A stretch of 42,655 nt of DNA from an uncultured Pseudomonadota bacterium. Lineage in GTDB: Bacteria > Babelota > Babeliae > Babelales > CAZZPM01. The position numbers were made by a program, and so were the translations under genes. The notes below the pieces were generated by a model. It worked only from the letters and a program-made list of their open reading frames with translations. It was not told where the DNA came from and did not search any database. The stretch is from assembly GCA_964655535.1 (NCBI GenBank), contig CAZZPM010000001.1, forward strand, positions 1-42,655, written 5' to 3'. Position 1 is the first letter of the stretch, and the number at the start of each line of letters is the position of its first letter. Positions 1 through 42,655 of this stretch are shown piece by piece.

Positions 1-828
1 AGACTCGATCTGTTGTTGCAACTCTTTGATTTCATCGTCTGTTTTTGAGAGCAACAATGAAAAATAATGCCACATCAATATATCAGAAATCGACATCAAT
101 TTTCCAAATGCCTGTTCAGGTAATTCATTAAGTCCCACATAATTATTAAGACTTTTTGACATCTTTTGAACACCATCAAGTCCTACCAAAAGCGGCATCG
201 TCATAATAACTTGCGCTTCTTGCCCAAATTGCTCTTGCAAATGACGCCCCATTAAAAGATTAAAGGTCTGATCTGTTCCACCTAATTCAATATCAGCTTT
301 AAGCTCAACAGAATCATACCCCTGCATCACCGGATACATCAACTCATGAAGCCCAATAGGAACTCCATCTTTTAATCGCTTTGAAAAATCATCTCGCTCA
401 ATAATCCGTGCAACAGTCACCTGAGCACAAATTTTAAGCCAATCAGCAACACCAAGTTTTGCAAGCCAATGACTGTTATAAACAATACTCATTTTTGCTG
501 CATCTAATATTTTGTGCACTTGCGTAAAATAGGTTTTTGCATTACTTATAATTTCTTCTTCAGTGAGAGGTGGACGTGTTTTTGATTTTCCTGTTGGATC
601 ACCAATTCGTGCGGTAAAATCACCAATCAAAAAATAAATATGATGCCCTGCATCTTGAAATTGACGCATTTTTTTAAGCACCACCGCATGTCCTAAATGA
701 AGATCAGCAGCTGTTGGATCAGCACCCAATTTTATACGTAATGCTCGTCCTGATTTAATTTTTTTCTCAAATGCCTCAATTGGGACAACTTGTGCACAGC
801 CTTGAATAAGTTTTTTTATAAGATCCAT
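1..828 (-). CDS. tyrS: Tyrosyl-tRNA synthetase, first 276 codons (C-terminal part lies beyond the left window edge)
   Basis: Own reverse-strand translation from ATG at 826-828: MDLIKKLIQGCAQVVPIEAFEKKIKSGRALRIKLGADPTAADLHLGHAVVLKKMRQ... It carries a class-I HIGH motif (HLGH, nt 688-699), ELGGTDQ (nt 268-288) and KMSKS (nt 151-165). The frame stays open to position 1, so it is absent from the complete-ORF track. Confidence 0.85.
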   Translation of the reverse strand, partial: MDLIKKLIQGCAQVVPIEAFEKKIKSGRALRIKLGADPTAADLHLGHAVVLKKMRQFQDAGHHIYFLIGDFTARIGDPTGKSKTRPPLTEEEIISNAKTYFTQVHKILDAAKMSIVYNSHWLAKLGVADWLKICAQVTVARIIERDDFSKRLKDGVPIGLHELMYPVMQGYDSVELKADIELGGTDQTFNLLMGRHLQEQFGQEAQVIMTMPLLVGLDGVQKMSKSLNNYVGLNELPEQAFGKLMSISDILMWHYFSLLLSKTDDEIKELQQQIES

Positions 829-844
829 TTTGTTCTCTTTTATT

Positions 845-1483
845 TTAAAAAACAAGAAGCGCTAATAATAATTTTGTCTTTAAAACCATCCATAAAAGCA
901 TGCGTTGCAATTGAGGAATCATAACAATCATCAAAAACAAAAAAATACTATATTGTTCAATCATCTCAATCCATGGGGCATCAGGATCAGGTGCAAAAAC
1001 ACGCAACAAATGACTTCCATCAAGCGGTGGGATTGGCAACATATTAAAGACGCCTAAAATAACATTAATATCAATAAAAATTGCTAAAAAATATAAGGCC
1101 CAATGTTGTACAACGCCACTCAATCCAATTTGCCCAATATGCGCTGCAAAAAATAATCCTATAAACGCAAGTAAAAAATTGGTAAACGGACCAGCAAGCG
1201 CAGTCAATAAAGTATAGAACCGTTTATGTTTAAAATAATTACTATTAAACGGAACCGGATTTGCCCATCCAAATCGAAAAATAACAAGAAATAGAAGTCC
1301 CAAAAAATTGATGTGTGCTAGGGGATTTAAAGTAAGTCGACCTTCATCGCGTGGCGTTGGATCACCAAATAATGTTGCCACCATTCCATGCGCAAACTCA
1401 TGGCAAGAAAGTGCAATCAAAAAAACAGGAATGATGGTAACCAAATGTAGAATATTTTGATACATTGAATGTGAATATACCAT
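845..1483 (-). CDS. Peptidase M50 / site-2 protease family membrane zinc metalloprotease
   Basis: 212-aa polytopic ORF with HEFAHG (HExxH) in the first TM region and NMLPIPPLDGSH (the LDG motif of S2P proteases). Only 16 nt upstream of tyrS on the same strand. Confidence 0.75.
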   Translation of the reverse strand: MVYSHSMYQNILHLVTIIPVFLIALSCHEFAHGMVATLFGDPTPRDEGRLTLNPLAHINFLGLLFLVIFRFGWANPVPFNSNYFKHKRFYTLLTALAGPFTNFLLAFIGLFFAAHIGQIGLSGVVQHWALYFLAIFIDINVILGVFNMLPIPPLDGSHLLRVFAPDPDAPWIEMIEQYSIFLFLMIVMIPQLQRMLLWMVLKTKLLLALLVF

Positions 1484-1595
1484 AATCGTATAATCCTCAA
1501 AAAAAAACTTTATAAACGATACGTATCACGCATTATTTTTATGCGTTTCGATTTTGACTATATCATGTCCCCAAAAAAAAGTTGAGCTTATTTTT

Positions 1596-2879
1596 TTATC
1601 CTTCTTGGATAATTCCAAGATTTGCCCCCAAAAAAATTAATTTTTTTTCAAGCCCATCATAAGCTCGCTGCCATTGATGCAATCCAATAATTTTGGTTTT
1701 TCCTTCAGCAGCAAGTCCAGCCAAAACTAATGCACATGATGCTCGAATGTCAGGAGCAATAACCTCAGCTCCATACAACGTATCAACACCTTTAATTTGT
1801 ACAGTTTGATTATTAATCATGGTAATATGTGCGCCCATTTTTTGTAACTCACGAACATGCATTAAGCGATTTTCAAATACTGTTTCTTCTACAATACAAC
1901 TTCCACGCGCCATTGCTTGAACTGCCATCATCGGTGCTTGTAAATCAGTCGGAAAACCAGGATAAGGACCTGTTTTAAACGAAACAGCTTGCGGATCTTC
2001 TGTTGAATGAAAGGTGATGCCTTGTTTACCTGGTGTTGTAATAATCGTATGCCCCATTTCTTGTAACTTTAATAAAAAAATATCCATATCATATGGTCGA
2101 GCATTATTCAAAGTAATCGAACCCTTAGTCATTGCAGCAGCAAGAAGTAATGCTCCTGCTTCAAGTCGATCAGGAAGAATTTCATATTCTATAGAATATA
2201 ATTGACTAACACCGGTAATAATTATTGTTGCTGGCGCACTTGTTTCAATCTGCGCGCCCATTTTTTTAAGAACCAGAATTAAATCAAGAACTTCAGGTTC
2301 AAGCGCTGCATTAATAATAGTTGTTTGTCCCGGTAATAATGTTGCTGCCATTAAAATATTTTCAGTCGCACCAACACTCGGATATTCAAAAATAATGCGA
2401 TTATTAAGATTACTGTTTACGGACATTGTTCCAATAATACTGTGAGTCGTTTCTTCAATAGCAACACCGAGCGTTTTAAAACCTTTTAAATGATAATCTA
2501 TCGGCCGCGCTCCAATCAAACAACCTCCTGGATTTGCAACGATCGCTTTTCCAAATCGAGCAAGCAATGGTCCCATAGCAAGAATTGATGCGCGCATTTT
2601 ATTCATAATTGAAGGACAGATAGTCTCGCTATGTAAAGACCTTGTATCCACCTTCATAACATGTGTTTCTACAGAAAAAGTAATCAATGCACCCAATGAT
2701 TCTAAAAGCTTAATCATCAATTGCACATCGGTTGAATTAGGGACATTGTACAATGTTGATACGCCTTCGGTTAATAATAACGAAGTCATGATAACAAGTG
2801 CGCCATTTTTTGCTCCAAAAAGATCAACTGATCCTGACAAGGGACCCGATTGATTAACTTGTAAATATTGATGTGTCAT
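1596..2879 (-). CDS. murA: UDP-N-acetylglucosamine 1-carboxyvinyltransferase
   Basis: GAKNGALVIM near the N-terminus and PGGCLIGARPIDYH (the Cys-containing active-site loop) match MurA along the full length. Start set at ATG 2879 (MTHQYLQVNQSGPL...), because the 48 codons the ORF track adds upstream overlap dapF and look non-homologous. Confidence 0.9.
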   Translation of the reverse strand: MTHQYLQVNQSGPLSGSVDLFGAKNGALVIMTSLLLTEGVSTLYNVPNSTDVQLMIKLLESLGALITFSVETHVMKVDTRSLHSETICPSIMNKMRASILAMGPLLARFGKAIVANPGGCLIGARPIDYHLKGFKTLGVAIEETTHSIIGTMSVNSNLNNRIIFEYPSVGATENILMAATLLPGQTTIINAALEPEVLDLILVLKKMGAQIETSAPATIIITGVSQLYSIEYEILPDRLEAGALLLAAAMTKGSITLNNARPYDMDIFLLKLQEMGHTIITTPGKQGITFHSTEDPQAVSFKTGPYPGFPTDLQAPMMAVQAMARGSCIVEETVFENRLMHVRELQKMGAHITMINNQTVQIKGVDTLYGAEVIAPDIRASCALVLAGLAAEGKTKIIGLHQWQRAYDGLEKKLIFLGANLGIIQEG

Positions 2880-3699
2880 AAAAAAATTCCTCTGATAAAA
2901 ATCCATTAAAAGAATAAAAAACTGGCGCTTGCAAAAAAAGATATTTTTCAAACACAAAAGCCTGTATCGATCCGCCTGCTGTAATAAAAGTATAGTTTTG
3001 CTTATTATCTTGATGCATACCATGCAATAGAGTCATTGTTGCTAAAATAGCAGACGAACAACTTTCAGTAAAGCCGACTCCTCGTTCATACGTGGTAATA
3101 AAAATTTGATTATCTTGTATATCAATCCATGAAATATTATGATCTGGAGCATTTTTTTTTACTTCTATCAACAGATCATCATGAATCATTTGTGCTTGAG
3201 AAAAAATCAAAAAATGTGGATTACCCACAGCAACAAAGTATCCATCATACAAAATATCATGAACCGAAAATTGTACTTTATTTTGAATAACACCAAGCGG
3301 ATAATGCGTCTCAATAAAATCTTGATTTTTTTTACACAAAATTTCTTTGCCTGCTATCTGAATTACTATTTCATGACGTGCATTCATTTTTAAAAGATGA
3401 CCCGCAAGACAACGAATGCCATTTCCTGAAAACTGCCCATCTGAACCATCGGCATTTTGAACCAATGCTTGCCAATAATTTTCTATAGCTGTTTTTTGAA
3501 AAAAAATAATTCCATCCGCTCCAACACCTGTTTTGCGACAACAAATTTTCTCAGCACGATGATTCTCAATTAGCCCTAAATGCTCTATTAAAACAAAATC
3601 ATTTCTTAAAGAATGATATTTAAAAAAACAGATATTTTTTTGATAATGACTACTGTTGATATCGTCTATTTTGTAAAGCAATGTAGCCTCGTGGAGCAA
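2854..3699 (-). CDS. dapF: Diaminopimelate epimerase-like protein (DapF fold), with Ser at the first catalytic Cys position
   Basis: DapF hallmarks are present: RNDFVLIE (GNDFV box), NADGSDGQFSGNGIRC, VGNPHFLIF and ERGVGFTESCSSA. The start is uncertain: ATG 3699 overlaps the upstream transporter by 50 nt and gives about 25 more N-terminal residues than typical DapF. Confidence 0.7.
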   Translation of the reverse strand: MLHEATLLYKIDDINSSHYQKNICFFKYHSLRNDFVLIEHLGLIENHRAEKICCRKTGVGADGIIFFQKTAIENYWQALVQNADGSDGQFSGNGIRCLAGHLLKMNARHEIVIQIAGKEILCKKNQDFIETHYPLGVIQNKVQFSVHDILYDGYFVAVGNPHFLIFSQAQMIHDDLLIEVKKNAPDHNISWIDIQDNQIFITTYERGVGFTESCSSAILATMTLLHGMHQDNKQNYTFITAGGSIQAFVFEKYLFLQAPVFYSFNGFLSEEFFYDTSIFTS

Positions 3700-5290
3700 A
3701 AAGAGTAATTAATGAAACTATAAAAATAGTAGCACTCCATTCATGCCATGATGTTGCATATAATGATGCCCATCCTAACAACAAATACGAACAAAAAACA
3801 GAAGCTATTTGTGGCATAGTGTACCATAATTGCGCCTGCATAAAATCAATATGATACGCACCTGAACAATTTGAAGCCATTACTGTTACATCAGCAATCG
3901 GAGAAATTTGATTTCCCATTAACGAGCCTGAAATAATTGCTCCCATCATAATAAATAAAAGCGGGGCGCTTGCTGGTAAAATCGGTGCTGTCAAATGTAA
4001 TAATTGAACTGCAAGTGGCAATAAAATACCGAGCAATAAACCAATTGCTGCCCATGCTGACCCAATACCTATGGTCATTCCAACCGCCATAATATATGCA
4101 AATGCTGGTAAAAAAAGTGGCGAAATTGTCTGAGGAAAAATAGATGCCAAATAGAGCCCGGTTTTCAAATCATTTTTAACAATGTACGTTAGTGTCCACG
4201 CTGCAGTGAGCATAAACAAAGTTAATACCATTAAATTGCACCCTTCATGAAATAATTGAGGCAACTCCGAAAATAATACTTTCTTACGAATCAAAAGCAA
4301 ACTTGTTGTCATCAATAAAGTAATCAAGCCAGTAATCCCGAGAGCTTGTGATGCTTGCGCTGTTTTAAAAGAAACCATAATTGAAAGCGTCCCTCCAAAA
4401 CAAGCGGCTCCCCCTGTGTACAACAAAGCACAAAAAAGAAAAAAAACTAATAATGCAAGCGGAATAAAAAAATCAATTTTTGATGCTTGCGCTCTATTTT
4501 TTTCTGGTGTTGAAGCAATGCTTACTTGAGGACTTACTTTTCCACCCCAAACATTTCCCGTTTCATGTGCAATGGTATATTGACGATGCAAAGGCCCAAA
4601 TTTTACCGGAACAAAAATATATGTCATCATATTTGCAATTGATGACCATGCTTGAATAACACAGGGAATAATCAAAAAGAACGCATACATTGGTTCAATA
4701 GCAATTAAACTCTCTTCTTTCATTCCAATACCGATTACGCCCAGTTGCCCTATAATTTCAGCTCCCCAACTTGAAAAGGGAAGAATCGCACATAAAGTTG
4801 TTGAAAGGCTGGTAATAATAAATGCAAGTTGAATACGAGGTATTTTAGCATGGTCAGTAATTGTTTTCATCACTGAACCGACCGTTAACGTGCTAAAATA
4901 ATCATCAATGCAGAGTAGAAAAGCAAGAATCACTGTTTTAATGGAAGCCTGTTGAACCGATAAATGTTTATTATTTTTCGCTGTTGCATACGCATACGCT
5001 CCCCCTGAATGAGTAATTAAAGTAATCAAACAACCAAGGCAAAGTAAAAAAATAAACATCATTAATGCAGAACTGTCATATATCATTCTTAATGAACATG
5101 TATCAGTCAAACCCAATGCCATTTTAATTTTTTCAAAAACTAATCCAAGTGCTAAAAATAATGCACCTTCTGTTAAAATTAATGTTGCGCTCAAAATCCC
5201 CAACATCAATGATGGCAAAATACGTTGAGTCATCAATGCCGAACAAATAGTTAAAAAGGGCGGTACCAATGAAAAAATAGAAGGATTCAT
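3650..5290 (-). CDS. Polytopic inner-membrane transporter (about 12-13 TM; possibly NhaC-type antiporter superfamily)
   Basis: 546-aa ORF made almost entirely of hydrophobic helices, with one central hydrophilic loop (QYTIAHETGNVWGGKVSPQVSIASTPEKNRAQASK). The family assignment is a guess from size and topology only. Confidence 0.5.
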   Translation of the reverse strand: MNPSIFSLVPPFLTICSALMTQRILPSLMLGILSATLILTEGALFLALGLVFEKIKMALGLTDTCSLRMIYDSSALMMFIFLLCLGCLITLITHSGGAYAYATAKNNKHLSVQQASIKTVILAFLLCIDDYFSTLTVGSVMKTITDHAKIPRIQLAFIITSLSTTLCAILPFSSWGAEIIGQLGVIGIGMKEESLIAIEPMYAFFLIIPCVIQAWSSIANMMTYIFVPVKFGPLHRQYTIAHETGNVWGGKVSPQVSIASTPEKNRAQASKIDFFIPLALLVFFLFCALLYTGGAACFGGTLSIMVSFKTAQASQALGITGLITLLMTTSLLLIRKKVLFSELPQLFHEGCNLMVLTLFMLTAAWTLTYIVKNDLKTGLYLASIFPQTISPLFLPAFAYIMAVGMTIGIGSAWAAIGLLLGILLPLAVQLLHLTAPILPASAPLLFIMMGAIISGSLMGNQISPIADVTVMASNCSGAYHIDFMQAQLWYTMPQIASVFCSYLLLGWASLYATSWHEWSATIFIVSLITLFAPRGYIALQNRRYQQ

Positions 5291-5380
5291 ATCAAAACTT
5301 TCAATATTAATTTCAAAAAATAATAATTTTCTATCCTGTATTACTATATCGATTTATCATCGAATAGAAAAGAGTTTTTC

Positions 5381-6433
5381 TTACTTTTTAACTAAAAAAT
5401 ACGCTTCTGCATTTTCAGCAAATGATTTAATTTGTTGATTAAAAAGAGACTCCTCGGGACAAAGGCCTAAAAATATATCAAGTTGATACTGATTATTTTT
5501 AAATGCACCACCGGTATCAATCAAAAAACCAAGTGCTCGCTGCTGCTTATTATTTAAAGGATTTTTAATATTCAATGCCAACAATGAACCCATACCTAAA
5601 TTATGAATATCTCCTGCAAAACAAGCATTTTTTGTTTCTAACATATGAACCAAATGATGCTGAGCCATCGTTGCAATATTTTTTATTTCTCTAAAAAACC
5701 AGTATCGTTTCTGCTGATGAACTGGTTTTTTACTTTCATATGCATATCGATTATGAGTATGGGCATACAAAATTCGTTCTTTTTTATTAGGCATTGTCAC
5801 AATAACTGTGCCATGCATCAATGCATGCTCAAGACCTTTTTTAGTAACCCAAACAAGTGGTTTATAATGCTGAATATATTGATCAAGTTTTCCTGCAATA
5901 ATTTCTTGTTTCGTTAAACGAACATGTTTTTGATAATCACGATCTTCATATAACGCGCATGAAAAATGGTCTGTTTTGTACATTGATCCAGGAATTTTAA
6001 ATGCAGCATATTTTGTTAATAAAATTTTTTTATTTAATTCTTCTTTAACAGATGGTGGAAATGAAGCGCGCCCAGCATCAGCTTGCTCAATATTTGGTTT
6101 CCATGAAATCCACTTAAAATGTTTTTCAAGAAATGCAGTATTTTGAAGCCGACTTGTAGAACGTCCTGCACGTTGATCTTCATGCATAACATCAGCAATA
6201 AAGTGTAATGTTCGCTCACGATCTTGTGCAGATATTCCATATTTTTTATACAATAAATGGCCTGTGCTTTTATGTTTTTTAAAGCGAGCAGAAGCAACTT
6301 TAACTGCTTTTATCAGTGAATCATCTGAAGTAATTGATACAATACTATTTTCTTTTTTTTCTATTTCTTTGCTCGTTAATGTAGCTGCTGAATGCAACAG
6401 ACAAAAAAATAAAAAAATATATAAATTCATCAT
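5381..6433 (-). CDS. mltA: MltA-like lytic murein transglycosylase (3D domain), secreted
   Basis: N-terminal signal peptide (MMNLYIFLFFCLLHSAA). The C-terminal FLIDTGGAFKNNQYQLDIFLG matches the DTGGAIKG..D.F.G 3D-domain signature of MltA. AAGGAG RBS lies 7 nt upstream of the ATG. Confidence 0.65.
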   Translation of the reverse strand: MMNLYIFLFFCLLHSAATLTSKEIEKKENSIVSITSDDSLIKAVKVASARFKKHKSTGHLLYKKYGISAQDRERTLHFIADVMHEDQRAGRSTSRLQNTAFLEKHFKWISWKPNIEQADAGRASFPPSVKEELNKKILLTKYAAFKIPGSMYKTDHFSCALYEDRDYQKHVRLTKQEIIAGKLDQYIQHYKPLVWVTKKGLEHALMHGTVIVTMPNKKERILYAHTHNRYAYESKKPVHQQKRYWFFREIKNIATMAQHHLVHMLETKNACFAGDIHNLGMGSLLALNIKNPLNNKQQRALGFLIDTGGAFKNNQYQLDIFLGLCPEESLFNQQIKSFAENAEAYFLVKK

Positions 6434-6451
6434 TAAAATCTCCTTGAAACG

Positions 6452-6487
6452 ACAAAGGGGGACCTCTATGACAGAATCCCCCTTTGT
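6452..6487 (-). terminator. Perfect 11-bp GC-rich stem-loop between the giant gene and mltA (possible partial terminator, processing or stabilising element)
   Basis: ACAAAGGGGGA (6452-6462), 14-nt loop, TCCCCCTTTGT (6477-6487). It lies 21 nt after the stop of the 1539-aa gene. On the minus strand it is followed by CGTTTCAAGGAG, which is only a short T stretch. Confidence 0.4.
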
Positions 6488-6507
6488 GCAGAATTATTAT
6501 CGCAATA

Positions 6508-9500
6508 CTAACGGCCTCTCATGCCTCCTGCAATCATTGCAAGTCCTGCATTATCAAATGTTTCTATTGATTCTTCTTCTTCAACTTTTTTCTTAACTGA
6601 TTTTTTAACAGTATTTTGTGCTATAGCAATAGCTTTTTTTTCTTGTTGTTGTGCTAAATATTTAGCTTGTGCATCTTGAGCCGAAAAAGGTATCAATGTT
6701 CGTACGCCGCTCGATCCACTTGATTGAAAAATTTCTTGCTCTAGCTCAGGAGCTTCTTCTTCGACTGGTTCTTCAATAACTTCTATATTCTCTTGATTGC
6801 TTTCATCTGTTAACTCTTCTTCATCATCAGACGCTGTACCTTCACTTGATTCATTTTCTTCATCTGTTACAACCTCTTCTTCGTCAGCAACTGAATCTTC
6901 TTCACCCGTAGTCTCAGTTTCTTCCTCAGATGTACCCTCTTCGCTAATAGTATCTGTTTCAACGGACTCATCAGCTGGCACAAAATCTGACAACAATGAT
7001 GGATAAACACGAACATTTCTAAAAGTTACAGGCGTTGTCCAACAACTTAATCCCACAGAAAGAACACCTAACAATGGATATGGGTCTTGCCATTCAAAAA
7101 GAGGAATATTATCATTATCACCCGCGTTATGCCAGAACGCAACTTTACCATCATGAATATTAATAGCATACTTGCTAAATTCACGTGGAGTTGCCATGCC
7201 ATTTGGCGCTTTTCTTATATCTGATCCTGGATGATTTTTTACGAAATCTTTTCTCAAATCATCTGCATTAAATACAGCTATTGGCGTTTTTGCCAGATTT
7301 TTACTACGAATAACAATTTTACGATTACTCACAGCACCAATGGCCAATTCATACAATTCAGCATCATTATTACGCATTGTAGTAAAGGCTTCTGGACTCA
7401 ATGCAATCATAACATCGCTTAATCCTTTAGCTTCAAATTCTATATATCCACGACCTTCTTCAGGTAATGCTTGATTAAACCATAAATAGAGTCCATATAA
7501 TCCTTTAAATGTAACTCCTTCTTCATTTGCATTAGTGAATAACTGTGTTGCAATATCTGACATCGCAAGTGCCCATTGTTGACGACGAGAAATATCATCA
7601 TTATTTGTTTTATCAAAAAGATACATATTATTATAAGCGGCAACAATAACATTTAATAAATCATTATACATTTTTATAGGTTGATCAACATAGTAAACTA
7701 ATAATTGATCAATACCATCTAACAATTTACGTTTAACAAAATCATCTCCCGAGACATAGGCATTATTCGCAAACAATGTTATGTTTTGATACGTTTTTAA
7801 CAATGCTTGAAATCCATCAGGTGTTTCAGGTGAAAGAAGATCTGCTTTTTCAAGCTCAGCATTGGCTCGTGCTAAATACTGTTGCATTGCAGGAGGCACC
7901 TCAGAACCGGTCGGTGATCGTTTAACAAAATCTTCTTGAAAAACATATTCTGTATCTTTTTCTTTTGCATAATCAACAGCTGCTTGCATTTTACCTGCTT
8001 TTGCTGCCAAAGCAATGCCCCCAGATCCTAAAGCAAGTCCAGCTGCTATTCCAATAGGCCCACCTAAAGAAAAGACAGGCGCCATCATTGCTATCACATT
8101 TGCTGTTCCTTGAGCAACTTGTGCTCCTACTTGTGTTGACAATCTTTGTTTTGTTTCTTTGCCAGAATCAAGTTGTTCATAAATTGCAGTACCATCTGTT
8201 TTTAAAGTAAAGCGGTATGAAATACTTTTACCCATGCCAGCTGCAGTGCCTGCAGCAAAAGAATTATTATCAGATTTTTCAGAAATACGAAGCGAAGATC
8301 CCATTTGTGACATTTGCAAGCGAACAGGTTCAACAACAACAACAGATGTTGGCATTTTAAAAGCATCGTATTGTTTGTCATATGACATTTGTGGATCAAG
8401 AAATCCAATTTCAACCGGTGGGGCAAGTTGTACATTTGCAACAGTTGCTTGACCATTAATTGCAGTAAGCCCAATATATTTAACCGGCATATCTTCTTCT
8501 TGATCTTCCCAAACCATAAAAGGATTTTCACCAATCATACCATGCCCGACAGAAATTGCACCTTGATTACAGCTTATCCAAAATGGCATTGCTTGAGCTG
8601 CATTGAAACGTGCGCCATATAATTTATTTTCGCTGACTAATGTATTTTTCCCATCTTTATGTCGACGAATTTGTGAAACGACAGGACCATCAGAACTTAA
8701 TAAAATTTCATAGCCATTAAATTCTTTGATGCCATCTTTTTCTTCAATGGCTAAACGAACTCGTACCATTCCTTCCCCTTGTATGGTGGAAAAAAACGTT
8801 CCTTCTCCTGGGGTACGCCATTGATTTGATAACCATTTTGATGTTCCTGATTTTTTTAAAGGATATGATTGTGGATCTGCTATAAAAATACGTCCTGGCG
8901 GAATAAATGATAAAGCGGGCATTGTTACTACTTCAGTAACTTCAATAGCAACAGGATCTATCGACTTAAATGAACTAAAGCCTAAATTACGTACTAATGA
9001 TTGTCCATTAGGAGCAACAGGCGGAGCAGCATCACGGCGCGCCATAAAAATATTACTTCCAGGGTAACCTTTACCAGCCATAATCAATCCATTGTCTATA
9101 GAAACCCAGTATAATTCGTACGCACCAGGAAGCGTTGCTGCACGAGGATCTCGATCAACAGAAACAGGATTTTCAAGAACGGTTTCTCCTTCTTTAAGCA
9201 CAACAGATTTTTTATTTCCATCACCACCAAAAATAATACGGTACAAGCATTCATTACCAACCTTTTCACCCATGACAACTTGTAAATCACCTTCAGATTT
9301 GGTAGATGCTCTAAATACAAGAGTTGCTTTACCTGGTGTTGCTAGTGATTTTTCAAGCCATGCATAACCACGTCCCCATAAAGATCCTAATTTTAAAACT
9401 TGTCCACGCACAAAGTCTGTTTCTGGCTTTTCATATGAATAACCACGAACTTCAGGATTACGTTTTAATGATAAGCCTGGCATAATACCTGACCCTGTTT

Positions 9501-11127
9501 TTACTGTAAATCCAAGTCGCTGTAAATCAACCGAAGAATTTCCAGCAATTTTAAATCCATTCTCACGCTTCGTCCATCGATAAGGAGTCATATCAAAAGA
9601 ATTAGCTGGTTCAATTTCTGAATCTTGAAATAAATCACCCTTCATCACTTGAAGTCCATCATCAGATAATTCCCCACCAAGTGCAACAACTTGAGCCTTC
9701 GATGTTATTGCAATACTTGCTAATGTTCCAGAAACAGGATTCCATCGTTGAAAATCTTTACTTGATATTAAACGTTGTGGAGCATAATCAGCACCAAGAA
9801 TAACAATATTGTCCATATCACCAACAGAAATAGAGGATGCTTTTAAACTATAATTAGGAATTGTCCATGCAGCATCACGCAATAAATATAAAGTTCCATC
9901 ATCACCAACAACCCAAACGGTTCCATCAACGCCAACAGAAACTTGTTTTGGATATCCATTGGGCAAATCAGACATTTCTTTCCATGTGTTACCAGTTCGT
10001 GTAACAACTTTCTTGTTTGTCGTGATTCCCCATATATTTTTTGCATTTGCACAAGCAACCATAGCAAGCGATATGCTATTATCAGGAATCCATCGAGCTT
10101 TACGCCAATCATATGTAAAGCAAATGCCATTTTGATTAACTGCATATGTTGTTTGATCTTCACCAATTGCGATTGATTTAAAAGGAGTTACTTCTCGATT
10201 ATTAGTATCTCGGACTGATAATAATTTCCATCCTTTACTAGAGTTATTAATATAAAAAATATTTCCTTTAGCACCCAGAAGTAAAATATGATCTCCTTGT
10301 GCAGCAATTTCAAAACCAAGCCCACCAAATAAAGATTTAAAATTTTCTGGATATACAGGGTTAGCAACAACTTCAATTTTAAATGCTGCAGCATCAGTTG
10401 CTCGTGCCAATTGCACGGGAGTACCTACACGTAAAGTACCATCAGGCGTTGAATGCATGCCAATCCAAGGATCTGCCCATTCTTTCCCTTGAGCATCTCC
10501 TTTTAATTTTGATTTCAAAAGAGGATCTGCTTCAAACATTTCACGATTAAAACGATTACCAACCTCAAGCCAACTTTTTGTCCATGCATTTTTTAACCAA
10601 ATTGTATCGGGTCGATCTGGATCTGCAAGCATTTCCCATTGAGCCCATAACTGATTTTCTTGATTAACAACAGCATCAGTACAAAAAACTTCTCCTGTGC
10701 CAAGCCATGCAACAACAGTAGAGCCTGCAAAAGATTTTTTATAACACGATCGAAGACCAATAATTGTTTTTCCATCATCATTAACATATTGTTGAATCAT
10801 AAAATGACATGCTGTATCATCAGGATTTTTTCCATCAGCTATTAAGCGAGCAATCCCATCTTGTTCAACAACACGAACATAAGGATTTCCTTCAACTTTA
10901 TTTGAACGAAGTCGAATAATACGCCCAGAAACTACTTTTGCTTGCAAATCTAACAGATCTCCCATTGCTGATTCAGCATATAATTCAGCATCAAAAGGAG
11001 TTTCATTTTTTATTTCACGAATATATGCAACTGCCTCTCCAAATTGAGTCATGCTCATGTATAATGAATGCCATGGAAACAGCAATACTCCCGTTAAAAA
11101 AAGTTTATATATACTTCTTTGATTCAT
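6508..11127 (-). CDS. Giant secreted mosaic protein (1539 aa): signal peptide, possible beta-trefoil, about six tectonin-like propeller blades, three farnesoic-acid-O-methyltransferase-N-like (PF12248-type) beta domains, glycine-zipper hydrophobic segment, helical region, polyacidic tail
   Basis: Uninterrupted 4.6-kb ORF with an N-terminal hydrophobic leader. Blade-like repeats occur at aa ~268-490 (e.g. KQVSVGVDGTVWVVGDDGTLYLL, KSIAIGEDQTTYAVNQNGICFTY, SSISVGDMDNIVILG). Three domains share a Y(E/R)I.(I/L).G...N..S.(I/V)(R/L) core followed by FW(I/V)S...G.I..G and PF..W.D: aa ~575-730, ~775-900 and ~1225-1375. Confidence 0.8.
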   Translation of the reverse strand: MNQRSIYKLFLTGVLLFPWHSLYMSMTQFGEAVAYIREIKNETPFDAELYAESAMGDLLDLQAKVVSGRIIRLRSNKVEGNPYVRVVEQDGIARLIADGKNPDDTACHFMIQQYVNDDGKTIIGLRSCYKKSFAGSTVVAWLGTGEVFCTDAVVNQENQLWAQWEMLADPDRPDTIWLKNAWTKSWLEVGNRFNREMFEADPLLKSKLKGDAQGKEWADPWIGMHSTPDGTLRVGTPVQLARATDAAAFKIEVVANPVYPENFKSLFGGLGFEIAAQGDHILLLGAKGNIFYINNSSKGWKLLSVRDTNNREVTPFKSIAIGEDQTTYAVNQNGICFTYDWRKARWIPDNSISLAMVACANAKNIWGITTNKKVVTRTGNTWKEMSDLPNGYPKQVSVGVDGTVWVVGDDGTLYLLRDAAWTIPNYSLKASSISVGDMDNIVILGADYAPQRLISSKDFQRWNPVSGTLASIAITSKAQVVALGGELSDDGLQVMKGDLFQDSEIEPANSFDMTPYRWTKRENGFKIAGNSSVDLQRLGFTVKTGSGIMPGLSLKRNPEVRGYSYEKPETDFVRGQVLKLGSLWGRGYAWLEKSLATPGKATLVFRASTKSEGDLQVVMGEKVGNECLYRIIFGGDGNKKSVVLKEGETVLENPVSVDRDPRAATLPGAYELYWVSIDNGLIMAGKGYPGSNIFMARRDAAPPVAPNGQSLVRNLGFSSFKSIDPVAIEVTEVVTMPALSFIPPGRIFIADPQSYPLKKSGTSKWLSNQWRTPGEGTFFSTIQGEGMVRVRLAIEEKDGIKEFNGYEILLSSDGPVVSQIRRHKDGKNTLVSENKLYGARFNAAQAMPFWISCNQGAISVGHGMIGENPFMVWEDQEEDMPVKYIGLTAINGQATVANVQLAPPVEIGFLDPQMSYDKQYDAFKMPTSVVVVEPVRLQMSQMGSSLRISEKSDNNSFAAGTAAGMGKSISYRFTLKTDGTAIYEQLDSGKETKQRLSTQVGAQVAQGTANVIAMMAPVFSLGGPIGIAAGLALGSGGIALAAKAGKMQAAVDYAKEKDTEYVFQEDFVKRSPTGSEVPPAMQQYLARANAELEKADLLSPETPDGFQALLKTYQNITLFANNAYVSGDDFVKRKLLDGIDQLLVYYVDQPIKMYNDLLNVIVAAYNNMYLFDKTNNDDISRRQQWALAMSDIATQLFTNANEEGVTFKGLYGLYLWFNQALPEEGRGYIEFEAKGLSDVMIALSPEAFTTMRNNDAELYELAIGAVSNRKIVIRSKNLAKTPIAVFNADDLRKDFVKNHPGSDIRKAPNGMATPREFSKYAINIHDGKVAFWHNAGDNDNIPLFEWQDPYPLLGVLSVGLSCWTTPVTFRNVRVYPSLLSDFVPADESVETDTISEEGTSEEETETTGEEDSVADEEEVVTDEENESSEGTASDDEEELTDESNQENIEVIEEPVEEEAPELEQEIFQSSGSSGVRTLIPFSAQDAQAKYLAQQQEKKAIAIAQNTVKKSVKKKVEEEESIETFDNAGLAMIAGGMRGR

Positions 11128-11154
11128 TATAAACTCCGAATTAATTTTTAATTG

Positions 11155-12060
11155 TTATTTTTTCTTTTTTGAATTTTTAGCATCTTTTTCTTCTGCTTCT
11201 AATAGTTTATTTTCATTAACAATCACTTGTAATACTTTTGGTAAAGCAACTAATTCTTCTTTTTCTTTTTTTTCATCATAACCCCATGATGAAGCATCAG
11301 GAATAATTCGATCATTATATTGACCTACTACAAATCCTGGCTTTTGCCTTACAGAAGATGCTTTTTTAAATCGTGAGCAACATGCTGTTGTTTCTATATC
11401 CCATCCAGCTTGTAATTCTTTAATTGTTTTTACAACAGGCGCATCCTCATATCCTTGCCTTAGAATACGAATATCTTTTGAAATAAGTAGTTTTTTCCAT
11501 AATTCATTGAGACGTTTTTGTATCTCTGGATTTTTTTCTACCTTAATATTGTTTGAATCAAGCGCAACAACAGTCCATAGCTGAAAATTTCTTGTTACAT
11601 CGACAACATTGGGGAGACGTCCATAGCGAGCATGTACAACTTGAAAAGGATTAGAAAAACGAGGAATACTCAATTTATTCTCACTCCAAGAGAATTGTTT
11701 TTTTGTTCCATCAGCAAATAAGAAAACAGCTAGACAGGCTTTTTTTTTTTTCCACGGATTAGACTGAAATAAAAAATTAGTCCAATTTTTACCAGATTTT
11801 GGATATCCTTTATTGCCCCAATTGATAAAATATGACAACAATCGATTAAAATCATTAGTAATATCTGTTCCATCTAAAAATGCTGATAAAACCCTACCTT
11901 TTTCAACAGTAATTACCGGTGGTTGCGCATTATTGATAGTAACTGAAACCGAAGTAGGAAGACTAGCTGAAACATTCGTTTGAACATTTTGCCGAGCTGC
12001 ACAAAGCAAAGAAAATAAATTTAAAATGAAAACAAAAAAATATTTGTCTATGTTTCGCAT
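11155..12060 (-). CDS. Secreted hypothetical protein (301 aa) with Lys-rich C-terminus, immediately upstream of the giant gene
   Basis: Signal-peptide-like N-terminus (YFFVFILNLFSLLCAA). GGGGG RBS lies 6 nt upstream of ATG 12060, and a 27-nt gap separates it from the downstream giant ORF. No family recognised. Confidence 0.6.
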   Translation of the reverse strand: MRNIDKYFFVFILNLFSLLCAARQNVQTNVSASLPTSVSVTINNAQPPVITVEKGRVLSAFLDGTDITNDFNRLLSYFINWGNKGYPKSGKNWTNFLFQSNPWKKKKACLAVFLFADGTKKQFSWSENKLSIPRFSNPFQVVHARYGRLPNVVDVTRNFQLWTVVALDSNNIKVEKNPEIQKRLNELWKKLLISKDIRILRQGYEDAPVVKTIKELQAGWDIETTACCSRFKKASSVRQKPGFVVGQYNDRIIPDASSWGYDEKKEKEELVALPKVLQVIVNENKLLEAEEKDAKNSKKKK

Positions 12061-12206
12061 CTAAACCCCCTTTTTTTTAAAAACAATTTAAAATCTTTGT
12101 AACACAATACATGAAAAATAACGGCTAAAACAAGTCTTTAAAGAAAACTTATTGAGCCTTCTCATTTTTGCTTGACAACTTTTATATCCATTGATACGAT
12201 CCAAGA

Positions 12207-12321
12207 CATAAATATAAAAAATGGGTTTTTTTAAAAAATTTAAAATCCCTAAATGAACAATACTCTATGTATTGTTCGCCCCCCAACCCTCCAGCTTTTC
12301 GTAGTTGGAGGGTATTTTTTT
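12207..12321 (+). ncRNA. Candidate small RNA (about 115 nt) defined by an orphan sigma70-like promoter and an orphan intrinsic terminator
   Basis: TTGACA (12172-12177), 17-nt spacer, TACGAT (12195-12200) on the plus strand. An internal hairpin GAACAATA/TATTGTTC sits at 12255-12277 and a terminator hairpin plus T-run at 12287-12321. No plus-strand ORF of 60 aa or more lies here, and both flanking genes are on the minus strand. Confidence 0.25.
12287..12321 (+). terminator. Rho-independent terminator-like hairpin plus T-run, plus-strand orientation
   Basis: CCCTCCA (12287-12293), loop, TGGAGGG (12306-12312), then TATTTTTTTTG. In the minus orientation the hairpin is followed by TTGGGGGG, so it is canonical only for a plus-strand transcript. 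Confidence 0.45.
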
Positions 12322-12338
12322 GTCATACTTTTAGATGC

Positions 12339-13874
12339 TTATCGCACCGCAGAAATATATGTTTGTAATAACTGCTTCCAACGCGTTGTTTTACCAAAAA
12401 CAGAATTTTGATACGTCGAATGTAAAGAGTTTCGTGGCCAATACATTGACAATCCTGATGCTTTCAAAGGATTACATCCGTGCACATTACTAATCACGCT
12501 TTCAATCACAAGCTGTTGAACATAATCAATTGCTTTTTGTAAAAAAATCACATCATCAGCAATTTCTGCCAATTTTTTAAATCGACTTACACGATCTTTA
12601 ATATTTTGTAAGGTATGTATAATATCAATATAATCACGATTAAAAAACGTTGTAGTCATTTTTCTACTGACACGAACAGCGTATAACATTTCAATAATCT
12701 CTTCACCATATTCACTATCAATTAATCTTAATAATGCAGCTGCAACATCATTCATTGCTAATTTTAATGCATATATTTTTTCTAAATTCAAAGCTGATAA
12801 GGTAAAATCAGCAAAAACATCTTTATATTCTTCTGCATATGCCTGTGTAATGGCAATAGCAAGTTTTTCTGAAGATAAAATTGACGCAGCAAGTTTTTTC
12901 AAAATTTTATTATAAGGAAGCCCATTTCCTGGAACAATCTCTTCTGATGCAACCATATATTTAGCTGAAAAATTAACCTGGCAGGCTATTTCAATCATGC
13001 TCATGAGGCAAGCATCAAATGCAATAATATCTATTTCACGTCCACCCAAAAGATCGTCTTGAATCCGTTCAATAACTTCAGTCAAATCAGTATTAGTCAA
13101 ATAAACTGAATGCTCTTCATTGAAAGCAATCCCTCTCTCGTTATCAATTGTTTCATTGCTTTCAATGTCATCAACTATTCCCATTTTTGTTAGAGGACGT
13201 AATTCAAGAAGACCAGTATTTTCATTAAAATTGAAAACATTTGAATCACGATCAAAAAACCAATTACGATCCCACATATGCGGATCAATTGCCCCTGATC
13301 CATGATTCCATAAAACAAGACAGATTTTTTTAGCAGGAAAATTTTGTATTCCCCACTCAAAAAAACGATATAAACTTTCTTGAGTACCACTAATAAATTC
13401 TTCAGTTGGCTCATGTTCTTCTAAAATTTTAATCTTTTTTTTGCCAACATAAACACGAGTAATCTCATCTTTACCCGATTCATCTACTTGAGCAATAACA
13501 TGAACATTCTGGCTCGAGCCTTCTTCACTCATACTTTTAAGATTTAATTTAACAAATTTCTGTAAATTGTTCTGACCTGCAATATAAACCATAAAAAGCC
13601 ATTCGCGCGGCTGCGATTCTTTAAAGTCATCGCTTTCTATTGTTACTGTTGGAGCTGTTATTGAAATTGATGTTGCTTGATTTATCTCTTCTGTAAAAGG
13701 CTTTTCTTCTACAGTTGTTGTTATACTTGCCTCACGAACAGAAAGTGGCACTTCTATAAAATCAATCTCTTTTTGCAATAAACGCAACATTGATCCAATC
13801 GCTGTTTCATTGCCAAAAAGCTGACTACTAAATAGTAGTATCAAAAAATAATAAAAAAAATAGATGTTCTTCAT
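12339..13874 (-). CDS. Secreted clostripain-like cysteine peptidase (family C11)
   Basis: Signal peptide (YFFYYFLILLFSSQLFG). Catalytic-dyad contexts LVLWNHGSGA (His) and IIAFDACLMSMIE (Cys) are typical of C11. AGGAG RBS lies upstream of ATG 13874. Confidence 0.7.
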   Translation of the reverse strand: MKNIYFFYYFLILLFSSQLFGNETAIGSMLRLLQKEIDFIEVPLSVREASITTTVEEKPFTEEINQATSISITAPTVTIESDDFKESQPREWLFMVYIAGQNNLQKFVKLNLKSMSEEGSSQNVHVIAQVDESGKDEITRVYVGKKKIKILEEHEPTEEFISGTQESLYRFFEWGIQNFPAKKICLVLWNHGSGAIDPHMWDRNWFFDRDSNVFNFNENTGLLELRPLTKMGIVDDIESNETIDNERGIAFNEEHSVYLTNTDLTEVIERIQDDLLGGREIDIIAFDACLMSMIEIACQVNFSAKYMVASEEIVPGNGLPYNKILKKLAASILSSEKLAIAITQAYAEEYKDVFADFTLSALNLEKIYALKLAMNDVAAALLRLIDSEYGEEIIEMLYAVRVSRKMTTTFFNRDYIDIIHTLQNIKDRVSRFKKLAEIADDVIFLQKAIDYVQQLVIESVISNVHGCNPLKASGLSMYWPRNSLHSTYQNSVFGKTTRWKQLLQTYISAVR

Positions 13875-13951
13875 TTTTTTCTCCTTTTTTTAAAAAATAT
13901 GTAGCATTAAAAATTTATAAAGAAAATAGGATAAAGAGCAAGAAAACTCAA

Positions 13952-15136
13952 TTACTGATATAGATTTTTCTTAATTTTATTTTGTATATACAAAGCATAA
14001 AAAGCTTCTTGTAGTGCCAATAATGTATAGGTTAAACCAAAACTTAATTGAAAATCTAAGAAAAAAAGAATATAAGGATTATAAAATAAAAACAATGCTG
14101 CAAGAGTAACTAAAAGATGTGGCAAATGATACGGACGCTGCATTAACAATGCCATCATCAAAAGCAAAAATGACCAGACGCCTCGCATAAAAGAAACAGT
14201 GCCAGGAGTAACTAAAACATAGACAAAAATAAAGGGTGCAACAAAGTAAATCCAATTTCGTTTTCGCCCAAAAAAATAATAAAAAATTGTTTTCCAAAGA
14301 AATACAAATAACATAATGTGTAACCCTGAACGGGCTAAATAATGAATAATCCCCCAATAATTAAAAACATGTTTTAATGGATCTTGAGGCAAAACTTTAT
14401 CAATGCCCAAAAATAAAGCCCCATATAACGTGCGCGCAGGCTCTTGTAAACTTTGATATAATGTTTTTACATTCTGTCGCATGTTCAAAAAATAACCTTG
14501 CAGCATTGTTTGATTATGATGTATTAAAAAACAATGTTCAGGTTTCAAATACAACCAGCCCCATAATTGTTCTTTAGCTAGATAAAGATCAAATTCTTTT
14601 TTTTGATGAAAATGTATTTTTTTTGATTCTTTAGTAATTAAAATATAATCACCTTCCTGATATTGTGCTGATTTTGAAATAGTACAACGAACATATCCAG
14701 ACAGCCACAAAATTTGATCATCAATACTATCAATTTTTAAAACATAGATTTGCAACCATTTTTTATCTGCTATCGATTGAATATCAATGATCGTTGCTAA
14801 TATTTTTTCTGCTCTTGCAATAGAAATCCGATGCTGTTGATAAAGCCATTGATGTCCTTGCATTACAACCAATCCCATACAAAAAGAACTCAGAATAAAA
14901 AAAAATCGATATTTTTTTTGCCCTATAAAAAATATAGTTAGCCCAGAACAGAGCCACGCACCCAGAAAAATCTCTGACCATGGTCGATAAAATCCAAATA
15001 AAATTCCAAAAACAAATGCCCAAAAACAAATGCCAACAAAAAAGATTTTTCGCTCATGTACCATACTATTTATTTTCGATGCTGCTTCATAACTTAAAAT
15101 ATAAAAATCTTGCACTCCTTTCATTCCATTTTTCAT
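13952..15136 (-). CDS. ComEC/Rec2-family membrane protein, short form (N-terminal OB-like part plus competence channel domain, no metallo-beta-lactamase domain)
   Basis: 394-aa polytopic ORF. WGIIHYLARSGLHIMLFVFL resembles the ComEC HLLAISGLH motif. The ORF ends directly after the last TM helices. Confidence 0.6.
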   Translation of the reverse strand: MKNGMKGVQDFYILSYEAASKINSMVHERKIFFVGICFWAFVFGILFGFYRPWSEIFLGAWLCSGLTIFFIGQKKYRFFFILSSFCMGLVVMQGHQWLYQQHRISIARAEKILATIIDIQSIADKKWLQIYVLKIDSIDDQILWLSGYVRCTISKSAQYQEGDYILITKESKKIHFHQKKEFDLYLAKEQLWGWLYLKPEHCFLIHHNQTMLQGYFLNMRQNVKTLYQSLQEPARTLYGALFLGIDKVLPQDPLKHVFNYWGIIHYLARSGLHIMLFVFLWKTIFYYFFGRKRNWIYFVAPFIFVYVLVTPGTVSFMRGVWSFLLLMMALLMQRPYHLPHLLVTLAALFLFYNPYILFFLDFQLSFGLTYTLLALQEAFYALYIQNKIKKNLYQ

Positions 15137-15164
15137 GCTAAAGAAAATTAATGAAAAGGCAAAA

Positions 15165-16409
15165 ATGAACTTTTTTTCTCATAAAATCAAAAAAATTGAG
15201 GCGCGATTCATTTTAGATTCGCGCGGATTTCCGACTATTTCCTGCGCGATGACTCTTTCATCAGGAGAGGTTGTTCATGCCAGCGTACCAACAGGCGCTT
15301 CAACAGGAAACTCCGAAGCAACACCTTTATATGATCAGAATGCAAAACTATTTCAAGGTAAAGGAGTTTTTAAAGCTGTTGAAATTATCAATACAAAAAT
15401 TAATGCTGCATGCAACAACAAAAAGCCATATCTTGACTCTATTGACCAACTATTAAAAGAACTTAATGCTGATCAAAATATTGGAAGTAATAGTATGTTA
15501 GCCATTTCTTTGGCAACACTCAAAGCAGAAGCATTACTTGGAAAACAACAACTCTACCAATATATTGCCCAGAAAACAAAAAATAATATTGTCCAGATGC
15601 CCCGCATTATTGCCAATGTTATCAATGGCGGACTCCATGCTGAAAATGGCATTATCTTTCAAGAATTTTGCTTGATAAATAAAGAAGGTTCATTTTCTCT
15701 AGAATCATTTTTTCAAATCATTGAACTCTATCATAATCTTAAAGCAGATCTTCAGCAAAAAAAAATCCCCCTTGCTGTTGGAGATGAAGGCGGGTTTGCC
15801 GCTTTTTGCACAACTCCTTCAACGGAAGAAATACTACAGTTACTTACTCAAATCATCAGCCAAAACAATTACACTTCAAGCATTGGACTTGGTATTGATG
15901 CTGCTGCTTCAACTTTTTATGATGCAAGCACAAAAAATTATTTCCTTGGAAACCAACAAAAAAATGCTACAACATTAACAGAATTCTACCAAAACATTAT
16001 TGCTCACTATGATCTCTTAATGCTTGAAGATCCCTTTTCTGAAGATGATACACATGCATGGCCGATACTTACTGAGCAATCAAAGAATACAAAAATTATT
16101 GGCGATGATCTGTACACCTCACATGAAAACCTTCTCAAAAAAGGTATTCAAGAAAAGAGTACTCATGGACTTATTATTAAGCCAAACCAAGTTGGGCTTA
16201 TGTCAGAAATCTTTAAAACTATTAAATGCGCCAAACAAAACAATCAAGTTATTATTGTTTCACATCGATCAGGAGAAACACTTGACTCATCTATCGTTGA
16301 TCTTGCTGTAGGAATAGGTGCCTGGGGAATAAAAATCGGAGCTCCCGCTCGAGGAGAACGAATCGTCAAATATAATCGGTATCTTGAAATACTCAAAATG
16401 TTCACCTAA
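15165..16409 (+). CDS. eno: Enolase (phosphopyruvate hydratase)
   Basis: ARFILDSRGFPT, GASTG, INGGLHA, GDEGGFA, LEDPF, GDDLY, IKPNQVG, SHRSGET and KYNR motifs occur in canonical order. Start set at ATG 15165 (MNFFSHKIKKIEARF...), which matches normal enolase N-termini. ATG 15135 is the alternative. Confidence 0.9.
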   Translation: MNFFSHKIKKIEARFILDSRGFPTISCAMTLSSGEVVHASVPTGASTGNSEATPLYDQNAKLFQGKGVFKAVEIINTKINAACNNKKPYLDSIDQLLKELNADQNIGSNSMLAISLATLKAEALLGKQQLYQYIAQKTKNNIVQMPRIIANVINGGLHAENGIIFQEFCLINKEGSFSLESFFQIIELYHNLKADLQQKKIPLAVGDEGGFAAFCTTPSTEEILQLLTQIISQNNYTSSIGLGIDAAASTFYDASTKNYFLGNQQKNATTLTEFYQNIIAHYDLLMLEDPFSEDDTHAWPILTEQSKNTKIIGDDLYTSHENLLKKGIQEKSTHGLIIKPNQVGLMSEIFKTIKCAKQNNQVIIVSHRSGETLDSSIVDLAVGIGAWGIKIGAPARGERIVKYNRYLEILKMFT

Positions 16410-16643
16410 ATGGCCTTAAATACGGCAATTAAAATATTTTTTTATTTTATTTTATCAAAAATTTAGTATACTGTTTATTAAGTATAATTATGAACAACAA
16501 ATAAAATACAAGCTTTTTTTAGCGTTTTTTTAATGAAAAGATAAAAAATAAGGTTCAAGTGGCTTTGTTTGAAAAAAATGCATATAATAAAAGAATTATG
16601 TAAAATTTTTTTATAAGTTTATTTTATTCTAAATGGAGTTCCC

Positions 16644-17423
16644 GTGAGCAAAATAGCATTATTAATTGAACAAACTATGTTTCTTGTTGCCGTAGAAAAA
16701 CAAGCTTTTCTTGCGGTTAAAGCAAAAATGAATACCTTGCTTGCAAGGATACAGGAAAAACTTACTCAATACAAAGACCAAGAAAGCAGAGAAACATTAG
16801 AATCAATTGCAAAAAACATTCAAACACAACTCACAGAAATGGAAACAGACATGCAAGAAGATGTTTCTTTTTTAGAAACGCAATTGCATACAATGCAAGA
16901 AATTAGCAAAATTGAAGATGCAACACGTCGCGAAGAACTTTCTCACTTAGTTTTAGCTGAAGCAGGTGAACTACTTTCTATGATTGATTTCAAAAAACAG
17001 GTCGAAGAACAATCAATTTCAGCACAAGAAGATTTTTTTTCTATGATTGAAGACATGGAAAATGCAATTCAAGAAGGAAAAGAAGAAGAGCTCTTGTTGC
17101 TCATGGAATCAATGGACGATGAAATCTGTTGTGACGATGAAAGTTGTGAAAATGAATGCGAAGAGAATGAATGCTCTAATGAATCCTGCGAAGGTGAGTG
17201 CGATGAATGCACCTTAAATGACAATGGATGCTGTGATGACGAAGAATGTGATAATGAAAACTCTGATATAGACGCTCATACAAAAGAAACTTTTACTCAT
17301 GATCTTGAAAAAGATTTACACAAAATTCAAACCATGGAAACTAGAAAATGTTGTCGTTCTGATGAAGATTGCCAAGGCAACTGCCGTTGCAAAGGAAAAG
17401 GAAATTGCAAATCTGATGCTTAA
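16644..17423 (+). CDS. Cytoplasmic acidic protein: Cys-free helical N-terminal 161 aa plus C-terminal 98 aa carrying 17 Cys in acidic CxxxC/CC repeats
   Basis: GTG start with a GGAG sequence 6 nt upstream. Cys clusters lie at aa 162-202 (nt 17127-17249: CCDDESCENECEENECSNESCEGECDECTLNDNGCCDDEEC) and aa 236-255 (nt 17349-17408: CCRSDEDCQGNCRCKGKGNC). No signal peptide, and no family recognised. Confidence 0.6.
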   Translation: MSKIALLIEQTMFLVAVEKQAFLAVKAKMNTLLARIQEKLTQYKDQESRETLESIAKNIQTQLTEMETDMQEDVSFLETQLHTMQEISKIEDATRREELSHLVLAEAGELLSMIDFKKQVEEQSISAQEDFFSMIEDMENAIQEGKEEELLLLMESMDDEICCDDESCENECEENECSNESCEGECDECTLNDNGCCDDEECDNENSDIDAHTKETFTHDLEKDLHKIQTMETRKCCRSDEDCQGNCRCKGKGNCKSDA

Positions 17424-17471
17424 GTATCATCAGATAAATAATAAAAATCTTGCATAAACACAGCATATTCT

Positions 17472-17681
17472 ATGAAAATAAAAAAAGTAAAAATTATTCC
17501 TGGATGCATATCTTGTGGAACTTGTGAAGTAATCTGTAAAGAAATTTTTACGGTAAAAGATATTTCTTACGTAAATGCAACGGTAAATCCAAACAGCTAT
17601 AAGGAACAAGTGATTGAAGCGGTTGATATGTGTCCCGTCAGTGTAATAAAAATTGAAGAAGAAATGGATTTAAAAACATAA
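17472..17681 (+). CDS. Small single-cluster [4Fe-4S]/[3Fe-4S] ferredoxin (69 aa)
   Basis: CISCGTCEVIC plus a distal CP (DMCPVSVIKI) is the CxxCxxC...CP ligand pattern. Its stop overlaps the next gene's start (TAATG). Confidence 0.75.
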   Translation: MKIKKVKIIPGCISCGTCEVICKEIFTVKDISYVNATVNPNSYKEQVIEAVDMCPVSVIKIEEEMDLKT

Positions 17682-19252
17682 TGGACGATAAAGGCAACTT
17701 ATTATCAAAACAGACTAAAGAGCAAGCTATTTATAATGCATTGTCATCATCTTTTTACAAGCAATTTGGCGCTTTAAGCGCAAGTGGTATTTTAATCCGT
17801 GCAGCTGAACTTTTTGGTAATAATGAAGCATTAAAAACAACACAAGGCTACTCATTAACTTATAATCAATTATATCAACATGCTCTTCAGATAAGTCTAC
17901 AGATGCATACTCAAGGCATAAAGCCTGGGAATACTGTAATTCTTTTCATCGAAAATTCAATAGAGTTTTATCTTGCATATTGGGCTACTTTATTAGCTGG
18001 TGCCATTGTTGTTCCAGTTAACACCTTTTTGCATGCTAATGAAATTCAATACATTATTAATGATGCGCAACCAACATTAATCATTATTTCTGAACGACTC
18101 AAATCAATTTTTACTTTATTATCATTAGATAATTCTATTGCAATTTTACAAGATAAAGAATTGAAACCTTACGATAATACTTTTGACATCAAATCAGTGA
18201 TTCCACATGAAATTAAAGGAAATAATCCTGCACTTATTTTATATACTTCAGGAACAACAGGACAACCAAAAGGTGTTGTTTTATCAGCTGAAAACATTGT
18301 ATCAAACAGCATGCAAGCTGCAGCGCGCCTACAACTTTTAACCAATGAACAAGAATGTTTTTTTGCAGTATTACCTTTATTTCATGCCTTTGCGCAGAAT
18401 ACCTGTATTTGGCTTCCAGCACTCACCGGATCATCGGTAATTATCGTTAATAAAATTGAACGAAGTAGCATTGTTGATGGACTGCGATTAAAGCCGACAA
18501 TATTTTTTGGATTCCCAGCACTTTATGGACTTTTATGTCTTATGAAAACAGCAAATCTTAATTCCATTAAATTATTTGTTTCTGGCGCTGATGCAATGCC
18601 TGATAAAATACGTGCTGCATTTGCGCTCTTATACGGAAGAAAAATTTTGTCTGGCTATGGACTTACCGAAGCATCTCCTGTTATTTCAATCCATCATCTT
18701 AATGATGATCGACAAACTAATAACGTTGGCAAACCACTCGTTGGCATTTCTGTTGAAATCCGCGATGATCAAAGCAATCTACTCAAAAAAAATGAAATTG
18801 GAACTTTATGGGTTAAAGGTCAAAATATTATGCTTGGATATTATAAAGCAGAAGAAGCAACTAATGAAATTTTACAAAAAGGATGGCTTTGCACCGGAGA
18901 CTTGGCCTCTTTAAATTATGATGAAGAGATTATTATTCATGGTAGAAATAAAGATCTCATTATTCATAAAGGCTTTAATATTTATCCTCAAGAAGTAGAA
19001 AATGTTTTATTAAAATCATCGTTAGTGATGCGCGCAGCTGTAATTGGTCGATCTGATGAAGCAACTGGTCAGATTCCTGTTGCATATATAATGCTGAAAG
19101 TGATAAAAAAAGACGCCGAACTAGAATTGCGACAATTATGTAAAAATCACTTAGCTGCATATAAAATTCCACGAACTTTTATTTTCAAAGATGAACTTCC
19201 ATTGTCCCCAACGGGAAAAATTGATAAAAAACAGTTGCATCATGGAACATAA
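17681..19252 (+). CDS. AMP-dependent acyl-CoA synthetase/ligase (FadD-like)
   Basis: AMP-binding signature LYTSGTTGQPKGV, then GYGLTE, TGDLAS and C-terminal PTGKIDKK. Translationally coupled to the ferredoxin. Confidence 0.85.
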   Translation: MDDKGNLLSKQTKEQAIYNALSSSFYKQFGALSASGILIRAAELFGNNEALKTTQGYSLTYNQLYQHALQISLQMHTQGIKPGNTVILFIENSIEFYLAYWATLLAGAIVVPVNTFLHANEIQYIINDAQPTLIIISERLKSIFTLLSLDNSIAILQDKELKPYDNTFDIKSVIPHEIKGNNPALILYTSGTTGQPKGVVLSAENIVSNSMQAAARLQLLTNEQECFFAVLPLFHAFAQNTCIWLPALTGSSVIIVNKIERSSIVDGLRLKPTIFFGFPALYGLLCLMKTANLNSIKLFVSGADAMPDKIRAAFALLYGRKILSGYGLTEASPVISIHHLNDDRQTNNVGKPLVGISVEIRDDQSNLLKKNEIGTLWVKGQNIMLGYYKAEEATNEILQKGWLCTGDLASLNYDEEIIIHGRNKDLIIHKGFNIYPQEVENVLLKSSLVMRAAVIGRSDEATGQIPVAYIMLKVIKKDAELELRQLCKNHLAAYKIPRTFIFKDELPLSPTGKIDKKQLHHGT

Positions 19253-19297
19253 TTTTGGACATAATAATTTTGTTTTGAGTCAAGGGAGAATATAACT

Positions 19298-20566
19298 ATG
19301 TCATTATTGTATGTACAAATTATCATATTTCTTATGTGCCTCTTTTTAGCAGGTCTTTTTGCATTTCTTGAGACTGCTTTTACCGCATTACGTCTCTTTA
19401 AGTTGAAAGAACTTGAATCAGTAGTAACTCATCATCGTGCACTTTTTGATTCTTGGGAGCGACATCCAGAAAAAATTTTAATTACTATTCTCGTTGCCAA
19501 TAATTTTGCTCATGTTTTATGTTCTGTTCTCATTGTTGAAGTTATGCAACAAGCTATTGGTGATTATGGCCTTGCAATCGGTGTCCCTATTGCAACCTTA
19601 TTAATTTTAGTTATTGGTGACATTATTCCTAAAACCTTAGCTAAAACACATCACGAACGATTATTTGCTTCAACATTATGGGTGATCAATACGCTTATTT
19701 GGGTCCTCACGCCGATAGTTTTTATTCTACAATCAATTTCTAACAAAGCCTTTTTTATCTTTGGTGGCGATATGAATTTAGAAAAAAATGACCAAGTTTC
19801 AGAAAAAGAAATTAAATTTTTAATCGACTATGTTGATCAAAAAGGAATTATGGAGACTGAAAAAACAGAAATGTTACAGAATGTTTTTGGCCTTGGGCAG
19901 ACACCCGTCAGCAAAATTATGGTTCCTAAAGTTGATATGATTCTGATCAGTATTGATATACCGCTTGAAGAAGCACTTGATACTTTTTCATCTTGTGGTT
20001 ATTCAAGAATTCCTGTTTATGATGGAAAAGAAGATAATATTGTTGGATTTTTATATCACAAAGATGCTTTTCAAGTCTATGCAAAAAAACAACAAAAAAC
20101 TGTTCGCGATCTTATCAGACCAGTTTTTTTTATTCCAGAACCAAAAAAAACCAATCAATTACTCAGTTATTTTTTACGTGAACGCATGCATCTCGCTATT
20201 GTTGTTGATGAACATGGAGCAACAGTAGGACTCGTAACGCTCGAAGATGTGATTGAAGAAATTGTTGGCGAAATTCGAGATGAACATGAAGTTGAACATA
20301 AAGGCGCAATACTGCTTGAAGATGGAAGCTGGCTTATCGATGCACGAACAAAACTTGAAGAACTTGAAGACGTACTTAATATTAAATTCGATGCAGAACA
20401 TTCTTTAACATTAGCCGGCTTTATTTCTGAAAAACTAGAGCACCTACCTCAAAAAGGAAATCGCCTTGATTATCAAGGTTTTTGCTTTCAGGTTCAACAA
20501 GCAAGTGCAAAGCGCGTTCTTAAAGTTTTAGTTTTTGAAAATAAAAACAACAATAATAACCAATAA
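19298..20566 (+). CDS. CNNM/CorC/TlyC-family protein (DUF21 TM domain, CBS pair, CorC_HlyC domain)
   Basis: Four N-terminal TM helices, CBS-pair sequences (KIMVPKVDMILISID...; VDEHGATVGLVTLEDVIEEIVGEI), and a C-terminal transporter-associated domain. AGGGAG RBS. Confidence 0.85.
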   Translation: MSLLYVQIIIFLMCLFLAGLFAFLETAFTALRLFKLKELESVVTHHRALFDSWERHPEKILITILVANNFAHVLCSVLIVEVMQQAIGDYGLAIGVPIATLLILVIGDIIPKTLAKTHHERLFASTLWVINTLIWVLTPIVFILQSISNKAFFIFGGDMNLEKNDQVSEKEIKFLIDYVDQKGIMETEKTEMLQNVFGLGQTPVSKIMVPKVDMILISIDIPLEEALDTFSSCGYSRIPVYDGKEDNIVGFLYHKDAFQVYAKKQQKTVRDLIRPVFFIPEPKKTNQLLSYFLRERMHLAIVVDEHGATVGLVTLEDVIEEIVGEIRDEHEVEHKGAILLEDGSWLIDARTKLEELEDVLNIKFDAEHSLTLAGFISEKLEHLPQKGNRLDYQGFCFQVQQASAKRVLKVLVFENKNNNNNQ

Positions 20567-20571
20567 AAATT

Positions 20572-21321
20572 ATGCAAAACAAAACAAATATTTTATATCG
20601 CATCAAAAAAGAAAATGAATGTATTGGCTATATATTTGGTTCTTTGCATAGGCATTTTAATCCTCAAGATCATGAGGAAAAAAAATCAGCACTCATGCCT
20701 TATGTTAACGAATGTAAAACATTTTTTTTTGAAATTGACCAGGGATCTTTTTATACTCAAATGCCTTTAGGCATTGAACGCATCATGCAAGAATTACTTG
20801 AATCAAGACGCGATACTGAAAAATTCTTTTTTGAAACACAATCTTTTCAACTTGCTATGTTGAATACGCGTCTTTGGTTCGGGAAAAATATTATTCAACT
20901 TCCGTGGCATCAATATAATTTTATCAAAAATCATGATCGATTAGCTACATACTTCAATAAAATTGCAATCAGTTTTTTTACCATTTACAATCATATTTAC
21001 AATATATTCACAGCAAGTGGTCATTCAAGTGCTGTTCATACTTTTAACAAAGAACAACAAGAGATTCTCATCTCGTTATTTAATGCATATAAACAAGAAG
21101 AAGTTTTTGAATTAAACAAAGAAGATCAAGCTCTTTATTTTATACAAGAACGAAATCATGATTATATCAAAATAATAAAAAATCATATTGCTTCAAAGCC
21201 ATTTTTTATATGCATTGGCGCTGGACACCTTGCAGGAGAGCATGGCATGATAAAACTTTTAGAAAAAGAAGGACTTGAATTATTCCCCCTTACTTTAAAA
21301 AAAGAAGCATTGCTCCCATAA
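20572..21321 (+). CDS. TraB/GumN-family protein
   Basis: N-terminal GYIFGSLH (GT(I/L)H box) and C-terminal ICIGAGHLAGEHGMIKLLEKEG (GaaHL.G..G...L...G box). Confidence 0.6.
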   Translation: MQNKTNILYRIKKENECIGYIFGSLHRHFNPQDHEEKKSALMPYVNECKTFFFEIDQGSFYTQMPLGIERIMQELLESRRDTEKFFFETQSFQLAMLNTRLWFGKNIIQLPWHQYNFIKNHDRLATYFNKIAISFFTIYNHIYNIFTASGHSSAVHTFNKEQQEILISLFNAYKQEEVFELNKEDQALYFIQERNHDYIKIIKNHIASKPFFICIGAGHLAGEHGMIKLLEKEGLELFPLTLKKEALLP

Positions 21322-21332
21322 AAAATCTTACT

Positions 21333-23918
21333 TTAAAGCGATTGACGACTTGAAGGCTTCTTCAAAAAAATGCTTTTATTTTTTGTTGTTGCATGCAGAA
21401 TAGGCTGATTTTTTTTATCTTTGTCTACTGCATCTTTAGTATTCTTTTTTCTAAAAATAATCGGGTCTGGACGAACAATCTCTTCTTTTTTGCTCTGTTT
21501 TATTTTTTGTCTTTTTTTATAAGCTTCAAGTTTTAAATGTGGTTGAAAATAAGGATCCTTTTTAATATTAACCTCTGTTGGCTGATATTTACCTTCTTTA
21601 AAATCATCAATTGGTCTAAAAATACCTGCACGTACATCTTTTAATCGTTGTTTAACATCTTGATTACGGGGCTTAAAAAACCAACGTTGCACTGGATCTT
21701 TTGATCCCGAATACGCATCAACATTAAGCACTTGATATTTTGCATAATCAAGCTTCATTTGTGTATAATCATCAGGGTTTCCTTCATTGCGCGGCTTAAT
21801 AATACTTGGTCTAATAAAAACAAAGAGATTCTGTTTATTATGCTTACGCTGTCTTCCTTTAAATAAATTACCTAAAAGCGGTATTTTTTCCAAAAAAGGT
21901 GTATGCCAGAAACTTTGATCTTGTCTTGAACTACCAAGTCCTCCTAAAACAAGCACTTGTCCTTCTCCCATGCTTGCACGTGTATCAAGCGTTCGTAATT
22001 GGCGACCAGGCTGATCAGCTCCCGCTTGATCTACAAATTCTTCTAAATTAATCGAGATAGAGAGATCAATAATACCATCAGCATTGATGCGTGGTGTTAT
22101 TTTTAAAACAGTATTTGCAGATAAATCTGTCTGTGCAATATTAGATCGGACTCCCGTTCCGCCCACAAAATCACCTTTAACCCGACGAACTTCATTTGAT
22201 TGTATACTACATGCCTGACGATTATTAGCAATTAAAAAAGGCTGAGAAAGAATATTAGATTGTTCTTCTATTAATAAAGATCGAATATATAACCAAATGT
22301 TTCCTTCTTCAAAACTCGCTCCTGGATCTCCAACAGTAAATACAGCTGAACGTGAATCTTCAGATGGAGATCCTATCTGATTTGCTAAATTTGTATTTAA
22401 TGAATTAATAAATCCAGTTTCAGCACTTCTAGCTGAAGCTTGTGCAGATTGAAATTGAATACTATCTCCTAATATATTTGTCGTTGGATTACGCAACTGA
22501 GAACTTAATTCACGTGATAATTGTTGCGTAACATCAACAATCAAAATTTCAAGAGCAACTTGTGGATAACTTTTATCAATAATATCAATAAGTTTTTGTA
22601 TTGCAGGCCGCGCTTCTTTATTGCAAGCAATAATTAAACGATTGCCACAGCCATAATTTGCATCTTCTCCATTTTTAGGTGTTTCTGCAGCAATGACCAC
22701 ATCTTGAAAAAATTTAAAACTACTTAAACTCTGTTTATCAGTGCTTCCTGCAGGTGGACGAATTGCTTTTTCAATAATTGCCTTTGCTCGGTCAGCTTCA
22801 ACGTAACGAAGATTGATAATCATCAATCGTGAATCTTCTGCATCATCAGGACGATCAAAAACATACACAAACTCAATAATACGATCAATATCTTCTTCTT
22901 GTCCCATTAAAATTAAATAAAAACGCTCTGAATCTGCAATGACTTTAGTTGAAGATGAAAAATAGGTTGATTCTTTTTTTCCTGCTGCAGAAACAAACCG
23001 AATACTCTCTTGTTTTTGACCATTTCCTATAATTTCATTATTAAATAATTGTGCAATTATTTCAGGATCAGTATGTTGTAATTTAATCATTTTAATTGAT
23101 TGCCGAAGTCCACCTCGATCAAGCTCATTAATAATTTTCATAGCAAATTTAATAGAATTAGATTTTTGAGTCATAATAATAACATCTAAATCATGCTGCA
23201 CTTCAACCGTGTTGTCACCCAAAATATTAACCAATATTTCATTCGCCATCGCGGCTTTAATATTCTTTAAATAATACGTGTAGCGAATAATAGCATCAGT
23301 ATCAGGCAAATCTTCAGGCTCAATGCCTTGACTTGATGAATAATAGGGAATTGGATGTTGCTTAACCATTTGACGCTGAATAATACGATGCACGCCTGCA
23401 ACTTCAACCATGCTATAGCCATTTTTCTCAAGTAATGTATGAACTAATGCAAGGGCCTGACTCAACGTATATGGCTGTTCAGTTTTCACCGAAACTTTAA
23501 TCTGTTCTAAATTTTTTTCAGGAATAATATTTAATTTTTTACGATCAGTAATATAAGAAACAAGACTCGCTAAAGAAACATCTTCGAAATTCAAATAAAT
23601 ATCTGCCACCTCTTTTTTTTCAGGTACAACATTGCCAAGGCCCTGTTTATTTTTTTCAGCTGATGTTTTTTGCATCACTTCTTTATTTTCAATTGCTGTA
23701 ATAGCGTCATTAAGAAGTTGCTCTGATCGCAACTCTAAAGATTCTTTCTTTATATCATCATTTTTTTCAATTTCCCGCATTGCTTCTTCTACTAAAAATG
23801 ATGCATCTTCGTCAATCAAAGCTCTTTTTGCGAACACAAAATCTGTCGTAGTCATCAGACTGAACAATGTCCAAAAGAAAATTATTTTAATTCTATTCAT
23901 ATACTTCTTAAGCCTCAT
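21333..23918 (-). CDS. Secretin B (GspD-type: signal peptide, N0, N1-N3-like domains, secretin core, 150-aa charged C-terminal extension)
   Basis: N0-like IYLNFEDVSLASLVSYITDRKKLNIIP. Secretin core ends in GQVLVLGGL...TPFLEKIPLLGNLFKGRQRKHNKQNLFVFIRPSII. Its start overlaps the stop of the upstream gene by 1 nt (TAATG at 23916-23920). Confidence 0.85.
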   Translation of the reverse strand: MRLKKYMNRIKIIFFWTLFSLMTTTDFVFAKRALIDEDASFLVEEAMREIEKNDDIKKESLELRSEQLLNDAITAIENKEVMQKTSAEKNKQGLGNVVPEKKEVADIYLNFEDVSLASLVSYITDRKKLNIIPEKNLEQIKVSVKTEQPYTLSQALALVHTLLEKNGYSMVEVAGVHRIIQRQMVKQHPIPYYSSSQGIEPEDLPDTDAIIRYTYYLKNIKAAMANEILVNILGDNTVEVQHDLDVIIMTQKSNSIKFAMKIINELDRGGLRQSIKMIKLQHTDPEIIAQLFNNEIIGNGQKQESIRFVSAAGKKESTYFSSSTKVIADSERFYLILMGQEEDIDRIIEFVYVFDRPDDAEDSRLMIINLRYVEADRAKAIIEKAIRPPAGSTDKQSLSSFKFFQDVVIAAETPKNGEDANYGCGNRLIIACNKEARPAIQKLIDIIDKSYPQVALEILIVDVTQQLSRELSSQLRNPTTNILGDSIQFQSAQASARSAETGFINSLNTNLANQIGSPSEDSRSAVFTVGDPGASFEEGNIWLYIRSLLIEEQSNILSQPFLIANNRQACSIQSNEVRRVKGDFVGGTGVRSNIAQTDLSANTVLKITPRINADGIIDLSISINLEEFVDQAGADQPGRQLRTLDTRASMGEGQVLVLGGLGSSRQDQSFWHTPFLEKIPLLGNLFKGRQRKHNKQNLFVFIRPSIIKPRNEGNPDDYTQMKLDYAKYQVLNVDAYSGSKDPVQRWFFKPRNQDVKQRLKDVRAGIFRPIDDFKEGKYQPTEVNIKKDPYFQPHLKLEAYKKRQKIKQSKKEEIVRPDPIIFRKKNTKDAVDKDKKNQPILHATTKNKSIFLKKPSSRQSL

Positions 23919-24487
23919 TACGCTTCTTCTATAACTTTTTTAAATCGTTTCATTGCAAGTACAAGATCAAGCAATATTAAAGAATCTTGCTTTTTTAATA
24001 CAACGCTGCTTACTTCCACAATATTTTCTTTATCTATGGTCTCTAGAATTTTAACAATTGCTTGTGCTGTCATTGGTTTAAAAGAAGCACGTAAAATTTC
24101 TTCTTCAAATAAATCATTATCGGGAATTGGATTTTTTTCTGTTTCTGCCCAATTTCCCTCAGGCGACAGATTCTGTTCTTTAATAAATTTTTCAAAATAG
24201 GTTTTAATACTCATATCTTTTCGTTGATTAATCTGTTCAATAAATTTTTGTTCTTGTTCTTGAGCTGCTTCGTACCGACCAATAAGAAGAGCATTCTCAG
24301 TTTTAAGCCGTTGAATCTGACGAATGTTTTGTATAATAATATTAGCAGAATCAGAAATATACCAGACAAGTCCACCAACTAAACAAACTGATATTGCTCC
24401 AGTACAAAGCAACATATATAAACGTTTTTGACTATTGTATGATACATAAAGATCAACTATATTTTTAATAAACTGCAAATATTTCAT
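23918..24487 (-). CDS. Bitopic inner-membrane protein occupying the PilO/GspM position
   Basis: 189 aa with one N-terminal TM (LYMLLCTGAISVCLVGGLVWYI), a coiled-coil stretch and a C-terminal alpha/beta-looking domain. It has 4-nt and 1-nt overlaps with its neighbours. The functional call is by architecture and position only. Confidence 0.4.
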   Translation of the reverse strand: MKYLQFIKNIVDLYVSYNSQKRLYMLLCTGAISVCLVGGLVWYISDSANIIIQNIRQIQRLKTENALLIGRYEAAQEQEQKFIEQINQRKDMSIKTYFEKFIKEQNLSPEGNWAETEKNPIPDNDLFEEEILRASFKPMTAQAIVKILETIDKENIVEVSSVVLKKQDSLILLDLVLAMKRFKKVIEEA

Positions 24488-26124
24488 ATTTCTCGAATTT
24501 TAAATAAAGTATTAAACTGCACGCTACCATCATCAGTTAATGATTCATTCATGCCATCAAGCGCTAATAATTTAGCTTCAGAAAATCGTTTTTCAAAATC
24601 AGCAAAATGCGTAAAATGATCAGTGCCTGTTTTTGATTTAAAAATACCAGAAACATCAATTTTTAATGGCCCCTCATCACGTGACATAGTAATAGAATCA
24701 ACCGCAACATCAAACCGATTTTTATCAAAAAGTTTTGTTAATTCATACCAAACTTCAAGAGGTGTAATACTATTTTTTTGTAATTCTTGCCATGCATCTT
24801 CTTTCATCTTTAATGCTGATTCTGCCATTGTTTGTGCACGCTTTAAGCTCAATAATGGAGGAACTTTTTGATTACTTGCTTGAATAATAGGCCGCAATGC
24901 CTCAACTTCACGTCGTTCAAGCTGACTATGTAATGCTTGCAAGTCACTCACATAATAAAATCCATGCACAGCAATCATTACTAAAACAGTTGCCATCATA
25001 CCCAAAGCAATCCCCCATAATCGAAAAAGAATATGCTCTTGCTTTTCTTTAAGAATATAACTTGCAAGAGAAAAATTTTCTTGCTCTGGTAAAATCATAC
25101 TTGACCCTAAAACAGCAGCAAAAGGAGTCCATGAACCAATATTTTTTCCTTTGTAGACTAAGCGCTTATCAGCCATTATTTTTTCGGGCTCAAATAAACG
25201 TACTTCAACTTGCAAACAACTACTTAAAAAAGAAGAAAGATCTGGAATACTTCCCTGTGAACCGGCAACCCACATATGGGGCAATTGACCACTAATTTCA
25301 TAGTGAACTAACAAAACCTGCAAAACAGATTGTATTTCAGATGCAAGATCATTCCATTCTTTTTCAAGTACTGCATCAAGCGATGAAGCAGAAAAACCTG
25401 CCATAACTTTTTTTAAGACATCATAATAATGTCCACCAGATTGATTAATATAATTTTTTACAAGTGTCCCAACGCCACGATATATATTTTTAACAACCTG
25501 AATTCCTTTAGTTGTGCATAAAACAATCTTTGTGGTCTGTTCATATAACAAAATAAAACAATGAAGCCCTTCTTGTGGTGCGTATAAAACTGTTCGTTGA
25601 AAAATAGCATGCAATGCAACAATATCAGTTGTAATAAGATCTGGCGTAATAATATCTGAATAAAGAGCAACATGCTGTTGAATATCAGCATTCCGAGCAG
25701 CTGCTACAAAAACCCTAGCATTTGATCCTTGCACGTCATTGATCATAAAACTCATTGTTGCTTCATCAAGCGCAAAAGGAATTAAAGGCTCAACTTCGTA
25801 AGGCAAAACAAATGAAATTTTTTCTGCATCAACAAAGGGTAATTGTAATTCTTTAAAAATAATAACTGAAGAAGGAACAATAATACGAACCGCGTCAAAT
25901 GCCGGAACCGTCTTAATAAAACGCTGAATAACATCATGAATATACGCGGTATCTTTCTCTTCTTGTAAATATTCTTGATGCAATGTTTCAATAACTATCT
26001 TACGAGCACCCTCATAGACAACAGCTGCATAAAAAAAACTACCCTCTATGCTCAAGCTTATGTAACGCTCACCATATAATCGATAGCTACCAATGCGGGC
26101 TGGCAAGAACAATTGGGTAATCAT
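24484..26124 (-). CDS. PilM-like actin-fold cytoplasmic domain fused through one TM helix to a PilN/GspL-like periplasmic domain
   Basis: The N-terminal ~350 aa show a PilM-like pattern (ISLSIEGSFFYAAVV; VRIIVPSSVIIFKELQLPFVDAEKISFVLPYEVEPLIPFALDE). A TM helix follows (LWGIALGMMATVLVMIAVHGFYYV), then a ~150-aa C-terminal domain. ATGA overlaps at both ends. Confidence 0.55.
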   Translation of the reverse strand: MITQLFLPARIGSYRLYGERYISLSIEGSFFYAAVVYEGARKIVIETLHQEYLQEEKDTAYIHDVIQRFIKTVPAFDAVRIIVPSSVIIFKELQLPFVDAEKISFVLPYEVEPLIPFALDEATMSFMINDVQGSNARVFVAAARNADIQQHVALYSDIITPDLITTDIVALHAIFQRTVLYAPQEGLHCFILLYEQTTKIVLCTTKGIQVVKNIYRGVGTLVKNYINQSGGHYYDVLKKVMAGFSASSLDAVLEKEWNDLASEIQSVLQVLLVHYEISGQLPHMWVAGSQGSIPDLSSFLSSCLQVEVRLFEPEKIMADKRLVYKGKNIGSWTPFAAVLGSSMILPEQENFSLASYILKEKQEHILFRLWGIALGMMATVLVMIAVHGFYYVSDLQALHSQLERREVEALRPIIQASNQKVPPLLSLKRAQTMAESALKMKEDAWQELQKNSITPLEVWYELTKLFDKNRFDVAVDSITMSRDEGPLKIDVSGIFKSKTGTDHFTHFADFEKRFSEAKLLALDGMNESLTDDGSVQFNTLFKIREI

Positions 26125-29000
26125 GCATTCCTTTTTCTATAATGAGGCCCTGCTCCCATGCTCAAAATATCTTTTAAACGATTACGCGAATCGATCATTA
26201 TTTCATTTTTTTCTTCTGGGACTAATAACTTTAATAGCTTTTTTTCATGATCTTCTTTCGCTTCATCAAAAACATTTTGTTCATCAGCTTGAAATGTTTT
26301 TTTAAATTGTTCGCGCTCTTTTTCTAAAAGAGGATCTTTTTCTTTTTCAACCTTTTTCTCTGCATGTAATACAAAGGTGTTATCTTTTATCGGCTCTTCT
26401 GCAGGCAACTCTTCGGGAGTCACATCAAGTTCATTAAATTGTGGTCCATATTTTTTTTCATCTCGCTCTGTTTTTGATCGATAGTCAGGATCATTTTTAA
26501 TATCAACAATTGAAGGTTGATATCGTGCTGTTGCAAAATCAACAACTTTGTGAGCATAAGTTTCGCCATCAGGGTTGAAGAACCAATTATGAATCGGATC
26601 TTTAACTTTTTTTGTATCAATCGCAGCTTCAATACTTTCTTTTGCTCCATGCAACTTCATCTTTGTATACAAATCCATACCAGGTGTTTGACGGGGCTTA
26701 ATAATTGTTGGACAGACAAAAATAAAAATATACTGTTTATTGATACTTCTTTGTTTATTTTTACAAAGCCATCCAAGAATAGGAATACGTGATAAGAAGG
26801 GCGTTCCACCTTCACTTTGTTTTAAACTGGTTTTAACAAAACCTCCCAACACTAACACCTGTCCACTTGCAACAGAAACATTCGTTGCTAATTTTTTCTC
26901 TTGTGTTCCCTCATTGGGTAAAAAATCAGCTATAGTTGCATCAACTTGTAGCGTAATAATACCATCAAGATTAATTTGCGGTGTATACTCAATATGTGTT
27001 ACAGCATCTTGATCAGTAAATGACTTGGCTTCCCCAATGTCTCCTCCATCACTCACTGCTTGTTCTTTGATAATACGTCTTTTATCGCCAACTTTAATCG
27101 TTGCTTTAACGCGATTTGCAACCGTAATAAATGGCTGTGAAATAACACTTGCATTAACTTCGCTTTTGAGTGCCTTGAAAACTGCCCAAATATTTACATC
27201 TTTACCAAAACTTACAACAGTCGACCCTCGACCAAAACCTTGTACTAATTCTAAAAGATTACCAAAAAGACTCATTGGTTTCCCCACTCCATCTCGCTCA
27301 GGCACAACGCCTGCAAATCCTGCAGATTGAAAACCAATATTATTACCCAAGCTCCCTTTAAATTTTGGTCTAAATTGACCACCAAGCTCTTTAGCATCTT
27401 CCGCATTAACACTGACTACCAACGTTTCAATAAAAACAGAAGGTTGAGCTGTATCAAGCGCTTTTAATGTCGGCTTTAAAATTTTCCAATCACGAGGGTC
27501 GGCACAGGAAACAATCAATTGATTTCCCCGCTCGTCAACTTGAAAGTTCATATTTTTAAAGTATTTTACACCGCCTAAAACGCCGCCATGTTTTGCTGCA
27601 GCTCCATTGTCAGAATTATTAATAACTTCTGTTAACAAATCACGCATCTGTGTTGCTTCTGCGTATTGAAACGTAAATACTTTTAGTGGCGACTTAGTAA
27701 ACCGTTCTTCTGCTTCAAAATAACGATCTATAAAATCTTCTATAACTTGAATTGACTTATGATTACCTAAAAGAATTAAAGAATTTGAACGATCTTCAGA
27801 AACAATTTTTGTTGTTGATGAAAAATATTCAACTGATCCTTCAGATTTTTTACCTAAAAGTCGCGCTAGCGTACTTGTTTGTGGCGAGCTTATTAAACTT
27901 TCGAGCAAGGTTTTAACCTCAAGAGCATTCGCTTTTTGGAGCCGACGAACAACAACCGTCTCTTGCAATCCTGATTGATCTAATTCTTGAACAACCTTGA
28001 GAGCCGATTTAATGTTGAGCGATTTATCCGTAATAATAAAACCATTAATATTAGGCTGTGGTAAAAATCGACTATCAGGACCTAACATTGATGTAAGAAG
28101 ACCAGAAATTTCAGAAATACCAATATTTTGTAAAAAGCCAACATATCGAATTGTTGCATCTGAATTTGGCAATGCATCGACTGAAGAACCAAAAAATGAA
28201 GGAAGTGGCTCTATACTTTTTCCTTGTCGTGGAATAATTTTATGCACATTTGCTTTGTTCCCTTCAGGGCCAACTTCAATAATACTAAACCCATGCATTT
28301 CAAGCATCGTCAAAAAAACCTGCCATGCACCATCAAGACTCAGTGGCTCTCGGATTGCAATCGAAATTTCAACATTCTCAGTTGATCTATCAGGAATAAT
28401 ATTAATTTTTTTGATTCCTGCAATATAATTGATAAAACTTGCTAGTTTTATTTTTTCAAAATTCAAATAAATCGCTTGATCTTGCAGCGTGATAACAAGA
28501 TCTTTTTTTTTCTTTTTTTTCTGAGATACCTTTGGCAATCCTTCTTGTTTTGCAAAAATATCTTGTTCATGTTCTTCGTATGAAATCGCTTTTTCAAGCA
28601 TTTCAGTTGCTTCAATTTCTTTATTTAAGTCGAGCTCATGGGCTTCTTTGTGTACAGAAGAACGATTTTTTTGATGAACTACATTTTTTTTAACAGGCAA
28701 TCCACGACGTGATTGTAATCCAGCCAAAGCATGAGGTTGCTTCGATCTTTGTCGCATGTGTGATCTGTCTCGATCTATTTTTTTCGATCTTGCATGAGGT
28801 CGGGCAACTAGCAGAGCATCTTCATCAACAATATTTACATTTTTATTTTCTTGACCTGAATCTTGATTAAATAAGCCTCTTCGTCGACGAAAACGAGCAA
28901 CTCGTTGATTGTTGGATCTTTTATCTTTTTGCTCAAGAGCTGCATATGCATCAACAGAAAAAAACAAACAAAAAAATAAAATTGTCATAGTTATCTGCAT
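26121..29000 (-). CDS. Secretin A (GspD-type: signal peptide, ~150-aa Arg/Lys-rich spacer, N0-N3-like domains, secretin core, 188-aa charged C-terminal extension)
   Basis: Start set at ATG 29000 (MQITMTILFFCLFFSVDAYA, GGGG 5 nt upstream). N0-like IYLNFEKIKLASFINYIAGIKKINIIP. Core ends in GQVLVLGGF...TPFLSRIPILGWLCKNKQRSINKQYIFIFVCPTII. Confidence 0.85.
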   Translation of the reverse strand: MQITMTILFFCLFFSVDAYAALEQKDKRSNNQRVARFRRRRGLFNQDSGQENKNVNIVDEDALLVARPHARSKKIDRDRSHMRQRSKQPHALAGLQSRRGLPVKKNVVHQKNRSSVHKEAHELDLNKEIEATEMLEKAISYEEHEQDIFAKQEGLPKVSQKKKKKKDLVITLQDQAIYLNFEKIKLASFINYIAGIKKINIIPDRSTENVEISIAIREPLSLDGAWQVFLTMLEMHGFSIIEVGPEGNKANVHKIIPRQGKSIEPLPSFFGSSVDALPNSDATIRYVGFLQNIGISEISGLLTSMLGPDSRFLPQPNINGFIITDKSLNIKSALKVVQELDQSGLQETVVVRRLQKANALEVKTLLESLISSPQTSTLARLLGKKSEGSVEYFSSTTKIVSEDRSNSLILLGNHKSIQVIEDFIDRYFEAEERFTKSPLKVFTFQYAEATQMRDLLTEVINNSDNGAAAKHGGVLGGVKYFKNMNFQVDERGNQLIVSCADPRDWKILKPTLKALDTAQPSVFIETLVVSVNAEDAKELGGQFRPKFKGSLGNNIGFQSAGFAGVVPERDGVGKPMSLFGNLLELVQGFGRGSTVVSFGKDVNIWAVFKALKSEVNASVISQPFITVANRVKATIKVGDKRRIIKEQAVSDGGDIGEAKSFTDQDAVTHIEYTPQINLDGIITLQVDATIADFLPNEGTQEKKLATNVSVASGQVLVLGGFVKTSLKQSEGGTPFLSRIPILGWLCKNKQRSINKQYIFIFVCPTIIKPRQTPGMDLYTKMKLHGAKESIEAAIDTKKVKDPIHNWFFNPDGETYAHKVVDFATARYQPSIVDIKNDPDYRSKTERDEKKYGPQFNELDVTPEELPAEEPIKDNTFVLHAEKKVEKEKDPLLEKEREQFKKTFQADEQNVFDEAKEDHEKKLLKLLVPEEKNEIMIDSRNRLKDILSMGAGPHYRKRNA

Positions 29001-29007
29001 AATACCC

Positions 29008-30192
29008 CTATCGCATGTACGTATGTGGTGAACGCTTATGCATATTATCAATCAATCGCTTACGAATTTTCATAACTGTATCATAATAATCAGAAGAATC
29101 TTCATTTTCAATCATTGCTCTTCGATCTACTTTTTCTTGACGAGGGTTTATTTTATTAAACGGCGTTGGTTGCGTATTTACTTGAGCTTGAATTTCTGTT
29201 GCTTTTGTATCATTTCCGCTCGAATATCCCGCACTCATCATTGACTTGCCTGATAATGAAAGAGGAATATCAGAAAGTATACGTCGCATTGTGTATCGAA
29301 GAGCAACTTCTTGCTTGTTTCGCATGAGACGAATATCAATCGTTCCATTTTCTTTTGTTGCAACAACTTCTTGATATGCCTTCAACATCTTTTTTTGATC
29401 CGTCAACATAATATTATTAATACTCAGAATAAGATCATGCGAAGCTAGACCAAATGCTTGTAACAAAGCAATATTTTTTTTTTCTTCGCATTGAATCCCC
29501 ATGCATTGATTATTTTGAAAGGAAGGAAACAACTGAAATAATTCTATAAATGCACCTAAACTTGCTATTTTTTTTTGACATTGCTCCGGATCAACTTGAA
29601 ATTCTCCCGGACTGAGCGGAATAATTACTTTTTTCCATTCGCTATTTCCTTCTGCTGTCTTTACCAGTAAGTCCTCATCTCTTCTTAGGAAAAATGTTTC
29701 TTGTTGTCCATTTGAACGAAAAAAAATAACTCTATTTTTCATAATTTTTGCAATAAATGCATCTTTCACTTGATCACCATTATAAAAAATTTGTTCTTTT
29801 AATGTTTCATCAGAAATAATAGCAACACTTTTTTCTTCATCTGCCGCTAAAACAATTCCATTTAGAATAATATTGAGCGCCGGCAACATTTCCATTTCTT
29901 TGGGAGCAGGCGGAATAATAATAGAAGGCCAACTAAATGAGGGCATTGCAGAGATCTGCTTAGCTGCCTTCAAAGGCGGATCAAGTGGATTAAAAGTAGC
30001 AAAAAGATCATTTTGAAATATGAATTCTGGTACAATTCCAGGACGCACATCTTGATGAGCTGCCGCTTCTAAAAGTCCTTTTGTCCGTGCTTTAATCTGA
30101 GGAGGTACTTGTAATAAAAAAAAATAAAACATCGAGCTACTGATCGCAATCAAAATTAAAAAAGAATTAAGCAGTTGCAGTTGTTGTATCAT
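29008..30192 (-). CDS. GspC-like protein (N-terminal TM, PilP/HR-type beta domain, PDZ-like domain)
   Basis: TM helix (LNSFLILIAISSSMFYFFLL). HR-like segment LNGIVLAADEEKSVAIISDETLKEQIFYNGDQVKDAFIAKIMKNRVIFFRSNGQQETFFL. PDZ-like segment (LQAFGLASHDLILSINNIMLTDQKKMLKAYQEV...TIDIRLMRNKQEV). A 7-nt gap separates it from secretin A. Confidence 0.55.
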   Translation of the reverse strand: MIQQLQLLNSFLILIAISSSMFYFFLLQVPPQIKARTKGLLEAAAHQDVRPGIVPEFIFQNDLFATFNPLDPPLKAAKQISAMPSFSWPSIIIPPAPKEMEMLPALNIILNGIVLAADEEKSVAIISDETLKEQIFYNGDQVKDAFIAKIMKNRVIFFRSNGQQETFFLRRDEDLLVKTAEGNSEWKKVIIPLSPGEFQVDPEQCQKKIASLGAFIELFQLFPSFQNNQCMGIQCEEKKNIALLQAFGLASHDLILSINNIMLTDQKKMLKAYQEVVATKENGTIDIRLMRNKQEVALRYTMRRILSDIPLSLSGKSMMSAGYSSGNDTKATEIQAQVNTQPTPFNKINPRQEKVDRRAMIENEDSSDYYDTVMKIRKRLIDNMHKRSPHTYMR

Positions 30193-30212
30193 ACGATCTA
30201 TCCTACTTTAAT

Positions 30213-30242
30213 TTTATATAACAAGCTTATTATCGATTGCAA
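30213..30242 (-). promoter_or_regulatory. Candidate sigma70-type promoter for the GspC-to-secretin-B operon
   Basis: On the minus strand: TTGCAA (30237-30242), ~18-nt spacer, TATAAA (30213-18), located in the 88-nt moxR-gspC gap. Motif match only. Confidence 0.3.
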
Positions 30243-30280
30243 GAGATTTTTACATGCATATTCATTACAGAGCAGCATAT

Positions 30281-31315
30281 TTAAGGAACAGGAATTTGGT
30301 CAATAATCTGCATAATTATATCATCAACTTTAATATCATCAGCTTCAGCTTCATAGGTTAATAAAATACGATGTCGTAAAATATCCAATGCCAATGTTTT
30401 TAAATCATCAGGAATAACAAAATGACGTCCTTTTAAAAAAGCAAATCCTCGTGATGCTTGCAATAATGCAATGGTCGCTCTTGGCGATGCTCCGTACGCA
30501 ATATATTGTTGCAATGCAAGGCCATATTTTTCTGGATACCGCGTTGCTTGCACTAAAACTAAAAGATAATCGATAACTTTCTCATCAATATAAACCTGCT
30601 GAACAATTTCTTGCCCTTTGATAATCTCAGGACTACTTAAAACTTTTTGCGTAGAATGTGGTAAGCCTAAACGAGCAAGAACTTCTTTTTCTTCTTCAAG
30701 CGCTGGATAATCAAGATGTACTTTAAACATAAAGCGATCTACTTGCGCTTCAGGCAATTGATAAGTTCCTTCTTGATCGATAGGATTCTGTGTCGCAAGA
30801 ACTAAAAAAGGTTTTTCAAGCCGATAACTTTGATCACCAATCGAAACTTGATGCTCTTGCATCGCCTCTAAAAGAGCTGATTGCACTTTTGCAGGCGCTC
30901 GATTAATTTCATCTGCAATAACAAGATGAGCAAAGATTGGCCCTTTTTTTGTCTGAAATGCTTGTGTTTGAGGATTGTACATTAATGTACCAATGACATC
31001 AGCAGGCAATAAATCAGGAGTAAATTGAATACGATTAAATGAAACGCCCAATGCATGTGCTAATGTTTTTACCAATGTTGTTTTTGCAAGACCTGGAACA
31101 CCTTCTAATAAAATATGACCGTTACATAAAAGACCAATGAGTAAGCGATCGATAATAGCATCTTGGCCTACAATTGTTTTTTTTATCTCTTGCTTTAAAA
31201 CGGCCCAACGAGAACTTTCTTCTTTAATACTATCAACAATCTCAGTCGCAATCTGCTTTATCATAGTACAATACTCCTCATCATTGATCAAAATGTTTAA
31301 TGGCTTTTTTATCAC
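30281..31315 (-). CDS. MoxR-family AAA+ ATPase
   Basis: HILLEGVPGLAKTTL (Walker A, MoxR type), VIADEINRAP (Walker B), TQNPIDQEGTYQLPEAQVDRF, and the C-terminal lid SPRATIALLQASRGFAFLKGRHFV. The alternative start ATG 31264 cannot be excluded. Confidence 0.85.
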   Translation of the reverse strand: MIKKPLNILINDEEYCTMIKQIATEIVDSIKEESSRWAVLKQEIKKTIVGQDAIIDRLLIGLLCNGHILLEGVPGLAKTTLVKTLAHALGVSFNRIQFTPDLLPADVIGTLMYNPQTQAFQTKKGPIFAHLVIADEINRAPAKVQSALLEAMQEHQVSIGDQSYRLEKPFLVLATQNPIDQEGTYQLPEAQVDRFMFKVHLDYPALEEEKEVLARLGLPHSTQKVLSSPEIIKGQEIVQQVYIDEKVIDYLLVLVQATRYPEKYGLALQQYIAYGASPRATIALLQASRGFAFLKGRHFVIPDDLKTLALDILRHRILLTYEAEADDIKVDDIIMQIIDQIPVP

Positions 31316-31323
31316 TTATGCAA

Positions 31324-32496
31324 TTATATCTTGCCAGGCAATGCATGTAAACTTTTGCCGATACGATTCCATCGAACATATCGCTTCCAAAAAGTAAATG
31401 GATGTTTTAATAATTCAAAAATCCACCACGATTCTTCACTATCAACCGAATATAAAATAAAACTTGCACGACCATCAATCAAAGAACCATCTAAAAAAAG
31501 CCATCGGCGCGAATCATCACTTTGACGACGACTATCGCCCATTGCCCAATATTTTCCTTCAGGAATTTTTAAAGGCCCAAATGTATCTAAATCCGTCATA
31601 TCTGTCGGCTCTCTCAACAAAGGCATTCCTGTTTCTGGATGCAAAAATACTTCATGCGGCTCCATGTAATGAAATGGTTGATCTCTAAACGATTTTGTTC
31701 GGTCATAGGAATAAAAAACAAATTTTTCTGTTTTTTCAAATAACCCCGGAAGCCCAAATGAACTAAATAATCCTTGAGGCAAAAATCCTGTTGTTTTTTT
31801 TAATGCAATGAGAGGATATGGATTAACATAATCCGATTCATCAAGCTTTTTTCCATTTAAATAAACAGCCGCGCGGCCATTTTCTACTTTACCTTCAATG
31901 ATATCACCGGGAAGTCCAATCGCTCGTTTTACCCAACTTTCTGGACCATTTTTTAAGCCTAAAAAGGAGATGCCAATTCCCACATATTTTTGCCAATATT
32001 TTCCCCAACGAGTATGTTCATCGTACATAAATGTTGGATCAGTAAAGATAATCATATCGCCATGCTTGACTTGTTGTCCAAATCGATATGCAAATTTATT
32101 TCCCCAAACACGATCACCTTCTAAAATAGTTCGTGAAGCACTGCCGGTCGGAACATGGTATAAACCAAAAATAAAATTTCTAAAAAATAATGCTAAAGTT
32201 CCTGCTATAACAAATGCTTCAATCCATTGACGAAGCATTGATTTTGACGATTCATTGAGAGTAACATAAATTAACTTGAGCTCTTTGTATAAAGATTTTG
32301 TTTCTGACGAATATGAACGATTTTGTATTGCCACAACAAGCTGGTCTGCGCGCTGAATATTGTTTTCATATAGAGCAGCCTCTTGATAATAGCCATCATT
32401 TTTCCATTGTTTTGCCAATTGTACAAAGTAAGCTCTTTTTTCTTGGTACTTACGTGCAAAAAACGAATACCAAATAGCCCACAAAGCTGTCCACAT
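31324..32496 (-). CDS. lepB: Signal peptidase I
   Basis: TGSASRTILEGDRV (Ser box), VKRAIGLPGD (Lys box) and GDSRRQSDDSRRW (GDNR..S.DSR box). Two N-terminal TM segments. Confidence 0.8.
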   Translation of the reverse strand: MWTALWAIWYSFFARKYQEKRAYFVQLAKQWKNDGYYQEAALYENNIQRADQLVVAIQNRSYSSETKSLYKELKLIYVTLNESSKSMLRQWIEAFVIAGTLALFFRNFIFGLYHVPTGSASRTILEGDRVWGNKFAYRFGQQVKHGDMIIFTDPTFMYDEHTRWGKYWQKYVGIGISFLGLKNGPESWVKRAIGLPGDIIEGKVENGRAAVYLNGKKLDESDYVNPYPLIALKKTTGFLPQGLFSSFGLPGLFEKTEKFVFYSYDRTKSFRDQPFHYMEPHEVFLHPETGMPLLREPTDMTDLDTFGPLKIPEGKYWAMGDSRRQSDDSRRWLFLDGSLIDGRASFILYSVDSEESWWIFELLKHPFTFWKRYVRWNRIGKSLHALPGKI

Positions 32497-32767
32497 ACTC
32501 TAACCCCTTTATACAAAGCAATTTTTATCGCTTATGATATCAAAATTTTATTTTTACTTTTTTATCTATGTATTAAAACCTCTACTTTAAGAGTACTGAT
32601 TATCCTACTGAAAACCAAAAACGTTTGCAACTAATTTTTCTTTTAAAACAAGAATAGTCTTTCAAGGCAAAACATTTTATAATCAACGACTTCTTTTATT
32701 TATCATTTTTCCTAGTACTCTTTAAAGTACTAAGAAAAATGAATATTAAAAATAAAGAATAATCGCC

Positions 32768-33355
32768 ATGAACAATAAAGAAAAAATAAAGTTACTACAA
32801 AAAGAATATGCTGATTGTTCCTCATGTCCTTTAGCATGCTTGGGCAGATCAAAAGTTGTTTTTGGGCAAGGCGCCACATCTCCTCATCTTATGGTTATTG
32901 GTGAAGCACCAGGAGCCGATGAAGACAGAGAAGGGAGTCCTTTTATTGGCAAAGCAGGAAAGCTTTTACGAACATTTTTACAAGAAATTATTCCTTCAGA
33001 TTGCACTATCTTTATCAGCAATGTCGTCAAATGTCGCCCACCTCAAAATCGCAAACCAACCAAACAAGAAAGTCAAACGTGTTCTTCATTGCTTTTATTT
33101 AAAGAGATCGAAATTCTAAAACCAAAAATTATTATAACAGTTGGGGCTACATCATTTTTAACGCTTGTTCCAAGAGCACCTGCGCTCCTTAAAGCACGTC
33201 TTAATCTTTTTTTATACAAAGAAATTCCTTTGATTCCGGCTCTTCATCCTTCATTCTGTTTACGCTTTCCTCACATGCAAAACGAACTCAAAAAAGATTT
33301 TTATTTTGCCCTATCAACATTGATCAACATTCAAAAAAAAGAAACAAATTTTTAA
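32768..33355 (+). CDS. Uracil-DNA glycosylase, family 4 (Fe-S type)
   Basis: CSSCPLAC, GEAPGADEDREGSPFIGKAGKLL, NVVKCRPPQNRKPT..E...C and the HPSF box. Confidence 0.8.
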   Translation: MNNKEKIKLLQKEYADCSSCPLACLGRSKVVFGQGATSPHLMVIGEAPGADEDREGSPFIGKAGKLLRTFLQEIIPSDCTIFISNVVKCRPPQNRKPTKQESQTCSSLLLFKEIEILKPKIIITVGATSFLTLVPRAPALLKARLNLFLYKEIPLIPALHPSFCLRFPHMQNELKKDFYFALSTLINIQKKETNF

Positions 33356-33418
33356 TATTTTCTCTTTGTCTTATATAAAAGAAGTTTTTCTTTGGTTTTC
33401 AATTTGTAATGCAACAAT

Positions 33419-33471
33419 TGTTGATAAAGTGTTGATAAAGTGTTGATAACTTGTGGATAACTTGTTAATAA
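33419..33471 (-). repeat. Five head-to-tail DnaA-box-like 9-mers at exact 11-bp phasing
   Basis: TGTTGATAA at 33419, 33430 and 33441; TGTGGATAA at 33452; TGTTAATAA at 33463. The reverse complements are TTATCAACA x3, TTATCCACA and TTATTAACA. Confidence 0.75.
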
Positions 33472-33580
33472 CTTTTTTTAACCACTCAAAACATCGATCT
33501 GTAATAGATAAAAAAAATACATTTCAAAAACACATTTCAAAACATCGATCTAATCAATATAATTGGAAGTTGATATATTT

Positions 33581-33621
33581 TTGTCCACAAGTTATCAACA
33601 CTTGTCCACAAGTTATCAACA
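33581..33621 (+). repeat. Four DnaA-box-like 9-mers formed by a tandemly duplicated 21-bp unit
   Basis: TTGTCCACA at 33581, TTATCAACA at 33592, TTGTCCACA at 33602, TTATCAACA at 33613. Spacing is 11/10/11 bp, and orientation is opposite to the 33419-33471 array. Confidence 0.75.
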
Positions 33622-33679
33622 ATGTTTTAAAAGTAAATAGCATCGATCCAATCGACATTATGAGAATATTTTATATGAG

Positions 33680-42429: not shown

Positions 42430-42655
42430 GTTTTTTGTCCTCGCGCTGTTGGTTGAGAGCTGATCGCGGTTTTTCGCTTGAGATATTCTTTTTGTATGTC
42501 GCCCTCTTGTTGATCGAGTGATTCAATTAATGCACGCATTCTTTTTTGTTGCAAGGTTTCTTTTTTTTGTTGATCTTGAGCTTCATGCTCAAGATCAACT
42601 GATTTTTCTTCTGCAGCGCTTTCTTCTGCTTTTTTTGCTTCTTGTTCTTTTTCTT
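42423..42655 (-). CDS. 3' end of an upstream CDS (Glu/Lys/Gln-rich coiled-coil C-terminus; possibly another Bat-operon protein)
   Basis: Own translation of the minus strand: ...EKEQEAKKAEESAAEEKSVDLEHEAQDQQKKETLQQKRMRALIESLDQQEGDIQKEYLKRKTAISSQPTARGQKTW-stop. The frame is open to the window edge, and its TAA (42423-42425) overlaps the BatD-like start by 7 nt. Confidence 0.4.
   Translation of the reverse strand, partial: EKEQEAKKAEESAAEEKSVDLEHEAQDQQKKETLQQKRMRALIESLDQQEGDIQKEYLKRKTAISSQPTARGQKTW

Follow-up and report, generated by a model that had tools for sequence, protein, structure and literature searches.

The window, by which we mean the whole 42,655-nucleotide stretch of DNA analyzed here, carries a 1539-aa ORF with an ATG start (6508..11127, minus strand, as are all features described below), preceded by a GGAG ribosome-binding site 8 to 11 nt 5′ of the start. 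The ORF list, its translation and comparison with three orthologues, which have the same architecture at 50 to 62% identity, place the product in a multi-lectin family of Dependentiae. Residues 1 to 24 (11056..11127) are probably a Sec signal peptide, judging from sequence features only: in all four orthologues the N-terminus is short, with basic residues followed by a hydrophobic stretch, and the first conserved motif of the mature protein, (D/Q)FG(E/D)(A/S), comes right after this region. Identity among the orthologues is 17% over residues 1 to 24, as against more than 43% in each folded domain. At the other end of the protein, residues 1379 to 1539 (6508..6993) were delimited by composition and identity as an acidic low-complexity tail and a short, weakly conserved C-terminus; the orthologues are 16% identical here, Asp and Glu make up 41% of residues 1385 to 1480, and the composition of the tail differs in other family members.

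The N-terminal head consists of two parts. The first is a module of no recognized fold (residues 25 to 262; 10342..11055), which a local HMM locates immediately behind the signal peptide in members whose heads otherwise differ, and whose region 60 to 190 aligns as a conserved module in at least 13 family members besides the four orthologues. Neither Pfam nor PDB sequences gave a significant match to the module, leaving the β-trefoil or fascin-like fold that the earlier note had proposed for residues 60 to 190 without confirmation. The second part is a six-bladed Tectonin β-propeller (residues 263 to 500; 9628..10341), and here the tectonin-like propeller previously read from the translation holds up on three counts: PF19193 matches at residues ~357 to 476 with 46.2 bits against a curated cut-off of 30, a profile built from all four orthologues retrieves the solved structure of Tectonin 2 (5fsb) over four blades (E = 1.3e-11), and six blades of ~35 residues, at positions 271 to 499, align with the expected tectonin motif. 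Tectonin-family lectins (Laccaria bicolor Tectonin 2, the Physarum tectonins, and horseshoe-crab and fish-egg lectins) have the same six-bladed propeller and repeat motif but comprise ~230 residues of propeller alone, whereas the window's protein, a multi-domain chain of 1539 residues, carries its propeller as an exchangeable head. Tectonin 2 targets foreign glycans. Among the orthologues the propeller is the least conserved folded part (43% identity, versus 76% for the first PF12248 domain), a divergence that we count as suggestive of evolution in the style of a host interface.

Three PF12248 domains follow, all of them at the positions given in the earlier note and each above the curated cut-off. 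The first, FA1 (residues 576 to 705; 9013..9402), was assigned from Pfam and a structure model as a galectin/LamG-like jelly roll; it matches PF12248 at residues ~588 to 702 with 25.9 bits, just over the cut-off of 24.2, is modeled at a pLDDT of mostly 80 to 93, and is the most conserved domain among the orthologues. FA2 (residues 776 to 902; 8422..8802), identified by Pfam, the model and Foldseek, matches at residues ~782 to 891 with 52.3 bits, and FA3 (residues 1216 to 1378; 6994..7482), identified by Pfam and Foldseek, matches at residues 1221 to 1372 with 58.6 bits. In Foldseek searches FA3 resembles galectins, GH16 enzymes, CBM66 and neurexin LNS domains (E ~ 1e-4), the FA1-FA2 pair resembles tandem galectins (E ~ 5e-9), and the core model as a whole (pLDDT 78, pTM 0.73) retrieves tandem galectins, laminin-G pairs, and viral and phage receptor-binding proteins. 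The predicted folds and structural matches thus point to generic jelly rolls of the galectin/LamG type, so that the description of these domains as eukaryote-type was an overstatement: the label reflects the organisms in which the Pfam family was originally reported rather than the source of the present copies.

The likeness to tandem-repeat galectins (galectin-8, galectin-9 and Toxascaris galectin) and to laminin-G/LNS pairs extends to the side-by-side arrangement of FA1 and FA2, but sequence identity is only 8 to 12%, a likeness of fold and not of family membership. Animal PF12248 proteins (arthropod FAMeT, CPAMD8 and thioester-containing proteins) share the Pfam domain, and the crustacean proteins annotated "2x pfam12248" share its tandem occurrence. 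In contrast to these, the window's protein is bacterial, has neither a DM9/DUF3421 partner nor a thioester-protein context, and has PF12248 domains on either side of a glycine-zipper hairpin and a helical bundle, both missing from the animal proteins. The adenovirus galectin fiber, phage tail fibers and the N-terminal domain of the coronavirus spike likewise present jelly-roll attachment modules on a large modular protein; unlike such ConA-like or LamG receptor-binding proteins, however, the window's protein has no trimeric fiber or tail context, and the match is confined to the jelly rolls.

Between FA2 and FA3 lie three elements. A family-specific small β module (residues 903 to 1000; 8128..8421), defined by a local HMM and the model and present in most core-bearing members, has six predicted strands at a pLDDT of mostly 54 to 72, dropping at the C-terminal end, and no Pfam match. 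It is followed by a Gly/Ala-rich hydrophobic segment (residues 1001 to 1050; 7978..8127), recognized from hydropathy, composition and the model as the predicted tip of a helical hairpin. Its hydrophobic stretch (residues ~1009 to 1043) reaches a Kyte-Doolittle maximum of 1.81, in agreement with the internal membrane-active-looking segment noted earlier, and it contains a glycine zipper, G1022-x3-G1026-x3-G1030-x3-G1034. Across the family the segment keeps a constant position and a content of 50 to 70% G/A/S/T, and GxxxG occurs in register 121 times, versus 86 ± 7.8 in shuffles; in some members its hydrophobicity is weak, and model confidence is low for the segment and the two helices flanking it. 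A reading as a classical transmembrane helix was rejected on the Hessa 19-residue sum, which is +4.0 kcal/mol here and above 0 in 74 of 74 members tested. The third element is a family-specific helical bundle (residues 1051 to 1215; 7483..7977), modeled at a pLDDT of 80 to 94 in two independent models and conserved family-wide; its motif AYNNxYL contains an Asn (Asn1167) that does not vary. Searches of Pfam, PDB sequences and Foldseek gave no match to the bundle itself.

Directly upstream of the main gene, across a gap of 27 nt, is a gene for a 301-aa protein with a signal-peptide-like N-terminus (11155..12060). A counterpart occupies the same place in four of four orthologous loci, those of the other three being 31 to 36% identical to the window's 301-aa protein, which bears out its earlier pairing with the main gene. 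Searches of Pfam and PDB gave no match for it. The nearby secreted C11 protease of the earlier note is indeed present (PF03415, 141.8 bits), but its adjacency extends to only three of the four loci. On the downstream side, a terminator-like hairpin (6446..6487; minimum free energy −23 kcal/mol, z = −3.2) separates the main gene from a gene for a 350-aa protein, again with a signal-peptide-like N-terminus (5381..6433). Both the hairpin and this gene recur in all four loci; the hairpin sequences differ, and a T-run follows the hairpin in two of them (L001 and L003). Sub-threshold matches to the 3D domain in three of four members of the downstream gene (best E = 0.004) and to the MltA insert domain in one (E = 0.0035) suggest that it probably encodes a divergent lytic transglycosylase of the MltA type. 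Its linkage to the main gene is uncertain, and the synteny argument is thin because only four close orthologues exist.

An exhaustive HMMER search returned 320 related cluster representatives, 85 of them at E < 1e-30. The full core of ~800 residues is present in at least 97 of 157 family proteins examined, in the order PF12248, PF12248, small β module, Gly/Ala-rich GxxxG segment, helical bundle, PF12248; N-terminal heads differ between members, and two other genomes carry tandem paralogues. Every family member with a named organism belongs to Dependentiae/TM6/Babeliales. The window itself is Dependentiae (TM6) DNA as judged by its MurA, which is 60 to 62% identical to Dependentiae and Babeliales proteins; it also encodes two GspD secretins, as is reported for all TM6 genomes (PMC4776705). 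By sequence comparison, then, the gene is a member of a large, so far unnamed, phylum-specific family. With 320 related representatives in one bacterial phylum, and paralogues in tandem, the architecture is not the unique one that had been claimed. The accompanying statement that it matches no characterized bacterial protein stands, the named relatives all being annotated "hypothetical protein", and our literature search found no paper linking Tectonin or PF12248 domains to Dependentiae. That the core stays constant while the N-terminal heads are interchanged also fits the suggested assembly by domain shuffling.

The Dependentiae in culture live as obligate parasites inside protist cells; in the genome of one, signal peptides occur in 44% of coding sequences, with proteins lacking an assigned function enriched among them (PMC6561590). 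We tentatively favor the view that the main protein is a Sec-exported, multivalent glycan-binding protein by which these protist-dependent bacteria attach to their hosts, equipped with a latent membrane-inserting hairpin; the family as a whole probably serves to fasten the bacterium, or products of it, to host membranes. Cleavage of the signal peptide would release the protein from the cytoplasm, which may then leave the cell in vesicles or by the type II secretion system, whose genes lie 10 kb away. Going by their folds, the jelly rolls and the head would bind carbohydrates of the host surface or vacuole membrane. The composition and position of the glycine-zipper hairpin suggest that it would be too weakly hydrophobic for arrest in the inner membrane and may later enter a membrane, tethering the bacterium or the protein to host membranes. 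Elsewhere, jelly-roll and propeller folds also serve in protein binding and catalysis, which counts against a reading as glycan-binding attachment, as do the low model confidence around the glycine zipper and its weak hydrophobicity in some members.

A component of the bacterium's own envelope is an unlikely alternative, but the best placed of those we weighed. Such a protein would sit in the periplasm or outer membrane, held by its glycine zipper like some outer-membrane lipoproteins, and would bind the cell's own peptidoglycan or lipopolysaccharide in a structural or cell-shape role. Conservation of the core across the phylum favors it, as do the neighboring MurA, MltA-like, ComEC-like, LpxK and type II secretion genes and a hairpin that is not a Sec stop-transfer segment and so could reach the outer membrane. 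However, variable heads, tandem paralogues and fast-evolving tails typify proteins that face another organism, Tectonin 2, the nearest relative of the propeller with a solved structure, is deposited and described in the literature as a lectin, and the terminator-like hairpin lies between the MltA-like gene and the main gene. The housekeeping envelope genes nearby (MurA, MltA-like and ComEC-like) would also be in keeping with a function in the cell's own envelope, which counts against host attachment.

Less likely still is a pore-forming or self-translocating toxin, in which the lectin modules would bind a receptor and the glycine-zipper hairpin and helical bundle would insert into the membrane for translocation or pore formation, in the manner of AB toxins or α-helical pore formers. 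In its favor, a Gly/Ala-rich hydrophobic hairpin does adjoin lectin-like jelly rolls as well as a helical bundle. The window shows no genes for type III or IV secretion, and a self-delivering protein would be useful if the whole phylum lacks these systems. Botulinum neurotoxin chains appear among the Foldseek matches (334 to 363 aligned columns), and the clostridial heavy chain also combines a helical domain, a jelly roll directly after it and a nearby hydrophobic element. These matches are weak, however (TM-scores of 0.17 to 0.19 for the query and 0.08 for the target, rmsd 19 to 25 Å), and are absent among the best 50 matches listed for the better core model. Moreover, the window's protein has no protease light chain and a different domain order, a Pfam search detected no enzymatic cargo domain, and no match was found between the helical bundle and any known domain for pore formation or translocation.

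That the PF12248/jelly-roll domains are enzymes, either GH16-type glycoside hydrolases or transglycosylases or, after the Pfam name, methyltransferases, is very improbable: GH16 glucanases and other glycosidases do occur among the Foldseek matches, and there is a weak NCBIfam "glycosylhydrolase" match (16.8 bits against a cut-off of 175), but that match is far under threshold and located in the propeller, no SAM-binding or methyltransferase family was matched, a conserved acidic catalytic pair was not seen across the family, the family-invariant residues are Trp, Gly, Phe, Tyr and Asn, suggesting structural roles, and the best structural matches are to the non-catalytic galectins and LG domains.

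The minus-strand ORF of 1539 codons (6508-11127), which has an ATG start and a GGAG ribosome-binding site 8-11 nt 5′ of it, encodes a modular protein built from lectin-type folds and carrying a disordered acidic tail. Pfam places a Tectonin propeller and three PF12248 domains almost to the residue where an earlier note had read them from the translation, and the internal hydrophobic segment that it described is present at residues ~1009-1043; of that description, only the labeling of the N-terminal region as "beta-trefoil/fascin-like" lacks support in Pfam and the PDB. At the level of sequence, the propeller belongs to the Tectonin family (PF19193), scoring 46.2 bits as an isolated region and 38 bits within the whole protein against a curated cut-off of 30, and six blades of ~35-40 residues can be laid out between residues 271 and 499 with the motif h-S/A-h-G ... 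W/h-h-h ... G-x-h-h ... W. A profile made from four orthologues and compared with PDB sequences matched Tectonin 2, a fungal lectin of solved structure (5fsb), at E=1.3e-11, in an alignment that spans four blades of the main protein. The propeller is also the most divergent folded part, with 43% identity among orthologues versus 76% for the first PF12248 domain (FA1).

PF12248 is known mainly from animal proteins, and its name derives from an enzyme activity that is held doubtful. The three copies in the main protein lie at residues ~588-702 (25.9 bits), ~782-891 (52.3 bits) and 1221-1372 (58.6 bits), the Pfam cut-off being 24.2; the score of the first is marginal and is backed by cross-matches of the family HMMs. 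Two AlphaFold models were made, one of residues 905-1385 from four input sequences, in which the helical domain and the third jelly roll are confident, and one of residues 566-1383 from a 16-sequence alignment, with a mean pLDDT of 78, a pTM of 0.73 and low confidence confined to residues ~987-1075. The PF12248 domains are modeled as beta-sandwiches at pLDDT 80-95, and with these folds and profile scores all three jelly rolls are members of PF12248. Foldseek searches of the PDB likened the third domain (FA3) to galectins, GH16 glucanases, CBM66 and neurexin LNS domains (E~1e-4) and the FA1-FA2 pair to tandem-repeat galectins and laminin-G pairs (E~5e-9), and among predicted viral structures its best matches were attachment proteins with ConA-like/LamG modules; because of these matches, the modeled PF12248 domains are assigned to the galectin/LamG type of jelly roll. 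By these models PF12248 is a galectin/LamG-like, binding-type module that is abundant in one bacterial phylum, and its presence in CPAMD8-type thioester proteins fits a general binding module.

The main protein belongs to a large family. Word-indexed homologue searching recovered three orthologues of the same architecture (50-62% identity), and this kind of search gave no more than the four orthologues and two Tectonin proteins, whether the query was the whole protein or an alignment of 30 sequences, low-complexity tails having probably crowded its candidate list. An exhaustive HMMER search with residues 25-1224 against 1.84 billion cluster representatives was needed to reveal the family, giving 320 proteins at E<=1e-3, 135 at E<=1e-10 and 85 at E<=1e-30, with full-length alignments that span query residues ~510-1200. 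When module-wise local HMMs made from the four orthologues were run on 157 fetched proteins, 97 of them, the main protein included, contained a core of ~800 residues with one module order: PF12248, PF12248, a beta module of ~95 residues, a Gly/Ala-rich segment, a helical domain of ~165 residues and PF12248. The region N-terminal of this core differs among members, which carry the N-terminal module, Tectonin propellers, both, neither, or long unrelated regions as their heads. Tandem pairs of full family members occur in two other Dependentiae genomes, at 3401-12458 of locus L085 (1529 and 1485 aa), directly after an ankyrin-repeat protein gene, and at 8001-15771 of locus L087 (1215 and 1344 aa), followed by the gene for a 1032-aa protein in which neither a domain nor a match to the family-module HMMs was detected.

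All named family members are "hypothetical protein" entries from Dependentiae, TM6, Babeliales or an unclassified "bacterium." The earlier note had named, as grounds for abandoning its reading, an architecture already widespread and annotated in bacteria; half of this holds, the architecture being widespread within one phylum but annotated nowhere. A literature search returned no report of Dependentiae together with Tectonin or PF12248 domains, and neither an exact look-up of the main protein's sequence nor scans of a genome collection with the orthologue alignment and of metagenome contigs gave a match. The family as a whole, the beta module, the helical bundle and the N-terminal module are undescribed. 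What is defined here is a set of exchangeable lectin-type heads on a conserved core that holds two modules without known relatives, which is of use to those who study Dependentiae and protist symbiosis, offers a clean structural target and overturns no expectation.

The helical bundle (residues 1051-1215) found no relative in Pfam or in a profile search of PDB sequences, the best PDB match, PsbP, being not credible at E=0.034 over 40 residues. Asn1167, in the motif AYNNxYL, is the only residue of the bundle that is invariant in all family alignments made. Likewise, Pfam and PDB sequence searches yielded no relative of the N-terminal module (residues 25-262), and FRG1, matched at E=0.3 by one of 17 members, was set aside as noise. 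The Gly/Ala-rich segment keeps its position across the family, consists of 50-70% Gly/Ala/Ser/Thr and varies from ~40 to 110 residues in length. Its maximum Kyte-Doolittle value over 19 residues is 1.81 in the main protein (family median 1.57), and the simple sum of Hessa-scale values over 19 residues is +4.0 kcal/mol and exceeds zero in all 74 members tested. Because these sums are positive, the segment should, on this sequence-based estimate, cross the Sec translocon without halting in the inner membrane. In the main protein it contains a four-fold glycine zipper (G1022-x3-G1026-x3-G1030-x3-G1034), which no Gly-zipper family in Pfam matches. Across 69 non-orthologous family segments, in-register GxxxG occurs 121 times versus 86 +/- 7.8 after shuffling, and none of 500 composition-preserving shuffles reaches 121, an excess that is supportive rather than a strict test because the segments are related and not independent samples. 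In the second model the segment forms, at low confidence, the tip of a pair of long helices.

The phylum Dependentiae is widespread, parasitizes protists and has hardly been cultured. The window is a piece of Gram-negative bacterial chromosome (~34% G+C) that encodes MurA, LpxK, NusA, IF-2, enolase and signal peptidase I and includes a type II secretion cluster. Its MurA shares 60-62% identity with the best named relatives, every one of which comes from "Candidatus Dependentiae" or "Candidatus Babeliales." To our knowledge, type III or IV secretion systems are not known from this phylum. The type II secretion/type IV pilus-like cluster (21333-23918 and 26121-29051 on the minus strand, with 23918-26124 and 29008-30192) includes two secretin genes (861 and 976 aa), a PilM/GspL-like gene and a GspC-like gene and, lying ~10 kb from the main gene, is a candidate export route. 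Yeoh et al. reported two gspD copies in every TM6 genome that they analyzed (PMC4776705), and cultured Dependentiae are obligate intracellular parasites of protists (PMC6561590, PMC12172432). We predict from its domains that the main protein is a modular, secreted protein of the lectin/adhesin type from a host-dependent bacterium. It would be exported by Sec, with possible onward release by the conserved type II system or by vesicles, after which it would attach multivalently to host glycans, and the glycine-zipper hairpin would enter a membrane and so tether the protein. We tentatively favor such an exported, glycan-binding and membrane-tethered protein over the alternatives considered below, and the family is a concrete candidate for the host-recognition machinery of Dependentiae and for a determinant of their host range.

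Gene X (11155-12060, minus strand), whose 301-residue product begins with a signal-peptide-like stretch and contains no known domain, lies directly 5′ of the main-gene orthologue in all four loci, and gene Y (5381-6433, minus strand; 350 aa), also with a signal-peptide-like N-terminus, lies downstream in all four. Y contains the motif DTGGAFKNNQYQLD(I/L)F(L/V)G, and because three of its four members match the 3D domain and one the MltA insert domain, all below threshold, its product is probably a highly divergent lytic transglycosylase of the MltA type, missed at Pfam and NCBIfam thresholds. Neither X nor Y adjoins the more distant family members at L085 and L087. A hairpin on the minus strand separates the main gene from Y at 6446-6487 (-23 kcal/mol, z = -3.2), with counterparts at the equivalent sites in L001 (~14510-14545), L003 (~14540-14575) and L004 (~12935-12965), so that the structure is kept in all four loci with different sequence. 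A T-run follows it in L001 and L003; the window copy is without a clear one. Because this terminator-like hairpin intervenes, the transcription unit likely consists of X and the main gene, with Y transcribed separately or by read-through, and a three-gene X-main-Y operon was rejected on account of its presence in four of four loci.

The remaining flanking genes vary by locus, with ATP synthase genes replacing the ComEC-like and C11 genes in L003. A C11 (clostripain-family) peptidase gene (12339-13874, minus strand), whose product has a signal-peptide-like N-terminus, adjoins the X-main pair in every one of the four loci except L003, where it is missing at that site. Taking viral fusion proteins as a model, we considered whether this Arg-specific protease cleaves just before the hydrophobic segment, and rejected the idea since the KQR-L sequence of three of the four orthologues is unconserved family-wide and no conserved Arg site was found; processing of the main protein by the C11 enzyme is further weakened by the lack of an adjacent protease in L003. 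Just past the stop of the peptidase gene, at 12286-12313, lies a strong 11-bp G+C-rich hairpin. Its T-run is on the plus strand, with an A-run on the strand of the peptidase gene, so that it looks like a terminator of opposite-strand transcription, although the plus strand has no gene ending at this point.

A role for the main protein in the bacterium's own envelope seems to us unlikely, and a toxin that forms pores or translocates itself is somewhat less probable still. Foldseek did match the first model to botulinum neurotoxin chains at E~1e-4, with TM-scores of 0.17-0.19 (query) and 0.08 (target) and an rmsd of 19-25 Å; such chains do not figure among the 50 best matches listed for the improved core model. 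The main protein has no peptidase or other enzyme domain as a counterpart of the clostridial light chain, and its likeness to botulinum neurotoxin is an analogy of layout only. A bilobed transmembrane domain of the chlamydial Inc type was also rejected, the organism being a member of Dependentiae and not a chlamydia, and the segment failing the translocon-integration estimate. Improbable as well, in our judgment, is that the core is a previously unknown membrane-insertion or membrane-tethering machine that anchors Dependentiae or their secreted proteins in host membranes, with the exchangeable lectin heads setting host range; such a machine would do for bacteria what attachment-and-fusion proteins do for viruses.

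Galectins share only their fold with the main protein's PF12248 domains (8-12% identity); no galectin family was matched in the main protein at E<=5 in Pfam, and none was found in the profile search of PDB sequences. The Pfam name Methyltransf_FA goes back to the arthropod FAMeT, which is known as PF12248 combined with DM9/DUF3421 or as a short protein with two PF12248 domains (PMC10015273). Neither type fits a protein of 1539 residues with other modules, and DUF3421 was not matched in it by Pfam. That the main protein is an enzyme is very improbable, and no methyltransferase or SAM-binding family was matched in it. Lacking a defining feature of each, the main protein falls outside the FAMeTs, the galectins, the clostridial-type toxins and the Inc-type membrane proteins.

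Elsewhere in the window, the enolase encoded at 15135-16409 on the plus strand is unusually divergent, with 34-40% identity to the best 80 of 591 bacterial enolases recovered from a genome collection, a comparison that held no taxonomic signal, and 50-56% identity to the enolases of the sister loci. A 281-aa TTG ORF (2854-3699, minus strand) overlaps murA at its 5′ end and a Na+/H+ antiporter gene at its 3′ end and is probably spurious. Annotated relatives of MurA lack ~50 N-terminal residues of the 475-aa ORF, covering 88-92% of the query, and because of this the true start of murA probably lies downstream. No tRNA or Rfam match was found in the window. A BatD-like protein of 820 aa with a C-terminal SH3_3 domain (39967-42429, minus strand) and a MoxR-type AAA ATPase (30281-31315, minus strand) may belong to a Bat/aerotolerance-like operon, notable for the reduced genome of a parasite.

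What the first reader, a model, noticed from the sequence alone, without database searches (positions are those of the whole stretch)
21333..30192. Two-secretin envelope cluster (GspC-like / secretin A / PilM-PilN fusion / PilO-GspM-like / secretin B) lacking any ATPase, platform or pilin gene
Five same-strand ORFs are packed with a 7-nt gap, two 4-nt ATGA overlaps and a 1-nt TAATG overlap, so they are almost certainly one translationally coupled unit. Both large ORFs are full GspD-type secretins with N0 (IYLNFE.(I/V).LAS(F/L)..YI...KK(I/L)NIIP), further N domains and a secretin core (GQVLVLGG...TPFL..IP(I/L)LG.L.K). They are clearly paralogous but divergent. Canonical T2SS, T4P, competence and filamentous-phage systems use one secretin species per machine. 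Here two paralogues bracket the inner-membrane alignment subunits. One is paired with a GspC/PilP-type HR+PDZ protein, the other with a PilM-N fusion (GspL-like topology) and a PilO/GspM-like protein. Nothing in the operon, or in the whole 42.7-kb window, resembles a GspE/PilB ATPase, GspF/PilC platform, (pseudo)pilin or prepilin peptidase. Possible readings are a heteromeric or stacked double secretin, two outer-membrane channels sharing one inner-membrane scaffold, or a hybrid T2SS/T4P-derived apparatus with its motor encoded elsewhere. I do not know of a characterised system with this gene order.
Basis: partly seen in the sequence, partly recalled or inferred. Interest (0 to 1): 0.75.

Follow-up and report, generated by a model that had tools for sequence, protein, structure and literature searches.

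The report
Dependentiae two-secretin type II secretion operon
This is the conserved envelope-scaffold operon of the type II secretion / type IV filament machinery of the parasitic phylum Dependentiae (TM6). It always carries two old, intact copies of the outer-membrane pore (secretin), while the motor, platform and pilin genes lie elsewhere in the genome.

Summary
Five tightly packed minus-strand genes encode GspC, a GspD-type secretin (A), a PilM-type GspL (PilM domain, membrane helix, periplasmic domain), a GspM/PilO-fold protein and a second GspD-type secretin (B).

The window comes from a Dependentiae (TM6/Babeliales) bacterium. The same gene order occurs in every complete locus of about 50 Dependentiae species genomes. 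Six genomes carry a third, tandem secretin.

A and B form position-specific ortholog groups, and all domains (N0, N1-N3, core) are conserved in both. The duplication is therefore ancient and neither copy is a pseudogene.

No GspE, GspF, pilin or peptidase gene lies within 10 kb in any Dependentiae locus. Published tables for Babela and TM6SC1 list two PulE, two PulF, pilins and PulO scattered elsewhere, one PilM and no PilT.

"Two gspD copies in all TM6 genomes" was published in 2016. I did not find the gene order or the MoxR linkage described.

My reading is that one shared GspC/L/M scaffold serves two secretin channels. Whether the rings are separate or mixed is unresolved. This is a new variant of a known kind, of moderate interest.

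The parts
30281..31315 (-). MoxR-family AAA+ ATPase gene, invariantly the gene directly upstream of gspC in Dependentiae. Gene callers start it 8 codons in, giving 336 aa.
   Evidence: Pfam AAA_3 7.8e-65 and AAA_lid_2 4.7e-21. It is present directly upstream on the same strand in all ~49 loci that reach that far, with a median gap of 88 nt to gspC, while the outer flanks differ.
31323..31351 (-). Best sigma-70-like promoter match of the region (TTTACA-17-TATAAT), just upstream of moxR and overlapping the end of lepB.
   Evidence: 11 of 12 matches, the top hit of the scan; sequence shown. This is a consensus match only. The total number of matches in the region is not above the shuffled expectation.
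29008..30192 (-). gspC: N-terminal membrane anchor, HR domain, weak PDZ domain.
   Evidence: Pfam T2SSC 2.5e-09 (37.6 bits, cut-off 27) and PDZ_2 0.074. NCBIfam GspC_delta 8.8e-22 and TIGR01713 3.1e-18, both below their curated cut-offs. The L022 ortholog hits PDZ_2 at 3.1e-05.
26121..29000 (-). Secretin A (gspD1), 959 aa: signal peptide, basic N-terminal extension, N0, N1-N3, secretin core, C-terminal extension.
   Evidence: Secretin 7.3e-31 (model 1-169 of 169), Secretin_N 3.2e-19 (3 stretches) and N0 7.3e-10. TIGR02517 GspD 2.7e-70 over model 1-594 of 600. Gene callers use the ATG start. The upstream-position copies form one clade.
24484..26124 (-). PilM-type GspL: cytoplasmic actin-like PilM domain, one membrane helix, periplasmic PilN/GspL-C-like domain.
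   Evidence: PilM_2 1.2e-12 and T2SSL 0.0013. Among 45 orthologs: PilM_2 in 42, T2SSL in 39, PilN in 4, GspL_C in 1. The family profile hits M. xanthus PilM (3jc8) at 8.8e-33.
23918..24487 (-). GspM/PilO-fold bitopic protein, 189 aa.
   Evidence: No Pfam hit for the window copy, but 15 of 45 orthologs hit Pfam T2SSM (best 5e-06). An AlphaFold model of low confidence (pLDDT 63.7) has PilO (3jc8_O, 2rjz, 5uvr), Amuc_1100, EpsM (1uv7) and PulM (7ze0) among its top Foldseek matches, all with weak E-values.
21333..23918 (-). Secretin B (gspD2), 861 or 855 aa: signal peptide, N0, N1-N3, secretin core, S-domain-like helices, C-terminal extension.
   Evidence: Secretin 1.1e-30 and N0 2e-05. TIGR02517 5.2e-67 over model 1-595 of 600. 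The AlphaFold model (pLDDT 68.4) best matches PulD 6hcg_A (3.1e-29), then GspD, EpsD and ExeD; PilQ is weaker at 1e-14.
21303..21317 (-). Terminator-like hairpin with a T-run, 16 nt after the secretin B stop codon. Probable operon end.
   Evidence: sequence. Pattern match only.

Best explanation
The cluster is the conserved envelope-scaffold operon of the single type II secretion / type IV filament apparatus family of Dependentiae: (moxR)-gspC-gspD1-gspL(PilM-type)-gspM-gspD2.

It encodes only the parts that span the periplasm and outer membrane. These are the inner-membrane alignment proteins GspL and GspM, the connector GspC (HR domain plus PDZ), and two GspD-class secretins. The energising and filament parts (GspE/PilB ATPases, GspF/PilC platforms, pilins, prepilin peptidase) are encoded at scattered sites elsewhere in these reduced genomes.

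The two secretins are ancient paralogues that have both been kept under constraint across the phylum.

Most likely mechanism (inferred, not shown): each paralogue forms its own homo-oligomeric channel. Both channels dock through their conserved N0 domains on the one shared GspC/GspL/GspM scaffold. They serve the two ATPase/platform pairs of the genome: one a secretion endopilus for the large effector repertoire, the other a pilus or DNA-uptake filament that uses a GspD paralogue in place of the missing PilQ.

Tight translational coupling would keep the scaffold and both pores in fixed proportion.
For: Shown:
- Gene identities.
- The organism is Dependentiae.
- Identical gene order in every complete locus of ~50 species genomes, with a third tandem secretin in six of them.
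- The 4-nt secretin A/gspL overlap is kept in 39 of 54 loci.
- Outer flanks vary (38 clusters of flanking genes) while moxR plus the five genes stay constant.
- A and B form position-specific groups. Identity is A-A ~50%, B-B 40-48% and A-B 31-37%. In the neighbour-joining tree the upstream copies are monophyletic, and third copies are lineage-specific duplicates of B.
- All domains are conserved in both paralogues: N0 0.38/0.32, core 0.40/0.35 mean pairwise identity.
- No E. coli GspE/F/G/O or HofB/C homologue, and no prepilin motif, lies within 10 kb in any Dependentiae locus. The same search found them in the two outgroup T2SS loci.

From the literature:
- COG counts, given as Babela / TM6SC1: PulE 2/2, PulF 2/2, PulG 3/0, PilE 1/1, PilV 2/0, PulO 1/1, PilM 1/1, PilT 0/0, PulD 3/2 (PMC4378268).
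- The Babela genes are scattered: PilV near 58 kb, PilE and PulO near 301 kb, PulF near 518 kb.
- PulF homologues are stand-alone genes.
- Yeoh et al. report two gspD and no pilQ in all seven TM6 genomes they compared.

The 2 ATPases + 2 platforms + 2 secretins versus 1 GspC/L/M count is what motivates the shared-scaffold model.
Against: - Nothing here shows that the two secretins form separate rings, that both bind GspC, or which ATPase/platform pair goes with which pore.
- I could not locate the motor genes in the genome of this window itself. Only a ~45-kb contig is available.
- Co-transcription is inferred from spacing, not measured.
- No pili were seen on Babela, according to Yeoh et al., which weakens the 'second machine is a pilus' part.
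- The distance matrices of A and B co-vary more than any other pair (partial r 0.77, rank-based 0.51). That is at least as compatible with a mixed ring as with separate rings. It is also confounded by the shared fold.
- The GspM assignment rests on sub-threshold hits and a low-confidence model.
Confidence: 0.5

Rival explanations
1. Mixed (hetero-oligomeric) or stacked secretin. A and B co-assemble into one outer-membrane channel, as suggested for the GspD/GspDL pair of the mitochondrial T2SS-derived system. One machine would then have a two-species pore.
For: Both genes sit in one translationally coupled operon in every genome. Both keep all ring-forming domains. Their evolutionary distances co-vary more strongly than any other pair in the operon (raw r 0.97, partial 0.77, rank-partial 0.51). 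Co-occurring GspD and GspDL paralogues in the mitochondrial system offer a precedent, read there as 'elaboration of the pore' (PMC8134430).
Against: To my knowledge, characterised bacterial secretins are homo-oligomers. At 31-37% identity between A and B, the many subunit interfaces of a 12-15-mer would have to stay cross-compatible. Some lineages add a third copy, which fits independent channels more easily than a fixed mixed stoichiometry. The rate covariation is confounded by the shared fold. The count of two ATPases and two platforms suggests two machines.
Confidence: 0.2
2. One machine with alternative pores. A single GspE/F-driven T2SS uses A or B interchangeably or conditionally, for example for different cargo classes or for the infectious versus the replicative stage. 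The second PulE/PulF pair would be unrelated to this operon.
For: Both secretins are GspD-class rather than PilQ-class. Dependentiae have a very large predicted secreted proteome: 44% of coding sequences carry a signal peptide in Chromulinavorax. Lineage-specific further duplication of B looks like diversification of cargo or surface exposure. No pili were observed on Babela.
Against: The operon structure argues for co-expression rather than stage-specific expression. Retention of exactly this pair across the sampled phylum suggests that both are needed at once. There are no expression data for these genes in the material I could read.
Confidence: 0.2
3. Self-contained motor-less apparatus, or an apparatus driven by the adjacent MoxR ATPase. 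The operon would work without any GspE/PilB-type motor.
For: No type IV filament motor lies within 10 kb in any of ~55 loci. MoxR is invariantly linked.
Against: MoxR is a soluble AAA+ chaperone-type protein with no membrane or periplasmic domain. GspL's cytoplasmic domain exists to dock a GspE/PilB-type ATPase (established knowledge of the family). GspE/PilB and GspF genes are present in Dependentiae genomes. The MoxR distance matrix does not co-vary with GspC (partial r -0.05, within the null) and co-varies only marginally with secretins A and B: 0.17 and 0.07 against a null maximum of about 0.16.
Confidence: 0.03

Closest known systems
Canonical type II secretion system (Gsp/Pul/Eps; gspC-D-E-F-G-H-I-J-K-L-M-O operon)
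   Same: GspC has a membrane anchor, an HR domain and a PDZ domain. Both secretins are GspD-class with N0-N1-N2-N3, a secretin core and S-domain-like helices; the best structural match is PulD 6hcg. GspL topology and a GspM-fold partner are present. The C-D and L-M adjacencies are kept.
   Different: There are two (sometimes three) secretin paralogues instead of one. Genes E to K and O are removed from the operon and scattered. The cytoplasmic domain of GspL is a full PilM-type actin-like domain (PilM_2 well above threshold, T2SSL only sub-threshold). A MoxR gene is invariably linked. Both secretins carry long, poorly conserved N- and C-terminal extensions.
Type IVa pilus alignment subcomplex PilM-PilN-PilO-PilP-PilQ
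   Same: There is a PilM-like cytoplasmic domain; the family profile hits M. xanthus PilM at 9e-33. A PilO-fold protein is present, along with an HR-domain connector to the secretin N0 domain. Published suggestions hold that one GspD copy replaces PilQ in this phylum.
   Different: PilM and PilN are fused. The connector is a membrane-anchored GspC with PDZ, not a PilP lipoprotein. No AMIN domain was reported in either secretin, and they score far better as GspD than as PilQ (237/227 versus 130/117 bits). There is no PilT in Babela or TM6SC1.
Deltaproteobacterial-type T2SS (e.g. locus L062, Desulfosudaceae)
   Same: The best GspC model is NF041515 'GspC_delta'. L062 also has a PilM-like GspL near gspC-gspD.
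   Different: L062 has one secretin, followed directly by gspE, with gspF and pseudopilins in the same locus.
Mitochondrial T2SS-derived system of jakobids, heteroloboseans and malawimonads (GspD plus GspDL)
   Same: Two co-occurring secretin-core paralogues are retained together across a lineage (PMC8134430).
   Different: That system is eukaryotic. Its N domains are split into separate proteins, and GspDL is highly divergent. No GspC/L/M operon context applies.
GspA/GspB (ExeA/ExeB) secretin-assembly ATPase system
   Same: An ATPase gene is genetically linked to gspC-gspD. It could in principle help secretin assembly. This is an analogy from my own knowledge only.
   Different: ExeA is a membrane protein with a peptidoglycan-binding domain. 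MoxR here is a soluble AAA_3 protein with no such domain. No functional link was tested.

Membership tests
Type II secretion system (T2SS) | GspD-class secretin: N0 plus three Secretin_N domains plus a secretin core | tested here: met
   Both secretins align full-length to TIGR02517 (model 1-594 and 1-595 of 600; 237 and 227 bits, below the equivalog cut-off of 351) and hit Pfam Secretin and N0. The model of B best matches PulD, GspD and EpsD.
Type II secretion system (T2SS) | GspC: membrane anchor, HR domain, PDZ or coiled coil | tested here: met
   Pfam T2SSC scores 37.6 bits against a cut-off of 27. GspC_delta 8.8e-22 is below the NCBIfam cut-off. PDZ is weak in the window (0.074) but 3.1e-05 in the L022 ortholog. 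The N-terminal hydrophobic helix is visible in the sequence.
Type II secretion system (T2SS) | GspL: cytoplasmic domain, membrane helix, periplasmic domain | tested here: inconclusive
   The topology matches. The T2SSL hit is sub-threshold in the window (18.6 bits against 25.5), although 39 of 45 orthologs hit it at E<0.1. PilM_2 is the stronger match.
Type II secretion system (T2SS) | GspM | tested here: inconclusive
   The window copy has no Pfam hit. 15 of 45 orthologs hit T2SSM (best 5e-06). A low-confidence model retrieves PilO, EpsM and PulM folds with weak E-values. A profile comparison against E. coli GspM alone gave nothing.
Type II secretion system (T2SS) | GspE ATPase, GspF platform, GspG-K pseudopilins and GspO peptidase encoded with the system | tested here: not met
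   These are absent from the window and from the 10-kb flanks of ~55 Dependentiae loci. They are present elsewhere in the phylum according to published COG tables and the PulF search.
Type II secretion system (T2SS) | One secretin species per system | tested here: not met
   There are two paralogues in every locus and three in six loci.
Type IVa pilus machine | PilQ secretin with AMIN domain(s) | tested here: not met
   No AMIN domain was reported for either secretin. The PilQ model scores 130 and 117 bits against a cut-off of 284, well below the GspD scores. Yeoh et al. report pilQ absent in TM6.
Type IVa pilus machine | Separate PilM, PilN, PilO and a PilP lipoprotein | tested here: not met
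   PilM and the PilN-like part are one polypeptide. The connector is GspC-like with a membrane anchor and PDZ, and its N-terminus shows no lipobox.
Type IVa pilus machine | PilB and PilT motor pair | not testable with these tools
   The whole genome of this organism is not available. The literature table gives COG2804 (PulE/PilB) x2 and COG2805 (PilT) 0 in Babela and TM6SC1.
MoxR AAA+ chaperone systems | AAA_3 ATPase domain with lid domain | tested here: met
   AAA_3 7.8e-65 and AAA_lid_2 4.7e-21.
MoxR AAA+ chaperone systems | Adjacent VWA or DUF58 partner gene | tested here: not met
   The neighbours are lepB upstream and gspC downstream. In other loci the upstream gene varies. A BatD-SH3 gene lies about 9 kb away in the window.

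The most novel reading that the evidence does not exclude
Dependentiae build a type IV filament nanomachine of a layout not yet described. A single GspC/GspL/GspM inner-membrane scaffold is wired to two different secretin paralogues, either as two pores fed by two motor/platform pairs or as one mixed ring. A cytoplasmic MoxR AAA+ chaperone, co-inherited with the operon across the phylum, would act in its assembly. This would be the first bacterial case of obligatory dual secretins in one apparatus.
Probability: 0.3. Interest if true: 0.75.

Novelty: new variant of a known kind. Interest (0 to 1): 0.5.

Why it matters
Dependentiae are obligate intracellular parasites of protists, with about 1-Mb genomes. 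Babela's authors report a T2SS as the only secretion system they detected, so this apparatus is presumably the route for their very large effector repertoire.

Keeping two or three large secretin genes, each about 2.5-3 kb, in such reduced genomes across the whole sampled phylum means that both have a required role. A scaffold shared between two secretins, or a mixed secretin ring, would extend the accepted 'one secretin species per machine' rule. It would also give a bacterial counterpart to the GspD/GspDL pair of the mitochondrial T2SS-derived system.

On the practical side, operon-based detectors such as TXSScan-type models will miss or mis-class these scattered systems.

The invariant MoxR linkage offers a testable lead on MoxR function, which is poorly understood in general.

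Tried and rejected
- **Sigma-54 control.** A sigma-54-dependent response regulator lies upstream of moxR in 13 of 48 loci. No TGGCAC-N5-TTGCA-like element occurs upstream of moxR or gspC in 49 loci, whereas control regions gave a few chance hits. Dropped.
- **Promoter and terminator scans.** The total number of promoter-like sites is not above the shuffled expectation (42 against 48.7). Only the positions of the top promoter match and of one terminator-like hairpin are suggestive.
- **Profile comparison with E. coli K-12 proteins.** The GspM-like family against E. coli GspM gave no signal. The GspL-like family against E. coli GspL was weak (probability 12.7%). A single divergent sequence makes a poor target.
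- **PDB sequence search with the 189-aa family profile.** It gave only coiled-coil noise such as protein A and GCN4.
- **Shallow alignment for the 189-aa protein.** The last homology search found only 5 homologues, so the structure model is of low confidence.
- **Finding the motor genes in the same genome as the window.** This was not possible. The contig is all that is held, and the tools cannot walk along other contigs.
- **McLean et al. 2013 (TM6SC1).** The paper could not be retrieved.
- **Denise et al. 2019.** The type IV filament survey does not mention Dependentiae, TM6 or Babela.
- **The TTG-extended 976-aa ORF for secretin A.** It overlaps gspC by 44 nt and was rejected in favour of the ATG start, which is preceded by a 7-nt gap.
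- **Evolutionary-rate covariation.** Computed, but judged unable to separate a mixed ring from separate rings.

Full report
**1. Observation**

The five ORFs exist as described on the minus strand:

| Gene | Coordinates | Length |
|---|---|---|
| gspC-like | 30192-29008 | 394 aa |
| secretin A | 29000-26121 | 959 aa from the ATG that gene callers also use |
| PilM-type fusion | 26124-24484 | 546 aa |
| small bitopic protein | 24487-23918 | 189 aa |
| secretin B | 23918-21333 | 861 aa (callers: 855 aa) |

The 976-aa TTG ORF listed for secretin A is an over-extension.

The junctions match the finding: a 7-nt gap, two ATGA overlaps and one TAATG overlap.

Pfam and NCBIfam confirm the domain assignments:
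- T2SSC in the first gene, above the gathering score.
- N0, Secretin_N and a full-length Secretin domain in both large genes.
- PilM_2 in the fusion protein.

A and B are 31% identical over 766 columns.

The other window ORFs I scanned encode housekeeping and envelope proteins. Examples are TyrRS, a MurA-type enzyme, enolase, a short ComEC, NusA, IF-2, LpxK, an MraY-like transferase, signal peptidase I and BatD. None is a GspE/PilB, GspF/PilC, pilin or prepilin peptidase, and no prepilin leader motif is present.

One omission needs noting. A MoxR-family AAA+ ATPase gene (31315-30281) sits 88 nt upstream of gspC on the same strand.

**2. Organism and distribution**

The proteins of the window match a contig in NCBI assembly GCA_013558355.1. 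The closest named homologues are from Candidatus Dependentiae / Babeliales / candidate division TM6.

I scanned one genome per GTDB species with an alignment of four PilM-type GspL proteins. This returned 58 loci. Fifty-five carry Dependentiae-type proteins; a few of these are labelled Pseudomonadota or Epsilonproteobacteria, probably mislabelled MAGs. One further locus (L006) gave almost no usable sequence. The remaining two are conventional T2SS loci from a Nitrospirae and a Desulfosudaceae MAG.

BLASTP mapping of all ORFs shows the order moxR - gspC - secretin - gspL(PilM-type) - gspM-like - secretin in every Dependentiae locus that is long enough. Six loci (L022, L025, L036, L043, L055, L057) have a third secretin directly after the second.

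The packing is conserved:
- The 4-nt secretin A/gspL overlap occurs in 39 of 54 loci.
- Median gaps elsewhere inside the five genes range from -1 to 8 nt.
- The moxR-gspC spacer has a median of 88 nt (range 27-223).

The genes outside this block vary. Flanking genes fall into 38 clusters. Enolase lies downstream in 22 of 53 loci, and a sigma-54-type response regulator lies upstream in 13 of 48. The conserved unit is therefore six genes, not five.

**3. The individual proteins**

*Secretins.* Both are GspD-class. TIGR02517 aligns end to end with each (237 and 227 bits), well ahead of PilQ (130 and 117 bits), MshL and SctC. An AlphaFold model of B (39-sequence alignment, pLDDT 68.4) shows N0, three N domains, the barrel and S-domain-like helices. 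Its best Foldseek matches are PulD (6hcg, 3.1e-29), ETEC GspD, EpsD and ExeD. PilQ structures score around 1e-14.

*GspC.* The protein fits GspC (membrane anchor, HR, PDZ) and not the PilP lipoprotein.

*The fusion protein.* Its cytoplasmic domain is a full PilM-type actin-like domain. The family profile hits M. xanthus PilM at 8.8e-33. Among 45 orthologs, PilM_2 is found in 42 and T2SSL in 39. A membrane helix and a periplasmic domain follow, which is GspL topology.

*The 189-aa protein.* It has no Pfam hit of its own, but 15 of 45 orthologs hit T2SSM (best 5e-06). A low-confidence model (pLDDT 63.7) retrieves PilO, Amuc_1100, EpsM and PulM as top folds, with weak E-values. I call it GspM/PilO-fold with moderate confidence.

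**4. History of the two secretins**

Across genomes, upstream copies resemble each other (~50% identity), and so do downstream copies (40-48%). Upstream versus downstream copies reach only 31-37%.

I built a neighbour-joining tree of 106 secretins. It shows three things:
- All Dependentiae sequences group together, apart from the E. coli and Desulfosudaceae GspD.
- The upstream copies are monophyletic.
- The third copies are lineage-specific duplicates of B.

The downstream copies are paraphyletic in this simple tree, so I claim no more than an ancestral duplication that predates the sampled radiation.

Every domain is conserved within each paralogue. For N0 the mean pairwise identity is 0.38 (A) and 0.32 (B); for the core it is 0.40 and 0.35. 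Neither copy is decaying.

**5. Where the rest of the machine is**

A search with E. coli GspE/F/G/H/I/J/K/L/M/O, HofB, HofC and PpdD found no homologue within 10 kb of the cluster in any Dependentiae locus. The only exception was one 38-bit GspJ hit, which I regard as noise. The same search readily found GspE, GspF and GspG in the outgroup loci. The prepilin motif scan agreed.

The supplementary tables of Pagnier et al. 2015 (PMC4378268) give these COG counts:

| COG family | Babela | TM6SC1 |
|---|---|---|
| PulD | 3 | 2 |
| PulE/PilB | 2 | 2 |
| PulF | 2 | 2 |
| PulG | 3 | 0 |
| PilE | 1 | 1 |
| PilV | 2 | 0 |
| PulO | 1 | 1 |
| PilM | 1 | 1 |
| PilT | 0 | 0 |
| MoxR | 1 | 0 |

In Babela these genes are far apart: PilV near 58 kb, PilE and PulO near 301 kb, and one PulF near 518 kb, flanked by unrelated genes. 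Homologues of that PulF in two other contigs are likewise stand-alone genes.

Pagnier et al. call the T2SS the only secretion system they detected. Yeoh et al. 2016 (PMC4776705) state that T2SS and possibly T4P components are core TM6 orthologs. They also report that pilQ is absent, that two gspD copies occur in all genomes, and that one copy may replace pilQ. Deeg et al. 2019 make a similar remark for Chromulinavorax.

I could not verify the motor genes in the genome of this particular window.

**6. Mechanism**

Shown:
- This is a T2SS-type outer-membrane and alignment module.
- Its layout is conserved across the sampled phylum.
- It carries two constrained secretin paralogues.
- The motor and filament genes are detached from it.

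Inferred: one copy each of GspC, GspL and GspM, against two secretins, two ATPases and two platforms, suggests a single scaffold serving two pores. I favour separate homo-oligomeric rings. Characterised bacterial secretins are homo-oligomers (my own knowledge), and some lineages add a third copy.

A mixed ring is not excluded. The distance matrices of A and B co-vary more than any other pair in the operon: raw r 0.97, partial 0.77 against a null maximum of 0.14, and rank-based partial 0.51. Two proteins of the same fold are expected to behave alike in such a test, so this does not decide the matter.

The mitochondrial T2SS-derived system, with co-occurring GspD and GspDL, is the nearest precedent for paired secretin paralogues (PMC8134430).

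*MoxR.* Its invariant position argues for co-regulation or a role in assembly. However, it is a soluble AAA+ protein and has no adjacent VWA partner. Its distances co-vary not at all with GspC and only marginally with the two secretins. A functional link therefore remains a lead, not a finding.

*Transcription signals.* A strong sigma-70-like match lies just upstream of moxR, and a terminator-like hairpin lies just after secretin B. These would fit a six-gene transcript, but they are pattern matches only. No sigma-54 promoter motif was found.

**7. Comparison and novelty**

The system works like a T2SS/T4P hybrid. It has GspC and GspD-class pores from the T2SS side and a PilM-type cytoplasmic domain from the pilus side.

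It fails two operational T2SS criteria, namely co-located E/F/G genes and a single secretin. It fails the T4aP criteria of a PilQ secretin with AMIN domains, separate PilM, PilN and PilO proteins plus a PilP lipoprotein, and a PilT ATPase.

The existence of two gspD genes in TM6 is already in the literature. I did not find the C-D-L-M-D order, its invariance across about 50 species, the tandem third copies or the MoxR linkage in the papers searched. Absence from that library is not proof of absence.

I rate it a new variant of a known kind with moderate interest (0.5). If dual secretins on one scaffold were demonstrated, the interest would be considerably higher.

Noticed in passing
window 30281-31315 (-): A MoxR-family AAA+ ATPase gene is invariantly the gene directly upstream of gspC in all ~49 Dependentiae loci that reach that far, although the genes beyond it differ. 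It has no adjacent VWA or DUF58 partner. A possible role in assembly of the apparatus is untested.
   Followed up: partly
L022 14573-16933; L025 14914-17361; L036 14451-16811; L043 14493-16829; L055 14568-16934; L057 14568-16934: A third secretin gene lies directly after secretin B in six genomes. In the neighbour-joining tree these are lineage-specific duplicates of B. Babela is reported to have three PulD genes.
   Followed up: partly
window 26100-26124 (-), N-terminus of the PilM-type GspL: The first residues (M1, F6, L7, P8; consensus MIxxxFLPE) are invariant in the four-sequence alignment, and P8 is invariant across 45 orthologs. The motif resembles the PilN N-terminal 'INLLP' peptide that binds PilM in type IVa pili (my own knowledge). 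It may be an intra- or inter-molecular docking peptide.
   Followed up: no
window 6508-11127 (-): A 1539-aa ORF carries three Methyltransf_FA (farnesoic acid O-methyltransferase-type) stretches and a Tectonin domain. These domains are typical of eukaryotes, so the protein may be a host-derived effector.
   Followed up: no
window 39967-42429 (-): An 820-aa ORF combines BatD domains with a C-terminal SH3_3 domain (a BatD/BatE-like fusion). Bat operons normally begin with a MoxR gene, which here lies about 9 kb away, next to gspC.
   Followed up: no
window 13952-15136 (-): A ComEC-like ORF of only 394 aa has DUF4131 and Competence domains, and no metallo-beta-lactamase domain was detected. A ComEC gene lies near the cluster in L003 as well. 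This is relevant to the idea that one secretin serves DNA uptake.
   Followed up: no
L010, L020, L030, L035, L045, L047, L053, L056, L059, L063: MAGs titled 'uncultured Pseudomonadota' or 'Epsilonproteobacteria' carry the full Dependentiae-type cluster. Their taxonomic labels are probably wrong.
   Followed up: no
window contig; NCBI GCA_013558355.1, record JACCDH011226608.1: The contig number in the accession implies an assembly with millions of contigs. It could be a eukaryotic host genome or a large metagenome containing this Dependentiae symbiont. The host was not identified.
   Followed up: no
window 21333-21700 and 26121-26600 (-), C-terminal parts of both secretins: Both paralogues share a conserved stretch after the secretin core (…DP[IV]xxWFFxP… and …QPxxVxIKxDP…), followed by poorly conserved lysine-rich tails. 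It appears specific to this lineage, and its function is unknown.
   Followed up: no
L002 1004-2293; L003 1460-2737 and 11 further loci: A response-regulator / sigma-54-activator gene (NtrC/PilR-like) lies directly upstream of moxR in 13 of 48 loci. No sigma-54 promoter motif was found upstream of moxR or gspC.
   Followed up: yes
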